Assembly (NCBI GenBank): GCA_041599275.1
Contig: JBFHWX010000003.1
Coordinates: 1-58,756 of the forward strand
Reading direction: 5' to 3'
Origin: Desulfobulbales bacterium
GTDB lineage: Bacteria > Desulfobacterota > Desulfobulbia > Desulfobulbales > BM004
Length of the DNA stretch: 58,756 nucleotides
Part shown: positions 1 through 58,756 of the stretch, piece by piece
How the letters are laid out: the number at the start of each line of letters is the position of its first letter
How positions within the stretch are numbered: the stretch's first letter is position 1
Notes under the pieces: model-generated
Databases searched by the model: none
The model's input: the letters and a program-made list of their open reading frames with translations, nothing else
Told to the model about the DNA's origin: nothing
Position numbers and translations under genes: made by a program

Positions 1-118
<118 letters not shown>

Positions 119-144
119 GATAGGGTCGGTATAGAGGAAAAGAT

Positions 145-981
145 ATGGGATTTCTCGATTTTTTCAAACCGGTGGCCACCATGAGCGCCGAGGAGGTGCG
201 CCGGTTTCTGGAGGGGCGCGATCCTTCCGAATACAACCTGGTGGACGTGCGGCAGCCCAAGGAGTACGAGCGGGGCCATCTTCCCGGAGCGCGTCTCATC
301 CCCCTGGCCGAGTTGCCGGGCCGCCTTTCCGAGCTCGATCCGAAGAAACCCACCATCGCCTACTGAGCGGCCGGGGTGCGCAGCCGGTCGGCTGCGGCGC
401 AACTGCAGAACAACGGCTTCGGCACGGTCTACAGCATGGCCGGCGGTCTCAAGGCCTGGCAGGGCAAGGTGGCGCCAGGGCCGCCCTTCGAGGGCATGGC
501 CTTTTTTGCCGGAGCCGGCAATGCCGGGGAACTGGTGGCGTTGGCCTGGCGGCTGGAGGAGGGGGCGAGGCGTTTTTACGAGCGGATGACAGCGCAGTTC
601 GCCGCAGACGGTGGCAGCGAGGAGCTTTTCCGGCAGCTCACCGGGGCCGAGGTGCACCACGAGAAAGTGCTCGAGGAAATCTACCGGGAAGTGACCGGCA
701 CCGAGGCGGATCACCGGGCCTGGCTGGCTGCCTTTGAAAACGGCCAGCAGATGGAGGGCGGCATGCGACTTGCCGACGTCCTCGGTTGGTCCCGGGGCAA
801 GGAGGTGGCCGAGGTGCTCGATCTGGCCATGGCCATGGAGACCGCCTCCTATGATCTCTACGTGAAAATGAGCCGGGAGACGGGAGGCCGGCGGGCCGCC
901 GAGGTTTTCGGGAGGCTGGCCGAGGAGGAACGCCACCACCTGGCCATGCTGGGTCGTTTTCTTGACGAGAAGCTCGGTTGA
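145..981 (+). CDS. Selenocysteine-containing rhodanese domain fused to a rubrerythrin/ferritin-like domain (278 aa; Sec at TGA 364-366)
   Basis: ORFs 145-366 and 376-981 are in the same frame, separated by one TGA at the rhodanese catalytic Cys position (IAY-U-AAGVRSRSAA..L...GF). N-terminal DVRQPKEYERGHLPGA motif; C-terminal E..FY/ExxH pairs; AGAGGA RBS; hairpin 3' of the TGA. Confidence 0.9.
367..403 (+). promoter_or_regulatory. Putative bacterial SECIS element
   Basis: CGCAGCC(379-385)-GGTC-GGCTGCG(390-396): 7-bp stem with a G-first apical loop 19 nt after the UGA, extendable with a bulge. Confidence 0.8.
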
Positions 982-1026
982 TTTTTTCTGATAATCTGCC
1001 TGCCTGGGCACGGAGCTTTTCCGCCG

Positions 1027-2025
1027 ATGAAAAGGATGAGACTCGAAGCCGTTTCACCGTCCCTGCGGTTTACCCTGTTGATTGGGGTGGTCTGGACCCT
1101 TTTTCTGGCAGGAGTATTTGCCTGGAGCTGGAGGGTGGAGCACGACCAGACCCTGCGGGTCACCACCGCCCAGACCCGGGTCCTGTTCCGCAAATTCCTG
1201 CTCACCCGTTTCTGGAACGCCATGCACGGCGGAGTCTATGTGCCGGTCAGCAAAGACACTCCATCCAACCCTTACCTCCAGGTGGAGAACCGGGACGTGG
1301 TGACCATGGGGGGGGTGCAGCTCACTTTGTTGAACCCGGCCTATATGACCCGGCAGATAGCCGACATTGCCGAGCAGAGTGAAGAGTTTTTCTTTCACCT
1401 GACCAGTCTCGATCCGATCAATCCGGAGAACCGGCCCGACAGCTGGGAGAAGGAAGCCCTGGAACATTTCGCCGAGGGCGCCACGGAGCACTACGGCATG
1501 GTGGAACAGGGGCCAGGGAAGACGGTTTTTCGGTTCATGGCGCCGCTGACCATCGAAGAGCCCTGTCTTCAATGCCACGACGTCTATGGAGACCGGGTGG
1601 GCGATCCGCGCGGCGGTATCTCGGTGGCCATCGACGCGACGCCGATACTTGCGGCGAGCGCGGCTGAAATCCAACACGCCGGCATCGTACTCGCGGTGAT
1701 CTGGTTATTGGGCATCATGGGCCTTGTCGGCGGCGGCAGGCGGCTGCACCGGCTCGAGGGAGAGCGGAACCTGGTGGTGGAGCAGTTGCGTGCTTCGCTG
1801 GCCGAGATCAAGCTGCTCGGCGGCCTGTTGCCGATCTGCTGCCAGTGCAAGAAAATCCGGGACGACCAGGGCTATTGGAAACAGGTGGAGCAATATATTG
1901 AACAGCATACGGCGGCCCGGTTTTCCCACGGGCTCTGCCCGGACTGCGCCCAGGAGCTGTACCCCGAGGCCTACCAGCGTCTGGTTCGTATGCGAGAACA
2001 TAAGAAAGAAGAAGAAAATTCCTAA
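1027..2025 (+). CDS. Membrane c-type heme sensor (DUF3365/Tll0287-like) with a C-terminal Cys/His-rich domain
   Basis: Two TM segments; HGGVYV, LNPAYMTRQ, SLDPINPENRPDSWE and CLQCH heme motif; C-terminal LLPICCQCKKIRDD..YW..FSHGLCPDC. Confidence 0.85.
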   Translation: MKRMRLEAVSPSLRFTLLIGVVWTLFLAGVFAWSWRVEHDQTLRVTTAQTRVLFRKFLLTRFWNAMHGGVYVPVSKDTPSNPYLQVENRDVVTMGGVQLTLLNPAYMTRQIADIAEQSEEFFFHLTSLDPINPENRPDSWEKEALEHFAEGATEHYGMVEQGPGKTVFRFMAPLTIEEPCLQCHDVYGDRVGDPRGGISVAIDATPILAASAAEIQHAGIVLAVIWLLGIMGLVGGGRRLHRLEGERNLVVEQLRASLAEIKLLGGLLPICCQCKKIRDDQGYWKQVEQYIEQHTAARFSHGLCPDCAQELYPEAYQRLVRMREHKKEEENS

Positions 2026-2056
2026 GCGCGCCCGGAAAGGGAAGGGAAGGTTGGAA

Positions 2057-2908
2057 ATGCAGTGGCGAGATGGAAGACGCAACGCCAACATGAAGGAGCG
2101 GCGGCGGGGGGCGTTTTCATGGAAGGCGATCGGGGTTGGGGTGGCAATCTTGGCGTTGGCTCTGGTTGCCCTGTATTTCGGCATCACCCCCGGAAGCGTG
2201 GTGCGGAAGCCTGCCGTCGTGCCCCAGAAGGAGGAAGCGGCACTGCCCTCCTTTTCTCCAGAGGAACAGGAGCTTGCCGATTTCGTTTCAGTGGTGCTGG
2301 CCGATACCGAGGATACCTGGCACGAGCTTTTCCGGCGCAACGGCAACACCTACCGGGAGCCGCGCCTCGTGCTCTTTTCCGGTGAGGTGCAGTCCGCCTG
2401 CGGCTCTGCCCAGGCGGCGGTGGGACCCTTCTATTGTTCGGCCGACGAGCGGGTCTACATCGACCTTTCCTTTTTCCGTGAGTTGCGGGAACGTTTCCCG
2501 GCACCCGGCGATTTCGCCCAGGCCTATGTGATCGCCCACCAGATCGGCCACCACGTGCAGACCCTCACCGGGGCCGAGCAGCGGGTGAGCGCCATGCGCC
2601 GGCGGCTCTCGCCGCGTGAGGCCAATGCCCTGCTGGTTCGCCAGGAGCTGCAGGCCGATTGTTACGCCGGCGTCTGGGCGCACCAGGCGAACCGTTCCCG
2701 TGGGGTGCTCGAGGCCGGCGACATCGAGGAGGGCCTGGACGCCGCCACCGCCATCGGCGATGACCGGTTGCGGAGAAAGAGCCAGGGCCGGGCGGTGCCC
2801 GATCCCTTCACCCACTCCACCTCGGCCCAGCGTGCAAGGTGGTTTCGCCAGGGGCTGGAGCACGGTGACATGGAGTCCTGCGATACCTTCAATGTTGGTT
2901 CTTTGTAA
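2057..2908 (+). CDS. YpfJ-like neutral zinc metallopeptidase family protein (HExxH changed to HQIGH)
   Basis: MQWRDGRR start; SACG.A..AVGPFYC..D..VYIDLSFF, GDFAQAYVIAH, ELQADCYAGVW, IGDDRL. Confidence 0.85.
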   Translation: MQWRDGRRNANMKERRRGAFSWKAIGVGVAILALALVALYFGITPGSVVRKPAVVPQKEEAALPSFSPEEQELADFVSVVLADTEDTWHELFRRNGNTYREPRLVLFSGEVQSACGSAQAAVGPFYCSADERVYIDLSFFRELRERFPAPGDFAQAYVIAHQIGHHVQTLTGAEQRVSAMRRRLSPREANALLVRQELQADCYAGVWAHQANRSRGVLEAGDIEEGLDAATAIGDDRLRRKSQGRAVPDPFTHSTSAQRARWFRQGLEHGDMESCDTFNVGSL

Positions 2909-2949
2909 CCCGCCGTGAGTGGCTGTTGTCGCCTATCATCCTTTCTTTA

Positions 2950-2966
2950 TTGGCAAAGTTGTTGCT
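2950..2966 (+). promoter_or_regulatory. Putative sigma54 (-24/-12) promoter upstream of mscL
   Basis: TTGGCAAAGTTGTTGCT with GG(2952-53)-N10-GC(2964-65). Confidence 0.5.
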
Positions 2967-3080
2967 TTCCCTTCGACAAAAGACTAAGTGGGAATGAATG
3001 TCGGTCTGAGGCCGGATGACTCTGCCGGCTTTTTCGGAAAAACCCCGGACCGGGGTATTACCAGTGAAGAGGAGATCGCT

Positions 3081-3488
3081 ATGGGAATGATGCAGGAGTT
3101 CAAGGAGTTTGCGGTCAAGGGCAATGTCGTCGACATGGCGGTGGGCATCATCGTCGGCGGGGCATTCGGTAAAATCGTTTCCTCCTTCGTGGCCGACGTG
3201 GTGATGCCGCCCATCGGTCTGCTGGTGGGTGGGGTGGATTTCACCGACCTTGCCATCACCCTCAAGGAGGCGGTGGGCGAGGCGCCGGCCGTGGTGCTGG
3301 GTTACGGCAAATTCATCCAGAACGTGGTGGACTTCACCATCGTCGCCTTTGCCATCTTCATGGTGATCAAGGGGATCAACTCCCTGAAGCGCAAAGAGGA
3401 AGCGGCCCCTGCACCAGCGGCTCCGCCGCCCCCCTCCAAGGAAGAGGTGCTGCTCGCCGAGATCCGTGACCGGTTGAATAATAAATAG
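3081..3488 (+). CDS. mscL: Large-conductance mechanosensitive channel
   Basis: [30 protein letters not shown]...LLAEIRD; GAGGAG RBS before ATG 3081. Confidence 0.97.
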
Positions 3489-3514
3489 GAAGACGGTTAT
3501 GTGAAAGACCACAG

Positions 3515-3550
3515 AAAGCGGGGGATCGGTATATGCCGATCCCCCTCTTT
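3515..3550. terminator. Bidirectional intrinsic terminator between the convergent mscL and MCP genes
   Basis: AAAG-C-GGGGGATCGG-TATATG-CCGATCCCCC-T-CTTT. Confidence 0.75.
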
Positions 3551-3570
3551 CTGTGTGACCCGGCGGGGGT

Positions 3571-5829
3571 TCAGAATTTGCCGAACTCCTGGTCGCCCAA
3601 GGCGATCAGGTTTTCCTTTTTCGTGCTCTGCTGCGTTTTCTCAAGAGACACCTGGGCAGGGCGTTTGCCGGCTGGGGGCATCACGGTGCTGCTTTGTTGG
3701 CTTTTCTTTGGCAGCAGAAATTGCGAAAGTATTGCCTGCAGATGATCGGCCTGGGCCGAGAGTTCTTCAGCCGCAGCAGCTGACTCCTCGGCGGTGGCGG
3801 TATTTCGTTGGGTTACCTGATCGATCTGCCCGAGCCCCTGGTTGATTTGGCCGATGCCCTGGGCCTGGTCGTTGGCGGCGGCGGCGATTTCGGCGATGAG
3901 ATCGGATACCTTGGTGACGGTGGCGACGATTTCTTCCAGGGCGTCGGCGGTGCTGCTGGCTATCTCCGTGCCCCGGCCGGCCTTGTCCACGGAGCCTTCG
4001 ATGAGCTCGGCGGTTTCCCTGGCCGCTCGGGCGCTGCGGGCTGCCAGGTTGCGCACCTCTTCGGCCACAACGGCGAATCCCTTGCCGTGCTGGCCGGCCC
4101 GCGCTGCCTCCACCGCCGCGTTCAGGGCGAGAAGGTTGGTCTGGAACGCTATTTCGTCGATGACCTTGATGATTTTGGAGATGGAATGGGCAGAGGCGTT
4201 GATTTCGCCCATGGCATCGATCATCTCTTGCATCTGGCTGTTGCCCCGGTCGGCCTCTTTGCGGGCCTGGCGTGCCAGGAGGTCGGCCTGGTTGGCGTTT
4301 TGGGCCGAAAGGGTTATCTGCGAGCCGATTTCGGTCATGGAACCGCTGATCTCCTCCAGCGAGCTGGCCTGGGTCGACGCGCCATGGGACAGGGACTGGC
4401 TGCTGTCCGCCACCTGACCGGCACCGCTGGTGATCTGGTTGGAGGCCGATCTGATTTTGTCGATCACTGCGGAAAGGTTGGTCACCATCTTCTTGAGTGA
4501 TCTGCCCAACTGGTCCTTGTCGGAGGCGAGCTCCACCTCTACGGTGAGATCGTTGGAAGCGATGATTTCGGCCAGGTCGGCCTTGCGTTTGAGGCTGTCT
4601 GCCATGGTGTCCATGGCGGAGGCGAGAGCCCCGATTTCGTCCCGGCTATCGATGTTGAGCCGGCTGTCCAGATTACCGGCGGCGATTTCGGAGGTGATCG
4701 CCACCGCCCGGTCCAGGGGGCGCAGGAGGTAGCTGGTCAGCAGGAAGACCACCCCGGAGATGGCAAGAAGCACGAGCAGGCAGCCGGCGAGAAGTTTGTT
4801 CTGGATGGAGGCGAGGGAACTCTCCGCCGCCTGGTTCATTTGGGCGGTCAGGGAAAGGAACTCGTCGAGGTCGTAGGCCGCCACCATGACGCCCGCCTGT
4901 TTGCCGGAATAATCCGGGATCGGAAAGCTCACCACGAAATGGTTGCCGACCCGCTCTTTATAAACGCCGGTTTTGCCTTTTTCGAGAATGTCGAGGCTGA
5001 CCACCCTGGAGATGAGTTCCTGGTCGGTACTGGCGGTAAGAACGTGAAGGCCCCCCACCACCGGATGTTTGGCCGCGTCCTGGAGCCCTTTGGCGATGGG
5101 GAGACTCTCCGCGTTCATGTAGGCGGCAAGGCGAAAATGGTCGCCGGTCTGGGCGGCGGTGAGCACTTCGTCGAAGCCCACCAGTACCTCGCAGGAGCCC
5201 AGGTGCTCGCCGCTCGGCCCGGATACCGGTGCCATGCCCCGGATTTCGAAGCCTCCGCGCCCGACTTCGATGCCGGTTATCGGATTGTGGGGTGGTTGGT
5301 TTATTTCCACCACCGTCGGCCGAAACTTGGAGATGTCGTCGGAGACGTCGAGTTTTTTGCCGTCCCGGTTGACCTGCCAGCCCTGGCGCCAGATGCGGAC
5401 CAGGCTGCGGCTGTTGGGCAGATGGAAGTGCAGCTTAAACTCCTTTTGGCCGGTGTGCTTTGTGTATCCGGCCACGAAGGGTGCCAGCGCCCTGCGTAAC
5501 TCGTCCCTTGCCGCCTGGGCCATGGGATCGGCCTCGTCGTCGATGTTGCCGGTGTGGGCCAGCTCATAGGCATCCTGCACCGCTGGCATCTGTGAGAAAA
5601 GAGAGGCCTCTTCAAGGGCTTTGCCGCCGAAACGGTCGATGATCGAAGTTATTTCCTTCACCCGCTCATCCGCTGTGCTGGAAAGATTGTTGTAGGCGTG
5701 GTCCTCGGCGGTTTTCTTCTGCCGGGTAACGAGGTCCTTGACCGTGCCGTTAATGGCAAGGAGGCCGACTCCCAGGAAGATGAGGATAACCAGGCTGACG
5801 CTCAGCAGGATTTTGGTTCGTATTTTCAC
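3571..5829 (-). CDS. Methyl-accepting chemotaxis protein (Cache-type periplasmic domain, HAMP, MCP signal domain)
   Basis: [37 protein letters not shown]; two TMs; HAMP DEIGALA; GTG start with AGGAG RBS. Confidence 0.95.
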
Positions 5830-5902
5830 AGAGGGCTCCTTTTGTCTGCTGTCATGGAAGGTGCTTGCGAAATTTTATTTTAAGGGGCTTTTGTGATATT
5901 GG

Positions 5903-7726
5903 CTATCTTTTAGGAGCCGATGGCGCATTGCCTTCGTAGAGCCCATGGATTTCCATGGCGAAGCGTTCGGCAATCGCCGGCCGCTTCAGCTTCATGGTCA
6001 CGGTGAGCAGTTCGTTTTCTATGCTCCATGGCTCGAGGGCAAGATGAACGGCGCGCACTCCGGCGTAGACCGGAAAAGGGGCGAGAAGCGGGGCGATCCG
6101 CTCGAGGAGCGCTTTTTTGGCAATGGACGAATGCAGGACGTTCGGGTCTTCGGAGGGCCAGCCATTTTCTCGCGTCCAGTGCCGCCAATTGCCGGGGTCG
6201 AGGACGAGGAGGGCGGCGCAGAAGGGTTTTCCTTCTCCCACCAGCATGGCCTGGAGGATGAGAGGGTCCTGCTGGAGGGCTGCCTCGATGTCCGCCGGCG
6301 GCACCTTCTCGCCGGTGGAGGTGACGATGATCTCCTTGAGCCGGCCGCGGATGAAGATTTTTTCGTCGCGCACCTCCACCAGGTCGCCGGTGCGCAGCCA
6401 GCCCTCGCCGTCCACCGTTGCCGCCGTCTCCTCGGGCCGCTGCCAGTATTCCCGCATCACCCCCGGGCCCCTCACCAGGAGTTCCCCCGCTTCGTTCACC
6501 TTCGTCTCCACCCCCGGTAGCGGCCGGCCCACCGAAGCCGGCAGGTTGTCGGCGAGGGTGTTGGTGCTCACCACCGGTGAGGCCTCGGTGAGGCCGTAAC
6601 CCTGGAGAAGAGGGAGACCCAGGCCCACGAAGAAACGGGCCACCGGCTCCGGCAGCGGCGCGCCGCCGCTCACCGCCACCCGGATGCGGCCGCCGAAGCG
6701 GTCGAGGATCTTGCGGGCGATGATCCTCGCCAGTAGCGGCCCCAGGAGCCTGGCAGCAAGGGGCAGCGAATGCCGTCTCCCCATCCGGTGCTCGAAGCGC
6801 TGCCAGCCGGTTTCCACCGCAAGCTCCAGGAGCTTCGGGGCGAGGCCGCCTTTCTCTTGTACCTTTTCTGCAATTTTCTCAAAGACCCGTTCGTAGATCC
6901 GCGGCACCGAGAGCAGCACGGTGGGTCGGATGGTGATAAAATCCTCGGCCAGATCCTGGATCGAGCGGGCATAGGCCACGGTGGAACCGGCTATCATCGG
7001 CAGGTAGTGGCCGGCGGTGCGCTCGAAGGCGTGGGACAGGGGGAGAAAGGAGAGAAAAACGTCGTCGCGGTAGGCGGGCACCCGCTGCTGGACGCCGTGG
7101 GCGTTGGTCAGGATGTTCTGGTGGCTGAGAACCACTCCTTTGGGCGGGCCGGTGGTGCCCGAGGTGTAGATGATGGTGGCCGGCGTCTCGGGGGAGAGCC
7201 GGTGGCTCGGTGGTTCGTCTGCTTTTCCGGGGAGCCAGCCGTCCACCGGTGTGCAGCCGGCGGCCTCACCCTCCAAAACCAGGACTGTGCGCGGGCCGTT
7301 TTCCGTCAAAAGCGGCGCCAGCGGTTGCCAGTGTTCGGCGGATTCGACCAGCAGCAGCCGGCAGCCGGAGTCGTGCAGCACATGGGCCTGGTTGGCTGGG
7401 TTGTCGGTGCGGTAGAGGGGCACCACGACGAGGCCCAAGGCGAGGGCCGCCTGTTCGAAGGCGACCCATTCTGCCGAGTTTCGCAGCAGCACCGCCACCC
7501 GCTCGCCGGGTTCAAGGTTTTCTCGGGCCAGGCCATATTGCCAGCGGTCGGCGAGCCGGACCATCTCCCGCCAGGAGTAGTTTTGCCATTGGCCGGTGCC
7601 GGGGGCGCACTGCATGTAGGCAATGCCATCGGGGCTGCGCAGCGCCCGACGGCGGAAGAGCTCGACCAGGGTCAGGGCATCGTTGGCGGCAATGCTGTCC
7701 CACGGGTCTCTGGAATCTCCGAACAT
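5903..7726 (-). CDS. Long-chain fatty acid-CoA ligase (AMP-dependent synthetase)
   Basis: YTSGTTGPPKGV, FLPLSHAFER, QGYGLTE, GWLRTGD, LLTVTMKLKR. Confidence 0.92.
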   Translation of the reverse strand: MFGDSRDPWDSIAANDALTLVELFRRRALRSPDGIAYMQCAPGTGQWQNYSWREMVRLADRWQYGLARENLEPGERVAVLLRNSAEWVAFEQAALALGLVVVPLYRTDNPANQAHVLHDSGCRLLLVESAEHWQPLAPLLTENGPRTVLVLEGEAAGCTPVDGWLPGKADEPPSHRLSPETPATIIYTSGTTGPPKGVVLSHQNILTNAHGVQQRVPAYRDDVFLSFLPLSHAFERTAGHYLPMIAGSTVAYARSIQDLAEDFITIRPTVLLSVPRIYERVFEKIAEKVQEKGGLAPKLLELAVETGWQRFEHRMGRRHSLPLAARLLGPLLARIIARKILDRFGGRIRVAVSGGAPLPEPVARFFVGLGLPLLQGYGLTEASPVVSTNTLADNLPASVGRPLPGVETKVNEAGELLVRGPGVMREYWQRPEETAATVDGEGWLRTGDLVEVRDEKIFIRGRLKEIIVTSTGEKVPPADIEAALQQDPLILQAMLVGEGKPFCAALLVLDPGNWRHWTRENGWPSEDPNVLHSSIAKKALLERIAPLLAPFPVYAGVRAVHLALEPWSIENELLTVTMKLKRPAIAERFAMEIHGLYEGNAPSAPKR

Positions 7727-7746
7727 GGCTGTTCTCCTTGACGGAT

Positions 7747-10578
7747 TCAGGTCGGGTGCGGTGGGTCGAAGGCGGTGAGGTCCGGTTCACCGCAAAGCGT
7801 GACAATGGCGTTTCTTGTCGCCTGCCGCAGGGACAGGGCGGCGGGCCAGTCGTTTCCCTCGGGGGTTATGGGCGGGCAGACGGTGACCTGTACCGTGCCC
7901 CGCCTCATGAACCAGGAGCCGGAGCGGAGCATGGAGCGGGTGCCGCGGATGGCCACCGGCACCACCTCGAGGCCGGCGCGGGCCGCCACCATGAAAGCCC
8001 CCATGTAGAAGGGCAGCAGCCCCGGCATCCGCCGGAAAGTGCCTTCGGGAAAGAAAAAAAACGAGGTTGATGCCAGGCGGGCCAGGCGCTCCACTTCGAC
8101 CGGGCCCCTGGCGTTTTCGAAGCGGTCGACGAACTGCACGCCGAGCCGGGAGAGGGCGGTGCGGGTGAAGAAGCGATCGGCCAGCTCGGCCTTGGCCACG
8201 TAGGAGCCTTCGAGCGGCAGGGCGGCGGCCAGCACGATGGCGTCGAGGTAGCTCTGGTGGTTGGCCACCACCACCAGGGGCCGGCCCCTGGGCAGATGCT
8301 CGAGGCCGCGGACCAGCAGCGGCGTGCCCGAGAGACGGACCAGGAGCCGGGCCGTGGTCCGCGCCGCACGCCAGCGCAGGGAAGCGGTGGGCAGCAGCAT
8401 GACGAGAATCCAGGTGGGGGGCGCCAGCAGGTAGAAAAGGGTCCAGCAGGCGACGTTGTAGAGCAGGGCCGCCGCTTCCCGCCGGCGGCGCTTGAGGCCG
8501 GGAGCGATGCCGGCCAGGGCGAGGCGGGCGAGTTGCAGCCAGGGGGCACGGCCAGGCCGTTCGAGGGTGTTGTCCTCGTACGCCTTGCGGCAGGCGGCCC
8601 GGCGTATCTTGCCGCTGGAGGTTTTGGGCACCGTGTGCGGCGCCACGATGCGCACTTCGTCGGCCGGGGCGCCGATGGCGTCGGTGACCGCCTGATGCAC
8701 GGCGCTTTGTATCTGCTTCCGGCGCTCGGGGTTGGTCTCCCTGCTCTCGGCCACCACCACCAGCCGTTCGGTGCCGCCCAGGGCATCGGGCGTTCCGAAG
8801 ACTGCCACGCAGCCGCGACGCACCCCGTCCACCTCGCTCACCGTTTCTTCCAGCTCGTGGGGCGGGATGTTGCGACCGGCCCGGATGATGAGGTCTTTTA
8901 CCCGGCCGGTGACGAAGATTTCGTCGCCGGCCATGTAGGCGAGGTCGCCACTGTCCAGCCAGTCGCCATGGAACAGGGCGGCGGTCTGCTCCTGGCTCCT
9001 GAGGTAGCCGCTGGTAGCCGACGGGCCCCGGAACTGCAGGTGGCCCTCGTGGCGCTCGGGCAACTCCCGGTCCCGGGAGTCGACGACCCGCACCTGGTGC
9101 CCGGCAAGGGGGCGGCCGCAGGAAGGGACGAGCAGAGGATCGGCGCAGGAGGCGGCGGCCGGCTGCGCCTCGCCGGTCTGCTGGAAGCGCAGCCGGTCGA
9201 TGCGGTCGACGAGCGGGCCCCGGTCCATGGGCGGAAAGCTGAGGCCCACCGAGGACTCGGCGAGGCCGTAGACCGGGGTCATGGCCCGGGGGGAAAAGCC
9301 GTGGGAAGCGAATCTTTCGGCAAAAAGAGCGATGGTGGCCGGCCGCACCGGCTCGGCGCCGTTGAAGGCGTGGCGCAGGGAGGAAAGGTCGAGGCCGGCC
9401 AGCTCGTCGTCGCCGATTTTGCGGCAGCAGAGCTCATAGCCGAAATTGGGGGCGGCGGTGAGGGTGGCCCGCTGCTCGTCTATGGCCTTGAGCCAGCGCA
9501 CCGGCCGGCGCAGAAAGGCGAAGGGGGAAAGCAGCGCCAACCGGAAGCCGAAGTAGAGGCTGCCGAGCCAGGCGCCGATGAGCCCCATGTCATGGTAGAG
9601 AGGCAGCCAGCTCACGAAGACGTCGGCGGGGGTCACCCCGCTCGCCGCGCCCATGGCCCGGATATTGGCCAGCAGGTTGAGGTGGGAGAGGATCACGCCC
9701 TTGGGGTTTCCGGTGGAGCCCGAGGTGTACTGGAGAAGCGCCGTGTCCTGGGGCCAGGCCGGCACGGGCTGGGCCATGGGCGGCAGGGTCTGCAGTTCCT
9801 CCGGGGTCGCGACCCGGTCGAGGCCGGAGGTCTGGGCCTTCAGCAGGCGGGCGAAGTTTTTCGCCTCCGGGATGGTGATGAGCAGCCGGGCCCGGGCGTT
9901 GGCCAGAATATGGCGGTGGCGCCGGAAATGCTCTCCTATCTGGGCGGTGCGCACCGGGGGGTAGAGGGGCACTGGCACGCAGCCGGCCAGCAGCGTGCCG
10001 CAGTAACTCTCGAAATAACTGCGGCCGGTGGGCAGCATGAGGGCCACCGCCTCGCCCGCCGTCAGTCCCGCCGCCCGCAGGCCGGCGGCCAGGCGCAGGC
10101 CGCCGTCAAGGAGCGAACCATAGGTGATGGCCTGGTTCTCTTCGAGCAGCAGGATATGGGTGCGCTGGGGGTGACGGCGGCCGTGCCAGAGCAGGACATC
10201 GGTCAGGGTGGCGGCGTTCGTCGGGATGGCTGGAGTTTCAGTGTCGGCTGCTTCTTCGGGAAAATGTTTCGAAAGGGTTTCGGTTGGCGGCCGCGCCGCA
10301 ACCTCGCTCCGGCCAACGAGCCGCAGCAGGTCGCGCAGGGTCTCCACCGAGGCCAGGGCCTGGTCGGTGAGGGTGACGCCACAGGCCCGTTCGACCCGGG
10401 TGTAGAATTCCATCCGGGTCAGGCTGTCGAAGCCCAGGTCCCGGTCGAGGGCGGCGTCGAGGCCCGGCGGCTCACCGTTGCGGCCCGTGGTCTCGGTCTG
10501 CAGCCGGGCCGCCAGGGTGACGATGGTGGCTCCCTGGTCGGCGGTCTGCTGCGGTCTGCTGTCGTGGGCGTCGGCCAT
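7747..10578 (-). CDS. ACP - fatty acyl-AMP ligase - PlsC-type acyltransferase tridomain protein
   Basis: DLGFDSL (Ppant Ser); LQYTSGSTGNPKGV, WLPLYHDMGLIG, YGLAES, PKTSSGKIRR (FAAL); NHQSYLD, FFPEGT (acyltransferase); GGAGG RBS before ATG 10578. Confidence 0.9.
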   Translation of the reverse strand: MADAHDSRPQQTADQGATIVTLAARLQTETTGRNGEPPGLDAALDRDLGFDSLTRMEFYTRVERACGVTLTDQALASVETLRDLLRLVGRSEVAARPPTETLSKHFPEEAADTETPAIPTNAATLTDVLLWHGRRHPQRTHILLLEENQAITYGSLLDGGLRLAAGLRAAGLTAGEAVALMLPTGRSYFESYCGTLLAGCVPVPLYPPVRTAQIGEHFRRHRHILANARARLLITIPEAKNFARLLKAQTSGLDRVATPEELQTLPPMAQPVPAWPQDTALLQYTSGSTGNPKGVILSHLNLLANIRAMGAASGVTPADVFVSWLPLYHDMGLIGAWLGSLYFGFRLALLSPFAFLRRPVRWLKAIDEQRATLTAAPNFGYELCCRKIGDDELAGLDLSSLRHAFNGAEPVRPATIALFAERFASHGFSPRAMTPVYGLAESSVGLSFPPMDRGPLVDRIDRLRFQQTGEAQPAAASCADPLLVPSCGRPLAGHQVRVVDSRDRELPERHEGHLQFRGPSATSGYLRSQEQTAALFHGDWLDSGDLAYMAGDEIFVTGRVKDLIIRAGRNIPPHELEETVSEVDGVRRGCVAVFGTPDALGGTERLVVVAESRETNPERRKQIQSAVHQAVTDAIGAPADEVRIVAPHTVPKTSSGKIRRAACRKAYEDNTLERPGRAPWLQLARLALAGIAPGLKRRRREAAALLYNVACWTLFYLLAPPTWILVMLLPTASLRWRAARTTARLLVRLSGTPLLVRGLEHLPRGRPLVVVANHQSYLDAIVLAAALPLEGSYVAKAELADRFFTRTALSRLGVQFVDRFENARGPVEVERLARLASTSFFFFPEGTFRRMPGLLPFYMGAFMVAARAGLEVVPVAIRGTRSMLRSGSWFMRRGTVQVTVCPPITPEGNDWPAALSLRQATRNAIVTLCGEPDLTAFDPPHPT

Positions 10579-10750
10579 GGGGGCGGAGATCCTCCGTGTC
10601 GGGGGACGGCCAGCGGTCTGCGGACGGTGCTTTTCGGCTGAACCGGGACGGGTGGGGCTGGGTGGCAAGCTGAGGGCGCCGGGGAATCCGTGTGTGCGGT
10701 TCTTCCCTGCAGCCTAGCATCCTGCCGGGTGCCGCGCAAGCGAATCCGTT

Positions 10751-12133
10751 TCAGCGGTTCAGCTGGCGGTTCAGCTTGCCGAGCATGATGCCGAGCAGTA
10801 GCAGGCCGGCAAAAAGAATTGCCCACAGCAGCCATTTTTTCCAGGGCAACGGGGCGGGCGGCGGCTGGAGCGCCGCGCTGCCGCCCAGTTCTACCGGGGC
10901 GCCCATGGTCGCCTGGCCCACCATGGCCCGGCTGTGTTCGTCGGCCAGGGCCTGGAGGATCAGGTCGGAGGGGGCTGCCGCGTCCTGCTGCAGGTGGCCG
11001 TTGCCAAAGGCGAGCAGGAAGGGCGGAGTGCCGCGGGCCACGAACAGCAATTCGTGGGGAAGCCAGCCGAGCACCAGACGTGGCGGTTTTTTGGCGAGAG
11101 CGATGCCGAGGCCCTGGCGGTCGATGGCCAGCTGCCAGGATGGATCACTCACCGGCGGAAGGGGAAGATCGGCGTTCTTCAGGGTGGTACCGTCGAAGCG
11201 CAGGTCATGGAAAAGAGCCGCCCCCCGTGGTAGCCAGCCGGACTTGTGGTCGGAGCGGGACAACACCCTGGCCCGCAGCATGGAGTTGTCCTCGGCAAAC
11301 TCCAGGTTCAGGGTCTCCACCGGCAAGCGGGCTGCGGCGTCATAGTGGAGCCGCACTTCTTTTTCGTCTTCCTCGACGAAGCGGGCTTCGAGCACCGTGT
11401 GGTGGCGCGGCCTGTTGATGGACTGGGGCAGGAAACGGCCGTTTGCGGCAACAAGGGGGAGCGGGCCGTCCTGCCAGGAAAGGCGCAGGTAGCGGCCCGG
11501 CGGGCGGGGCAGGGGCAGCGTTTGCTGGCGGATGGTGTTCTCGCCGTAACGCAGTTCCGCCAGGGTGCGGCGTGGGATGAGCTCCCGCCAGGAGGTCAGG
11601 TCGTCGCTGTCGTGCACGGAGGCGGTGGTCACGAAGGGTTCTCCGTTTTCGGGCCAGTGCAGCTCGAGCTCCTGAACCGGTTGCTCGAATCCGCTCAGGT
11701 CGAGAAGATAGCCGGAAAGGGTCTTCTCGCTGTTTTTCGTTTGGTCCCTGGTGCCGACGGCGATGATGGTACCGTCGCTGCCGCGGGTGATCTGCAGGGA
11801 AAGATCTTCTTCGCTGCGTTGGGTGTGGTCCTGGTGAAGGGGAAAGAAGGGAATGGGTCTGTCCGGCAGGTGCTGGCCGATTTCTTGTTGCTGCCGGGCC
11901 AGGGAGTGGGGGACCATTTCGCCGTCCTGGTTGAAGACCCGCAGGTCGCCCAGGTCGGCGCGCAGCACGGTGCGGTAGACCTCCTCCGGCAGGATGACCC
12001 GGTAGACCGCGGCGGTGCCGTCGGTTTCCAGGGTAAGGCCACGGGCAAAGGCCATGGGGTCGGGATCGCTGTTGGCCAGAGCGGCCAGAGGAGCCAGGCA
12101 GAGGAAGGCGAGGAGTGCGAGAAATAGTTTCAT
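10751..12133 (-). CDS. DUF3999-like exported protein with a C-terminal TM anchor
   Basis: Signal peptide MKLFLALL; DLGDLRVFN..GE.VP; LLFVARG.PPF.LAFG; KKWLLWAIL; ATGA-coupled to the upstream DUF2339 gene. Confidence 0.8.
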   Translation of the reverse strand: MKLFLALLAFLCLAPLAALANSDPDPMAFARGLTLETDGTAAVYRVILPEEVYRTVLRADLGDLRVFNQDGEMVPHSLARQQQEIGQHLPDRPIPFFPLHQDHTQRSEEDLSLQITRGSDGTIIAVGTRDQTKNSEKTLSGYLLDLSGFEQPVQELELHWPENGEPFVTTASVHDSDDLTSWRELIPRRTLAELRYGENTIRQQTLPLPRPPGRYLRLSWQDGPLPLVAANGRFLPQSINRPRHHTVLEARFVEEDEKEVRLHYDAAARLPVETLNLEFAEDNSMLRARVLSRSDHKSGWLPRGAALFHDLRFDGTTLKNADLPLPPVSDPSWQLAIDRQGLGIALAKKPPRLVLGWLPHELLFVARGTPPFLLAFGNGHLQQDAAAPSDLILQALADEHSRAMVGQATMGAPVELGGSAALQPPPAPLPWKKWLLWAILFAGLLLLGIMLGKLNRQLNR

Positions 12134-14892
12134 AAAAGGTGTTGGGTGTCGTCTGCAGTGGGCGGCTCGTCGAGACCGCTTCCCACTCCGGGGGTTGCCT
12201 GCCGGTGGGGCGGCAGGGGAGAGAAATAGCCGATGGCCAGCATCAGGCTGCCTACCGCCAGAAAGGAGACGATGCGGCCCACGGTGCCGGTGCCGGAGAG
12301 ATCCACCAGGAAGAGCTTGAGCACTACCAGGCCGAGGAGACCGGCGCCGGTGAACCAGAGCTGGCGCCGGCCGCCGCGGGTGGCCCGTACGGTGATGAGA
12401 AGGGCAGTCAGGGTCCAGAGGATGGAGAGGGTGGCCTGGTAGACCACCGAGTGGAACATGGCGGCAACGGTGAACGGGGTGGAGGCAAAATGGTGGATGA
12501 CCCGGGCCGCCGTGCTGTTGAGCCATAGAAAGAGAAGGAGGGAGGTGAGGATGAAGGGGGTGGCGACGGGCAGGCCGCTCAGGCTGGCCGGCGGTTTTTC
12601 GGCGCAGGCCCGGGCCCAGAAGAAGAGGACCAGCAGCACCAGGAGCTGGGCCAGTTCCAGGGGATTGGCGAGCGGCAGATAGGTCAGGGGGGCGGGAGTG
12701 CCCGGTTCGAGAAAGCTTGAGAAACACCAGAAGGCGAGAAAGAGCACCGGCCCCAAGAGACCGAGATCCAGGTAGAGTTCGAGACGGCCCCTCACCGGCC
12801 AGCCCAGGCGCGCTCCGCGGCGGATGATGAGCAGGACCGGTGCCGCCACCAGCAGGCCGCGGGTCGCAAGGGCCCAGGCCGGTGCGAGCTCCGGCAGTCG
12901 GCCCACCCACCAGGCTGCTTCGTGGGAGAGAACGGCGAGCAGGCACCAGAAGCTCACGGCGTGGCCGCCAGCCATGAGTCGCGGCGGCCAGCGCTCTTCC
13001 TGGCGCCGCAGCAGCAGGTACTGAACCGCGAAGGCCAGGGGCCAGGCGAGGCGGCCCCAGTCGGTCAGAAAATGGGGCGGGGTATCGCCCAGTGCCAGGG
13101 TGGGCAGGGCCGCCAGACAGAGCACGGGGAGAAATCCGAAGGTGGCGCGGTTGAGGGCTGGCCACTCGAGGCGGCCACCCAGCATGCCGAGTACATGAAA
13201 GGAGAGGGTGCAGAAGAGCACGGCGCCGTCGCGCCGGTCGCGGTAGCTGAAAACATCCCGCACTTCCTCGAGCCCGGCGCCGAACCACCAGAGAAGCGCC
13301 CAGGCAAGGAAAAGGACGGGCAGTGGCAGCCGCAGTTCGATGGCGCGCAACTTGTGCCGGTGGCGGCCGAGGTACCAGCCCGAAAAGAGGCCCGCCGCCG
13401 CGGTGAGCCCGCTGCCCAGAAAGAAGCGGTTTACGAAGGGCGGGCCGTTTTCAACAAAGGGATCCCCCGCCGCCAGAAGCGCCAGGCCGCCGCCAAGTTG
13501 CAGCAGCAGGCCGAAGGCCCGGGCGGGGAAGCGGTTCTGGCGGATGCCGACCCAGATCAGTGCCGCCCCCTCGAGGGCCCAGGTAGAGGCGGTCCATTCG
13601 CCATCCAGGGCCAGGGGCACGGCCAGACTGCCGAACACCACGGCCATGGCCAGAAAGGCCTCCACCAGAAGTCGCATGCCCTCCTGCAGCCGGCCCCAGA
13701 GCACGGTGGCGAGCCCGGCGTAGAAGAGGCCCAGGGCGAGGGCCGAGAGGGCGAGGCCGTGCTCCATGTCGTTCACCAGGCCCACCTGCAGGCCGAAGGC
13801 GACCAGCGGCAGGCCAAAGACCAGCGGCGTGTCGATGTAGCCCCTGAGATCAAGCGGTTGGCGCAGAGCGAAGAGCACCGAGATGGCGACGTAGAACAGG
13901 AAGAAGAGGACGAGAAAGGGTTCGGTGGTGGAGAAGTGCTCGGGCTGGTAGGAGGTATATCCCCAGAGCCCGGAGATGACGAAGGTGAAGAGAAAGCCCG
14001 CCAGGTTCAATTCACGCCAGGCCCGGAACCAGCTGATCCCCAGGATGGAGGCGTTCAGGAGCGCGTAGTAGGAGAAGAGCAGCACGTGGTTGCCGCCGCC
14101 GGAAGACATCAGCACCGGCGCCAGGAAGCCGCCGGTAAGGCCAAAGAAGGCGAGAACGCGGGCCTCCTGGAGTACGGCCAGCGCTCCGGAAAGGGCGACG
14201 AGCCCCACCATGACGGCAAGTGCCAGGGAAGCGGGCAGCAGGTGGTAGAGCTTGGCCGCGGCGAACACCGTGAGGTAGAGCACGCCGACCCCGCCGCCCT
14301 GCAGGCCGAGGCCGTAAAACAGGGCCCTGGCTCTCAGTTTCCAGCCGGCGGCAAGCAGCCCCAAGCCGCCCAGGGCCACCGCTGCCAGGCGCAGCTCGAT
14401 GGGCACGATGTTGCGCTGGGCCGCGTACTTGAGAAGAAAGGCGACACCGAAGAAGAGCACCACCAGGCCTGTTTTCAGTACCACGTTGCCGGTGGTGAAG
14501 AAGTTCTTTAAAAGGGTGCCGGTGCTTTCGATGCCGGAGGTTGCCCGGCCGAGAAGTCCGGCAGAAGCCGGTTGTGGGGCTGGGCGTCTGTCCGGTTCAG
14601 TCCGCGGGGGAGAAGCGGCCGGCGGTGGCAGGTCGGAAGCGAAGGGCCGGGCTTTCATTCCGGAAGAAGAGCCGGTGGAGAGCGGCTCATCTTCTATTTC
14701 GAACTCCACCACCCGTTCGGTGGCCGGCGGGCCCGCTGGCTGCCGCTCTTTTTCGAGCCGGGCAATCCGCTTGCGCAGGGCCAGAACCTCGGCGGCCAGG
14801 ATGCCGGACAAAAGCCCGAAGGCGGCACCTGCCGGGGAGTCGGCCAGCAGGCCGCCGGCCAGGCCGCAGACGATGGCGAGAACGATATGCAC
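12130..14892 (-). CDS. DUF2339 multi-pass membrane protein
   Basis: FFTTGN..LK.G..VLFFGVAFLLKY; C-terminal KLFLVDLSGTGTVGRIVSFL..G..Y.SP.PP; GTG start after AAGGAGG. Confidence 0.85.
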   Translation of the reverse strand: MHIVLAIVCGLAGGLLADSPAGAAFGLLSGILAAEVLALRKRIARLEKERQPAGPPATERVVEFEIEDEPLSTGSSSGMKARPFASDLPPPAASPPRTEPDRRPAPQPASAGLLGRATSGIESTGTLLKNFFTTGNVVLKTGLVVLFFGVAFLLKYAAQRNIVPIELRLAAVALGGLGLLAAGWKLRARALFYGLGLQGGGVGVLYLTVFAAAKLYHLLPASLALAVMVGLVALSGALAVLQEARVLAFFGLTGGFLAPVLMSSGGGNHVLLFSYYALLNASILGISWFRAWRELNLAGFLFTFVISGLWGYTSYQPEHFSTTEPFLVLFFLFYVAISVLFALRQPLDLRGYIDTPLVFGLPLVAFGLQVGLVNDMEHGLALSALALGLFYAGLATVLWGRLQEGMRLLVEAFLAMAVVFGSLAVPLALDGEWTASTWALEGAALIWVGIRQNRFPARAFGLLLQLGGGLALLAAGDPFVENGPPFVNRFFLGSGLTAAAGLFSGWYLGRHRHKLRAIELRLPLPVLFLAWALLWWFGAGLEEVRDVFSYRDRRDGAVLFCTLSFHVLGMLGGRLEWPALNRATFGFLPVLCLAALPTLALGDTPPHFLTDWGRLAWPLAFAVQYLLLRRQEERWPPRLMAGGHAVSFWCLLAVLSHEAAWWVGRLPELAPAWALATRGLLVAAPVLLIIRRGARLGWPVRGRLELYLDLGLLGPVLFLAFWCFSSFLEPGTPAPLTYLPLANPLELAQLLVLLVLFFWARACAEKPPASLSGLPVATPFILTSLLLFLWLNSTAARVIHHFASTPFTVAAMFHSVVYQATLSILWTLTALLITVRATRGGRRQLWFTGAGLLGLVVLKLFLVDLSGTGTVGRIVSFLAVGSLMLAIGYFSPLPPHRQATPGVGSGLDEPPTADDTQHLL

Positions 14893-14908
14893 GTGACCGG
14901 CCGCCTCC

Positions 14909-17530
14909 TTAGCGGACATACCAGAGCAGGCCGCGGCGGGCCAGGAGTTTCTCCGCTTCCACCGCCCAGAACACCAGGCTCGAAGCGGCGAACATTACCA
15001 GCAGTTCCACGGTGTCGAGGCTTTCGGTGCGGAACACCTTCTGGAAGAGGGGCAGGTAGATCACGGCGAGCTGCAGGCCGACGGTGGCGACAATGGTCCA
15101 CAGCATCGGCTTGTTGCTCAGCAGGCCCTGGCGGAACAGGGAGCGGCGTTCGGAGCGGATCGAGAAGGCATGGCCCAGTTGGGAGAGGCAGAGGGTGGAG
15201 AAGACCATGGTCCGCCAGTGCCAGCCCCAGGCCATGGAGAGCTTGTGCACCGCCAGGCAGACGCCGCCCATCAGCAGGCCCACCCACAGGATGTGCTGCC
15301 AGAGGCCGTGGGCAAAGAGGCTTTCCGCTGGCGGCCGCGGCGCTCTCTCCATGATGTCCTGCTCGGCGGGCTCGGCGGTGAAGGCGAGGCCAGGGGCGCC
15401 GTCGGTGACCAGGTTGATCCACAGGATGTGGATGGGCAGCAGCGGGATGGGCAGGCCGAGGAAAGGAGCGAGGAAAATGGTCCAGATTTCGCCGGTGTTG
15501 CTGGTCAGGGTGTACTTCACGAATTTGCGGATATTGTCGTAGATCCGGCGCCCTTCCCGCACGGCGCCGACGATGGTGGCGAAGTTGTCGTCCAAGAGGA
15601 TCATGCTCGAGGCCTCCTTGGCCACGTCGGTGCCGGTGATCCCCATGGCGATGCCGATTTCTGCCTTCTTGAGGGCCGGCGCGTCGTTCACCCCGTCGCC
15701 GGTCATCGCCACCGCTTCGCCGCGGGCCTGCAGGGCGGAGACGATGGAGAGCTTCTGTTCCGGCGCCACCCGGGCGTAGACCCGGATGCGGTCGACGATC
15801 TCCTCGAGTTTGGCTGGAGCCATGTCGGCCAGTTCGCGGCCGGACACCACCCGGGCCTCGGGGTCGCGGATGATGCCGATCCGCCGGGCGATGCTGGCGG
15901 CGGTGAGGGGGTGGTCGCCGGTGATCATCACCGGCCGGATGCCGGCGGCCAGGCAGGTGGCGACCGCCGCCGCCGCTTCCGGCCGCGGCGGGTCGAGGGC
16001 GCCGGAAAGGCCGAGGAACTCGAGATCGGCCTCGAGGGTTTCAGCGCTTATTGCTTCGGGCAGTTTGTCGATGAGCTTGCTGCCAAAGGCCAGGATGCGC
16101 AAGCCGCCGTTGGCCATGGCCTGCAGGTGAGGTTCCGCCGCCACCGGGTCGAGGTCGCGGCAGGCGGCGGCCAGGGCCTCGAAGCCGCCCTTGACCAGGA
16201 CCAGGAAAGAGCCCTCCGGGGTGCGGTGCACGGTGGTCATGGCCTGGCGCTCGGAACTGAACGGCACCTCCGCCACCCGCGGGTAGGTCTGCTCCAGCAC
16301 CTGCTTGTGGAGCCCGGCCTGCCGGGCCTTCTCCCAGGTCGCCACCTCGGTGGGGTCGCCCACCGGCAGGCCGGCCTCGTCGGGGTGCACGTCGTTGTTG
16401 AGGGCCATGGCCAGGAAGAGCCGGCCGTGGGGAGAGCGGTGCGGTGCCTCGAGATCGGCGATGGCCGGCGCCGCAAGGGGCTGGAAAAGCTGATCGCGCA
16501 CCTGCTCGACGGTCATCCGGTTCTCGGTCAGGGTACCGGTCTTGTCGGTGCAGACCACCGTGGTCGAACCCAGGGTTTCCACCGCCGGCAGCCGCCGGAT
16601 GAGGGCCTGGCGCCGCACCATCTGCCGGGCGCCCAGGGCAAGGGCGATGGTGACCACCGCCGGCAGGGCCTCGGGCACCGCCGCCACCGCCAGGCTCACC
16701 GAGGTGAGGAACATGAGCAGCAGCCCTTCGCCGCGCAGGATGCCGGCGAGGAAGACGGCGAGGCAGATCGCCACCGCCGCCGCCGCCAGGTTGCGGCTCA
16801 CCCGGGCCAGACGGAGCTGGAGCGGTGTTTTCATGGACTCGGTCTCGGTGAGCAGCCGGGCGATGGACCCCATCTCGGTGTGCATGCCGGTGGCGGTCAC
16901 CACCCCGAGCCCGCGGCCGTAGGTGATCCGGGTGCCCTTGTGGGCCATGTTGTGGCGGTCCCCCACCGCTATGTCGCCGGCGGCGAGCCGGGCCGCGTCC
17001 TTTTCCACCGGCACCGACTCGCCGGTGAGCGGCGACTCGTCGATCTTGACCGCGGAGCTCTCGAAGAGGCGCAGATCGGCGGGCACGATCATGCCGGCTT
17101 CGAGGAGCACCACGTCGCCCCGCACCACCTCGCGGCCCGGAATGCGGGCCACCACCCCGTCGCGCTTCACCACCGCGAAGGGAGCGGCCATGGACTTCAA
17201 GGCCTGCATCGCCTTTTCCGCCCGGTACTCCTGGACAAAGCCGATAACGGCGTTGAGGATTACGATCACCAGAATGGCGATGGCGTCCACCCCTTCGCCC
17301 ACCACTCCGGAAATCACCGCCGCCACCAGCAGCAGGACGATCATCGGGTCGCGGAAATGGGCCAGCAGCATGGCAAGGGGCGACCGCCTCCGGCCTTCCT
17401 GCAATTCGTTGAAACCGTCGGCGGCCAGGCGGCGGGCCGCCTCGCCGCTGCCGAGACCGGCGGGCGAAGAGGCGAGATTCTGCCAGAGTGCGGTCATCTC
17501 CGCGCTGTAGGGCGGCTTGTCGAGGCGCAT
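14909..17530 (-). CDS. Cation-translocating P-type ATPase (P2A, Ca2+-type)
   Basis: [41 protein letters not shown]. Confidence 0.95.
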
Positions 17531-17673
17531 GGGAAAACAGTTCCTTGTCGAAGAGGTGTTGCCGGGTTTGTGACAGCAGCGGGGCGAAAAAAGTGTTTTG
17601 TCTACGATAGCAGGGTGTTGCCCGGAGTCAATGGATAATTGGCCTACGGTCTGGCCCCTGGCCCCGCCTTCTC

Positions 17674-18261
17674 TCAGCCCTTGTCCCTGTCCAGCAGGGC
17701 CATGGCCGCCTCGAAGCATTTAGGGCAGTAGGAATGGGTTACCCTGGCCGTGCTTCTCTTTTGCAGAAAGACGTCGCTCCGCATCCAGGGGCCGGTGCCA
17801 GGCTCCACCCCGCGGTCGTCCCGGATCTCGCCGCACTGGCAGCAGACCGGGATCAACTGCTCGTATACCGTGACCTTGCGCAGGGCCTCCTGCTTTTCGA
17901 AAAAGCGGCTCATGCGCAACAGCAACTCTTCGAGGTCGCAGGGCTTGAGCAGATAGTCGTCGGCACCGAGGCGCAGGGCCCGGATGGCCGAGGCCATGTC
18001 GCCGTAACCGGTGAGGATGAAGACCCCGGTGTCCGGCCGCTGCCGTTTTGCCTCCTCCAGCACCCCGATGCCGTCCATGCCGGCCATGGACAGATCGGTG
18101 ATCACCAGGTCGAAGGGGGCGGCGGCCTTGGCAAGCTCGGCGATTCCCGTTCGGCCGTCCTGGGCGGTAATGACCTCGAAACCTTCTTCCATGAGGTTGT
18201 GGGAGAGGGATTCGAGGATGATCTCCTCGTCGTCAACCAGAAGGATTTTCTTGCTTTGCAT
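17674..18261 (-). CDS. Response regulator: receiver domain plus a Cys/His-rich C-terminal domain, no DNA-binding domain
   Basis: ILLVDDE, ITDLSM, LTGYG, YLLKP; C-terminal IPVCCQCGEIRDD...THSYCPKC. Confidence 0.9.
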   Translation of the reverse strand: MQSKKILLVDDEEIILESLSHNLMEEGFEVITAQDGRTGIAELAKAAAPFDLVITDLSMAGMDGIGVLEEAKRQRPDTGVFILTGYGDMASAIRALRLGADDYLLKPCDLEELLLRMSRFFEKQEALRKVTVYEQLIPVCCQCGEIRDDRGVEPGTGPWMRSDVFLQKRSTARVTHSYCPKCFEAAMALLDRDKG

Positions 18262-19741
18262 GCAGTGCTCCGTGGATTGGCAGGATCACGGTGAAGGTGG
18301 CGCCCCGATTGGGTTGGCTTTCGACCTCGATGCGGCCCTGGTGGTTTTGGACGATGCCGTGGGAGACCGCCAGGCCGAGGCCGGTGCCCTTTACCGCTTG
18401 TTTGGTGGTGAAAAACGGTTCGAAGATGTGGGGTATGGCCTCGGGGGCGATGCCGCATCCGGAATCGCTGATCGCGATCCGCACCTCGGTGCCCCGCCTT
18501 TCGGTGGCGACGGTGATGGTGCCGCCCCCCTCGCAGGCGTCTGCCGCATTGTTCAGGAGGTTGAGCAGCACCTGCTTGATCTGGTCCCCCACCGCCCTGA
18601 TTTGCGGCAGGTTTGGGTCGAAGTCGGTCAGAATGGTGATGCGGCGTTCCTGGAATTCTTTTTTTGCCAGCACCAGCACCCCGTCGATGGCGGCATGCAG
18701 GTCCATGGGCGCATAAACGCCCGAGGTCGGCCGGTTGAAGTCCCGCAGGTCCTGGATCAGGTCGCTCATCCGGTGGCATTCCTGCAGGGCCAGGGAAACC
18801 AGGGAAATTTCGCTCGTGGAGAGCTGGGCCCGCTTGCGGAGACCGGTGAGTACGTTCATCACCCCGAACAGGGGGTTGTTGAATTCGTGGGCGATGGAGG
18901 CGGCAAGTTTGCCGATGGCCGACAGCTTTTCGGCGTGCAGAAGCTGGGCATGGACTTTCTGCAGCTCCAGGGTGCGCTCCTGCACCCGGGCGTCGAGCTG
19001 GTCGTGGGCTTGCTGGAGTTCCCTTTCGGCCTTCTGCCGTTGCTCGAGCTCTCTATTGAGGGCGGCAAAGGCCTGGCGCAGGCCGGCGGACAACGTGTTG
19101 AGCGAGTCCACCACCTGGTCGAGTTCGTCCTTGCCCTCGGCCTTGCGGCGGCGAAGAGCGAGGGGAGTGGGAGCACCGGTGGGGTCGAGGGCGGTAAGCT
19201 CTGCCGCCAGAGCCGCCAGGGGGCTCGTCACCCTCCGCCGCACCAGAACGAAGAGCAACCCGGCGATGCAGAAGACCACGCCACCTTGGAGAAGAAACTG
19301 CATGCCGGCCCGGTTCCAGACCGGCCGGAACAGAGCGTCGAGGTCGTTGTGGTAGAGCAGTCTGCCAATGGAGACCTCCCTGCCGTTGTGGGGATAGGTG
19401 AGCGGCAGGGTGCGCTCGATGAAATGGCCGGTGGCGGGGTTGCCGGCCTGGACCAGATCTCTGCCGTCCACCTGGATCGCCAGGTAGGAGATATGGGGGT
19501 CGTAGAGCAGGCCATTCAGATGGAGCTGCAGCTGGCTGGTGTCCATGTGCCAGAGGCTGGCGGAAAGGCTGGGCAGGTAGGTCTGCTGGATCCAGCGGTA
19601 GTCGGATTCGATGGTCTGGCGGGCGGCCCGGTAGTCGATGAAGGTCTGGATGAAGGTGGCGCCGGCGGTGGCCGCGATGCTGAAGAGCATCATGGTGACG
19701 AACAGCCGGGAGGCTATGCTTTGCTGACGGCCTGGTTTCAT
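18233..19741 (-). CDS. Membrane sensor histidine kinase (NtrB-like HisKA/HATPase)
   Basis: AHEFNNPL H-box, QVLLNLLNNA, DSGCGI, FEPFFTTK, GTGLGL. Confidence 0.93.
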   Translation of the reverse strand: MKPGRQQSIASRLFVTMMLFSIAATAGATFIQTFIDYRAARQTIESDYRWIQQTYLPSLSASLWHMDTSQLQLHLNGLLYDPHISYLAIQVDGRDLVQAGNPATGHFIERTLPLTYPHNGREVSIGRLLYHNDLDALFRPVWNRAGMQFLLQGGVVFCIAGLLFVLVRRRVTSPLAALAAELTALDPTGAPTPLALRRRKAEGKDELDQVVDSLNTLSAGLRQAFAALNRELEQRQKAERELQQAHDQLDARVQERTLELQKVHAQLLHAEKLSAIGKLAASIAHEFNNPLFGVMNVLTGLRKRAQLSTSEISLVSLALQECHRMSDLIQDLRDFNRPTSGVYAPMDLHAAIDGVLVLAKKEFQERRITILTDFDPNLPQIRAVGDQIKQVLLNLLNNAADACEGGGTITVATERRGTEVRIAISDSGCGIAPEAIPHIFEPFFTTKQAVKGTGLGLAVSHGIVQNHQGRIEVESQPNRGATFTVILPIHGALHAKQENPSG

Positions 19742-20499
19742 GGCGACCCATAGTGGATGGGCTGGGCGGAGAGAAGAGCTTCCGCTTCGAGCCGCCGGAA
19801 GGTGCCGTCTTTCTTCATCTCCCGCAGAACCTCGGCCAGACCGGGCGCGAGCTCGGCGTGCTTACGGTGCAGGTAGGGGTACATGTCGCGGACCGCAAGC
19901 GGTGGGCCGAGAAAACGTACCCGGGCGCCGGGGTGATGGGCTCTGAGGTGGAAGAGGGCCTGGCGGTAGTCGTAGATCGCCACGTCGATGCGGCCGGCCA
20001 GCAGCATGGAGAAGAGAGCGTGTTCGTCCCGCACCCTGATGAGGCTTTTGGCGTCTGCGATGTTCTGCTCGAGGATTTTCCAGCCGGTGACGATGCCCAC
20101 GTTGTAGGGTGTGAGGCTTTCCCAGCCATCGGTGGGAAACTCCAGGTCCCTGGTGATGGCGATGAATTCGAAACGGGTGAGCGGCTCGGGAACAGCGACC
20201 AGGTTGGGGTAGAGGTCCGTCATCCCCGCCACCCTCACATAGTTGCCGTCTTCGATGCCGGCATTGGCGTTCTGCAGGGCCCGTTCCGACGGCAGGTGGA
20301 CGATGCGGAGTTCGAAACCCAGCCGCCGGCCGGCCTCGGCGAGAACACGATCGCCGATCCCTTTGCCGTCAGGGCACGAAACAGGCGGTACATCGGCGGT
20401 GTTGAGGGTGAGAGTCTTCTCCTTGGCCGCAGCCGGAAAGGGGGCGGCAAGAATGCAGAGGAGAGCGAAAAGGAGCCGGCATGGAGCGGATAAGATCAT
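19738..20499 (-). CDS. Substrate-binding protein, family 3 (amino-acid type)
   Basis: Signal peptide; LPSERAL...G..DG, LF.ML.AGRID, YLHRKH..L, MK.DG.F; overlaps the kinase start (ATGA). Confidence 0.8.
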   Translation of the reverse strand: MILSAPCRLLFALLCILAAPFPAAAKEKTLTLNTADVPPVSCPDGKGIGDRVLAEAGRRLGFELRIVHLPSERALQNANAGIEDGNYVRVAGMTDLYPNLVAVPEPLTRFEFIAITRDLEFPTDGWESLTPYNVGIVTGWKILEQNIADAKSLIRVRDEHALFSMLLAGRIDVAIYDYRQALFHLRAHHPGARVRFLGPPLAVRDMYPYLHRKHAELAPGLAEVLREMKKDGTFRRLEAEALLSAQPIHYGSP

Positions 20500-20684
20500 G
20501 TCCCTTCTTGTCCAGCGGGGAGAGAAGTGTGGCCAAAGCCCCTGACCCGATCAAACCATGATACGCGGAAAGCACTTCCCGGCGCAACCGCAATGCGACG
20601 TGCCCGGTCGGGCGGGGTACGCTCAGTCAGGTATGGGAGAGCATGGCTTGCTGCTCCGGCTCACCAGCCTGCCGAAAAAAAGAA

Positions 20685-20736
20685 TTGACAGGGCCCATTG
20701 AAAAAATTATAAACAATAAAAATTATCATTTTCATT
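20685..20736 (+). promoter_or_regulatory. Near-consensus sigma70 promoter followed by an AT-rich Fur/PerR-like operator candidate
   Basis: TTGACA(20685-90)-17 bp-TATAAA(20708-13), then AATAAAAATTATCATTTTCATT. Confidence 0.65.
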
Positions 20737-20747
20737 AGAGGTGAGGT

Positions 20748-21074
20748 ATGAAAATCACGGTGGACAGAAATGTCGTCGAGTTCAGACCGGAAAGCAATCA
20801 GGAAACCGCCGACCTCGAGGTACTGTGGCGGGTGGTAGTTGATTGCATGAAGGAAAACAAGAAAATGGTGGCCATCGGCGAGTATGTGCCGACCAAGGAG
20901 AACCTGGCCCGTTTCGTGATCGAAGGGGTGGCTGGTGGACAAACCACCTGGTCCGAGGCCAAGGCCGCAGCGGACGACACCTATTACTGTGCGGTCTGCA
21001 ACAAGTACATGAATGTCAAGGCCGGCCAGGGTGTGCCCATGTGCTGCGGCCGGAACATGGAAACCATGGATTGA
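20748..21074 (+). CDS. Small protein with a C-terminal desulforedoxin-like Cys4 site
   Basis: GAGGTGAGG RBS; C-terminal YYCAVCNK...PMCCGRNM matches the CxxC..CCG..M desulforedoxin pattern. Confidence 0.75.
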   Translation: MKITVDRNVVEFRPESNQETADLEVLWRVVVDCMKENKKMVAIGEYVPTKENLARFVIEGVAGGQTTWSEAKAAADDTYYCAVCNKYMNVKAGQGVPMCCGRNMETMD

Positions 21075-21111
21075 GAAAGAAAAGACACCATACTCAACAA
21101 GGAGGTAACCG

Positions 21112-21267
21112 ATGGACAAGTGGGAATGCCCCTGTGGCTATGTGTATGACCCGGCGGAAGGAGATTTGGAGCATGGCATCAATCCCGGTACCGCTTTCGA
21201 GGACCTGCCGGCTGACTGGGTCTGCCCGAAGTGCGGGGCGGAAAAAGAGTATTTTTACAAGATCTGA
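21112..21267 (+). CDS. Rubredoxin (51 aa; absent from the ORF track)
   Basis: Manual translation [51 protein letters not shown]; AAGGAGG RBS. Confidence 0.95.
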
Positions 21268-21442
21268 GCAGGAGCCGGCCACTGGCACTGTGGAGGGGCA
21301 GGCTTAAACGAGTTTCTGCCCAGGTGGCGGACTTCCCTGCACCAGGACAAGGTTTGCCCCCCGGTCGCTCTTCCGGGGAGAGTATATAACGAGGCCGTCG
21401 GCGCATCATGCCGACGGCCTCGTTGCGTTGTGGCGAAGAGTT

Positions 21443-21895
21443 TCAGGGCCGGGAGGTGATCAGGGCTTCCAGGCGCTGGCGAAGCACGTTTTCCGGCAGC
21501 GCTCCGGTCACCTGGTCGATGACCGTGCCCCGGCGGAAGAAGATCAGGGTGGGCACGCCGCGGATGTTGAAGCGGCCGGGGGTGGCAGGGTTGCGGCTGG
21601 TGTCGAGTTTGGCGATGATCGCCCGGCCGAGGAAATCACGGGCCAGGGTGTCGATCACCGGTCCCAGCATCTGGCAGGGGCCACAGGTCGGGGAAAAGAA
21701 ATCCACCAGGAGAGGAAGAGAGGCCTGGTCCACGAAGCCAAAGAAAGTATCGTCGCCGAGCTCCACCGGCACCGCCGCCCGCCCCAGGAGCAGGGGAGAG
21801 CCGCAACGGCCGCAGCGGGGGGCGAGATGCTGTTTGGGTGCCGGCACCCTGTTTCGGGCGCCGCAGCCGGAACAGGCAATGATGATGGAATTCAT
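21443..21895 (-). CDS. trxC: Thioredoxin 2 (TrxC-like) with an N-terminal zinc finger
   Basis: CSGCGARNRVP...CGRC; LLVDFFSPTCGPC; IRGVPTL. Confidence 0.85.
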   Translation of the reverse strand: MNSIIIACSGCGARNRVPAPKQHLAPRCGRCGSPLLLGRAAVPVELGDDTFFGFVDQASLPLLVDFFSPTCGPCQMLGPVIDTLARDFLGRAIIAKLDTSRNPATPGRFNIRGVPTLIFFRRGTVIDQVTGALPENVLRQRLEALITSRP

Positions 21896-21993
21896 GGGCT
21901 TCGGTCGAGGGGCTGGGCAGTTTGTTTGCCGGCCTGTCAGAAGTGTCGGCGGAAAAAGGTGGTTTCTTCGCCGGGCCACCGCGCCGCTTGGGT

Positions 21994-22434
21994 TCAGTCG
22001 AAGACGATTTTGTCCCGGTGCCCGAAATCTACCGTGCAGTCGATGAAATAACCCTTCTTCGGGTCGATGCGGAAATAGACGAGATCCGGGTTCTGCGGGA
22101 TGTCGCGCATGGCCGGGAATTTGTCGATCAGCAGCTTGGCGGCGGTCTCGACCTCCGCCGGCTCGGTGACCAACCTGGCTTCTCCTTCCATCTGCACGCC
22201 CTGGATGTCGGTGAGCTCGATGTAGTTTTCGTCCACCGTGTAGGCCACCGCAGGATTCTGCAGAATGTTTCTGGCCTTGCGGCTTTCCTTGTCGGTGATG
22301 AAATAGACCGTGGCCTGGCGGGAGACGTAGGCCACGGTGTGGGCCACCGGTGTGCCGGCCGCGGAAACCGTGGCCAGCCGCAGGTAGGGGTGGGTGTCCA
22401 GGTAATGGATTATTTTTTTGAGGATTCGGTCCAT
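21994..22434 (-). CDS. Pyridoxamine 5'-phosphate oxidase-like FMN-binding protein
   Basis: LATVS..G.P, YFIT...SRK.RNI..NP.VA, GVQ.EG.A. Confidence 0.8.
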   Translation of the reverse strand: MDRILKKIIHYLDTHPYLRLATVSAAGTPVAHTVAYVSRQATVYFITDKESRKARNILQNPAVAYTVDENYIELTDIQGVQMEGEARLVTEPAEVETAAKLLIDKFPAMRDIPQNPDLVYFRIDPKKGYFIDCTVDFGHRDKIVFD

Positions 22435-22548
22435 AACGGGCAAGGGGCCGGTTGGGTGGCCGGAGCCCCAGGGACGGGGCTCCGCAACAGGGATATACTG
22501 AATCTATAGCACGCCGGATTTTTTCTTCAAGATTTTTCCTGGCACCCT

Positions 22549-23763
22549 TCAGGCCGCCATGCTCCGGGCCGTCCATTCCAGCGCTTCGACATAGAGCGTG
22601 GGCAGTTGCTCTTCGCCGGAGGCGAGTTCGCCGGCCGCCGTGGCGAACCGTTGCCAGTCGCCCCGTTCGTAGGCCACGGCAAGCGCGAAGGTCGGCGCCA
22701 GCGGTGTGTTGTCGCCCAGCAGGGTGGCTTTGATGTCGTCGGCCAGGCCGATGGTTTCGAGAAGCTCCTCCAGGGGCCGGCCGAGGATGGCGTGGATCAT
22801 GGAGAAGAGGCCGAGCAGGAAGAGGTCCTGGCTTCGTTTCCGTTGGCCCATGGGGCCGGCCAGGGACTCGCAGAAGCGGGCACGGATCAGGGTGTTGCGG
22901 AGCAGTTCCAGGGGTTTGTCGTCGCTCAACTGGCCCAGCACGATGAGGTTGACCCATTTGCGGATTTCCTGGGTGCCGAGCAGGGTGAGGGCGTGGTGGA
23001 TGGAGTGGATCAGGGTGCGCAGGCCGAAGAAGGGCGAATTGATGTAGCGCAGCAGCTTGTAGGAGAGGGAGACGTCTTGCTTGACGATTTCTTCGAGGCC
23101 GTCGAGGTCGATGTCCGGCCGGTTGATCTGCTCGAGAAGGCGCAGGGCCTGGAGCTTGGCGGCCGGAATGTCCTTTTTGGAAAGCAGCACCGGTTCGCTG
23201 AAGAAAAAACCCTGGAAATAGGAATAGCCCATGTCCCTGGCCTGTTCGAAGGCCTCGGGGGTCTCGACCTTCTCGGCCAGGAACAGGATGCGGCCATTGT
23301 CGAGCTCGGCCAGCAACCGTCGTTGTTCGTCGAGACCTGTCTGCAAAACATCCACCTTGATGATGTCGGCGTATTCCACCAGCGGCAGCAGGTCGGGGTG
23401 GAAAACGAAGTCGTCAAGGGCCAGCTTGTAGCCACTTTCCTTCAGTTGCCGGCAGGCTTCCACCACGTCCGGGGCTGCCGGGATGTCTTCGAGGATCTCC
23501 GGTACATAGAGCTCCCTGGGCAGCAGGTGGATGCAGCGGTCGACCAGGACCTGGCGCGGCAGGTTGATGAAGGCCCATTTGTTGTCGGTGAGCTTGGCGG
23601 CGTCGAAGCCCAGGAAACTCTGGGTCATGAGCCGGGAGGTGGCCTCGTTGGGGTCGCTGTCGGGGGAGAAGAAATTCTGCAGGCTGTCGCGGAACAGGAG
23701 TTCGTAAGCGAACACCCGCTGCTTGCGGTCGAAGATGGGCTGGCGGGCGATGAAGATGTCCAT
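22549..23763 (-). CDS. EAL + HDOD domain protein (YuxH/PdeH-like)
   Basis: FIARQPIFD, YELLFR, ALDDF, IIKVD, LAEKVET, FQGFFFS; HDOD DVSLSYKLLRYINS, FLLGLFS. Confidence 0.92.
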   Translation of the reverse strand: MDIFIARQPIFDRKQRVFAYELLFRDSLQNFFSPDSDPNEATSRLMTQSFLGFDAAKLTDNKWAFINLPRQVLVDRCIHLLPRELYVPEILEDIPAAPDVVEACRQLKESGYKLALDDFVFHPDLLPLVEYADIIKVDVLQTGLDEQRRLLAELDNGRILFLAEKVETPEAFEQARDMGYSYFQGFFFSEPVLLSKKDIPAAKLQALRLLEQINRPDIDLDGLEEIVKQDVSLSYKLLRYINSPFFGLRTLIHSIHHALTLLGTQEIRKWVNLIVLGQLSDDKPLELLRNTLIRARFCESLAGPMGQRKRSQDLFLLGLFSMIHAILGRPLEELLETIGLADDIKATLLGDNTPLAPTFALAVAYERGDWQRFATAAGELASGEEQLPTLYVEALEWTARSMAA

Positions 23764-23841
23764 GGCTCAGGTTCCCCGGGGCGGCGAAGGTGTGCGCTTT
23801 GTGAAACGGTGCACACAGGAAACCGTATTTGCCTGTTAAAA

Positions 23842-25737
23842 TCAAGGGGCAAGGGGCAGCTCCACGGTGATCGTGCAGCCCGGGCCCTGGTTGTTGGCGG
23901 CGCTTACCCGGCCGCCCATGGCCTCGGCCAGTTTGCGGACCAGGGCAAGGCCGATGCCGGTGCCCTTGGTGCGCCGGGTGAGCGAGTTGTCCTCCCGGTA
24001 GAAGTCGTCGAAAATTTTGCGGCTCGCCTCCCGTGCGATCCCCGGGCCGGTGTCGGAGAGGCGGACCAGGGCGCGGTCGGTGGTGGCTACACTCAGGGTG
24101 AGCTCCTTGGGCCTGCTTTCGGCGCCGAACTTCAGGCTGTTGTCGATGAGGTTGATGAGAATCTGCACCATGGCCTCGCGGTCGTAGCGGAAGGGTTTGT
24201 CGGCCCGGTTGTCCACGGTGAGGGAGAAACCCTCGCGGCCGATTTTTTCCGCCATCAGCCCCTGCACCTCGGAAATCACCTCCTGCAGGGTGCCGGCGTC
24301 GATCTGGAAGGTGCGCTGGCGGTTGCTGAGCTTGGAGAATTCGAGCACGTTGTTGATGAGTCGGGTGAGGCGGCCGCATTCACCGGAGAGGATGGTGAAG
24401 TATTGTTGCCGCCGCTCTTCGTCAGGGGCGATGTTCTGCTGCAGCATCTCGATGTACATGCGGATGGTGGTGAGCGGGGTTTTCAGTTCGTGGCTGACGG
24501 CGGAGACGAAACCCGCCCGCCGTTCGGCGAGCTCGGAGACCAGGAGGGCGGAGCGGTAGATGGCGAAAAGGCCGGCCAGCATGGTGAGCGCCAGAAGCCC
24601 CGTGGTGAGCATCAGGGTGCGGCGGGCCGGAGACGGCGGGATCTTCTCGCACGACAGGGTGGCCCGCAGAAAGGAAAAGGGCCGGGGGAAGGTGCGGGAG
24701 AGCCGAAAACGCTCGCTTGCCACCGGCGCGCCGGCATGGTGGGCGGCGCTGGTGCCGGAGGAGTCGCTGGCAATGAGCTCGAGGGCGGTGAAGCGGGCCA
24801 GGGGCTGGCCGGCGAAGTGCGCCTCTGCCAGGTGGCGGAGGAGGCGGCCGGTGTCGATCACCAGGCCCTGGCGGAAGATCTGGTTGTCGATGGCGATGCG
24901 CCGGAACAGAAAGACGTGGCCCGGGTCGAGAAGCACCGACTGCAGGGGCGCCACCTCGACGGCGAAGACCGGCGGTCCCTCCGATGGCGGGGAAGCGGAA
25001 GGGTCGGCATTTGCCGAAGAAAAGTCGGCATCGGCGGCGGCCAGATCGCTTCCGGCCTCGGCGAGAGCGGCCAGACCCTCGAGGGCGGCGGCTGGCTGGG
25101 CAGCACTTGGGGCAACATCCTTTGTCGGTTGTGGTTCCTGGACTTGACGGCGGGCGATGTTCGCCGCCTGGCTCACGGAGATCTCCTCCACCCGTTTGCG
25201 TTCCTGGCCAAGCACCGCCTTGCGTTTGGCAAGTGGTTCGCTTGACAGGTACTTGTCGGCGAAACCGGTTGTTTCTTCTTTTTCAGCGGTGGCTTGCCGC
25301 TCTTCTTCGGCAAGGGCGGCGGAGGGCTCGTAGGGCTCGGGCAGCAGCAGGCGTTTGCGGTTGAACTGTTCGTTCAGCTCACCGAGAAAGGAGTGATCGG
25401 CGCTCGCCGGCAGCAGGCCGGCCGGGATCTGCAGGCCGCCGTCGGGGCCGTTCTGCAGGTAGCCGACGATATAGTCCGGTAGATCGGTGCCGCTCGCTTC
25501 GTCCCGGTCCGGGCCACGGAAGGGGGTGGCGGCATAGTCTTCGATGGAGCGGCCTTCCTCCCGGCGGACCACCGCCGCCAGCTCTTCTTCCATGCGGTCG
25601 AACAGGGCGTCGCCGAAATAGCCGAGCTCGGCCCGTTCCTCGCCGGCCAGGCCGCTGAAGGTGCGGGCCACGAGAAAGCCCAGGGGCACGGCCACGGCGG
25701 CCAGGAAGAGAAGAATGAAGAGCCGCAGCCGGTTCAT
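23842..25737 (-). CDS. Sensor histidine kinase with a large extracytoplasmic domain
   Basis: VSHELKTPL, NLIDNSLKF, DTGPGI, GTGIGL; two TMs. Confidence 0.92.
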   Translation of the reverse strand: MNRLRLFILLFLAAVAVPLGFLVARTFSGLAGEERAELGYFGDALFDRMEEELAAVVRREEGRSIEDYAATPFRGPDRDEASGTDLPDYIVGYLQNGPDGGLQIPAGLLPASADHSFLGELNEQFNRKRLLLPEPYEPSAALAEEERQATAEKEETTGFADKYLSSEPLAKRKAVLGQERKRVEEISVSQAANIARRQVQEPQPTKDVAPSAAQPAAALEGLAALAEAGSDLAAADADFSSANADPSASPPSEGPPVFAVEVAPLQSVLLDPGHVFLFRRIAIDNQIFRQGLVIDTGRLLRHLAEAHFAGQPLARFTALELIASDSSGTSAAHHAGAPVASERFRLSRTFPRPFSFLRATLSCEKIPPSPARRTLMLTTGLLALTMLAGLFAIYRSALLVSELAERRAGFVSAVSHELKTPLTTIRMYIEMLQQNIAPDEERRQQYFTILSGECGRLTRLINNVLEFSKLSNRQRTFQIDAGTLQEVISEVQGLMAEKIGREGFSLTVDNRADKPFRYDREAMVQILINLIDNSLKFGAESRPKELTLSVATTDRALVRLSDTGPGIAREASRKIFDDFYREDNSLTRRTKGTGIGLALVRKLAEAMGGRVSAANNQGPGCTITVELPLAP

Positions 25738-26438
25738 GAAAGCTCCTCCAGCCGGTAGCCCTCGCCGCGGACGGTGGCGATGAGGCCGGAGCCGCCGGTG
25801 AGGGCAAAAAGCTTCTTGCGCAGCTTCTGGATGTGGATGTCCACGGTGCGGGTCTCCACCGACGGATCACGGTAGCCCCAGACCTCGGCCAGCAGCTCCT
25901 GCCTCGGCACCACCCGCCGCTTGTGGAGGTGAAGGTAGGCGATAAGATCCATTTCCCTGCGGGTGAGTTCCGCCGCCCTTCCGGCAGCGCTCCGCGCCGT
26001 GAGAGTGAGGGGGTCGAAGACGAGTCCGCCGAGCTCCAGGGGAGCTGCCACCCGGCCGGGCTTGCTGCGGCGCAGCACCGCCTCCACCCGGGCCAGCAGT
26101 TCCTGGAGTGAGAAGGGTTTGCTCACATAGTCGTCGGCGCCGGCCTTGAGGCCGGTCACCACGTCCTCGGCGGCGCCCTTGGCGGTGAGCATGATGATCG
26201 ACTGGTCTGGCTTTGCGCGCCGCAGTTCCCGGCAGATGCTGAAGCCATCGAGGGAGGGCAGCATGACGTCGAGGAGCACGAGGTCGTATTCACCCTTCCT
26301 GGCCCGCTCCAGCCCGTCCGCTCCGTCGGCCTCGCCTTCGGCGGCAAAGCCGTTGAACACCAGCACGTCCAGGAGCCCTCTGAGGATGGCCTGGTCGTCT
26401 TCCACCACCAGGATTCTGGCCTTTGGTTGGTGGTTCAT
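25734..26438 (-). CDS. OmpR/PhoB-family response regulator
   Basis: ILVVEDD, LLDVMLP, MLTAK, KPF; wHTH TRTVDIHIQKLRKK..TVRGEGY; GGAGGA RBS before ATG 26438. Confidence 0.95.
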   Translation of the reverse strand: MNHQPKARILVVEDDQAILRGLLDVLVFNGFAAEGEADGADGLERARKGEYDLVLLDVMLPSLDGFSICRELRRAKPDQSIIMLTAKGAAEDVVTGLKAGADDYVSKPFSLQELLARVEAVLRRSKPGRVAAPLELGGLVFDPLTLTARSAAGRAAELTRREMDLIAYLHLHKRRVVPRQELLAEVWGYRDPSVETRTVDIHIQKLRKKLFALTGGSGLIATVRGEGYRLEELS

Positions 26439-26515
26439 CTTTTCCTCCCGTTTGTTTTTCGGCCAGGCACGGCGGCTGGCCTGTCTGCCCACAGTATAGT
26501 CTCTCGGTGGTTCCG

Positions 26516-26538
26516 GCAAAGTAAAAGTTCTGTAAATT
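26516..26538. promoter_or_regulatory. Candidate OmpR/CpxR-type direct-repeat operator in the divergent intergenic region
   Basis: GCAAA-GTAAA(26521-25)-agttct-GTAAA(26532-36), 11-bp period. Confidence 0.4.
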
Positions 26539-26650
26539 TTCCGGGCTGTTCTTTTGCGGTTCTTTGCATTGAGTTGAGCGCCGGCGGCGTTAGGCTGGAA
26601 GCATGGCAAAGGTCAGTAACGCACCTCACCCGAAAACGGAGGAACCCGTC

Positions 26651-28072
26651 ATGCAGAAACAAAGATTACGTTCATTTCTCGCCGTCGCTTCGCTCATCGT
26701 CGTCACCAGTCTTCTCATGCTGGCCCAGGCCGGGGATCTCCCCGGCATGGTGCCCAAAAAGCCCATGCCGCCGCCTGCCGCCGGCCTTCTGCGCCTGGAC
26801 GGCCGCCTGGTGCAGGAACAGATCTTTACCGGTGGCGACGGCCGTTTCGAGTTGGCCTTTACCATGGATGCCACCGCCATGACCGCCGGCATGCTGGAAA
26901 CGTCGCAAGCGGTGGACGTGGTGGTGGTGCTCGACCGCAGCGGCTCCATGCAGGGCCAGAAGCTTGAGGACGGCCGCCGGGCACTGCTGGATCTTCTCGA
27001 CCGGTTGTCGGAGCAGGACCGGCTGGGACTCGTCACCTACAGCAACGATGCCGACATCATCTGTGATCTGCTGCCGATGAACGCTGGCAACCGCAGGCGG
27101 GCAGAAATTGCCCTGCGCTCGGTCGCCGCCGGCGGCGGCACCAATCTGGGAGACGGTTTGGCCGCCGGCCTCGCTCTCTTCAGCCGGGCCGGCGGCATGC
27201 GCAACCCCAACGGCCGGCTGATTCTCGTTTCCGACGGACTGGCCAACCAGGGGGTGGTGGATCCTGGACAACTCGGTGCCATGGCCGCCGGAGCGGTGCG
27301 GGAAGAGTTTTCGGTGAGCACGGTGGGCGTGGGCAGTGACTTCAACGAGCAGCTCATGACCCGTCTGGCCGACCAGGGCGGCGGCTCCTACCACTATCTC
27401 GAGGACCCGGCCCGGTTCGCCGCAGTGTTGCTGGAGGAATTCCAGACGGTGCGCCGCCTGGCCGCCACCGGGCTCGAGGTGGAGGTGGCCCTGCCCGACG
27501 GCGTCCGTCTGGTGGAAGCCGCCGGATACCCCATCGAGCAGCGCGGCCGGCTCGCCGTGTTCCGCCCCGGCGACCTGGAGGCGGGGCGCAAGCGTTCTCT
27601 CTTCCTCGGCTTCCAGGTGGACCCCGGCCAGGAGCGGCGCTACGAACTGGGCGAGATCACCGTCCGTTACCGCCAGCAGGGCAGCCGGGCGGAGGTTTCC
27701 TTCGACCGGCGGCTGGCGGTGAACTGCGTTGCCGACCGGGCTGTGGCCCTCTCCTCCATCGACAAGGACGACTGGGAGAAGAAGGTGCTGCAGGAGGATT
27801 ATTCCAGGCTGCGCGACGAAGTGGCGGGCGATATCCGGGAAGGGCGCCAGGAAGAGGCCATGGCCCGGCTCGACTCCTACCGGGCCGAAAAAGAAGAGGT
27901 GAACCGGGTGGTGGGCTCCAGCGCCGTGCAGGAGAACCTGGAGGCGGGCCTCGATGCCCTGCGCTCGCAGATCACCGAGACCTTTGCCGGAGCGCCCGCC
28001 GAAGTGGCGGCCAAACAGAAGGCCAGCGCCAAGGATCTGCAGTACCAAGCCTACGAGCAGCGGCGCAAGTAG
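26651..28072 (+). CDS. Exported von Willebrand factor A domain protein (YfbK-like)
   Basis: Signal peptide; MIDAS DRSGS, GGTNL, LVSDGLANQG, GVG.DFNE.LM..LA..GGG.Y. Confidence 0.9.
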   Translation: MQKQRLRSFLAVASLIVVTSLLMLAQAGDLPGMVPKKPMPPPAAGLLRLDGRLVQEQIFTGGDGRFELAFTMDATAMTAGMLETSQAVDVVVVLDRSGSMQGQKLEDGRRALLDLLDRLSEQDRLGLVTYSNDADIICDLLPMNAGNRRRAEIALRSVAAGGGTNLGDGLAAGLALFSRAGGMRNPNGRLILVSDGLANQGVVDPGQLGAMAAGAVREEFSVSTVGVGSDFNEQLMTRLADQGGGSYHYLEDPARFAAVLLEEFQTVRRLAATGLEVEVALPDGVRLVEAAGYPIEQRGRLAVFRPGDLEAGRKRSLFLGFQVDPGQERRYELGEITVRYRQQGSRAEVSFDRRLAVNCVADRAVALSSIDKDDWEKKVLQEDYSRLRDEVAGDIREGRQEEAMARLDSYRAEKEEVNRVVGSSAVQENLEAGLDALRSQITETFAGAPAEVAAKQKASAKDLQYQAYEQRRK

Positions 28073-28122
28073 ACGGAGAGGGCCGGGCGGCAAGAAACTA
28101 TCGACAAAAGGAGGCACTGATC

Positions 28123-28692
28123 ATGGGACTTATGACACGCTTGGTGAGGATCTGGAAGGCCGATGTGCACGGCGTCATGGATCAATTGGAGGACCGGCAG
28201 CTGGTGGTGAAGCAGTGTCTGCGGGAAATGGAAGAGGATCTGCTGCGCTTGGAGGCGCGTCTCGAACAATGCGACCGGCAACTCCGTGGGGCAGGTAAGC
28301 GGCTCGAGGAATGGCGCGATGAATTCCAGCGCCTTGGGGGTGACCTCGAGATCGCCCTGGAGGGTGGCAAGGAGGAGATCGCCCGGATGATCGTCAGAAA
28401 GCGGCTCGGGCTCCGGGCCCACATCGACGAAACCGAACGCCGGGCCGCGGCCCTTGACGAAGAGTGCGGCCGCCTCCGGGAAAAGCTTGCCGAGCGGCGC
28501 CGCATCCATGAGCGGTTGCAGGGCCGGGCCGCCGCCTCTTTCCCGCGGGGGCAAGAAAGCGGAAGCGGCCTGTGGGAAGAGGGCAGTCGCCTGGCGGTGC
28601 CGGAGCCGGAGGCCGAGGAAATCGAGCTCGAGTTGCTCAAGGAAAAGGCCCGGTTGCGGCAGGCGGCAACGGAAAAGGAGGTGAGGCCATGA
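28123..28692 (+). CDS. PspA/IM30 family protein
   Basis: MGLMTRLVRIWKADVHGVMDQLED..LVVKQ.LREME; AL..GKEEIAR; coiled coil; C-terminal IELEL..K. Confidence 0.85.
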   Translation: MGLMTRLVRIWKADVHGVMDQLEDRQLVVKQCLREMEEDLLRLEARLEQCDRQLRGAGKRLEEWRDEFQRLGGDLEIALEGGKEEIARMIVRKRLGLRAHIDETERRAAALDEECGRLREKLAERRRIHERLQGRAAASFPRGQESGSGLWEEGSRLAVPEPEAEEIELELLKEKARLRQAATEKEVRP

Positions 28693-29246
28693 CAGCGAGA
28701 AAACATCCCCTGCGCAGCACCATCGCCTATGGCCTGCTTGCCGCTCTTTTCCTGTTGCCCCTGGTCTCTTTTTTCGGCCTGCTGCTGCCTGGCGGCCGGG
28801 CACTGGCCGCAGCCGGGCTCCTGCTCATTGCGGGCTACGGCCTTCTGCTTGCCGCCTGGAGCGGAAATGGCCGGCGGCGGGGCGGGCTCATGGTTTTTCT
28901 GCTGCCCCTGGTGGTGCTGCTGGGCCATGGTACGCCGGCCCTCTTCTGGAGCACCGCTCTCGTGGCCCTGGCCTGGTACCGCAGTTTCTTCCTCTTTGGC
29001 GGCCGGCTACTGGTTCATCTGCCCCTCGAACTCATGCTCTGTGGCGGCGGCTGGTTTCTGGCCACAACCTGCGGCCTGGGAGGGGCTGCAGGACCGCTTA
29101 CTCTGATGTTCGGGGTCTTTCTGTTCTTCCTCGTCCAGTCCCTGTATTTCGTGGTGGGGAACCATGAAGGGGAGGGGGAGGCGGGGCATGATCCCTTTGA
29201 GGCGGCCCGTCGCCGGGCCGAAGCCGTGCTGGGGCCTGATTGCTGA
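28689..29246 (+). CDS. Hypothetical multi-pass membrane protein
   Basis: ATGA overlap with the PspA-like gene; several hydrophobic segments; FFLVQSLYF...DPFEAARRRAEAVL tail. Confidence 0.7.
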   Translation: MTARKHPLRSTIAYGLLAALFLLPLVSFFGLLLPGGRALAAAGLLLIAGYGLLLAAWSGNGRRRGGLMVFLLPLVVLLGHGTPALFWSTALVALAWYRSFFLFGGRLLVHLPLELMLCGGGWFLATTCGLGGAAGPLTLMFGVFLFFLVQSLYFVVGNHEGEGEAGHDPFEAARRRAEAVLGPDC

Positions 29247-29334
29247 TGGGAGCGGCAGCGGGTAAACAAACCGTCCCCATTGACCGATAAGACATGTAAG
29301 AGAAGATTCCGTTTATGCCAGGGAGGAAAACGCC

Positions 29335-29448
29335 ATGACATCCAGGGAAGCGGTCAAGATACTGATGCTCAGTCCTTTCTATTTCATCCTCACCCTGCCG
29401 GAGCGACGGATGCTGGTGGACGAGCTCTGCGCTCTGCACGGGCGCTGA
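29335..29448 (+). CDS. Small protein, 37 aa (absent from the ORF track)
   Basis: GGGAGGAAAACGCC-ATG; MTSREAVKILMLSPFYFILTLPERRMLVDELCALHGR; a terminator follows. Confidence 0.65.
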   Translation: MTSREAVKILMLSPFYFILTLPERRMLVDELCALHGR

Positions 29449-29472
29449 AAAGAGCGGGTAAATCCTATCCAC

Positions 29473-29526
29473 AGAGCGGCCTTGGCCTGGGTAAATCTTA
29501 CCCAGGTCAAGGCCGCTCTTTTTTTT
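29473..29526 (+). terminator. Long hairpin terminator (22-bp stem, one G-T pair) with an embedded palindromic site
   Basis: AGAGCGGCCTTGGCCTGGGTAA-ATC-TTACCCAGGTCAAGGCCGCTCT-TTTTTTT. Confidence 0.75.
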
Positions 29527-29576
29527 AAAAAAAGTTATTTTGTTGTTTTTGTGTATTGTTTTTTATTCGCCTGGGC

Positions 29577-29594
29577 CTGGCATGTCGCATGCAT
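29577..29594 (+). promoter_or_regulatory. Putative sigma54 promoter of sRNA-1
   Basis: CTGGCATGTCGCATGCAT with GG(29579-80)-N10-GC(29591-92), preceded by an AT-rich tract. Confidence 0.65.
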
Positions 29595-29604
29595 TACAGA
29601 GCGT

Positions 29605-29688
29605 AAGTTATGGCGAAGGTTTTCTCTTCCTCATACCTCCTTCCTTTCCCCGCACCCGGCCCTCCCCCTCAGGGCCGGGTATTTTTTT
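29605..29688 (+). ncRNA. Putative sigma54-dependent base-pairing sRNA-1 (~84 nt)
   Basis: Lies between a -24/-12 promoter and a + strand terminator ACCCGGCCCT-CCCCCTC-AGGGCCGGGT-ATTTTTTT; CU-rich core CTCATACCTCCTTCCTTTCCCC; no complete ORF inside. Confidence 0.6.
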
Positions 29689-29716
29689 GCCGAAAAAACG
29701 ACCCATTGGGGCGTTG

Positions 29717-32700
29717 TCATTGGTCGCTCTTCTTCTCGGCAGGCAGCAGGGGGCCAAGGATGGTGAAGGGCAGCATCAGGGTGTCCTTCACCATGCCAAG
29801 CAGACCCTCGCCGATGGCCTCCGGTGGCAGCACGGTGATGGCCGGCTCCGCCAGCGGCCCCTTCACTCCCAGGGGGATGGTGATCACCGTCTGCCGCCGG
29901 CCGCCGAGTACGCCCCCCAGGAGCGGGACCTTGCTGACGATGGCGTCCAGGGTTTTCAAAGGAGCGATGAGCACGGTCATGTCGGCGGTCATGCTTGCCA
30001 GATCGAGGCTGCCGAGGATGAAGAGGTCGATGCCCTCGCCGCGGACCAAAGCCCGTTTGATGGTGAGGATGTCGTGGTCGATTTCGGCCTCGAGGAGCAG
30101 TTGCGAAAAGGGAAAACCCTCCTGCTCGTAATCGTCCACCGTGGCGGCGGAGAGGATGCCGGTGAGATTGACCACGCTGAAAATTTGCGAGAGCATTTTC
30201 AACCGCAAAATCCGTCCCGCCCTGGAATGAACGGAAACGGAGCCCCGGGACCAGCGGCCGCTCGCCCGTTGCAGTTTTATGTCGCTCGAGAAGGAGCCGC
30301 TCACCACGTTCTGGCGGACTTCCAGGCAAGGCAGCACCTCCTCGAAGCGCAGTGGCTGGGCCGGATCGTTTTTGAGAAAAACGGTGCTGGCGCCCAGGGC
30401 GTCGCTTGAGTGGATCTCTCCCCGCATGGGCAGGCCACAAAGCAGAGCACGGTCGACGGTGATGGAAGAGCTCCGGCCGGGGTGCAGAGTGACGGTGCCG
30501 GCCAGCTCTTGAAAGGTCAGGGTGCGGGCCGGTTTTTCAGCCAGGGTGTGGGCGGTGGCGGTGGTGAAACGCCCGCAGGAGAAGCGGATGGTTCCCCTGA
30601 CAGAGTCGGCCAGGCCGGTTTTTTGCTGGTTTTCCGGGATGTTTTTTCTGGCTCCCTGGAGGTCGGCGAGGTACTGGCGAAAGTGCAGGGAGGAAAAGGT
30701 GGCGAGCAGGGAATCGAGGTTGTCGCGGCTCAGCGCCGCCGCCTTGAGATCGAGGCTGACCCGCGGCCCGGCGGAGTCGAAGTCCAGGCTGCCCCGGGCG
30801 GTCATTTCCTCGCCCCCGTACTGAACGGTTAGTTCGTCCACCGCCAGGGAGCTTTCCCGGCCGGCCAGGGAAAGGGCCGGGATGGAGAGGAAATCGTTTT
30901 CCGCCACCGGTTGCCAGATCATGGCGCGGCCTTGGAGGTTACCGGAAAAGTCCATCGGTTTGTCGCTGCCCTCTTCCCGCAGGAGCCAGTTTCCGGTGAG
31001 GGAGCCCTGCTGCAGGCTGCTTGTCTCGAAAAGCGCCTGCAAAGTGGCGGCCTCCAGGCTTCCTTGCCAGCGTATGGCAAATGGGCCGCCGTTCTTGGCA
31101 AGCCTGATGTCGAGCTCGAGGTCACTGCTTGCGGCACGAAACCGGCTCTCCGTGAGTTCGAAAATTTTTGGCGTGTTTCGCAGCTGGAACTGCACCGCTG
31201 GCTCCCCTGCACCGCCGCGGCCCGCCGCCACGGTGCCGTCCACCCGGGTCTCGCCGCTGCCCCAGCTCACCGAGAAATCCCGCAGGGTGCAGGGCAGGCG
31301 CGGAAAATAGGCCGGCGGCACCCATTTTTTTTCTTTGACCCAGCGGCCCGCCTGTTCCTCTACGGTGGTGTTGAGAAACAAAGTGCCCTGCCACGAGCGG
31401 AAAGCGGCGTGCTGGAGTGTACCGCTCAAGCCGATGCCGGTATCGCCCACGGTGCCGGTGAGTCGCTCCAGCTCGAGCCCGCTCTCCGAGAGGGTGGCGG
31501 AGCCCTCGGCGCCATGTACCGGGCCCGGCAGCAGGGGGGTCTGCCAGCCCAGGTTCTGGCCGGAAAAGGCGATACGGAAAGAGCGGCCGTCGTCCTTTCC
31601 CAAGCCGCCTTCGAACCGCGCCTGGTGCACGGTCAGGTTGCCGGAGGCGGTGGTGACCGTCTTTTCGAGCTCCGGGCCGCCCAGGCCGAGGCGGCGAAGC
31701 TCGGCCAGGAGCGCGCCGGCGTCGAGTTGGGCCGCCAGGCTTTCGAGGTGTAGAACCGTTTTCCCTTCACCCCAACCGACGCTGCCCGTTGAGGAGTCTA
31801 TCCGCAGTTTGCCGCTGCCGCCGGCTATTGCCTGCCAGCTCACCCGTTTCGGCTCCACCCGCAGTCCGCCCCGGCTGAGGGTCAGTGGATCGCCCAGGCG
31901 GTCGTAGCGGACAGTGGCCCGCTCCGTGGCCTTGATCTCGAGTTGGGTGGTTATCTCGTGCAGCCTGTCGCCCAGGAAAAGGTGGCCCCGGGCCCGGCCG
32001 CTGGCTTCGGAAAAGCGGCTGAGCTCGCGCCGAAAGGGCTCGCTGGGCACCACCCGGTGCAGCACCGCCGGCAGTTCGGCGAGGTCTGCGTCGAGGTCGA
32101 GACCGAGCGAAAAGGCCCGTTGTTCACCGGTCAGGTCGAGTCGCAGGGTACCGTTGGTGCCCCTGCTGTTTCCCATTTCGGCCGCAAGATCGCGGCCGCT
32201 CAGGGTGCCACCGGCAATCTCGATGGGGCCGCGGGCGCCGGTGAGTTTCAGGTCGCCGTAGGGTACGTGGATGGTGGCTCCGTCGACTTCGGCGGTGACC
32301 CGCATCGAATTGATGTCGCCAAAAGCGGCCGGCTCGCCGTGAAAGGAAAAGGAGGCGCTGCGGGCCGAGCCGCCCTGCACGATGTCGCAGACCAGTCTGG
32401 CCACTTTGTGCTCGCTCCAGAGGGCGAGAACAGCCCCCCGGACGCCGGTGAGGTCGACCCCGGCAGCCTCCAGATCGATGAGCCATCCGGCGGCCGGCGT
32501 TTCGCCGTCTCCCGAAAGAGCGGCCACCGGCAGGCGGGCCAGCCGGCCGTGAAGGGTGAAGGCAGGCTCATTCACCTCGAGCCGCTCGATGTCGAGCTCG
32601 AACGATTTCTCTTGCCGGTGCAGACTGAGGGCCGTTTTCCCCAGGCGGACCGGCAGGGAGGTGCTGCCGGTGGCCACCGAAAGAGAAGGCAGGTCGCCGG

Positions 32701-33442
32701 TCAGACGCAGGGTGTATTCTTGCTGGTTTGCAGCCTCGAGGGTACCGGTCCAGTCCAGGGGAGCAGTCTCGAGGCGCAACCGGCGGTCGAGAGCCGTCGG
32801 CAGATCCCCGGGCAGCTCGAGGCCGGAAAGCGTATACCGCAGGGAGGCGCGGCCCGAGGTGGGGTCAATGCCGCCTTCCACCGAAAGCAGGTTGGCAAGT
32901 GACACAACTCCGCTCTCGAGGCTGCCCGATATGCCGTCTGCCCCCAGGGCGATCCTGGCCTCGAGTGGCGAAAGCTCCAGGTGTTGGCGGCCGAGCAGCT
33001 CGCCTGTCTTCTCGTCGAGTTCGACAACAAGGGCGCCGTCCTGCAGCACGATATCGGCTCCGGGCAGGGCAAGTTTCCTTTGAACGCCCCCGGGTGCCAT
33101 TTCGGCCGGGTTGAGCAAGAGCCGGGGGCGCAGGCAGACGACCCGGCCGATGGCCACTCGGCCGGCGAGCAGCCCGACGACATCCGGAGAGATCCTGGTG
33201 TCGGGCAGGGTCGCGGTGAAGCCGGGTCCGCTCAGCCGGGCTTCGCTCAGGGAAAAGTGGGGAAAGGGCAGCCAGTGGAATTCGATGAGGGGGCACTCCA
33301 CCTGGCAGTCCAGGCGCAGGGCGAGCTGCTTGTTTATCTCTTCCCTGACCCGCTCGGTCTGCAGCAGGCGTGGGCTGAACACGGCGAGCAGGACGAGGAC
33401 GGCGGCCAGGATGAGAAATTGAAAGAGTCTCGTTCTTCGCAT
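29717..33442 (-). CDS. AsmA-like (YhdP/AsmA_2 C-terminal domain) envelope protein
   Basis: N-terminal TM anchor, long beta-rich body, C-terminal G..DL....D..VL.APLKT.D.IVSKVPLLG.VLGG....VKGPL.EP. Confidence 0.8.
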   Translation of the reverse strand: MRRTRLFQFLILAAVLVLLAVFSPRLLQTERVREEINKQLALRLDCQVECPLIEFHWLPFPHFSLSEARLSGPGFTATLPDTRISPDVVGLLAGRVAIGRVVCLRPRLLLNPAEMAPGGVQRKLALPGADIVLQDGALVVELDEKTGELLGRQHLELSPLEARIALGADGISGSLESGVVSLANLLSVEGGIDPTSGRASLRYTLSGLELPGDLPTALDRRLRLETAPLDWTGTLEAANQQEYTLRLTGDLPSLSVATGSTSLPVRLGKTALSLHRQEKSFELDIERLEVNEPAFTLHGRLARLPVAALSGDGETPAAGWLIDLEAAGVDLTGVRGAVLALWSEHKVARLVCDIVQGGSARSASFSFHGEPAAFGDINSMRVTAEVDGATIHVPYGDLKLTGARGPIEIAGGTLSGRDLAAEMGNSRGTNGTLRLDLTGEQRAFSLGLDLDADLAELPAVLHRVVPSEPFRRELSRFSEASGRARGHLFLGDRLHEITTQLEIKATERATVRYDRLGDPLTLSRGGLRVEPKRVSWQAIAGGSGKLRIDSSTGSVGWGEGKTVLHLESLAAQLDAGALLAELRRLGLGGPELEKTVTTASGNLTVHQARFEGGLGKDDGRSFRIAFSGQNLGWQTPLLPGPVHGAEGSATLSESGLELERLTGTVGDTGIGLSGTLQHAAFRSWQGTLFLNTTVEEQAGRWVKEKKWVPPAYFPRLPCTLRDFSVSWGSGETRVDGTVAAGRGGAGEPAVQFQLRNTPKIFELTESRFRAASSDLELDIRLAKNGGPFAIRWQGSLEAATLQALFETSSLQQGSLTGNWLLREEGSDKPMDFSGNLQGRAMIWQPVAENDFLSIPALSLAGRESSLAVDELTVQYGGEEMTARGSLDFDSAGPRVSLDLKAAALSRDNLDSLLATFSSLHFRQYLADLQGARKNIPENQQKTGLADSVRGTIRFSCGRFTTATAHTLAEKPARTLTFQELAGTVTLHPGRSSSITVDRALLCGLPMRGEIHSSDALGASTVFLKNDPAQPLRFEEVLPCLEVRQNVVSGSFSSDIKLQRASGRWSRGSVSVHSRAGRILRLKMLSQIFSVVNLTGILSAATVDDYEQEGFPFSQLLLEAEIDHDILTIKRALVRGEGIDLFILGSLDLASMTADMTVLIAPLKTLDAIVSKVPLLGGVLGGRRQTVITIPLGVKGPLAEPAITVLPPEAIGEGLLGMVKDTLMLPFTILGPLLPAEKKSDQ

Positions 33443-33706
33443 CGTCTGGCCCGGGCAGGCGACCGGTGGTCGGGAAATGCTGCGGGGCCGGCAAACAGGC
33501 AACGCAGCGTGGGAGGTCGGAAAAAATGTTCTGGCCCGGGCTCGCCCCGGCGAAACGGGTGGTTTCGTGGAGAGAGGGTCCTCTGGGACGCGGGGCCGAA
33601 GAGCCTTTCAAGGTATCATTTTTCCAAGGAGTCCACAAGGCGGATCGCGGCGAAGCGAATGCACCGGGTTCGGCGGCATGGTCTTCACTCGCTGGACGGG
33701 ATGAAA

Positions 33707-33902
33707 GTAAAAAAAATTGTACGCCGTTGGGGGATCGCTTCCCTGCCCCTCGCCTGCTGGGCCTTTTCGGTGGCATGGCGGTCGACCGGCGGTTGTGTTT
33801 TTTGTGGTTAAAAAAATTGTACCTGTTGGGATGTCGCGGGTTTATGACATTTTCCACCCTGGCGAGCTGGTGGGCGGCAGAGAAAAGTTTAAAAAATTGT
33901 AT
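33707..33902. repeat. Three dispersed copies of GTWWAAAAAATTGTA plus an ATGTC-N10-GACAT palindrome (candidate enhancer sites)
   Basis: Copies start at 33707, 33807 and 33887; palindrome at 33831-33850. Confidence 0.65.
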
Positions 33903-33990
33903 CGGACCTCGAGCCCATGAGAAGCCGTGTGCTTCGGATAACCACCCTGAATTCCGAGCTAAAGGGCCATTGTTTTCTGTTGCTGTGGAT

Positions 33991-34008
33991 GTGGCATGCT
34001 GGTTGCAA
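33991..34008 (+). promoter_or_regulatory. Putative sigma54 promoter of sRNA-2
   Basis: GTGGCATGCTGGTTGCAA, near-consensus TGGCA(C/T)-N5-TTGCA; GG 33993-94, GC 34005-06. Confidence 0.75.
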
Positions 34009-34017
34009 TACCTATGG

Positions 34018-34093
34018 CAAGAGCCAATTAGCTCTTATCTCCTTTCTCCGAAAAGGCCGGCCTTGTCCCCCCAAGACCGGCCTTTTCATTTTT
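34018..34093 (+). ncRNA. Putative sigma54-dependent base-pairing sRNA-2 (~76 nt)
   Basis: 5' hairpin AAGAGC-CAATTA-GCTCTT; unpaired ATCTCCTTTCTCC; terminator GAAAAGGCCGGCCTTG-TCCCCC-CAAGACCGGCCTTTTC-ATTTTT. Confidence 0.62.
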
Positions 34094-34212
34094 AAGGTTT
34101 CCCCGTTTTTTTCAAAGAAAACCATGACCGCCGGCCGGGCTGCGGCTCCTGCGGTTTGCGCGCTTCCGGCCGGGCAGTTTTGCCGCGGGAAGCCGTGTCT
34201 TCCTGGTGCGCG

Positions 34213-35151
34213 ATGGAATTGACTGAAACAAAGGTGGCGCTTCAGGCATGCGCCGGATACCGGCTCCAGCCCATGAAGGACGGGGTCGAGCATTTGTGCC
34301 GAGCCCTCGGCTTTTCGGTTTCCGCCGGCCAGCGAATTCTGCTCAAGCCCAACCTGGTGAGCGGCGGAGCCAGCAGTGGGCTGTCCTGTACCCACCCCCG
34401 GTTCGTGGTGGCGGTGGCGCAGTGGTGCCTTGACCATGGGGCGCGGGTGGCGGTGGGTGATTCACCGGCCTTCGGCTCTGCCCGTTCGGTGATGGCCGCC
34501 TGTGGCTTGCTGGATGCACTGGGTAAACTGCCGGTGCGGTTGGCGGATTTTTCCAAAGTGCGGCGGGTGCGTTTGGCTTCGGGAGAGGAGGTGGGACTTG
34601 CCGAGGAGGCCCTGCAGTGCGACGAGCTGGTCAATCTGCCGCGGGTCAAGGCCCATGGGCAGCTCTTTGTCACCCTGGCGGTGAAGAATTATTTCGGCAC
34701 CGTGGTCGGCCTTCGCAAGCCGTGCTGGCATATGCGTCATGGCGGGCAAGCGGGCCGCTTCGAGGAACTGCTCGTCGATCTGCTGGCGGTCCTGCCCGGC
34801 GGCATCAGCCTGGCAGATGGTATCGAGGCCATGCACCGGGACGGGCCGGTTTCCGGCGAGCCCTTTGCCCTTGGGGTGCTCGGGGCGAGCCGCAATCCGG
34901 TGGCCCTCGACACGGCGCTGCTCGAGATCCTGCGGCTCTCGCCTGGTGCCAGCCCCCTGTGGCGGGAAGCGGCCCGCCGCCGGCTTCCCGGCGTCCGGCT
35001 GAACCATGGGGATTTTGTGCTCAACCAGCCGGCGGAGTTGGCCAGGGCCGGCTTTCAGGCGCCGGCGGAGTTGCAGCCTATCCGTTTCCAGCCCTGGCGG
35101 GTGGCCCGCGGCGTTGGCAAACGGTTGCTGACTTTCCTGGTTCGGCGTTGA
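34213..35151 (+). CDS. DUF362 domain protein
   Basis: ILLKPNLV...CTHP, VGDSP.FGS, NLPRVKAH...TLAVKNYFG, DGIEAM...GP..G, NPVALD. Confidence 0.88.
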   Translation: MELTETKVALQACAGYRLQPMKDGVEHLCRALGFSVSAGQRILLKPNLVSGGASSGLSCTHPRFVVAVAQWCLDHGARVAVGDSPAFGSARSVMAACGLLDALGKLPVRLADFSKVRRVRLASGEEVGLAEEALQCDELVNLPRVKAHGQLFVTLAVKNYFGTVVGLRKPCWHMRHGGQAGRFEELLVDLLAVLPGGISLADGIEAMHRDGPVSGEPFALGVLGASRNPVALDTALLEILRLSPGASPLWREAARRRLPGVRLNHGDFVLNQPAELARAGFQAPAELQPIRFQPWRVARGVGKRLLTFLVRR

Positions 35152-35357
35152 CCGGTTTCTCCGCTCTTGATCTTTTTCGGGGGTGCCTGTACATTTAGCG
35201 CCATTTCCAGGCGGAAACCGGTCGTTGCGGTGGCTGGTCTTTTTCCGCCAAAGCAGCCGGGGCCGTCGGGATCCCGGCCTTCCCGTTGCCGGGTAAGTGC
35301 TTCTCGGCTTCTGGCATCCCGATCTCTTTGAAAATTCGATGGACAAGGAACCGTATT

Positions 35358-36110
35358 ATGTTTGATCTGCAGGGTAAAGTTGCACTGATCACCGGCGGCT
35401 CGCGGGGTATCGGGCGGGCCATTGCCCTCCGTCTCGCCGCCAGCGGCGTCAATCTGGTGGTCAACTACGTGCGCCACAAGCGGGATGCCGAAACCACCGC
35501 CGAAGCTGCCAAGGCACTGGGCGTGAAATGTCTGGTGATCAAGGCCAACGTGGCCAACGACGAGGACGTGGCCGAGATGTTCGAGCGCATCAAGGCTGAA
35601 TTCAACGCCCTGCACATCCTGGTCAGCAATGCCGCCTCGGGGGTGCTGAAGCCGGCGCTTGAACTCAACACCCGGCATTGGAACTGGGCCATGGACATCA
35701 ACGCCCGGGCGCTCCTCACCCTTTCCCACCACGCCGTGCCGATGATGTCCGCGGGCGCCCGGATCATCGCCGTTTCCAGCCTCGGCGCCGTGCGGGCCAT
35801 TGAAAACTACACGGCGGTGGGCGCCTCCAAGGCCGCCCTTGAATCCCTGGTTCGCCACCTGGCGGTGGAGCTCGGCCCCCGGGGCATTCACGTCAACACC
35901 ATCAGCGCCGGCGCGGTGGACACCGAAGCCCTGAAAAAATTCCCCAACCGCACCGAGATTCTCGACACCGCCCTGGGACGCACCCCCATGGGTCGCCTCA
36001 CCACGCCCGAGGATGTGGCCGACATCGCGCTCTTTCTCTGCAGTGACCTGGCCGCCATGATCCAGGGCCAGACCATCGTGGTCGACGGCGGTTATTCGAT
36101 CCGCGGCTGA
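35358..36110 (+). CDS. fabL: Enoyl-ACP reductase FabL-like short-chain dehydrogenase
   Basis: TGGSRGIG, SNAASGVLKPALEL, SSLGAVRAIENYTAVGASKAALESL, DTEALKKFPNR. Confidence 0.85.
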   Translation: MFDLQGKVALITGGSRGIGRAIALRLAASGVNLVVNYVRHKRDAETTAEAAKALGVKCLVIKANVANDEDVAEMFERIKAEFNALHILVSNAASGVLKPALELNTRHWNWAMDINARALLTLSHHAVPMMSAGARIIAVSSLGAVRAIENYTAVGASKAALESLVRHLAVELGPRGIHVNTISAGAVDTEALKKFPNRTEILDTALGRTPMGRLTTPEDVADIALFLCSDLAAMIQGQTIVVDGGYSIRG

Positions 36111-37537
36111 TCTTCCTCCTCCCGCCGGTCCCGCCAGCGGACCACCAGCACCCGCCTGGTTTCCGGGGTCACCCGGAAACCATGGTCGATGCGGCAACCG
36201 ACCACTGCGGCAATTGCCCCGTTGCTGGTCAGCACCGGAATGTCCCGGCGCTGCCGGCGGGGAACCTTGTGGTCGGTGAAGAAATCCCCCACTTTTTTTC
36301 GGCCCGGCGCCCCCAGCGGCCAAAACCGGTCGCCCGGGCGGATCGAACGCAGCTCCAGGGGAAAAACCAGACGGTCGGCGTCAAGCCTTTCGCCGTCCCC
36401 CCCCACTTTTTCGTTGCGGCCCGGGACGGCATTTTCCAGAGAAAGAAGAAGTTCCTTGCCCATTTCGGTAAAGTGGTAGCGGCCCGGTCCCGGGATTTCC
36501 CGGCGGAACCGCCCGGGCCCGGCATCGCTTTCCAGGTTCCCCCGTTGCGGCCGGCGGCCCAGCGGGTGGTGAAAGAGCAGACAGCCTGGTTCGAGGCGTA
36601 CCCTCAGCCCACCGGCCAGATGAAGACACTCGCCCCGACCGCCACCGGCGGCCAGACGGCGGATCTGTTCGATGCCCCGGAAGCTCGGGCGGCAGCCGAG
36701 CTGCCAGCAGGCCCGCTCCAGGAGACGGCGCTGCAGTGCCACAGGCTGATTCCGGAAAAGTGTGGTGTCGAGCTGCAGTTCGTCTCGCCCCGGCGTGGCG
36801 AGCCGCTCCCAGATGTCGCTGGTGAGTTCCTCGAGGAGCCGCTCTTCTTCTCCGAGGACTTCGGCGGTCTGCACCAGAGTCTGGCTTATCCGTGGGTTGT
36901 AGTGGGCTGCGAGATGGGGCAGGAGGAGGTGGCGGATCCGGTTGCGGAGATAAAGGGTGGAACGGTTCGAGCTGTCTTCGTGGAAGGCGATGGTGTGTCG
37001 CTCGAGGTAGTCGAGGAGTTGTCTTTTGCGTACTTCGAGCAGCGGCCGGATATAGCGGCCGCGCCTGGCCCGCATGCCGGCCAGGCCCTGGCGGCCGCTG
37101 CCGCGCAGCAGCCGCAGCAGGAGTTCCTCCGCCTGGTCGTCGGCGGTATGGCCAAGGGCGATGAATTGGGCGTCCACGGCGTCGGCGGTCTCTTCGAGGA
37201 AACGGTAGCGCAGGATGCGGGCTGCTTCCTCGGTGGAAGTCCTGTGTTGTCGGGCAAAGGCCGGCACGTCCACCGCTCCCAGGCGGAAGGGGATGCCGAG
37301 CCGCTCGGCGTGGAAGCGGATGAGCTGCCGTTCGCTGGAGCTTTCGGCGGGCCGCAAACCGTGATCGACGTAGGCCGCCACCAGTTCTGTCTTCAGGTCT
37401 GCGGCAAGCTCGGCCAGCAGGTAGAGCAGAGCGGTGGAATCGGGGCCGGCGGAGGTGGCCACCAGCAGCCGGCAGCCGGCCGGGATCGGAGCGGAGTCCC
37501 TGATCTGGCGGGCGGTGATGGCGGTCACAGGATGCAT
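36092..37537 (-). CDS. tilS: tRNA(Ile)-lysidine synthetase
   Basis: SAGPDS PP-loop variant, VDHGLR, EEAARILRY, GHTADDQAE, IRPLL, DSSN..YLRNRIR, TilS C-terminal GDRF.PLG..G.KKV. Confidence 0.95.
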   Translation of the reverse strand: MHPVTAITARQIRDSAPIPAGCRLLVATSAGPDSTALLYLLAELAADLKTELVAAYVDHGLRPAESSSERQLIRFHAERLGIPFRLGAVDVPAFARQHRTSTEEAARILRYRFLEETADAVDAQFIALGHTADDQAEELLLRLLRGSGRQGLAGMRARRGRYIRPLLEVRKRQLLDYLERHTIAFHEDSSNRSTLYLRNRIRHLLLPHLAAHYNPRISQTLVQTAEVLGEEERLLEELTSDIWERLATPGRDELQLDTTLFRNQPVALQRRLLERACWQLGCRPSFRGIEQIRRLAAGGGRGECLHLAGGLRVRLEPGCLLFHHPLGRRPQRGNLESDAGPGRFRREIPGPGRYHFTEMGKELLLSLENAVPGRNEKVGGDGERLDADRLVFPLELRSIRPGDRFWPLGAPGRKKVGDFFTDHKVPRRQRRDIPVLTSNGAIAAVVGCRIDHGFRVTPETRRVLVVRWRDRREEEDQPRIE

Positions 37538-37591
37538 GGACAGTGGTCTGGCGTTTCGGGTCAGGTGTTTCGCAGGAAAGAAGGGGGGAGA

Positions 37592-38182
37592 ATGAACCGG
37601 GCAAGGGTGAAAAAGAAACCGATAGGCTCGAATTTTCCCTTTGCCTGGTCACCGGCGACCCCTGGGGTGGGCCCGGTGGCACCCGGGCAGTGCAGGTTGG
37701 CTGCCGTCACCTGGTATTTTTTCCTCGATCATAGCGGCGGTTTGCTTCATCTTGCCGCCGATCCCCTGCACCACCAGAGGGCTGCAGGTCTGCTCGCGGC
37801 TTGCGGCAGGAGCTCCGGGGGCGAGGAGGAGGAAAATTTCCGTCGTCTGCTGAAAGAATGCTGGGTCGGTAGCCGGCAGACCATGACCTGGCCGGTCAAT
37901 CCTTTTTTTCTCGAGCAGGCCACGGACTTCCAACTCCGGGTCTGGTCCCTGCTCTGCACCATCGACCGGGGCACGGTGAAGACCTACGGCGATCTGGCCG
38001 CCGAGCTCGGCCGGCCCGGCGCCGCCCGGGCCGTGGGCCAGGCCTGTCATCACAACCCGCTTCTGTTGTTCATCCCCTGCCATCGCCTGGTGGCCGCAAC
38101 CGGGCTCGGCGGCTTTGCCGGCGGCCAGGAGGTGAAGCGTCATCTCCTGGAGCTCGAGGGGGTGGCCGGCCTGCCGGGCTGA
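37592..38182 (+). CDS. ogt: Methylated-DNA-protein-cysteine methyltransferase
   Basis: TDFQLRVW, TYGDLA..LG.PGAARAVG, NPL..IPCHR, GGFAGG..VK..LL.LE; start is approximate. Confidence 0.88.
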   Translation: MNRARVKKKPIGSNFPFAWSPATPGVGPVAPGQCRLAAVTWYFFLDHSGGLLHLAADPLHHQRAAGLLAACGRSSGGEEEENFRRLLKECWVGSRQTMTWPVNPFFLEQATDFQLRVWSLLCTIDRGTVKTYGDLAAELGRPGAARAVGQACHHNPLLLFIPCHRLVAATGLGGFAGGQEVKRHLLELEGVAGLPG

Positions 38183-38208
38183 AAAAACACGCCTGGCAGA
38201 GCGGTCTT

Positions 38209-39891
38209 TCAGCGCGGCAGGGTCTGCAACAGGCCAGGAAAATCGTTTTCGATCTGTTTGTCGATAAGGGCCATGTTGCCCCGCACCTTGTCCTCGAGCC
38301 CGGCCTCCGGGTATTTCGTCAGGATTTCCTGCAACTCCCGCCGGGAAGCGAGCAACAACTCCTTCTTGCGGTCCGGGGCGCCGGTGTTCTGGGCCTGGAC
38401 GAAGAGGTTGGCCGCCTTTTTCCGGCGTTCCGCCGCGGCGCCCTGGGCCGCCTTGGCAAGCTGTTCCCGGGCAGCGCCATCGTAGTCGGTATTGAGCAGC
38501 GACCGGTAGCTGGCGATGGCTTCATCGTACTGCTGCTGGTCGAGCTGCCGGTTGGCTTCTTCCCACTGTTCCGCCAATTCCTCCGCCGAACCGCCGGAGA
38601 CCGTACTGAAATTGCCGCCGGCCGCCGCCTGGCTGTCGGCCATGGCCTGGCGCACGGTCTGCTCCATGTCCGCCGGCAGGGGGGAGCGGGACAGTTCCTC
38701 GAGAATCTTCATGGCCTCGGCATGCCGGCCCTGCTCGGCAAGGCGGTTGGCTTCGGTGAGTCTGGTGCCGGCTTGAGCGCGCAACTCGTCGTCGCTCATT
38801 TCCTCTATGGGGAGAAACTCCGTGGCTGGGGCGGGCGTTTCGGCGGGCCGCGCGCCGGGGGACTGTTGCGCGGGCAGAGCGCCGGAAGCGGCGTCGAAAC
38901 CGCCCTGCAGGGCGGTGAGCCGGCCTTGGGCGTAGGCGCGCTGGGGTAGGATTTCGTCGGCTGCCCGCAGCATCGTCGTGTAGTGGTCTCGGGCTTCTTC
39001 GAGCAGGCCCCGGGCCACCAGCATGTCGGCCAGTTGCCGCTGCAGGAGCCATGGGGCGCCGGTGGGCGGCTGGGCCTCGGTAACTTCCCGGTAGACCGCG
39101 ATGGCCTCGTCGTATCTGCCGCTGCGCAGCAGAGCCTCTCCGTAAAAGCGCTTGGCCTCCAAGGGGATTTCACCGCCGCTCGCTTTCAGGTCGTCGTAGG
39201 CGCTGATGGCCTGGTCGTACTGGCGCTGCTCCACCAGGCTGCGGATCCGCCCGGCCACTTCCTCTCGCTCGGCGGTCGTGACAGTCTGCTGGGCGTCACC
39301 GCTCAGGGTGTCGAGCAGGCGGCCGCAGTCGCTCTCCAGGTAGGAGATGTCGCTCAGCAGCACCTCAGAGACCTGCTGGGCCGGGGCGCTGCCCGTGTCG
39401 GCGATGCGGGCCCTGAGGGCGGCGTATTCGCGCTGGATCCCGGTGAGCCGCTCCATGCAGACGCTGGCCTCGCCGGCTTTGCCGGAGTCGAGCCGGTTCC
39501 AGGTGCCGGTGGTGTGCAGCTGCTGCCAGAGCCGGTATTTGTCGGTGACCACCGCCAGCCGCTGTTCGACAAGATGGCTGTGGTCGGCAACGGGCTCCGG
39601 GGGGGCTGGCGCCGGTTCGCTTGGCAACGGCGGTATGGCCTGCTCCCTGATGATTCCGGTTTCGCCGCTCCGCACGATGGGCGCCTCCCGGCCGCTGGCG
39701 GGCCGGGGTGGAGAAGAGGGGCGGCTGTCCGGTGGGTCGACGGTGACCGGCCGGGCCACCGGCGCTCCGCCGGGCACGACCGGGTAGCGGGCGGGGGGCG
39801 GGTAAGCCGGGGGCGGGGAGGCGCAACCGTGCAGCAGGGTTGCCAGCAGCAGGAGGGCGAAAGGTGTGCTCTGGGGCAATGGTCTGTTCAT
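38209..39891 (-). CDS. TPR-containing lipoprotein with a Pro-rich linker
   Basis: Lipobox LLHG-C, Pro-rich N-terminus, helical repeats (YDQAISAY, GRYDEAIAVY, YDEAIASY). Confidence 0.78.
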   Translation of the reverse strand: MNRPLPQSTPFALLLLATLLHGCASPPPAYPPPARYPVVPGGAPVARPVTVDPPDSRPSSPPRPASGREAPIVRSGETGIIREQAIPPLPSEPAPAPPEPVADHSHLVEQRLAVVTDKYRLWQQLHTTGTWNRLDSGKAGEASVCMERLTGIQREYAALRARIADTGSAPAQQVSEVLLSDISYLESDCGRLLDTLSGDAQQTVTTAEREEVAGRIRSLVEQRQYDQAISAYDDLKASGGEIPLEAKRFYGEALLRSGRYDEAIAVYREVTEAQPPTGAPWLLQRQLADMLVARGLLEEARDHYTTMLRAADEILPQRAYAQGRLTALQGGFDAASGALPAQQSPGARPAETPAPATEFLPIEEMSDDELRAQAGTRLTEANRLAEQGRHAEAMKILEELSRSPLPADMEQTVRQAMADSQAAAGGNFSTVSGGSAEELAEQWEEANRQLDQQQYDEAIASYRSLLNTDYDGAAREQLAKAAQGAAAERRKKAANLFVQAQNTGAPDRKKELLLASRRELQEILTKYPEAGLEDKVRGNMALIDKQIENDFPGLLQTLPR

Positions 39892-40090
39892 TCCGGAGTG
39901 GTCCTGGAATCTCCCGTGCCGATGGCTCCGGAAGGCTGAAAAAGGTAATGCAGCGTTACGGCGGAGTCCATGCGGCAGGGTTTGGGTGTGCTCTCGGGCG
40001 GTTGAAAATAGCTCAAGATACCAGGTGGTCGCCGCTTTTGTAAAGGGGCGGGGGAAAACCCTGGCCGTTGCTCTTTGTTCCTGCTCCCAC

Positions 40091-43000
40091 TCAGGGCTCA
40101 GGTTGCCAGAAAGGCTGGAAAAAACGGCTGGGCTGGAAGTCACCCGTATTGGTGGCCACCCCGAAGGTCACCACTCTGGCTTCGCCGCCCCCCCAGGCCG
40201 GCATGCCGTTTTCCTGGTTGACCGGCATGGTGATCTGGCCGATGTCCGGGGTTTGCAGAGACAGTTCCACGGGGCGGGCGCTGATGTTGGCGGTGAAGGC
40301 AAGGTCCACCAGATCGAGGGCATCGACGAATGCCGGATTGTGCTGGATGGCCGCGGCGATCCGGCTCCAGATCTGCAGGGCGCCCTGGGCGCCGGAAATG
40401 CGGATATCCCGGTGCTTCATGGGTTGGTTGTCGTCAAAGCCCACGTAGGAGGTTACCGTGTAGCCGTCGGCGGTGGTGATGGAGCTCGTGCCCGGGGTGG
40501 GGCCAGGCACCGCGCCAGCGAAGGCCGAGTTGACGAAACGGTTGGCGGTGCCGGTCTTGCCGAGCAGGGGAAAGCGGATTTGCAGGCCGGCAAGCTCAAG
40601 ACTGTTGTCCCGGGCTGGCACGGTGAACAGGACGTTTTCATGGGCGTGACGCCCGGTGCCGAAGCGGATGACGTTTTTCAGAATGTCGCTTGCGGCCACC
40701 ACCGCCTGGGGGGAGAGGACGCGGGTGACCTGTGGCTGGTTTGCGGCGTAGAGTATCTGGCCGTTGTTGTCCTCGATCCGGTCGATGATGGCCAGGGAGT
40801 CGTCGCTCTCCCGGATGGCAAGGCCCGTGGTCAGCCCCTCGTAGGCCCGGGCGGTTTCCAGCAGACTGGTGACGTTGGAGCCCAGGGGAAAGGAGAGCAC
40901 CGGCTGCAGGTCGCTTTCGATACCCAGTGCCCGGGAAAGTCCGATGACGTAAGAGATGCCGGCCAGTACCCGGAAATCCGGCAGTTCGTGGAGCACCTCC
41001 TCGCTGTAGGGCGGGAAGGCGGCAAGCCGGTTGTATTCCCGGTCCATGGCCCGTTGCAGGAGATCGAGGGTGGCGGCCCGGACCCGACCGCCGACATAGA
41101 CCTCGTCCCAGGCAATGGCGGGGGCCTGGGGCTCGCTGGCGAAAACGTCGAAAAAGCCCCGGCTTGCCGGCGGCGGGGCCTGGTATTCGTAGGGGCTCAT
41201 GGGCCGCCAGTTGGGAGGCAGGTTGTAGCCGTCGGTGAAGATCACGCTGCCGGTGGCGGCATCGCGGTAGAGCCGGCCGCCCGTGCCGTTTCCCGTACCG
41301 TTGCGCAGTTGCGCCAGCTCGTTGCGCAGCCCCTGAAAACGCAGGAAATTTCTGGTCAGGATGTTTTTCCGCAGCTCCAGTTCGTCCCGGGAATAGTCGC
41401 CGTTCTTGACGGCCTTCTCGCCTTCCTGCACGGTCATGGCCAGGTACTGGTCGAAGTCGGCGCCGTAGTGGAGTTTTTTCAAAAAATCGAGTTCCTGCAG
41501 AGCGCCGGCGAAGATGAGATCGGGTTCGATCTCCCGCACGGCGTTCTGAAAGGCGGCGCGTTTGAGGGTGGTGGCGTTGACCAGAATGCCGCGCCGGTCG
41601 CGGATCCGGGCCGCATAATCACGGTACGATTCGTCGTCGCGGCGGGCCAGGTCGAGATGGGTGAGAACTTCCTTGAACTGGGCCGGGGTGAGCCGGTCGC
41701 AGAGATGGTAAAGCAGCCAGACCGAGGCCAGGTTCTCGGATTTCACCCCGGCCCAGTCCATGGAGACAGTGGCGTGGGGGCTCACGTGGTCGGGGCGCGG
41801 GAAGTAGGCCTGGCCTTGGTAAATGAAGACGTCGCGTTCGTTGTTGAGACCGTCGAGATTGTTCCAGCCAAGCTGCAGGGCGGCGGCGTAGACCAGCGGC
41901 TTGATTGCCGAGCCCATCGGCCGCTTGGCGTCGAGAGCGCGGTTGTAGTAGAAATTCTCGACGCCGCCGATCATGGCTTTGATCTTGCCTTGTTTGAGAA
42001 CGATGGCGCCGCCTTGGAGCCGGGGGTATTTTTCCAGGTCGAGCTGATAGAGACCGGTCTCTTCGTCCTTTTCCCCGAGGCTGACGTAGACCGTGTCGTT
42101 TTCCTTGATTTCGGCCAGCAGCAGCGGCAGGTCCCGGGCCGAGGCCTCGGCCCACTTGTTCTTGCGGTGCTTGACAAGAGAAGCGAGCAGATTTTGGAGA
42201 CCTGCCTGGTCGATGATCCCGGCGCCGTCCCGCAGAGTGTTGCTGAACACCACCCGGATCTCTGGCGCCTTGCCGCCTTCGACCTTTTCCACCGTGCCGA
42301 AGAGAAAGGCGCCGGGCCGGGCCTCGATGTCGCCCCGGTAGGTGGCCGCCGCGTACTCCTGCTGCACGGTGGCGCGCTCGTAGCCCCGCAACAGGGTGTC
42401 CACGGAGGAAAGCTCGCGGCGCAGCGCGAAAAGCGCCTTGTCCTGCAGTTCTTTGTCCACCGTGGTGTAGATGCGGATTCCCGAGGTGGAGACGTTGTCG
42501 ATGCCGTTTTCCTGCAGGGCTTCCTCCAGTTCGTCACTGCCCAGGGCTTGCTTCACCGCGTCCATCACGGTGTTCAGCGGATGAAACATCCGGCCGCGGT
42601 GGAAAGGGATTTCCTGGCCGGACCAGGTGGAGTGGGTGTCGGCGTCGATCATGCCGAGGCTCCGCATCTGGTCGAGCACATAGCGGGTGCGGTCGGCGGC
42701 CCGGCGGCGGGCTGCGGTCTCGCTCTCCTCGGTCTTCTGGATAAAGGGGTTGTAAGCGTTGGGGCGTTTGACGCTGCCGGCGATGAAAGCGCATTCCAGG
42801 GGGCTGAGGTCGCTTACATCCTTGTCGAAGTAGTAGCGGGCCGCCACCCCTAGGCCGTGACCGGTGCCACTCACGTAGAACTGGTTGGCGTAGAACTCGA
42901 AAATTTTCTCCTTGCTGTAATGCTGCTCGAGTTTCAGGGCGTAGAGGAGCTCCTTCAGCTTTTCGGGCAGCGAACGGTCCTTGCGCTTGAAGAGATTCTT

Positions 43001-43387
43001 GGCGGTCTGCTGGGTGATGGTGCTGCCGCCCTGGACGACGCGGCCGGCCCGCAGGTTGGCCAGCATGGCCCGGGCAATGCCTGGCAGGTCGACCCCCGCG
43101 TGCCGGAAGAAGCTGTTGTCTTCGGCGGCGGTGAGGGCGTTGATGAAATCTTTGGGGATCTGTTCGAAGGTGACATACTGGCGGTGCGCTTCCTGGAAGA
43201 AGACTCCGGCCATGTTGGTGCCGTCGGCGTAGTAGACGGGACTTTCCCTGGAAAGGATCTTCTCGATGTTGGCTTCGCTGATTTCCTGCCCCGGGTGAAG
43301 CACGACAAGCCAGTACAAAGAGGCGGCACCGGCCAGGAACAGAAGCAGGCCGGCCAGGAAGGCGGTGAGGAAGAGCTTGCGCAGCAT
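40091..43387 (-). CDS. Class A penicillin-binding protein (PBP1A-like) with large insertions
   Basis: Transglycosylase AAEDNSF..H.GVD, QGGSTITQQTAKN; transpeptidase GSAIK (SxxK), SEN (SxN), KTGT. Confidence 0.93.
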   Translation of the reverse strand: MLRKLFLTAFLAGLLLFLAGAASLYWLVVLHPGQEISEANIEKILSRESPVYYADGTNMAGVFFQEAHRQYVTFEQIPKDFINALTAAEDNSFFRHAGVDLPGIARAMLANLRAGRVVQGGSTITQQTAKNLFKRKDRSLPEKLKELLYALKLEQHYSKEKIFEFYANQFYVSGTGHGLGVAARYYFDKDVSDLSPLECAFIAGSVKRPNAYNPFIQKTEESETAARRRAADRTRYVLDQMRSLGMIDADTHSTWSGQEIPFHRGRMFHPLNTVMDAVKQALGSDELEEALQENGIDNVSTSGIRIYTTVDKELQDKALFALRRELSSVDTLLRGYERATVQQEYAAATYRGDIEARPGAFLFGTVEKVEGGKAPEIRVVFSNTLRDGAGIIDQAGLQNLLASLVKHRKNKWAEASARDLPLLLAEIKENDTVYVSLGEKDEETGLYQLDLEKYPRLQGGAIVLKQGKIKAMIGGVENFYYNRALDAKRPMGSAIKPLVYAAALQLGWNNLDGLNNERDVFIYQGQAYFPRPDHVSPHATVSMDWAGVKSENLASVWLLYHLCDRLTPAQFKEVLTHLDLARRDDESYRDYAARIRDRRGILVNATTLKRAAFQNAVREIEPDLIFAGALQELDFLKKLHYGADFDQYLAMTVQEGEKAVKNGDYSRDELELRKNILTRNFLRFQGLRNELAQLRNGTGNGTGGRLYRDAATGSVIFTDGYNLPPNWRPMSPYEYQAPPPASRGFFDVFASEPQAPAIAWDEVYVGGRVRAATLDLLQRAMDREYNRLAAFPPYSEEVLHELPDFRVLAGISYVIGLSRALGIESDLQPVLSFPLGSNVTSLLETARAYEGLTTGLAIRESDDSLAIIDRIEDNNGQILYAANQPQVTRVLSPQAVVAASDILKNVIRFGTGRHAHENVLFTVPARDNSLELAGLQIRFPLLGKTGTANRFVNSAFAGAVPGPTPGTSSITTADGYTVTSYVGFDDNQPMKHRDIRISGAQGALQIWSRIAAAIQHNPAFVDALDLVDLAFTANISARPVELSLQTPDIGQITMPVNQENGMPAWGGGEARVVTFGVATNTGDFQPSRFFQPFWQPEP

Positions 43388-43758
43388 AGTATTCTGGAAA
43401 GCGGCTTGAAGGGGAGCTGTGGGTCCGGGTGTGAGCCGGTCAGGCTGGTCGTTTTGTTCGACCCGTTGCAGTTGTCTGTTGCCGGACGCCGGTGACGAAA
43501 CCGGCGGTCGGTTCGAGGCGGCGTCGCGGAACGCCCATTCTAGGGTACTTGGTGGCCAAGGGCAAGAGGGTTTTACCATATATTGGAAAAGATGGATCCG
43601 ACGCCAGGCCGCAACAGGGTCCGGCTGGTTTGGGGCGTTCGGCAGAGCAAAAAAAACAGGGTGTCCCGCCGGCGGGGCGTTTTTTTCTTGCCTAGAAAGA
43701 TCGGGGCATGGTAACTACTCTCAGCCGCTAAAGATTTTTTCTTCCTTGTTGGGTGCCC

Positions 43759-45657
43759 ATGGATAAGCAGACGTCACGACTCATTTTTCCCGCCGCCAGC
43801 CTGATCCTGTTCTCTCTCCTCGGGGCCTGCGCGCCGCTTCAGCAGAACAGCGCCAGTGTTTCGGATTCTTCTTTTCAACATTCTGTTTTTGCAGAACAAT
43901 CAGCTGAAGAGCAGGGCGGCGAAAAACTCTGTCGGGTGGATAATGGGTATGGCCTGGAGGAAGAGAGCGAGGCGGGGGCGGAAGCAGAGCCCGCCGAGCC
44001 CCAGGCAACCGTGGCCCAGGAGTTGGCGGATCTGGAAAAACTCGGAAGTTGGGAGGATCGGGAATTGGGCTCTCCCCAATACGATTTTCCTGTAGTCACC
44101 AACAAGCATGTCGAGTATTACCTCGATTTTTTTCAGAATCGGGCCCGGAGTCATTTCGAAAAATGGCTCTCCCGCTCAAACCGTTATCTGCCGATGATCC
44201 ACGAGGAGCTCGCCCGCCAGGGCCTGCCCCTGGACCTCGCCTATCTCGCGCTGGTGGAAAGCGGCTTCAGCAACACAGCGGTGTCCTCCGCCAAGGCCAC
44301 CGGCATGTGGCAGTTCATGGCCCCCACGGCCAAGGATTACGGCCTGCGGGTCGACCGCTACGTCGACGAACGGCGCGACCCGGTCAAGGCCACCAAGGCG
44401 GCGGTGTCCCACCTCAAGGACCTGCACAACGAGTTCGATTCCTGGTACCTGGCGGTGGCCGGCTACAACGCCGGCATCGGCACCATCCGCCGCGCCCTTG
44501 CCAAGTACGATACCCGTTCCTTCTGGGAGCTCGCCAACGAGGATTGTTTGCAGAAGGAAACCAAGCTCTACGTGCCGAAGCTCCTGGCCGCCATCATCAT
44601 CGCCAAGAACCCCGAGAAATACGGGTTCAGCCGCGAGGGTGGCCAGCCGGTTCTGGCCTATGAGTACTGTGACCTGCCCGGCGCCGTTTCCCTGCGGGCG
44701 GTGGCCAAGGCCAGCGGCACCGACGAGGAGGAGCTCGTGCAGCTCAACCGGGAGTTGCTGCGCGGTGTCACCCCGCCGGGGGAATCCTCCTACCGGATCC
44801 GGGTGCCGGTGGGCAAGCGCCAGGTGGTGCTCGCCAATCTGGAGCGGGTGCGGAGCATCGCCAAAACAGATTTCAAGACCCATGTGGTGGCCCGCGGCGA
44901 GACCATTTCCGGGATCGGCAAGCGCTATGGAGTGAGCACCACCGCCCTGCTGAAGGCCAACAACCTGCGCGGTTCCTTCCTGTTGGCAGGCGAACGGCTG
45001 CGCATTCCGGTGACCGACACCGAGTACCAATTGCTTGCCCAGGCGACGGGCGCCGCCGCCAGCCACAGGATAGCACCGGGCGAGACCCTCTCCGGCATCG
45101 CCCATCGTTATGGTGTTTCGGCACGGGATCTGATGGCCATGAACGATCTTGAGAACGGCGGGAAAATCCGGGCCGGCCAGATCCTCGCTGTGCCCGGCCG
45201 CGCCGGGAGCCGCGCTGCCGATGCCTCCGGCGTCCCCGTGCTGGCGGCCAGCGGGGTGAAGGTCGCCAGGGCCGCGACCTCGGTTGCCGATGCCCCGCAG
45301 CTGACCGCGGCAAAGACCGTGCGCAAGGAAGAGCGCCGGCAAGAGGCCGAGGCCAGCTATGTGGTGAAGAACGGCGATACCCTGTGGGAGATCGCCCGCC
45401 GCTTCGATCTGTCCGCCGCCGATATCCGCAAATGGAACCGGTTGAGCGGCGACGCCATCCGCCCCGGCGACACCCTGCAGCTCCGGGCCGCCGCCGAAAC
45501 CGGCCAGCGGCGGGACGCCTACTACGACGTGCAGCAGGGCGACTCCCTCATCACCATAGCCAGAAAGCACAACGTCACCCCCTCGGAGATCAGGCAGTGG
45601 AACAATCTCTCCGGTGATCTCATCAGGCCGGGTCATCGCCTGCTGGTGAGGATGTAA
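43759..45657 (+). CDS. mltD: Membrane-bound lytic murein transglycosylase D-like lipoprotein with 4 LysM domains
   Basis: LGAC lipobox; LVESGF...A.S.A.ATGMWQFM..T, DERRDP, AGYNAG, ETKLYVPK; four G(E/D)(T/S)L..IA-type LysM repeats. Confidence 0.9.
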   Translation: MDKQTSRLIFPAASLILFSLLGACAPLQQNSASVSDSSFQHSVFAEQSAEEQGGEKLCRVDNGYGLEEESEAGAEAEPAEPQATVAQELADLEKLGSWEDRELGSPQYDFPVVTNKHVEYYLDFFQNRARSHFEKWLSRSNRYLPMIHEELARQGLPLDLAYLALVESGFSNTAVSSAKATGMWQFMAPTAKDYGLRVDRYVDERRDPVKATKAAVSHLKDLHNEFDSWYLAVAGYNAGIGTIRRALAKYDTRSFWELANEDCLQKETKLYVPKLLAAIIIAKNPEKYGFSREGGQPVLAYEYCDLPGAVSLRAVAKASGTDEEELVQLNRELLRGVTPPGESSYRIRVPVGKRQVVLANLERVRSIAKTDFKTHVVARGETISGIGKRYGVSTTALLKANNLRGSFLLAGERLRIPVTDTEYQLLAQATGAAASHRIAPGETLSGIAHRYGVSARDLMAMNDLENGGKIRAGQILAVPGRAGSRAADASGVPVLAASGVKVARAATSVADAPQLTAAKTVRKEERRQEAEASYVVKNGDTLWEIARRFDLSAADIRKWNRLSGDAIRPGDTLQLRAAAETGQRRDAYYDVQQGDSLITIARKHNVTPSEIRQWNNLSGDLIRPGHRLLVRM

Positions 45658-45702
45658 CAGAGGGCGGAAATCCTCCGTCCCCCGGAGTCTGACAACAGTT
45701 CG

Positions 45703-45728
45703 CCGGCGGTTGTTCGCCGCCGGTTTTT
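45703..45728 (+). terminator. Putative intrinsic terminator after mltD
   Basis: CCGGCGGT-TGTTC-GCCGCCGG-TTTTT. Confidence 0.55.
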
Positions 45729-45794
45729 ATCGGGCAGTCGGCTTTTTTTCGAAGCCGCCACTGCCTGTTTTCTTTTATGGGTTCCTAAGAGGTC

Positions 45795-47021
45795 ATGCTG
45801 GAAAAGGCAAGCGAAAGTCCTGGGGAAAAAGCCCCAGCGGTGGCAGCGCCAGCGCGCGAGCACGAGGATGTCCAGGTTCTGGAACTTGGCGGCCGTCGCC
45901 TTCTGCTGGTCGGCACCGCCCATATCTCGAAAGAGTCGGTGGATGTGGTGGAGCGGCTGATCCGCGAGGAGCGGCCGGATGCGGTCTGTGTCGAGCTCGA
46001 CGAACGGCGCTACCGGGCGCTCCGGGAGCGGAAGAAGTTCTCTGCCCTGGACCTGAAGACCATCATCCGCAGAAAGGAGTTGAGCACCCTGCTGGTCAAC
46101 CTGGTGCTTGCCTCCTACCAGAAGAAGCTTGGCTGCCAACTCGGCGTCATGCCCGGGGCGGAACTGCTGGCAGCGGCCACCGCCGCGGAAGAGCAGGGGG
46201 TGCCGGTGGTCCTCTGCGACCGTGATGTGAGGGTCACCCTGCGCCGGGCCTGGTACGCCACCAGTTGGTACAAGAGAAGCTATCTGCTGGCGTCTTTGCT
46301 GGCGAGCCTTTTCGACACCACCGAGATTTCCGAGGAAAAACTCTCTGAACTGCGCCAGAAGGACCTGCTCTCCGAGCTGTTGGCGGAGATGGGCGAGGCC
46401 ATGCCGTCCATCAAGGAAACGGTGATCGACGAGCGTGACATCTATCTCGCCGAGAAAATCAAGGAGGCGACCGGCGACAAGATCGTGGCCGTGGTGGGCG
46501 CCGGCCATGTCGAGGGCATCAGACAGGCTCTGGCCCTGGACCAGCGTGGCCGGCTGGAGGAGATCAGTTCCATGCCGCCGCCGTCGAAATTCTGGAAGGT
46601 GCTGGGTTGGGGGATTCCCGCCCTCATCCTCGGTTCCCTGGCGCTGATCGGCTTCCGCCACGGTTCCCAGGCCGCCGGCGCCAATCTGCTTTTCTGGGTG
46701 CTGGCCAACGGCATTCCCGCCGCCCTGGGAGCGCTGTTGGCGCTTGCCCACCCCCTCACCATCGCCAGTGCCTTTGCCGCGGCGCCGGTTACCAGCCTGA
46801 CCCCGGTCATCGGCGCCGGCTACGTCACCGCCTTCGTGCAGGTGATGGTGCGGCCACCGGTGGTCCGGGAGTTCGAGACCGCCCTCGAGGACATGGCCTC
46901 CCTCGGAGGCTGGTGGCGCAACAAGCTGCTCCGTGTTTTTCTTGCCTTTCTGCTGCCCGGTTTCGGCAGCATGATCGGCACCTGGATCGGCGGGGTGGAG
47001 ATCGTTTCCAATCTTTTTTAG
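45795..47021 (+). CDS. TraB/PrgY/GumN family membrane protein
   Basis: LVGTAHIS..SV, PDAVCVELD..R, PGAEL..A, DRD, ERDIYLA, VAVVGAGH; C-terminal TMs. Confidence 0.9.
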   Translation: MLEKASESPGEKAPAVAAPAREHEDVQVLELGGRRLLLVGTAHISKESVDVVERLIREERPDAVCVELDERRYRALRERKKFSALDLKTIIRRKELSTLLVNLVLASYQKKLGCQLGVMPGAELLAAATAAEEQGVPVVLCDRDVRVTLRRAWYATSWYKRSYLLASLLASLFDTTEISEEKLSELRQKDLLSELLAEMGEAMPSIKETVIDERDIYLAEKIKEATGDKIVAVVGAGHVEGIRQALALDQRGRLEEISSMPPPSKFWKVLGWGIPALILGSLALIGFRHGSQAAGANLLFWVLANGIPAALGALLALAHPLTIASAFAAAPVTSLTPVIGAGYVTAFVQVMVRPPVVREFETALEDMASLGGWWRNKLLRVFLAFLLPGFGSMIGTWIGGVEIVSNLF

Positions 47022-47110
47022 CTGGCCGTTTGCTGGGCGGGGAGGTTTTGCCTCCTTTTGCAGCCAGCGGGTGGTAACACCGAGTGTCATATTCAGCCGT
47101 GGAGGAATAT

Positions 47111-47446
47111 ATGGCGGCGAGCCCCAAGAAGAACAAAACTATCGTCCTCACCAACAAGCAGAACCGTGCCCTGCGCGGCGAGGGCCATCACCTTGCTCCC
47201 AAGGTCTACCTCGGCAAGGAAGGACTTTCCGCTTCGGTGCTGGCCTCCCTGGAGGCGGTGCTGGTGGCCGACGAACTGGTCAAGGTCAAGGTCGGCAACA
47301 ATTGTCCCCTGGAACGCCATGAGGCGGCCGCCGAGCTGGCCGCCCAGAGCGGTGCCAGCGTGGTGCAGGTGCTCGGCAAGACCATCCTGCTCTACCGGGC
47401 CAACCCCGATCTGCCGGCGGACCGGCGCCGCCAGTTGCCCGGGTGA
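47111..47446 (+). CDS. yhbY: YhbY/CRM-domain RNA-binding protein
   Basis: LTNKQ.RALR..GHHL.P.V.LGKEG, ELVKVKV, VQVLGKT.LLYR; GGAGG RBS. Confidence 0.92.
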   Translation: MAASPKKNKTIVLTNKQNRALRGEGHHLAPKVYLGKEGLSASVLASLEAVLVADELVKVKVGNNCPLERHEAAAELAAQSGASVVQVLGKTILLYRANPDLPADRRRQLPG

Positions 47447-48327
47447 GCCTGGCCATGGCCCCGGCAATTGTCGAAAGGCTGCGGCAGGTTCTTGCCGCCC
47501 CCGGCCTCCGGCTCATGCCCTGCTGCTACGATGCCCTCTCGGCCCGGCTCATCGAACGGGCCGGCTTCGGGCTCACCTTCATGAGCGGTTTTGCGGTGGC
47601 TGCCGCCCGTTGCGGCCTGCCGGACACGGGGCTACTCTCCTCTGGCGAGATGGTGGCCCAGGGCCGCGACATCTGCGCGGCGGTGTCGATTCCCGTCTTC
47701 GGGGACGGCGACACCGGCTATGGCAATGCGCTGAACGTCAAGCACACGGTGCGCGGCTACGGGCGGGCCGGTTTTGCCGGGGTGATGATCGAGGACCAGT
47801 TGGCTCCCAAACGCTGTGGCCACACCCGTGGCAAACAGGTGGTGGACCGGGCCGAGGCCCTCCTTCGTATCCGGGCCGCGGTTGATGCCCGCAACGAGGA
47901 GAGCGGCCTGCTGGTGATCGCCCGCACCGACGCCCGCGCCACCCACGGCCTCGAGGAGGCGCTCTGGCGGGCCGAGGCCTTCGCCGACCTGGGCGCCGAC
48001 GTCGTCTTTCTCGAAGCACCGGAGAGCGAGGCGGAGATGCGGCTCTTCTGCCGGCGGGTGAAAGGCTGGAAGATGGCCAACATGCTCGAGCAGGGCAGGA
48101 CGCCGCTGCTCGCTCCCGCCGTGCTCGAAGAGATGGGGTTCAAGATCGCCGCCTACCCCCTTACCCTGCTGAGCGCCGCTGCCGGCGCCATGCAGCGGGC
48201 CCTCGACGCTCTCGCCGCCGGCCTCCCGGTGGAAGGGCTGGTCGGTTTCGGCGCCCTGCGGGAGATCGCGGGCTTTCCTGCTTATTACGCCGAAGAGGAG
48301 CGCTACGCCGGGGAGCAAATCCGATGA
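47443..48327 (+). CDS. Isocitrate lyase/PEP mutase family enzyme
   Basis: YDALSARL, SGF, GLPD.GL, DGDTGYGN, IEDQ..PKRCGH, IARTDA, FLEAP. Confidence 0.9.
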   Translation: MSLAMAPAIVERLRQVLAAPGLRLMPCCYDALSARLIERAGFGLTFMSGFAVAAARCGLPDTGLLSSGEMVAQGRDICAAVSIPVFGDGDTGYGNALNVKHTVRGYGRAGFAGVMIEDQLAPKRCGHTRGKQVVDRAEALLRIRAAVDARNEESGLLVIARTDARATHGLEEALWRAEAFADLGADVVFLEAPESEAEMRLFCRRVKGWKMANMLEQGRTPLLAPAVLEEMGFKIAAYPLTLLSAAAGAMQRALDALAAGLPVEGLVGFGALREIAGFPAYYAEEERYAGEQIR

Positions 48328-49049
48328 GCGGCCGCGACGAACTCTACCGGGAGGGCGGGGTGGCCTCGGACTTCGTGTTCAGCGAGCCGGTGGCCGAGGT
48401 CTTCGACGACATGCTCGACCGTTCGGTGCCCTTCTACCGGGAGGTCATTGCCATGACCGCCGGGCTGCTTGCCAGCCGCCTGCAACAGAGCGATCTGGTC
48501 TGCGATCTGGGTTGCGCCACCGGCGCCACTCTGCTGGTCCTGGCCCGTGACCTTGAAGCCCTCGACCTGCGCCTGGTTGGGGTCGACAATTCGCCGGCCA
48601 TGCTGGACAAGGCGCGGCGCCGGGCGGCCTCCTACGGCCAGGCGGCACGCATAAACTTCCAGGAGGCGGACATCTCTTCCTTCGAGGCACAGCAGGCCGG
48701 GGCGGTGATCTGCAACTATACCCTGCAGTTCCTGCGGCCCATGCAGCGCGAGCCGCTTCTGCGACGGATCTGGCAGAGCTTGCGGCCGGGTGGCGTGCTC
48801 ATTTTGAGCGAAAAGGTGATCTGCCACGACCCCCGTTTGAACCGCGATTTCATCGGCCTTCACCATGGATTCAAAAAATCCAGGGGCTATTCGGAGCTGG
48901 AAATCGCCCGCAAGCGCGAGGCCCTGGAGAACGTGCTGGTGCCTTTCTCGATCCCTGAAAACCTCGAGCTTGTCGAAAAAACTGGTTTTTCCTCGGTGGA
49001 ATCGTTTTTCCAGTGGTTCAACTTCGCCTCCTTCGTGGCGGTGAAGTAG
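48324..49049 (+). CDS. cmoA: Carboxy-S-adenosyl-L-methionine synthase
   Basis: DF.F...VA.VFDDML.RSVPFY, DLGC.TG, DNS.AM, NYTLQF, GYSELEIARKR.ALENV, QWFNF.S. Confidence 0.95.
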   Translation: MSGRDELYREGGVASDFVFSEPVAEVFDDMLDRSVPFYREVIAMTAGLLASRLQQSDLVCDLGCATGATLLVLARDLEALDLRLVGVDNSPAMLDKARRRAASYGQAARINFQEADISSFEAQQAGAVICNYTLQFLRPMQREPLLRRIWQSLRPGGVLILSEKVICHDPRLNRDFIGLHHGFKKSRGYSELEIARKREALENVLVPFSIPENLELVEKTGFSSVESFFQWFNFASFVAVK

Positions 49050-49050
49050 G

Positions 49051-50040
49051 ATGGACCGTCTCTTCCTTGGTGGCGAGGCCGGCCCTCTGCTCGACGAGCT
49101 GCCCCTGCCCGACCGGCCGGCGTTGGATCGCCTGCTTTCTGAGCAGTACCGCTGGCTGGGCCAGGAAAAGAAGGGCTTTCTCCGTTTCCGCGAACCCGCC
49201 GAGGCGATGGCTTGCCGGCGCGCCCGGTTCCTCGATCTGGCCGGCTCTGTGGTGCGCATCGGCGCCGCCGCGGAGCTGGGCGTGGGCGAGCGCCAGGAGC
49301 TTGAAGAAAGACTTCGCTGTTTCATGCCCTGGCGCAAGGGACCGTTTTCAGTGTTCGGCATCGACATCGACGCCGAATGGCGGAGCGAGCGCAAGTGGGA
49401 CCGGCTGCTGCCCGAGTTGCCGGAACTCACCGGCAAGCGGGTGGCGGACATCGGCTGCAACAACGGCTATTACATGTTCCGCATGGCCCACCATGAGCCA
49501 CGCCTGGTGTTGGGTTTCGAGCCCTACGTCCAGCATTATTTCGCCTTCCAGGCCCTCAACCGCATGGCCGGGCTCGAAAATCTCGCCGTGCTTCCCCTGG
49601 GCGTCGAGCATATCGGCCTCTTTGCCGGCTGCTTCGATGTCATCTTCCTGATGGGCATCATCTACCACCGGCCTTCGCCCTTCGAGATGCTCCGCCAGTT
49701 GCTGGGCGCCCTGCGGCCCGGCGGCACCCTGGTGGTGGAAAGCCAGGCCATCCCCGGCGAGGAGCCGCTGGCCCTCTTTCCCAGGGACCGCTACGCCAAG
49801 GTGCCTGGCACCTACTTCGTGCCCACCGGCTCCTGCCTCGTCAACTGGCTGGAGCGGGCCGGCTTCACTGATGTGCGCCTGTTCTGCTCCCACCCCATGT
49901 CGTCCGCCGAGCAGCGGCGTACCGACTGGATGGGTTTCGAGTCCTACGCCGACTTTCTCGACCCCGCCGACCAGACCCGCACCGTGGAAGGGTATCCCGC
50001 GCCGCTTCGGGTCTTTGTGAAGGCAGCCCGGCCTGGCTGA
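49051..50040 (+). CDS. cmoB: tRNA 5-methoxyuridine/cmo5U(34) synthase
   Basis: MPWRKGPF, ID.EWRS..KW, DIGCNNGYY, MGIIYHR.SP, RYAK, EQRRTDWM.FES, TVEGYPAP.R. Confidence 0.95.
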   Translation: MDRLFLGGEAGPLLDELPLPDRPALDRLLSEQYRWLGQEKKGFLRFREPAEAMACRRARFLDLAGSVVRIGAAAELGVGERQELEERLRCFMPWRKGPFSVFGIDIDAEWRSERKWDRLLPELPELTGKRVADIGCNNGYYMFRMAHHEPRLVLGFEPYVQHYFAFQALNRMAGLENLAVLPLGVEHIGLFAGCFDVIFLMGIIYHRPSPFEMLRQLLGALRPGGTLVVESQAIPGEEPLALFPRDRYAKVPGTYFVPTGSCLVNWLERAGFTDVRLFCSHPMSSAEQRRTDWMGFESYADFLDPADQTRTVEGYPAPLRVFVKAARPG

Positions 50041-50063
50041 GATCCGCCCTGCTGCGATGTTCG

Positions 50064-50091
50064 TTGACACAGGAGGGTAGGGCGGTATAGT
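50064..50091 (+). promoter_or_regulatory. Putative sigma70 promoter of the gsp operon
   Basis: TTGACA-16 bp-TATAGT. Confidence 0.55.
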
Positions 50092-50186
50092 GGTTCTGTT
50101 GCCGGTGGCGGTAACACGGCGATAAGAAAAGACGAACCTGGACCGGCCGGTCTTTGGCGCCGGCTCGCAGCGAGCGGGATACCAGC

Positions 50187-51410
50187 ATGCCAGTCTACGA
50201 ATACAGCGCCCTCGACCGGGGCGGCAAGTCGGTGAGCGGCATTCTCGACGCCGACAGTGCCGTGGCGGCCCGCCAGAAACTTCGGGCCGACGGCTTCTTC
50301 CCGGTGCGCATCCAGGAGAGCCAGGCCCGCAGCCGGCAGGAGGCGGCGGGCAGCCTGCTGGCCGGCCTGGTACGGCAGGTGAAGAGCGAAGAGGTGAACG
50401 TCGTCACCCGCCAGCTTGCCACCCTGCTCAACGCCGGTATTCCCCTGGTGGGGGCCCTCGACGTGCTCATCCGCCAGGCCCGGAACCGGGCCTTGAAGCG
50501 GGTGATCTCCCAGGTGAAGGAGGCGGTGAACGAGGGGCAGTCCCTGTCCGACGCTTTGGCCCGCTATCCCCGGCATTTTTCCAGGATCTATACCAACATG
50601 GTGCGGGCCGGCGAGGCCTCGGGCTCCCTCGACGTGGTGCTGGAGCGGTTGGCCGAGTTCGGCGAGCACCAGCAGGCGGTTCGCAGCCGCTTCAAGGCCG
50701 CGCTGGTCTACCCGCTGTTCATGGCGCTGGTGGGCTGCGGCGTGCTCTTTTTTCTCCTTGCTTCCGTTGTGCCGAAAATAACTGGTATTTTTGCAGAAAT
50801 GCAGCAGGTGCTGCCGCTGCCCACGCGGCTCCTGATCGGGGTGAGCGATTTCCTCGGGCAGTTCTGGTGGGCAGTGCTGGTTCTCCTGCTCGCCGGTGCA
50901 TTTGGCCTCCAGCGCCTGGTCCGCACCCGGGCCGGGCGCCGCCGCTGGGACCGGCTCAAGCTGCGGCTGCCGGTGCTGGGCCCCATCAACCTCAAAATCA
51001 TCCTGGCCCGTTATGCCAGGACCATGGCCAGTCTGCTGGAAAGCGGCGTGCCCATGCTGGCCGGCCTGCAGATCGTCCGCAACATCGTCAACAACGTCCT
51101 GCTGGCCGAGGTGATCGACGAGGCGGCCACCGATATCCGCGAAGGGCGCAGCATGTCCGCCTGCCTTGCCGAAAGTCCCTGGTTCCCGCCGATGTTCGTG
51201 CAGATGGTGGCGGTGGGCGAGCAGAGCGGCGACCTCGAGGGTATGCTGAAAAAGACCGCCGAGGCCTACGAGCGGGAGACCGAGGCCAGCATCATGGGCA
51301 TGACAGCGCTCATCGAGCCGGTAATGATCCTGGTGATGGGGGTGATGGTGCTCTTCATCGTGCTCTCCATTCTGCTGCCCATTTTCGAAATGAACCAAAT
51401 GATCCGTTGA
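50187..51410 (+). CDS. gspF: Type II secretion inner-membrane platform protein
   Basis: MPVYEY.ALD..GK, TRQLATLL.AG.PL, GEASG.L, ALVYP, GEQSG.L, IEP. Confidence 0.95.
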   Translation: MPVYEYSALDRGGKSVSGILDADSAVAARQKLRADGFFPVRIQESQARSRQEAAGSLLAGLVRQVKSEEVNVVTRQLATLLNAGIPLVGALDVLIRQARNRALKRVISQVKEAVNEGQSLSDALARYPRHFSRIYTNMVRAGEASGSLDVVLERLAEFGEHQQAVRSRFKAALVYPLFMALVGCGVLFFLLASVVPKITGIFAEMQQVLPLPTRLLIGVSDFLGQFWWAVLVLLLAGAFGLQRLVRTRAGRRRWDRLKLRLPVLGPINLKIILARYARTMASLLESGVPMLAGLQIVRNIVNNVLLAEVIDEAATDIREGRSMSACLAESPWFPPMFVQMVAVGEQSGDLEGMLKKTAEAYERETEASIMGMTALIEPVMILVMGVMVLFIVLSILLPIFEMNQMIR

Positions 51411-51459
51411 GCCCCTGCGGCCCGGTGCATTTGCCCACCGAACAGAGGAGAAAGAGTAT

Positions 51460-51903
51460 ATGATCGACGTCAACCGAAACCAGCGTGGCTTCACCTTCAT
51501 CGAAATCATGGTGGTGCTGGTCATTCTCGGGGTGCTGGCCACCATCATCGTGCCGCGGATCTCCGGCCGGCCCGAGGAGGCCCGGCGGGTGCGGGCGCGG
51601 ATAGATATCCAGACTTTTGAAACGGCGCTCCGGCTCTACAATCTCGACAACGGCCAGTACCCGTCCACCGAACAAGGGCTCGAGGCCCTGGTGGCGCCGC
51701 CCGCCGCCGGCATCCTGCCGCGCTCCTGGCGCGAGGGTGGCTACCTGGAAAAGGGTCAGGTGCCCAGGGACCCCTGGGGCAACGACTATATCTACATCAG
51801 TCCCGGCGAGCAGGGGGACTTCGATCTGCTCTCCTACGGAGCCGATGGCCAGCCCGGCGGCGAGGGCAAGGACGCCGACCTCAGCAACCACGACGTCGAG
51901 TAG
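51460..51903 (+). CDS. gspG: T2SS major pseudopilin
   Basis: G|FTFIEIMVV, Y.LDNG.YPSTEQGLEAL, DPWG..Y.Y.SPG, SYGADG.PGGEG. Confidence 0.97.
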   Translation: MIDVNRNQRGFTFIEIMVVLVILGVLATIIVPRISGRPEEARRVRARIDIQTFETALRLYNLDNGQYPSTEQGLEALVAPPAAGILPRSWREGGYLEKGQVPRDPWGNDYIYISPGEQGDFDLLSYGADGQPGGEGKDADLSNHDVE

Positions 51904-51920
51904 GTCCCGGGATTTCCCCT

Positions 51921-52421
51921 ATGCAAAGCCGCCGGTCGGGATATACCCTGGTCGAACTGGTCATCGTCATCGTGGTGGTCTCCATTCTGCTCCTGGTCGG
52001 CATGCCCAGGTTCCGGAGAATGCTCGCCGGTGACGAGTTGCACGCCACCTGCCGGGAACTCGTCGGCCTGGTGCGGTCGGTGCGCGAGCAGGCGATGGGG
52101 GGGCAGCAGGTCATGCGGCTGCGCTTCGATTTCGCGGCCAACCGGGTGTGGGTCGAGGGCCAGGGGGCGGAGACCGCCGATGGCCCCCAGGCCGTTTCCG
52201 AGTACCAGCCCGGTGAAGGAGTGCGGCTCCTCGACCTCTGGAGCCGCAGGGCCGGCACGGTTTCGGCGGGCGAGGCAACTCTTCTCTTTTTCCCGAAGGG
52301 CTATGTGGAGCAAGCGATCATTCACCTCGAGGATGAGGGCGGCCGGCGGTACAGCCTGGAACTCATGCCCTTCCTCGGCACGGTGGAGCTGCACGAGGGC
52401 TATCTGGGTTATGAGCGCTGA
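51921..52421 (+). CDS. gspH: T2SS minor pseudopilin H
   Basis: G|YTLVELVIV prepilin motif; position after gspG. Confidence 0.8.
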   Translation: MQSRRSGYTLVELVIVIVVVSILLLVGMPRFRRMLAGDELHATCRELVGLVRSVREQAMGGQQVMRLRFDFAANRVWVEGQGAETADGPQAVSEYQPGEGVRLLDLWSRRAGTVSAGEATLLFFPKGYVEQAIIHLEDEGGRRYSLELMPFLGTVELHEGYLGYER

Positions 52422-52836
52422 GAAAAGACCGCGACGGCAGGTCGTGCGGGGACCTGGCGGCTTCACCCTGCTCGAGGTCATGGTGGCCCTGGCGATGATC
52501 GCCATCGGTCTGGTGGCGGTCCTCGCCTCCCAGTCCCAATCTGTCTCCCTGGCCAACGAGGCGCGCTTCAACGCCCTTGCCGCCCTGCTGGCCCAGGACA
52601 AGATGGCGGAACTGGCCGCTGCCGCAGACCAGCTCGGTGGCGGCGATCAGGGTGATTTCGGAGAGGATTTTCCAGGTTTTCGCTGGCGCGCCGAGGTGAG
52701 CGAGGCCGGTTCGGATGAGGCGGGAGTTGCCGCCGGGCGTCTCAAACGTATAGAGCTCGAGGTGCTGGGGGGCAGCCGCGACCAGTTTCGCTTTTCTCTC
52801 CGCACCTACCTTCTGCTGGAAAAGGAGGGCGCATGA
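52411..52836 (+). CDS. gspI: T2SS minor pseudopilin I
   Basis: G|FTLLEVMVALA; LA..KM.E; GDFG..FPGFRW. Confidence 0.85.
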   Translation: MSAEKRPRRQVVRGPGGFTLLEVMVALAMIAIGLVAVLASQSQSVSLANEARFNALAALLAQDKMAELAAAADQLGGGDQGDFGEDFPGFRWRAEVSEAGSDEAGVAAGRLKRIELEVLGGSRDQFRFSLRTYLLLEKEGA

Positions 52837-53534
52837 CGACCCACCCCGGGAGCAGGGAGGCGGGCTTCACTTTGCTCGAGATCGTCATCGCCGTGGCCAT
52901 CTTCGCGGTGCTCGCCGTCATTCTTTACTCTTCGTTCACCGGCACTTTCCGGGTGATCGAGGCCACCGAGGGGCAGGTGGCCCTGTCGCAGCGGGCCCGG
53001 GTGGCCCTGGAACGGCTCGGTGAAGATCTGGAGTCGGCCTATGGCATACCGCTGCCAGCCGTTGACGGTCCCGGCGAGCGGCAAGCCGATTTTCTGGGGG
53101 AAGACGAGACCATCGACGGCCGCGATGCCGACCGTCTCCGCTTTCTAACCCGCTCCCATCTGGACCTGGGTGGGATGCACGACGACGTTGGGCTCAGCAC
53201 CATCGGCTACCGGCTGCAGGCGGCGGAGGAGGGGCGGTTCGTTCTGCTGCGGAGCCAGTCCTCGCCTTTTTTCGAGGAAGATGAAGAACGCACGGAACTG
53301 GTGGTCTGCCGCGACGTCGCTACCCTCGATTTCAGCTATTTCGACAGCGAGGGCGACGAACAGGCCGGCTGGGATCCCACCGACGGTGAGCCGGGTGCCT
53401 GGCCCCTGCCGAGGCGGGTGGCGATCCGCCTCGGCCTTTACAATCCGGCGGCGCCCGAGGAGCCGCCCAGGATCTTCCGGACTTCCGTCCTTCTGGTGGT
53501 GGAGCGTGCCCATGGGTCCTTCCCTGCTCCGTAA
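52833..53534 (+). CDS. gspJ: T2SS minor pseudopilin J
   Basis: G|FTLLEIVIAVAIFA; DL.SA; W...LPRRVAI. Confidence 0.85.
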   Translation: MTTHPGSREAGFTLLEIVIAVAIFAVLAVILYSSFTGTFRVIEATEGQVALSQRARVALERLGEDLESAYGIPLPAVDGPGERQADFLGEDETIDGRDADRLRFLTRSHLDLGGMHDDVGLSTIGYRLQAAEEGRFVLLRSQSSPFFEEDEERTELVVCRDVATLDFSYFDSEGDEQAGWDPTDGEPGAWPLPRRVAIRLGLYNPAAPEEPPRIFRTSVLLVVERAHGSFPAP

Positions 53535-54501
53535 CCAGCGGGGCATGGCCCTGCTGGTTACGATGACGGTGCTTGCCCTGCTGGTGGTTGCGGTTCTCGA
53601 GTTCAACCGCAGGATGCAGAGCGAACTGCTGGGGGCCGCCGGCCTGCGCCATTCCGTGCAGCTCGGCCATGCGGCCCGTTCCGCCCTCAGCGCGGCCCGG
53701 GCCGTGCTCGATGGTGCCGGCGAGGAGAATGACCACGATTCTCTGCGGGATGACTGGGCCCGGCCGGAAACCTACGAGTTTCTCGGAGACCTTTTCGAAG
53801 AGGGTGAGTTGCGGGTGGTGGTGAGCGATCTTTCCGGCCGCCTGCAGCTCAACGCCCTGATCGGCCCGGACGGCCAGTACAACGAGGTGCAGAAGGCGAT
53901 GTTTCTGCGCCTGCTCACCTCCCAACGCATAGGGCTTGAGGGCGAGGAGGCGGAGGGGGTGCTCGACGCCCTCAAGGATTGGCTCGATGGAGACGACGAG
54001 GTGACCGGTTTCGACGGCGCCGAGGAGAGTTTCTACCAGGGGAAAGCGGAGCCTCACGGTTGCCGCAACGGCCCCCTTGCCTTTGTCGAGGAGCTGCTCC
54101 TGGTGCGTGGCTTCAGCCGGGAATTGTTGTACGGTTCCGGGGAGCGCGAGGGGATTGCCAGGTACGTCACGGCCCATGGTGCCGACGGCAGGATCAATAT
54201 CAACACGGCACCGGACGGGGTGCTTCTCGCCCTGGCCGGCGAGCTCGACGACGACATGGTAGCCGACATGATAGCCTACCGCGGCGAGGAGAAAAGCGAT
54301 CTGGGCAGTGCCGAATGGTATCGCAACGTCGCCTCGCTGCCGGCGGAGCTGGTGCTGCCCGCCGAGGTGCTGTCGGTGCAGAGCGTGTTCTTCGAGGTGG
54401 AGGTGGAGGCCCGCCTCGGTTCGGCGGTGCGCCGGGCCGTGGCTCTGCTCGGCCGCCGGACGGACCGCCGGACGGAGCTGCTTTCCTGGAAAATAATGTA
54501 G
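53512..54501 (+). CDS. gspK: T2SS minor pseudopilin K
   Basis: RG|MALLVT, D.L.DDWA, DLSGRLQLN, DWLDGD, EELLLVRG, ININTA. Confidence 0.92.
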   Translation: MGPSLLRNQRGMALLVTMTVLALLVVAVLEFNRRMQSELLGAAGLRHSVQLGHAARSALSAARAVLDGAGEENDHDSLRDDWARPETYEFLGDLFEEGELRVVVSDLSGRLQLNALIGPDGQYNEVQKAMFLRLLTSQRIGLEGEEAEGVLDALKDWLDGDDEVTGFDGAEESFYQGKAEPHGCRNGPLAFVEELLLVRGFSRELLYGSGEREGIARYVTAHGADGRININTAPDGVLLALAGELDDDMVADMIAYRGEEKSDLGSAEWYRNVASLPAELVLPAEVLSVQSVFFEVEVEARLGSAVRRAVALLGRRTDRRTELLSWKIM

Positions 54502-54689
54502 CATTTCGTGGCGATATCAAGGTATTGTGGGGATGTTTCGCCGTTTTTCGAGAAAGGCCGCAAACGCTCATTGCCACCGGATGTGACCGGCGATGGTTGG
54601 TAGAAGGACGCAGTGTTTGAGTTTTTCCTCACATGCCGAAGGGTTGAGGCCGGTGCCGAACGCCGGGATCATGGTGGATTGAAGAAATC

Positions 54690-56192
54690 ATGCTGGGAAA
54701 AATTGTTGCCATCGACATCGCCGACGAGCTGGTCGCCGCCGTGGCCCTGCAGCGGAATCTGCAGGGGTTCGAGGTGGAGTCCGCCGCCGCTGTCCTGGTA
54801 AACGAAGAGGGCCCGCAGGCGGCTCTCGATCGCTTGCGGGGCCAACTGGACATGAAAAACGCCCAGGTAGTGGCCATGCTCGATCCCGCCGCCGTCTCTT
54901 TCCGCACCCTTTCCCTGCCTTTCAGCGACCTCAAAAAAATCCGTCAGACCCTGCCCTTCGAGCTCGAGCCCCTGGCCGCCCAGGCGGTGGAGAAACTGGT
55001 CGTCGATTTTTTGCCGGTGGCCTCCGGCGATACCGGCACCCGGGTGCTGGCCGCGGCGGTGGAACGCAGTCATCTGGCCGGCATGCTCGAGACCTTCACG
55101 GCCAGCGGCTTGCAGCCGCAGGTCATGGAACTGCGGTCCCTGCCGCTGGCCTCGGCTCTGCTGCGGGAGGAAGAGGCACCGGCCGATGGCCTTTGCCTCG
55201 ATCTGGGCCTGCGCCGCGCCACCCTCGTGCTGTGGCATCGGGGCAAGGTGGCACTGGTGCGTTCGGTACTTATTGGCGAAGGCGGCCTTGGCCGTCTGCT
55301 GGACACGGCGCCGGACGGAATCGGCCTCGAGGCCGTCAGCGGCGAAGAGCAGAGTCGGGCCCTGGGGCGCCTGGCCCGCGAAATCCGGCTCACGGTCAAC
55401 GGTTTTGCCGCCTCCGGGGTTGCCGATTACCAGCCCGGCAGGTTGTTTCTCACCGGCTGCGGCGCCCTGCTGCCCGGCATTGCCCGCCGCCTGGAGGCGG
55501 AGCTCGGCATCGCCTGCGAGTCCCTCAATCTTCTTGAGCGTTGCGCCAAAGGGCGTCTGGCCGCCAAGCTTCAAGGCTGGCAGCCGCGGCTCTTCGATGG
55601 CTGCCTGGCCCTGGCCCTGCGGGCCGTCCGCGCTGACAGCGGTTTCGATTTTTTGCGGGAGGAGTTCGAGCCGGCCTCGCGGCTGTGGCGTTTCGACCGC
55701 CGGCTGCGGCTCGCCGCCCTGCTGCTGCTGGCGGCCGGGGTGGTGGGGCTGGTCGATTTCGGGATAGGCCACTACGGCCTGGTGCGCCGCAATGTGGCCC
55801 TCGACCAGCAGCTTGCCTCCATTTTTTCCCGAACTTTTCCGGAGGTCACCCGGGTGGTGGACCCGGTGCGGCAGATGCGGGGCAAGATCGACGAACTGTC
55901 CAAGTCGGCGGTCAGTCTTCCCGGCTTTCGTGAGGACCGCAAGGTCCTCGACCTGCTGGCCGCCATCTCCAGCGCTGTGCCACCGTCTCTTCAGGTGGAG
56001 GTGAGCCGCATGGTAATCGACCAGGACGGGGTCCTGGTCAGGGGCACCACCGATACCTTCAACACGGTGGACAGCCTGAAAAAGGGGCTGGAGACGGCCG
56101 GTGTCTTCCGGGATGTGCTGATAACTTCGGCCAATCTCGACCGGGACGGCCGCCAGGTGCAGTTCGAGTTGCGCTTGCCATTGGGCCGTTGA
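54690..56192 (+). CDS. gspL: T2SS GspL (PilM-like actin fold plus PilN-like periplasmic region)
   Basis: AIDI, R.LSLPF.D.KKI.QTLPFELE, DLG, LTG.GA; TM; G.TD.FNTVD. Confidence 0.85.
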   Translation: MLGKIVAIDIADELVAAVALQRNLQGFEVESAAAVLVNEEGPQAALDRLRGQLDMKNAQVVAMLDPAAVSFRTLSLPFSDLKKIRQTLPFELEPLAAQAVEKLVVDFLPVASGDTGTRVLAAAVERSHLAGMLETFTASGLQPQVMELRSLPLASALLREEEAPADGLCLDLGLRRATLVLWHRGKVALVRSVLIGEGGLGRLLDTAPDGIGLEAVSGEEQSRALGRLAREIRLTVNGFAASGVADYQPGRLFLTGCGALLPGIARRLEAELGIACESLNLLERCAKGRLAAKLQGWQPRLFDGCLALALRAVRADSGFDFLREEFEPASRLWRFDRRLRLAALLLLAAGVVGLVDFGIGHYGLVRRNVALDQQLASIFSRTFPEVTRVVDPVRQMRGKIDELSKSAVSLPGFREDRKVLDLLAAISSAVPPSLQVEVSRMVIDQDGVLVRGTTDTFNTVDSLKKGLETAGVFRDVLITSANLDRDGRQVQFELRLPLGR

Positions 56193-56214
56193 GGGAAGAG
56201 AGGAAAAGAACCGG

Positions 56215-56742
56215 ATGAAGCTTGCGCCCAGGGAGAAAAAAGGCATACTGCTCGCCGTGCTCGTCGTCGGCGCAGCGGCCCTTCTGCATTTCGGCGTTTT
56301 CCCTCTGCTGGAGTCGCGTGCCGGTCTGCGGCGGGCTATCGCCGCCAAAGAGCAATCGGTGCTGGAACTCCGGCAATTAAGTGCCGACTACCTGGCCCGC
56401 CGCCAGAGCTCCCAGGGCATCGAGGAGCGGTTGGCCCGCCGCGCGCCCGGTTTTTCTCTGTTCAGCTTTCTCGAACAGGCGGCGGGCGCCGCCGGGGTGA
56501 AGGCCAACATCAAGTACATGAAACCCTCCACCAGCCTCGGCCAGGGCAAGCTCACCGAGTCGGTGGTGGAGGTAAAACTCGAGCGGATCAGCCTCGAGCA
56601 GCTTGCCCGCTACCTCGAGCACATCGAGAGTCCCGCCGAGGTGGTGGCGGTGAAGCGCATCTCCATCCAGACCATGAAGGAGGGAAGCGGTGGCCTCGAG
56701 GTGGTGGTGCAGGTGCTTACTTTCCTCGACCAGGGGGCTTGA
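56215..56742 (+). CDS. gspM: T2SS GspM
   Basis: L.PREK, TM, FSLFSFLE, IKYMKP, VEVKLE.ISL.QL. Confidence 0.85.
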   Translation: MKLAPREKKGILLAVLVVGAAALLHFGVFPLLESRAGLRRAIAAKEQSVLELRQLSADYLARRQSSQGIEERLARRAPGFSLFSFLEQAAGAAGVKANIKYMKPSTSLGQGKLTESVVEVKLERISLEQLARYLEHIESPAEVVAVKRISIQTMKEGSGGLEVVVQVLTFLDQGA

Positions 56743-56799
56743 AAGAAGCCGGTGTTCGTTGCCGCGCCGTGGAGACCGTACCCGGATTTCGTGAGAACC

Positions 56800-57687
56800 A
56801 TGCCAAGAACCGTGACTCTTCTGCTGACCCTTGTCGCCGCCGCCTTGCTCGTTTTGGCGGGGACGGACCTCTTTGTCCGGGTTCTCGGCCTGGGCTCCGG
56901 GAGCGAAGAGCGGGCCGCCCAGGAAGCGCCGCCCCCGGCTGCCGATTCTCTTTCGCCGGAACAGGCAACGGCCTCTGCCGGCAAGCAGGCCCTGCGTCAG
57001 GCGGTGGTGGCCCGCAATCTCTTCGGCAGCCAGCCTGCCCCGGTGGAGAACGGCGAGCCGTTGGTGGAGGTGGAAAAACTCGAACCCACTAAGCTGCGCC
57101 TGGCCCTGCTTGGCACCATCGCCGACCAGGATAACAGCGGCCGGGCCATCATTCTCGACGAATCCCAGCGCAGTCAGGCCCTTTACCGGGTGGGGGAGAA
57201 GGTGCAGGAGGCCGAGATCCGCGAAATCCTGCGCGGCAAGGTGGTGTTGCGGGTGGACGGCCGGGACGAGGTCCTGGAGATGAGCGAGAAGCCCTCGTCC
57301 GCCTCTCCGGCGCCGCTTAGGCCGCGGCCGGACATTGTGGCGCCGCCTTCGGTTCACGCGCCGACGGCTGGCCCCCAGGGAATGAGCCGGACCGAGATCG
57401 ACCAGGCGGTGGGCAACATGGGGGACGTGCTCTCCCAGGTGCGCCTCAGGCCCTACTTCAGAAACGGCGAGGTGCAGGGAGTCATCGTCAGCCAGATCCG
57501 TCGCGGCTCGATCTTTGCCAATATCGGGCTGCGCAACGGTGACGTGCTCCAGTCGGTGAACGGCGTGCCGGTTGCCGGACCCGACGAAATAATGGCCCTG
57601 GTCGAAGGGCTGCAGGCCGGGGACCAGCTCGATATTGGCCTGTTACGGCAGGGCAGGGAAGAAACACTCAACTACACCATCAGGTAG
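56800..57687 (+). CDS. gspC: T2SS GspC with a PDZ domain
   Basis: TM, RNLFG, T.LRL.LLGTI, AII, Y.VG, PDZ GSIF..IGL.NGDV..VNG. Confidence 0.9.
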   Translation: MPRTVTLLLTLVAAALLVLAGTDLFVRVLGLGSGSEERAAQEAPPPAADSLSPEQATASAGKQALRQAVVARNLFGSQPAPVENGEPLVEVEKLEPTKLRLALLGTIADQDNSGRAIILDESQRSQALYRVGEKVQEAEIREILRGKVVLRVDGRDEVLEMSEKPSSASPAPLRPRPDIVAPPSVHAPTAGPQGMSRTEIDQAVGNMGDVLSQVRLRPYFRNGEVQGVIVSQIRRGSIFANIGLRNGDVLQSVNGVPVAGPDEIMALVEGLQAGDQLDIGLLRQGREETLNYTIR

Positions 57688-57793
57688 GGTCATGCACCGT
57701 GAAGAATATGAAACGAACAGGCGGCCGGGGGAAGGGTTTTTTCGCTTCCGGCTCGTGGCGGAAAGGTTGCCGGCGGAAGGGCGGCCACTGGGC

Positions 57794-58756
57794 ATGGTGA
57801 GAAAGCGGCCCGCACGGCGGCGCGGTCTGGCGGCGGGGCTGTTCTGCATCACGGCGGTTTTCCTGGCGTTGCTGTTTTCCGGCTCGATCGTCCGGGCGGT
57901 GCAACCGCCGCTGCCGCCGGAGGCCGTTGAACAGTCCGGGCTGGAGGCGATGCCGGAAGCAGACGCCATTCTGCCGGAGATCCCGGTGGAGCAGGGTGGG
58001 CCGGTGGAAATGATGCCCGGCCTCGACGAGGTGATGCCGGCCGGCGATGGCGGCAGTCACCGCTCCCTGCCCCGTTCCCTGCCCCGGGTGGAGCGCCAGC
58101 CGGCGGCCCCCGAAACCGGGCTGCCACCTCGCTCGGCTGACGGCAAGCAGCGCTACGTCACCATCGATTTCGACAACGTCGACGTCAATCTCTTCATCAA
58201 GTACATCGCCGAGCTGACCGGCAAGAACTTCATCATCGACAAGCAGGTGCGGGGCAACGTCACGGTGATCTCTCCCACCAAGATCACCGAAGACGAAGCG
58301 TACCGGGTGTTCGAGTCGGTGCTCGAGGTGAACGGCTTCACCACGGTGCCGGCGGGTTCCATCATCAAGATCGTGCCGGCGGTGGAGGCGCGCTCGAAGA
58401 GCGTGGCCACCGGGTTTGGCGAAGAGATCGGCGCCTCCGGCGACAAGGTGGTGACCCAGATCATCCCCCTGCAGTATGCCGATCCCGAGCAGCTCAAGAA
58501 GGTGTTCGCACCGCTGGTCTCGAAGACCGCCGTGGTCATCTCCTATCCCGCTACCGGCATGCTGATCGTCACCGATGTCTGGAGCAACATCCGGCGCATT
58601 TTGCAGATCATCAAGCAGATCGACGTGCCGGCGGTGGGCGACGAGCTGGTGACCATCGGCCTCACCCACGCGGCGGCGGCGGACGTGGCCCGCTCGGTGT
58701 CCACTCTTTTCGAGTCCGGTTCGGTCTCCCAGGTGCCGGCGGCGGCCCGGGCGGCA
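57794..58756 (+). CDS. gspD: T2SS secretin, 5' part (runs off the window; alternative in-frame ATG at 57692)
   Basis: Manual translation: signal peptide, Pro-rich linker, VTIDFDNVDVNLFIKYIAELTGKNFIIDKQVRGNVTVISP, VVTQIIPLQYADP. Confidence 0.92.
   Translation, partial: MVRKRPARRRGLAAGLFCITAVFLALLFSGSIVRAVQPPLPPEAVEQSGLEAMPEADAILPEIPVEQGGPVEMMPGLDEVMPAGDGGSHRSLPRSLPRVERQPAAPETGLPPRSADGKQRYVTIDFDNVDVNLFIKYIAELTGKNFIIDKQVRGNVTVISPTKITEDEAYRVFESVLEVNGFTTVPAGSIIKIVPAVEARSKSVATGFGEEIGASGDKVVTQIIPLQYADPEQLKKVFAPLVSKTAVVISYPATGMLIVTDVWSNIRRILQIIKQIDVPAVGDELVTIGLTHAAAADVARSVSTLFESGSVSQVPAAARAA

Follow-up and report, generated by a model that had tools for sequence, protein, structure and literature searches.

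Two candidate small RNA genes with sigma-54-type promoters on either side of yhdP in a Desulfobulbales genome

Two short units flanking yhdP

Two short plus-strand units lie on either side of a YhdP/AsmA-like gene in the genome of a Desulfobulbales bacterium, raising the question of whether they are small RNA genes, whether they belong to one family and what they might control. The window, i.e., the whole stretch of DNA that was analysed, is 58,756 nucleotides long. The gene between the units, yhdP (29717–33442, minus strand), was recognized by its Pfam matches (YhdP, 7e-18; AsmA, 1.1e-05); its likely start is the ATG at 33442, and the longest ORF reaches 33502. An initial annotation had described one layout for both units, in which a GG-N10-GC promoter is followed by a 5' hairpin, then by an unpaired CU-rich tract and finally by a terminator with a C loop. 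Reading the window sequence, we found the described features at their positions, and both units carry every element of the layout.

Unit 1, here called sRNA-B, has the sigma-54-type promoter TGGCATGTCGCATGCA (29578–29593, plus strand; GG-N10-GC), which is conserved among orthologs and gives a nominal +1 at 29604. The predicted RNA of about 85 nt (29604–29688, plus strand), which also has positional orthologs, begins with a 5' hairpin, continues with an unpaired CU tract (about 29636–29652) containing ACCTCCTT / CTCCTT, and ends in a terminator (29654–29680) with the loop TCCCCCT followed by T7; its predicted fold has an MFE of -28.4 kcal/mol (z -4.18). Unit 2, here called sRNA-A, has the sigma-54-type promoter TGGCATGCTGGTTGCA (33992–34007, plus strand; nominal +1 at 34018), whose spacing is conserved. 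Its predicted RNA of about 76 nt (34018–34093, plus strand) folds into a hairpin (34019–34036), the unpaired seed ATCTCCTTTCTCC (34037–34049) and a terminator (34050–34087) with a C6 loop, followed by a T run, with an MFE of -31.4 kcal/mol (z -7.66). The claim that the units contain no complete ORF does not hold literally: a frame of 173 aa starts at the ATG at 29610 and continues across the terminator of unit 1 antisense to yhdP, and unit 2 is overlapped by the frames 33917–34222 and 33466–34095. The codon-position GC of these frames is unlike that of coding sequence, and no conserved ORF was seen inside either unit.

A loose promoter pattern matched 49 times on both strands of the 3.51-Mb genome. 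Because about 35 matches are expected from base composition (an estimate), the pattern alone does not discriminate. A CTCCT motif plus a T5 run follows downstream in only these 2 of the 49. Likewise, the promoter-free covariance model R2 gave 15 genome-wide hits, and a promoter stands just upstream in only these two units, where about 0.002 would be expected by chance (an estimate). The genome encodes RpoN (PF04552, one hit) and has 23 hits to the enhancer-binding protein profile PF00158; a search with this profile found no such gene within the window, and among the sRNA-A loci only that of G030, a fragment, adjoins one. The -24/-12 spacing, the host RpoN and enhancer-binding proteins, and a conserved upstream site are all present, and in sequence comparison both units behave as the conserved stand-alone sigma-54-type transcription units that had been proposed. 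No match to Rfam 15 reached the gathering threshold anywhere in the window, in line with the description of the units as unannotated; at E ≤ 10 only sub-threshold noise appeared, i.e., ar14 in unit 1 (21.5 versus 58.8 bits gathering) and CyaR in unit 2 (19.6 versus 47 bits). It is probable that yhdP is flanked by two genes for short non-coding RNAs, both of which have a sigma-54-type promoter and a conserved activator-type site of their own, and we infer their expression and their dependence on sigma-54 and an activator.

Conservation of sRNA-A and sRNA-B

A BLAST search with unit 2 revealed homologs in 17 of 40 relatives; the match in G036 comprised the terminator only and was rejected. Among the first homologs the -24/-12 element lies at a constant distance in 18/18, and all 18 sequences keep the AAGAG hairpin, the invariant ATCTCCTTTCT[CT]C and the C-loop terminator. 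Covariation in the terminator stem was found at 6 of 22 pairs in alignment A3. In a 33-sequence alignment 19 of 22 pairs covary and 95.2% of cells are paired, a value reached by 0 of 500 shuffles and compared with 40–65% in slid controls, these counts coming from a model-fitted alignment. The loop contains CCCC in 31 of the 33 sequences, and the linker is 90% pyrimidine. The CU tract is the most conserved part of the RNA in the sRNA-A alignments.

The covariance model R1, built from relatives of unit 2 alone and containing no promoter, scored unit 2 at 75.1 bits. A GG-N10-G[CA] element ends 1–21 nt upstream of all 15 new R1 hits of at least 35 bits, compared with 1 of 10 below 35 bits. Further class-level loci had the promoter in 8/8 and the palindrome described below in 7/8 (regex); for 3 of 5 extra MAG hits, the regex found no promoter upstream of the hit start. 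Altogether, 57 of 121 sampled genomes of the class match the covariance model at E ≤ 1e-4. By these comparisons, sRNA-A belongs to a strongly conserved family across the class.

The evidence for sRNA-B is of another kind. A BLAST search with unit 1 against 40 relatives returned no homolog, only chance matches of 15–33 nt. Model R2, which is broader than R1, scored unit 1 at 23.1 bits, the 11th of its 15 genome-wide hits (E 0.51), and R3, a covariance model built from sRNA-B copies alone, scored it at 57.6 bits with unit 1 in its training set. Of the 19 genomes of the same family, 15 have a positional ortholog convergent with yhdP that R3 scores at 55 bits or more, including 9 sequences on which R3 had been trained. 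R2 hits convergent with the 3' end of yhdP occur in this genome (G000) and in G015, G008, G011, G009, G005, G010 and G003. The orthologs keep TGGCACGGTTTGTG[AT]A at the promoter position, where the -24 element is conserved and the -12 element reads GTG[AT] instead of TGC in most, which is unusual for sigma-54; the promoter of unit 1 is nearer to the canonical GG-N10-GC than those of its orthologs. No promoter was found in the stretch inspected for the copies of G006 and G011. Unit 1 taken alone is therefore weak, and its assignment to an sRNA-B family rests on its position, its promoter and the upstream site UAS-B.

The two units had been regarded as siblings of a multi-copy family. Their design is indeed common to both; however, a multi-copy family did not emerge, each RNA being essentially single-copy per genome. 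R1 gave unit 1 17.6 bits (E 0.069 in the window) and at E ≤ 0.01 reported only one sRNA-B copy, that of G015 (39.8 bits). Conversely, the B-only R3 found nine sRNA-A members at 28–42.5 bits, among other hits of equal range. A common ancestry of sRNA-A and sRNA-B is thus borderline. Several model hits were discarded as further copies: those on contigs C165 (a tRNA with its terminator), C113 and C152 (after a 5S-like RNA), C46, C18 and C50 are ordinary terminators, as are L049:602-671, which lacks a promoter, and the R1 hits below 33 bits except that in G020, and C21:24692 of this genome, at the end of an enhancer-binding protein gene.

Upstream sites and candidate targets

Upstream of sRNA-A, three copies of a site termed UAS-A, GTAAAAAAAATTGTAC (33707–33722), GTTAAAAAAATTGTAC (33807–33822) and GTTTAAAAAATTGTAT (33887–33902, 105 nt upstream of the promoter), fit the pattern G-T-[ATT]-A6-7-TTGTA[CT]. 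The palindrome GTACAAAAAATTGTAC lies about 100 nt upstream at most sRNA-A loci, relatives carrying it at the position of the third copy. A loose regex found UAS-A at 28 of 35 loci, and 23 of 41 relatives have roughly one occurrence per genome, located at the sRNA-A promoter. A putative sRNA-A activator would bind GTACAAAAAATTGTAC, a site nearly unique to this promoter in each genome.

A different site, UAS-B, precedes sRNA-B. Its site 1, GGGTAAATCCTATCC (29456–29470, plus strand), is a half-degenerate upstream copy, and its site 2 is the palindrome GGGTAAATCTTACCC (29489–29503), located in the loop of a terminator hairpin (29473–29519) that ends an upstream 37-aa ORF. The tandem site reads GGGTAA-N3-TTACCC, with equivalents upstream of the sRNA-B orthologs of G015, G008, G009, G005, G003, G013, G012 and G017. 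The suggestion that the upstream sites differ is thereby borne out: they are two distinct conserved motifs, consistent with two different enhancer-binding proteins. Such a protein, bound about 100 nt upstream, would activate the sigma-54 promoter of each gene, and the intrinsic terminator would end the transcript after about 76 nt (sRNA-A) or 85 nt (sRNA-B).

The sequence GGGTAANNNTTACCC occurs only twice in the genome, at UAS-B site 2 and at C34:11145. The latter copy precedes, by 157 nt, AGGCATGCTTCATGCA and a PF13801 gene, which encodes a ZraP-like periplasmic chaperone, and UAS-B is likewise paired with a PF13801 gene in G023. In both genomes, UAS-B and the sigma-54 promoter type are common to sRNA-B and the PF13801 gene. 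In G013 and G006 the UAS-B palindrome stands upstream of a gene for a trypsin-like HtrA-type protease; matches to the UAS-B pattern in G026, G038 and G024 were set aside, since they seem to be intragenic or due to chance. The ZraP-like gene has no neighbour among the 23 enhancer-binding protein genes. A putative sRNA-B activator would bind the tandem GGGTAA-N3-TTACCC, and the same site would also drive the ZraP-like chaperone gene in this genome. Because the ZraP-like gene has the same upstream site, the most likely role of sRNA-B is that of a non-coding arm in a Zra-like response to envelope stress; that its activator is itself Zra-like is a tentative proposal.

The longest match of the sRNA-A seed beside a start codon, 14 nt ending at the AUG, was found at a porin-like gene on contig C58, whose ribosome-binding site, GGAGAUAAGAG directly followed by AUG, is preserved in relatives. 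In G040 and G025 the seed changes from A to U and the porin site from U to A; the porin site of G011 carries an uncompensated change. Cognate sRNA-A/porin pairs were more stable than non-cognate ones (-20.09 versus -18.46 kcal/mol), a difference reached by 0 of 10000 permutations, with about four independent lineages represented and related genomes being non-independent. A crude duplex-energy scan of this genome placed the porin site only 66th of 2921, the top candidate being an uncharacterised 126-aa ORF on C32. With a mean of -13.3, a standard deviation of 4.2 and many near-equal candidates, the scan was too noisy and was therefore rejected for naming targets. A feed-forward loop through a UAS-A-like palindrome upstream of the sigma-70-like promoter of the porin gene (C58:2621) was also considered, and the idea was dropped because the palindrome recurs only in G007 among 17 relatives.

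Hfq (PF17209) was not found in any of six genomes, i.e., this one (95% complete) and five relatives (98–100% complete). Both RNAs are predicted to expose an unpaired pyrimidine tract like the 3' end of 16S rRNA (CUCCUUUCU, ACCUCCUU) together with a C-rich terminator loop. Working in trans and independently of Hfq, they would base-pair with ribosome-binding sites rich in purines and so prevent translation. The mRNA of the porin-like outer-membrane protein is the best conserved candidate target of sRNA-A. Both RNAs probably block the ribosome-binding sites in porin and other envelope mRNAs. Pairing with ribosome-binding sites as the mode of action of both is a moderately favoured proposal, and for the porin mRNA as a direct target of sRNA-A the balance is even. 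For the explanation as a whole, namely two independent sigma-54-type sRNA genes with different inputs that repress by blocking ribosome-binding sites in trans, we consider the case to be good.

Alternative explanations, significance and known systems

Three other explanations deserve consideration. Unit 2 might instead be the sigma-54-driven 5' leader of a DUF362-SDR(-Maf) operon, with the terminator acting as a conditional attenuator and the conserved CU tract as a protein or ligand binding site controlling read-through. The DUF362 gene (34214–35151, plus strand; Pfam 5.9e-46), the usual downstream neighbour of sRNA-A, has its start inferred at the ATG at 34214, the longest ORF beginning at 34156, and is followed by an SDR gene (35286–36110). 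A cis role retains some weight because in 19 of 34 sRNA-A loci the next ORF on the same strand is DUF362; the gene likewise comes immediately after sRNA-A in 5 of 8 additional MAG loci, which had been fetched via DUF362, and no obvious separate promoter was seen in the roughly 120 nt from the terminator to the DUF362 start in this genome. However, the gene that follows differs between loci (YhdP in G005, Maf in G025, SDR in G037, unrelated genes in G039, G024, G031, G027 and G032), and the terminator consists of a long stem of 17 bp, which covaries, and a U run; no conserved alternative antiterminator pairing was seen. Unit 1, moreover, points towards the 3' end of a convergent gene, so that no gene stands after it for which it could be the leader, and the sRNA-A seed co-varies with a distant porin ribosome-binding site, so that a leader function is unlikely.

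The RNAs could also be real and yet act globally, as mimics of the 16S rRNA 3' end that titrate Shine-Dalgarno sequences, or as C-rich protein decoys. The generic anti-SD core in the seeds, the many near-equal candidates of the duplex scan (65 genes better than porin) and the failure to find an Hfq that might confer specificity would all fit. Against this, conservation exceeds the Shine-Dalgarno complement: the pairing of CUCUUAUCUCC covers the spacer as far as the porin AUG, and this pairing extension co-varies in G040/G025 and G020/G035, making a purely global action rather improbable. Finally, unit 1 may be a chance or decaying sigma-54-like match next to a bidirectional terminator that separates two convergent genes, in which case unit 2 would be the only functional sRNA gene. 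It has no BLAST homolog, RNA models made without it cannot separate it from ordinary terminators, and it is the most divergent row of alignment A6. Promoter, covariance-model hit and UAS-B together are nevertheless far beyond chance, the three elements recur at an equal place relative to yhdP in many same-family genomes, and the promoter of unit 1 is more canonical than in its orthologs; we regard a chance origin as very improbable.

The sRNA-A and sRNA-B families are new and are absent from Rfam 15. The principle is not new because sigma-54-dependent sRNAs such as Qrr, GlmY/GlmZ and others are an established design; in our literature search, no paper naming this group in its title or abstract with such an sRNA was found for sulfate reducers. 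The in-silico circuit is unusually complete: besides the promoter, it includes two different activator sites, a chaperone gene as candidate for co-regulation and a candidate target that co-varies. It suggests that an sRNA arm can be part of a Zra-type envelope response and offers an entry point to post-transcriptional regulation in environmentally important, hard-to-culture and apparently Hfq-less sulfate reducers. With the two covariance models, these genes could be annotated across hundreds of genomes. A broader joint reading, which we regard as doubtful, is that Hfq-less Desulfobulbia run a two-input sigma-54 post-transcriptional envelope control. A Zra-like stress sensor would have sRNA-B as its non-coding arm, and a second, dedicated activator would have sRNA-A as essentially its only genomic target. 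Both RNAs would mimic the anti-Shine-Dalgarno end of 16S rRNA and stop the major porin, along with other secreted proteins, from being translated. Together they would form a fixed cassette that is retained around the lipid-transport gene yhdP. If true, an sRNA would for the first time be assigned to a Zra-type response, and Desulfobulbia would have its first characterised sRNA regulon.

Among known systems, the sigma-E-dependent MicA and RybB and the Cpx-dependent CpxQ are envelope-stress sRNAs that repress outer-membrane protein synthesis. The likeness lies in a stress regulon that joins a periplasmic chaperone or protease with an sRNA pairing with porin ribosome-binding sites; unlike the units here, they use sigma-E or sigma-70 promoters. 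RsaE, RepG and the CcsR / alpha-r14 'CCUCCUCCC' RNAs, from Hfq-poor or other bacteria, carry unpaired tracts or loops rich in pyrimidines, which pair with G-rich ribosome-binding sites, but their Rfam scores here are far below gathering (ar14, 21.5 versus 58.8), and promoter type and taxon differ. NcS25 of Burkholderia represses a porin, and was rejected as a sigma-54-dependent counterpart, the account in PMC10117139 giving no sigma-54 motif upstream of ncS25. The E. coli ZraR regulon, as presented in PMC7657598, comprises zraP, zraSR and mgtA, with no sRNA named there.

Dv_sRNA2 of the sulfate reducer Desulfovibrio vulgaris is described as the main target of the sigma-54-type response regulator DVU0679 (PMC3333781). 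It differs in belonging to another order and in adjoining its regulator gene, whereas no activator gene lies in the window here. GlmY/GlmZ of Enterobacteriaceae are reported as a related sRNA pair with sigma-54 promoters, a dedicated activator and a role in cell-envelope synthesis (PMC3045617, PMC4152352). They gave no Rfam match, and GlmY is a protein decoy and GlmZ activates one mRNA, whereas the CU-rich anti-SD seed here predicts repression. Qrr1-5 of Vibrio, under LuxO, are likewise short sigma-54-dependent sRNAs with an upstream activator site, an unpaired seed, an intrinsic terminator and several genes per genome, and they act with Hfq. The present units, by contrast, are barely alike in sequence, differ in their upstream motifs, occur in another taxon in which Hfq was not found in the genomes searched, and have a porin as predicted target where Qrr targets a quorum-sensing regulator. 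Two enhancer-binding proteins are reported to be able to feed one qrr promoter (PMC10162802, PMC3730234). The comparison with Qrr drawn in the initial annotation does not extend to family membership, there being no Rfam Qrr match, and holds for the design, which is alike.

Layout and genome-wide specificity of the two units

Two predicted sRNA units, sRNA-B (29604-29688, + strand) and sRNA-A (34018-34093, + strand), flank the YhdP/AsmA-like gene yhdP (29717-33442, - strand). Their placement in the initial annotation was confirmed on the sequence, from which sigma-54-type promoters were read at 29578-29593 (+; TGGCATGTCGCATGCA) and 33992-34007 (+; TGGCATGCTGGTTGCA), respectively. The predicted starts, 29604 and 34018, set the C of the GC at -12. 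Pairwise alignment revealed that the units share the promoter, the tract CTC[AT]TA[CT]CTCCTT[CT]CT and the C-loop terminator. Folded alone, each places an unpaired pyrimidine tract between a 5' hairpin and a strong terminator whose loop is rich in C, at -28.4 kcal/mol (z -4.18) for sRNA-B and -31.4 kcal/mol (z -7.66) for sRNA-A, matched by no shuffle in either case. The claim that the units hold no complete ORF needs qualification: long frames overlap both, but their codon-position GC is unlike that of coding sequence, and we judged them spurious in this genome of 63% GC.

A loose promoter pattern matched the 3.51-Mb assembly 49 times, compared with about 35 matches expected from our base-composition estimate, and the pattern by itself therefore proves little. 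Only the two units among these 49 have CTCCT and a T run downstream. They are also the only ones with a -24/-12 element just upstream among 15 genome-wide matches of the promoter-free covariance model, the other 13 being terminators behind tRNA, 5S-like RNA or protein genes. The genome of the window (G000) has genes for RpoN and for 23 enhancer-binding proteins, all 23 of which lie outside the window. An sRNA-like element on contig C15 (4011-4097, - strand; 29.0 bits with the broader promoter-free model, R2) has a CU tract and a C6-loop terminator after the 3' end of a gene with a CxxCH-rich C-terminus; no promoter was found there, and it may represent an RNA derived from a 3'UTR or a chance match.

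Conservation of sRNA-A and sRNA-B in related genomes

BLAST found homologs of sRNA-A in 17 of the 40 relatives; a match in G036 was rejected, as it covered the terminator only. In all 18 sRNA-A sequences the distance to the -24/-12 element is constant, an AAGAG...CTCTT hairpin and the invariant ATCTCCTTTCT[CT]C are kept, and the terminator has a covarying stem and a loop that stays C-rich. RNAalifold gave 22 pairs, with compensatory changes in six. A covariance model, R1, was built from the transcribed part only, with the promoter left out, and run on the relatives. GG-N10-G[CA] ended 1-21 nt upstream of all 15 new matches of at least 35 bits, compared with one of ten below 35 bits. Because the promoter was absent from R1, this represents independent validation of the sRNA-A family. 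The initial annotation had made its proposal depend on conservation and covariation in relatives, and sRNA-A has both. In a 33-sequence alignment fitted to the model, pairing holds in 95.2% of cells, with double changes in 19 of the 22 pairs; this level was reached by none of 500 shuffles, and slid controls gave 40-65%. CCCC is present in the loop of 31 of the 33 members, and pyrimidines make up 90% of the linker. At E<=1e-4, the model matched 57 of 121 sampled genomes of the class, in most cases with a single copy; the share differed between families (14/15, 12/16, 20/41 and 1/37). The promoter was present at all eight inspected class-level loci; at three of five extra MAG matches the promoter regex found nothing. 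Outside the window's family, G039 (loci L039 and L048) and G030 (L042 and L050) each have two sRNA-A-type copies, both with a promoter and at unrelated loci, and one of the G039 copies adjoins a flagellin gene.

BLAST gave no homolog of sRNA-B, which scored 17.6 bits with R1 and 23.1 bits with R2 (second in the window, 11th of 15 genome-wide, E 0.51), and the unit was thus unconvincing from its sequence alone. A second-copy match in G015, however, lies convergent with the yhdP 3' end, exactly as sRNA-B does, and R2 matches convergent with yhdP 3' ends were found in G015, G008, G011, G009, G005, G010 and G003. Pattern-based searches added copies in G016 and G001. With a model built from nine sRNA-B sequences (R3, alignment A6), copies of at least 55 bits were confined to the window's family, where 15 of 19 genomes gave them; nine of the 15 are training sequences and six are new (G012, G018, G006, G013, G017 and G011). 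The copies found by R3 lie 0-2.3 kb from yhdP. Their promoter is kept as TGGCACGGTTTGTG[AT]A, with a perfect -24 element and a -12 element that reads GTG[AT], not TGC, in most relatives, whereas G000 has the canonical GC at -12. The stretch inspected held no promoter for the copies in G006 and G011. The missing -12 C in TGGCACGGTTTGTG[AT]A is conserved across genera (for example, in the orthologs L084, L085, L137 and L182).

The locus order in the window's family is sRNA-B, yhdP, aconitase (in many genomes) and sRNA-A. The A-only model reported only one sRNA-B copy at E<=0.01 (G015, 39.8 bits), and the B-only model recovered nine sRNA-A members at 28-42.5 bits amid other matches of similar score. 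The common design proposed as a multi-copy sRNA family stands, but homology as judged from these scores is borderline and cross-model detection partial. We therefore describe two families of one design, which are possibly old paralogs.

Gene neighbourhood, upstream sites and putative activators

According to our own greedy ORF picks, the usual neighbours of sRNA-A, all on one strand with it, are an AcnA-type aconitase gene before it and DUF362-SDR(-Maf) after it; the next ORF is DUF362 in 19 of 34 loci. The downstream gene varies among loci, the sRNA-A terminator is strong and covarying, and sRNA-B has no downstream gene, so we consider a pure leader or attenuator role improbable, although some read-through into DUF362 may occur. 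In G005, sRNA-A is directed into yhdP; upstream, a divergent AcnB gene replaces the AcnA-type gene in G035 and G020, and divergent yhdP precedes sRNA-A in G000 and G007.

Upstream of sRNA-B, the window has a VWA-domain gene followed by a PspA/IM30-like gene (26603-28692, + strand; Pfam 6.3e-11). PspA genes elsewhere are classic sigma-54 targets; no -24/-12 match was found upstream of this one. The window also has an OmpR-type two-component pair (23845-26609), and the region 38212-47018 is rich in envelope genes, encoding a TPR protein, a PBP1-type transglycosylase/transpeptidase, an SLT-LysM lytic transglycosylase and a TraB/GumN family protein.

The upstream repeats noticed earlier at sRNA-A are three copies of a palindrome (UAS-A; 33707, 33807 and 33887), and the palindromic sites at sRNA-B are tandem GGGTAA-N3-TTACCC-type sites (UAS-B; 29456-29470 and 29489-29503) that also occur at sRNA-B loci of relatives. 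As proposed, the two motifs are distinct, and both are conserved in relatives. At sRNA-A loci, about 95-110 nt separate the UAS-A palindrome, GTACAAAAAATTGTAC, from the -24 element downstream of it, and a loose regex found this type at 28 of 35 loci and seven of eight further loci. When at most one mismatch is allowed, 23 of 41 relatives have roughly one copy each, almost invariably at the sRNA-A promoter; sRNA-A thus appears to be the chief target of its putative activator. The yhdP-sRNA-A intergenic region (33443-33990, about 550 nt), with three UAS-A copies compared with one in most relatives, is without the aconitase gene seen there in many of them.

Directly upstream of sRNA-B is a 37-aa ORF (29335-29448, + strand; MTSREAVKILMLSPFYF...) with a strong AGGGAGG ribosome-binding site and no Pfam match; its 20-bp terminator hairpin (29473-29519) holds the second UAS-B site in the loop. 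The exact UAS-B pattern occurs only twice in G000, at sRNA-B and at C34:11145, 157 nt upstream of AGGCATGCTTCATGCA and the gene for a secreted 147-aa PF13801 protein (Metal_resist, ZraP/CpxP/Spy-type). In G023, a UAS-B site pair and a TGGCAC...TTGAA promoter precede a further PF13801 gene, in divergent orientation to a sensor kinase gene. PMC7657598 describes ZraR as the sigma-54 activator of zraP in E. coli, linked to envelope stress. We therefore propose that the putative sRNA-B activator may be Zra-like. The exact palindrome also precedes a trypsin-like HtrA-type protease gene by about 126-135 nt in G013 (C29; L183:559-573) and G006 (C144; L185), with no canonical -24/-12 element visible in between.

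Predicted targets and comparison with known systems

The seeds of both sRNAs contain the 16S anti-SD core. The longest perfect complement of the sRNA-A seed beside a start codon in G000 is AAAGGAGAUAAGAG, directly followed by AUG, at a porin-like gene on C58. Its 454-aa product has a signal peptide, matches no Pfam family and falls below the cut-off of the NCBIfam 'outer membrane homotrimeric porin' model (E 5.6e-11). Orthologs were found in 17 relatives. The site GGAGAUAAGAG before AUG is retained in G013, G001, G008, G010, G012, G004 and G028; G007, G005 and G003 have variants with bulges of 1-2 nt, and G011 has one uncompensated change. In G040 and G025, sRNA-A reads CUCUUUUCUCC and the porin site GGAGAAAAGAA, so that an A-U pair is swapped; the altered seed of G035 and G020 matches GAG-AUG-AAG at the porin start. 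In a duplex-energy comparison, the divergent sites pair most stably with the sRNA-A of their own genome, and cognate pairs gave -20.09 compared with -18.46 kcal/mol for non-cognate pairs (0 of 10000 permutations; 17 genomes of about four independent lineages, related genomes being non-independent samples in this as in our other comparisons and conservation counts). Against the porin as target, its site ranks 66th of 2921 ORF starts in a crude G000 duplex scan, in which the top match was an uncharacterised 126-aa ORF (C32:6952-7348, + strand) with the ribosome-binding site GGAGAAAGGAGAUcAAGAG before AUG, at -29.0 kcal/mol with the sRNA-A seed. Signal peptides are also present in several other sRNA-A target candidates. 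A UAS-A-like palindrome with one mismatch (C58:2621-2636) lies just upstream of the sigma-70-like promoter of the porin-like gene (2455-1094, - strand) and recurs only in G007. No Hfq gene was found in G000 and five near-complete relatives.

The Rfam 15 search suggested in the initial annotation matched neither unit to a family at gathering and gave noise only at E<=10. Full-text searches on sigma-54 sRNAs of this group yielded work on other bacteria only, the nearest comparable taxon being Desulfovibrio vulgaris, for which PMC3333781 reports a response regulator targeting Dv_sRNA2. When membership in the Qrr, GlmY/GlmZ and envelope-stress sRNA families was tested, the units fell outside them. 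We conclude that sRNA-A and sRNA-B represent two new predicted sRNA families of known design, in a putative circuit that is well supported in silico. The closest systems by design are Qrr and GlmY/GlmZ, which are sigma-54-driven sRNA siblings, together with the porin-repressing envelope-stress sRNAs.

Follow-up and report, generated by a model that had tools for sequence, protein, structure and literature searches.

The segment 29604-29688 on the + strand of the window (the whole stretch of 58,756 nt that was analysed) is, judged from its sequence, an independent and conserved small-RNA gene. The predicted RNA, sRNA-1, is preceded by a sigma-54-type promoter and ends at an intrinsic terminator. 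Comparison with relatives gives good support to both the gene and its control region. The reading that we favour, with a probability of roughly 55%, is that sRNA-1 is induced by sigma-54 and blocks the ribosome-binding sites of several mRNAs without the help of Hfq; the proposal rests on features of the sequence and on analogy with characterised small RNAs. The features of the locus are listed in Table 1.

Table 1. Features of the sRNA-1 locus and its surroundings (window coordinates; a dot stands for a feature given without strand)
Feature	Position	Strand	Description	Basis or remark
Possible distal activator site	29457-29471	.	Weaker palindrome copy	By eye; failed the 5-of-6 half-site test
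Hairpin, terminator-like end of the upstream + genes	29473-29527	+	20 pairs (29473-29519), then T8	Tip holds the palindrome
Palindrome, putative activator site	29489-29503	.	Perfect, 15 bp; 6-base half-sites, 3-base spacer	88 bp before the promoter block
AT-rich spacer	29520-29572	.	53 bp, 19% G+C (genome, 63%)	Between palindrome and promoter
Sigma-54-type promoter of sRNA-1	29578-29593	+	-24 GG at 29579-29580, -12 GC at 29591-29592	Canonical spacing
sRNA-1, predicted small RNA	29604-29688	+	~85 nt	Covariance-model homologues, fold, promoter spacing
5' hairpin of sRNA-1	29609-29635	+	Purine-rich arm 29609-29619 pairs with first pyrimidine box 29625-29635	Predicted fold
Second pyrimidine box, proposed seed	29636-29651	+	16 bases, C/U only	Predicted single-stranded
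Intrinsic terminator of sRNA-1	29654-29688	+	10-bp stem, C-rich 7-base loop, T7	Hairpin and T-run
Weak hairpin, possibly the terminator of yhdP	29693-29716	-	Hairpin, then T6, directly after the yhdP stop	Sequence
yhdP (YhdP/AsmA family)	29717-33502	-	1,261-codon ORF, convergent with sRNA-1	Likely true start, ATG at 33441
sRNA-2	33991-34090 (including promoter)	+	Unit of ~75 nt, on the far side of yhdP	Canonical sigma-54 promoter

RNA body, terminator and control region

The preliminary description of this DNA had started from a 10-bp hairpin with a T7 tract on the + strand, close to an AsmA-like gene that ends on the - strand, and had proposed that the hairpin terminates a + transcript of its own. 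These points held. The stem occupies 29654-29680, eight of its ten pairs are G-C, and it is followed by an A and by the T7 tract (29682-29688), so that a G+C-rich stem-loop stands directly before a T-run on the + strand, as in an intrinsic terminator. On the - strand of the window no T-run was found beyond this hairpin. The nearest gene is the YhdP/AsmA-family ORF, with its stop codon at 29717-29719. A separate + transcript was suggested by the sigma-54 promoter 60 bases upstream, which was absent from the earlier reading, and by the joint conservation of promoter, RNA body and terminator. In an alignment of 15 copies of the element (see below) 95.4% of the cells of the terminator stem were paired and 8 of its 13 pairs had changed on both sides. 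None of 500 shuffles equalled this covariation, nor did any slid register come close.

The start of sRNA-1 was taken 12 nt after the C of the -12 element, which puts the predicted 5' end at ~29604 (+/- 2) and gives the length of ~85 nt. The + strand RNA 29600-29690 folded at -28.9 kcal/mol (z = -2.96), and 1 of 200 shuffles folded as well. In the predicted fold the first pyrimidine box (box 1) is half hidden by the 5' hairpin, with an unpaired probability of 0.56, whereas the second (box 2) is exposed: its unpaired probability is 0.87 in the window copy and 0.88 on average over 15 copies (range 0.59-1.00). A comparable 5' hairpin appeared in the minimum-energy folds of 9 of the 15 homologues and is not universal. 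The homologues have no common start codon or reading frame, and sRNA-1 is thus non-coding.

The 11-base core at 29632-29642 is, as the preliminary description had stated, the reverse complement of a Shine-Dalgarno (SD) sequence joined to a start codon. Only the SD part of this proposed seed stood up to comparison: the anti-SD-like, pyrimidine-rich stretch is conserved and predicted to be unpaired, but the three bases complementary to ATG were found in none of 14 homologues. A conserved pyrimidine-rich stretch that is predicted to be accessible, the seed type of trans-acting anti-SD RNAs, is therefore present. The eight bases 29635-29642 are identical to what we take to be the 3'-terminal anti-SD stretch of 16S rRNA; no 16S gene was found in the assembly.

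The promoter of sRNA-1 has ten bases between the GG and the GC, and the flanking consensus letters also match. The strict -24/-12 pattern occurred 18 times on both strands of the 3.5-Mb genome, where ~8 matches would be expected (an estimate from base composition). Most of the 18 matches have AT-rich, intergenic-looking surroundings, and that of sRNA-1 lies in an otherwise gene-free gap. The genome contains rpoN (one Sigma54_DBD match, 211 bits) and genes for enhancer-binding proteins (23 Sigma54_activat matches, 170-258 bits).

Upstream activating sequences lie ~80-150 bp before the promoter, and the distance of the perfect palindrome falls within this range. The palindrome is most likely the binding site of a sigma-54 enhancer-binding protein, and we regard it as a putative upstream activating sequence. 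A palindrome of the same type was found upstream of the promoter block in 9 of the 14 homologous loci with enough upstream sequence, at distances of 88-169 bp (110-114 bp in seven of the nine). In two homologues (L058, L059) the palindrome is repeated ~30 bp farther upstream, and in the window the weaker copy is located 32 bp upstream of the proximal palindrome. BLAST, which is insensitive to sites of 15 bp, detected no second copy in this genome or in G001.

The proximal palindrome forms the tip of a hairpin which the preliminary description had assigned, as a terminator at 29473-29526, to the genes upstream. These genes (for a VWA protein, a PspA/IM30-like protein, a hypothetical protein, and a 37-codon ORF) are on the + strand and end before it, and with its T8 tract the hairpin does look like a terminator. 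Termination did not stand as its sole role: because the palindrome at the tip is conserved upstream of the promoters of the homologues, the hairpin probably serves both as terminator and as activator site. The AT-rich spacer that follows is possibly a bending or IHF region. The predicted layout upstream of sRNA-1 is that of an enhancer-dependent sigma-54 promoter.

The gene of the cognate activator was searched for near the RNA. No Sigma54_activat domain was found in the window ORFs scanned, which were 84 of the 91 ORFs of at least 200 aa plus two ORFs of 189 and 37 aa; the remaining seven overlap real genes on the other strand. Among 13 relatives, in which 32 of 71 ORFs were scanned, there was no activator gene within 1.5 kb of sRNA-1.

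Some features of the surroundings may be recorded here. The VWA-domain, PspA/IM30-like and hypothetical genes (26603-29246, +) make up a small envelope-stress-like group adjoining sRNA-1. The 37-codon ORF (29335-29448, +), situated between the PspA-like operon and the upstream hairpin, has a good ribosome-binding site and no Pfam match. The window as a whole is rich in envelope genes (PBP1-type transglycosylase, SLT-LysM, type II secretion, acyl-ACP synthetase/acyltransferase fusion).

Conservation in family f1 and the sister RNA

Searched by BLASTN against 40 relatives and the genome that it comes from, the element gave only short matches at chance level. The nearest genomes show only 30-50% identity, even in the YhdP protein, and a query with the YhdP C-terminus against genome and metagenome contigs found no locus of a closer relative. 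Since plain BLASTN did not reveal relatives, the DNA beyond the yhdP stop codon was compared in the loci of 29 relatives. In seven of the 29, yhdP is followed by a unit on the opposite strand which consists of two pyrimidine runs and a terminator, preceded in all but one of the seven by a -24/-12 block. Six copies were used to train a covariance model, which gave full-length matches (41-110 bits) in 15 of the 19 family f1 genomes, and nine of the 15 were outside the training set. The model did not find sRNA-1 in G002 (83% complete), G014 (88%), G004 (90%) and G007 (98%).

In the alignment of the 15 copies the two G of the -24 element are kept in 15 and 14 copies, and the next two letters as well as the -14/-13 letters in 13. 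The C of the -12 element occurs only in the window copy; in the 14 relatives this consensus base is replaced by A, T or G, which makes their promoters atypical. Purines are rare in the boxes: there are four in the ~180 cells of box 2 (12 columns) and 11 in box 1. Two copies, those of G011 (L070) and G006 (L071), keep the RNA body and the terminator but lack both the sigma-54 promoter and the upstream palindrome. Sigma-54 control is therefore not obligatory for the sRNA-1 family, and these two copies must be either transcribed differently or decaying.

Most copies are convergent with a yhdP/asmA gene. In six genomes of genus g2 (G012, G001, G017, G013, G006, G018) the unit lies beside other genes, with a rubrerythrin-like neighbour in at least five. 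The distance to yhdP on the same contig is ~2-2.3 kb in G001, G013, G017 and G006; for G012 only a shorter distance applies, and in G018 no yhdP was found. The genus g2 copies away from yhdP still keep the pyrimidine boxes. Promoter, boxes and terminator behave as one conserved block, whereas the genes on either side and almost all of the remaining intergenic sequence vary. At the g2 loci L064, L065, L067, L068 and L071, sRNA-1 is directly downstream of a 206-codon frame with a C-terminal rubrerythrin domain; by eye, the N-terminal part of this frame is rhodanese-like.

The genome-wide sigma-54 pattern scan yielded a promoter at 33992, which belongs to a second predicted small RNA, sRNA-2. The unit is divergent from yhdP and lies just before a DUF362 gene (34156-35151); besides the window, 4 of the 14 loci that were inspected have sRNA-2 directly before a DUF362 gene. 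The two RNAs are built alike: in each, a sigma-54 promoter is followed by a 5' hairpin with a CU-rich 3' arm, then by a CU box that stays single-stranded, a spacer rich in A, and a terminator whose loop is rich in C. With the sRNA-1 model, sRNA-2 scores 35 bits, and apart from sRNA-1 itself nothing else in the genome matches this model over its full length. Unlike in sRNA-1, the -12 element of sRNA-2 is canonical in all 16 aligned copies. Upstream of sRNA-2 there are three direct repeats (near 33708, 33810 and 33890) that do not resemble the sRNA-1 palindrome and may be its activator sites. Because the upstream repeats differ, sRNA-1 and sRNA-2 are probably driven by different activators.

A second sRNA-1 model, run against 151 genomes of the order, matched in 62. 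The best 15 matches outside family f1 were not sRNA-1, and most of them carry the sRNA-2 signature. Thus many families of the order have sRNA-2, whereas sRNA-1 was not found outside family f1; this distribution makes sRNA-1 look like a family-specific paralogue of an order-wide RNA. In a phylum-wide sample the sRNA-2 model matched in 8 of 151 genomes, six of the eight outside the order.

Two further observations were made at other loci. The locus 1501-1605 (-) of G010:C87 (L076) is a candidate for a third type of sigma-54-promoted small RNA; the candidate RNA has a 5' hairpin, then a single-stranded stretch closely resembling the 3' end of 16S rRNA, and then a terminator. On G000:C225 (~4968-5090, +), at the contig end, a 20-base stretch occurs three times, every 61 bases, in the manner of a CRISPR array.

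Targets and possible modes of action

The favoured mode of action can be outlined as follows. RNA polymerase with sigma-54 would bind the -24/-12 promoter and would start transcription only when an activated enhancer-binding protein is bound to the proximal palindrome and perhaps also to the distal copy, with the AT-rich spacer helping the DNA to loop. The transcript would end at the 10-bp hairpin plus T7. Box 1 would be partly hidden by the 5' hairpin, and box 2, remaining single-stranded, would pair with the purine-rich SD regions of several mRNAs and block the ribosome without Hfq. Repression is what we infer from three observations: the exposed tract complementary to SD sequences, the lack of detectable Hfq, and the fact that the closest analogues cover ribosome-binding sites. 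The search for the Hfq gene was negative in all 19 family f1 genomes, including one rated 100% complete, and the control genomes matched as expected.

The preliminary description had named two mRNAs of the window as possible targets. Both 9-base matches exist: the one at 20743-20751 overlaps the ATG of a 108-aa desulforedoxin-like ORF, and the one at 21099-21107 lies four bases 5' of the ATG of a 51-aa rubredoxin-like ORF. As targets they did not rise above chance. Each 9-mer complementary to the core occurs 8-10 times in the 3.5-Mb genome, and the crude duplex energies of the two sites (-18.9 and -17.7 kcal/mol) are within the background of -16.1 +/- 5.8.

In the whole genome there are 254 perfect complements to sRNA-1 of at least 10 nt, including the gene itself. 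The longest non-self complement, 14 nt, occurs twice (~0.5 expected, an estimate). Neither of the two is in a recognisable gene, and the ORFs concerned have no family match; one of the complements is just after an ATG, in an ORF that may be spurious. When 11,109 ORF starts were ranked by a crude duplex energy, spurious ORFs rich in G dominated the list, and the start region of yhdP has no purine-rich site. The perfect-match and crude duplex scans of the genome yielded no target above chance.

The exchange of C for U within a tract made of pyrimidines only fits protein binding as well as it fits pairing with purines. sRNA-1 could accordingly be a decoy whose boxes and C-rich loop titrate a pyrimidine-binding protein, for example ribosomal protein S1 or another RNA-binding regulator. 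We consider this unlikely, even though each copy carries three C/U-rich elements in columns that tolerate C-U exchange and almost no purines, no specific mRNA target emerged and Hfq was not found. The locus offers no candidate for a protein partner, and the region of box 2 includes the eight bases identical to what is presumably the anti-SD end of 16S rRNA. Moreover, the characterised CU-rich small RNAs of similar layout are described as acting by base pairing in the cited accounts (PMC10746234, PMC11187230).

A broader and likewise improbable proposal takes sRNA-1 and sRNA-2 as two inputs of one system. Different sigma-54 activators, each responding to a signal of its own, would turn on RNAs that carry a copy of the mRNA-docking sequence of the ribosome, and in these bacteria without Hfq the RNAs would be broad, dose-dependent dampers of initiation at strong SD sites, or decoys for an SD- or pyrimidine-binding factor, and not regulators of a few genes. 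Their conserved placement on both sides of yhdP, an envelope lipid-transport gene, would tie them to envelope stress.

To an action in cis on yhdP, in which convergent sigma-54 transcription or antisense read-through RNA would disturb the 3' end of yhdP, or the hairpin would chiefly be a shared bidirectional terminator, we give little credence. The convergent arrangement is conserved, the unit directly follows yhdP in seven loci, in G005 the yhdP frame and the terminator overlap at the end of the frame, and the genus g2 hairpin is symmetrical, with an A-run leading into the stem and a T-run following it. In the window, however, no T-run follows the hairpin on the - strand, and yhdP is followed by a weak hairpin with T6 of its own. 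In the six g2 genomes the boxes are kept although the unit is beside other genes, and a mere terminator would need neither a conserved promoter nor pyrimidine-only boxes.

We are equally sceptical that sRNA-1 pairs with mRNAs but activates them, by opening an inhibitory structure or by protecting them from RNases, or that it pairs inside coding regions. The sequence does not fix the sign of the regulation and one 14-nt complement follows an ATG, but the ORF in question has no family match and may be spurious, and the core is complementary to SD-like purine runs, the covering of which usually means repression. Finally, that there is no small RNA at all, the promoter match being one of the ~8 estimated to arise genome-wide by chance and the hairpin merely insulating convergent genes, is very improbable in view of the conservation of promoter, boxes and terminator as a single unit in 15 of the 19 genomes and of the conserved palindrome at a fixed distance upstream.

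Relation to known small RNAs

A description of the sRNA-1 family was not found in the open-access literature searched. With Rfam, no family reached the gathering threshold anywhere in the window, E-value searches of 28800-30400 and of five homologous loci returned nothing relevant, and no model matched sRNA-1 or sRNA-2. The best match, the alpha-r14 family (RF02344), was considered and rejected: sRNA-1 scored 21.5 bits (E = 0.2) against a gathering score of 58.8. Small RNAs that depend on sigma-54 are established, with GlmY/GlmZ and the Qrr RNAs as classic examples. sRNA-1 represents a new family, not catalogued so far, within a kind of regulator that is already known.

Qrr RNAs are driven by LuxO together with sigma-54 and need Hfq, and GlmY acts by protein mimicry. 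To our knowledge, neither GlmY/GlmZ nor the Qrr RNAs have a CU-rich anti-SD seed of the sRNA-1 type. They are like sRNA-1, as predicted here, in being driven by sigma-54, in having an upstream activator site and in occurring as siblings that share one effector part. For GlmY/GlmZ, sigma-54 is reported to act with GlrR and IHF (PMC3045617).

CJnc230 (FlmR) of Campylobacter jejuni is described as an RpoN-dependent RNA of ~98 nt which acts in trans on mRNAs, and in which two hairpins flank a single-stranded stretch with a short anti-SD sequence (PMC11187230). sRNA-1 resembles it in the sigma-54/RpoN-type promoter and in the anti-SD stretch between two hairpins. CJnc230 is part of the flagellar cascade, with its gene downstream of flgE (PMC11187230), whereas sRNA-1 differs in having a predicted promoter and activator site of its own, in its place beside yhdP and in its much longer pyrimidine tract, and it has no apparent sequence similarity to CJnc230.

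NfeR1, an alpha-r14 or 'cuckoo' RNA (RF02344), blocks ribosome binding by CU-rich motifs without Hfq (PMC10746234). According to the same account it has a sigma-70 promoter and three hairpins, each with one identical 9-base motif in its loop; in the alpha-r14 RNAs generally, two or three hairpin loops display this motif (PMC10746234). Several CU-rich anti-SD motifs in unpaired regions are a feature that sRNA-1 shares with the alpha-r14 RNAs as described there. Unlike in NfeR1, the main CU box of sRNA-1 is in a single-stranded linker, and its only loop motif, that of the terminator, differs in sequence.

Further parallels come from sulfate reducers. The sigma-54 regulome of Desulfovibrio vulgaris Hildenborough is reported to contain four non-coding RNAs, with a separate activator for each (PMC4641369); Dv_sRNA2 is described as a target of DVU0679 (PMC3333781), and two sigma-54-dependent non-coding RNAs are given for D. 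alaskensis G20 (PMC4045070). Like sRNA-1, these RNAs have, in the published accounts, a -24/-12 promoter and tandem palindromic activator sites ~100 bp upstream (PMC4641369, PMC3333781, PMC4045070). They adjoin the genes of their activators (DVU0653, DVU0679, DVU1419, DVU2359), whereas no activator gene was found near sRNA-1. The motifs of these four regulons were also compared with the sRNA-1 palindrome by their site sequences and rejected: the binding sites listed for them (PMC4641369) are all unlike it.

In sulfate reducers, according to published work, non-coding RNAs without a known function are often under the control of sigma-54 activators, and sRNA-1 and sRNA-2 extend this observation. 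Should different activators drive one and the same effector sequence, the pair would be a simple case of signal integration at the level of RNA, though not a new principle. Hardly any regulatory RNAs are known from this group of anaerobes, most of which are uncultured. sRNA-1 has an unusually readable control region, in which activator site, bendable spacer, sigma-54 promoter, RNA and terminator can all be predicted, and together with sRNA-2 it offers a concrete handle on post-transcriptional control without Hfq.
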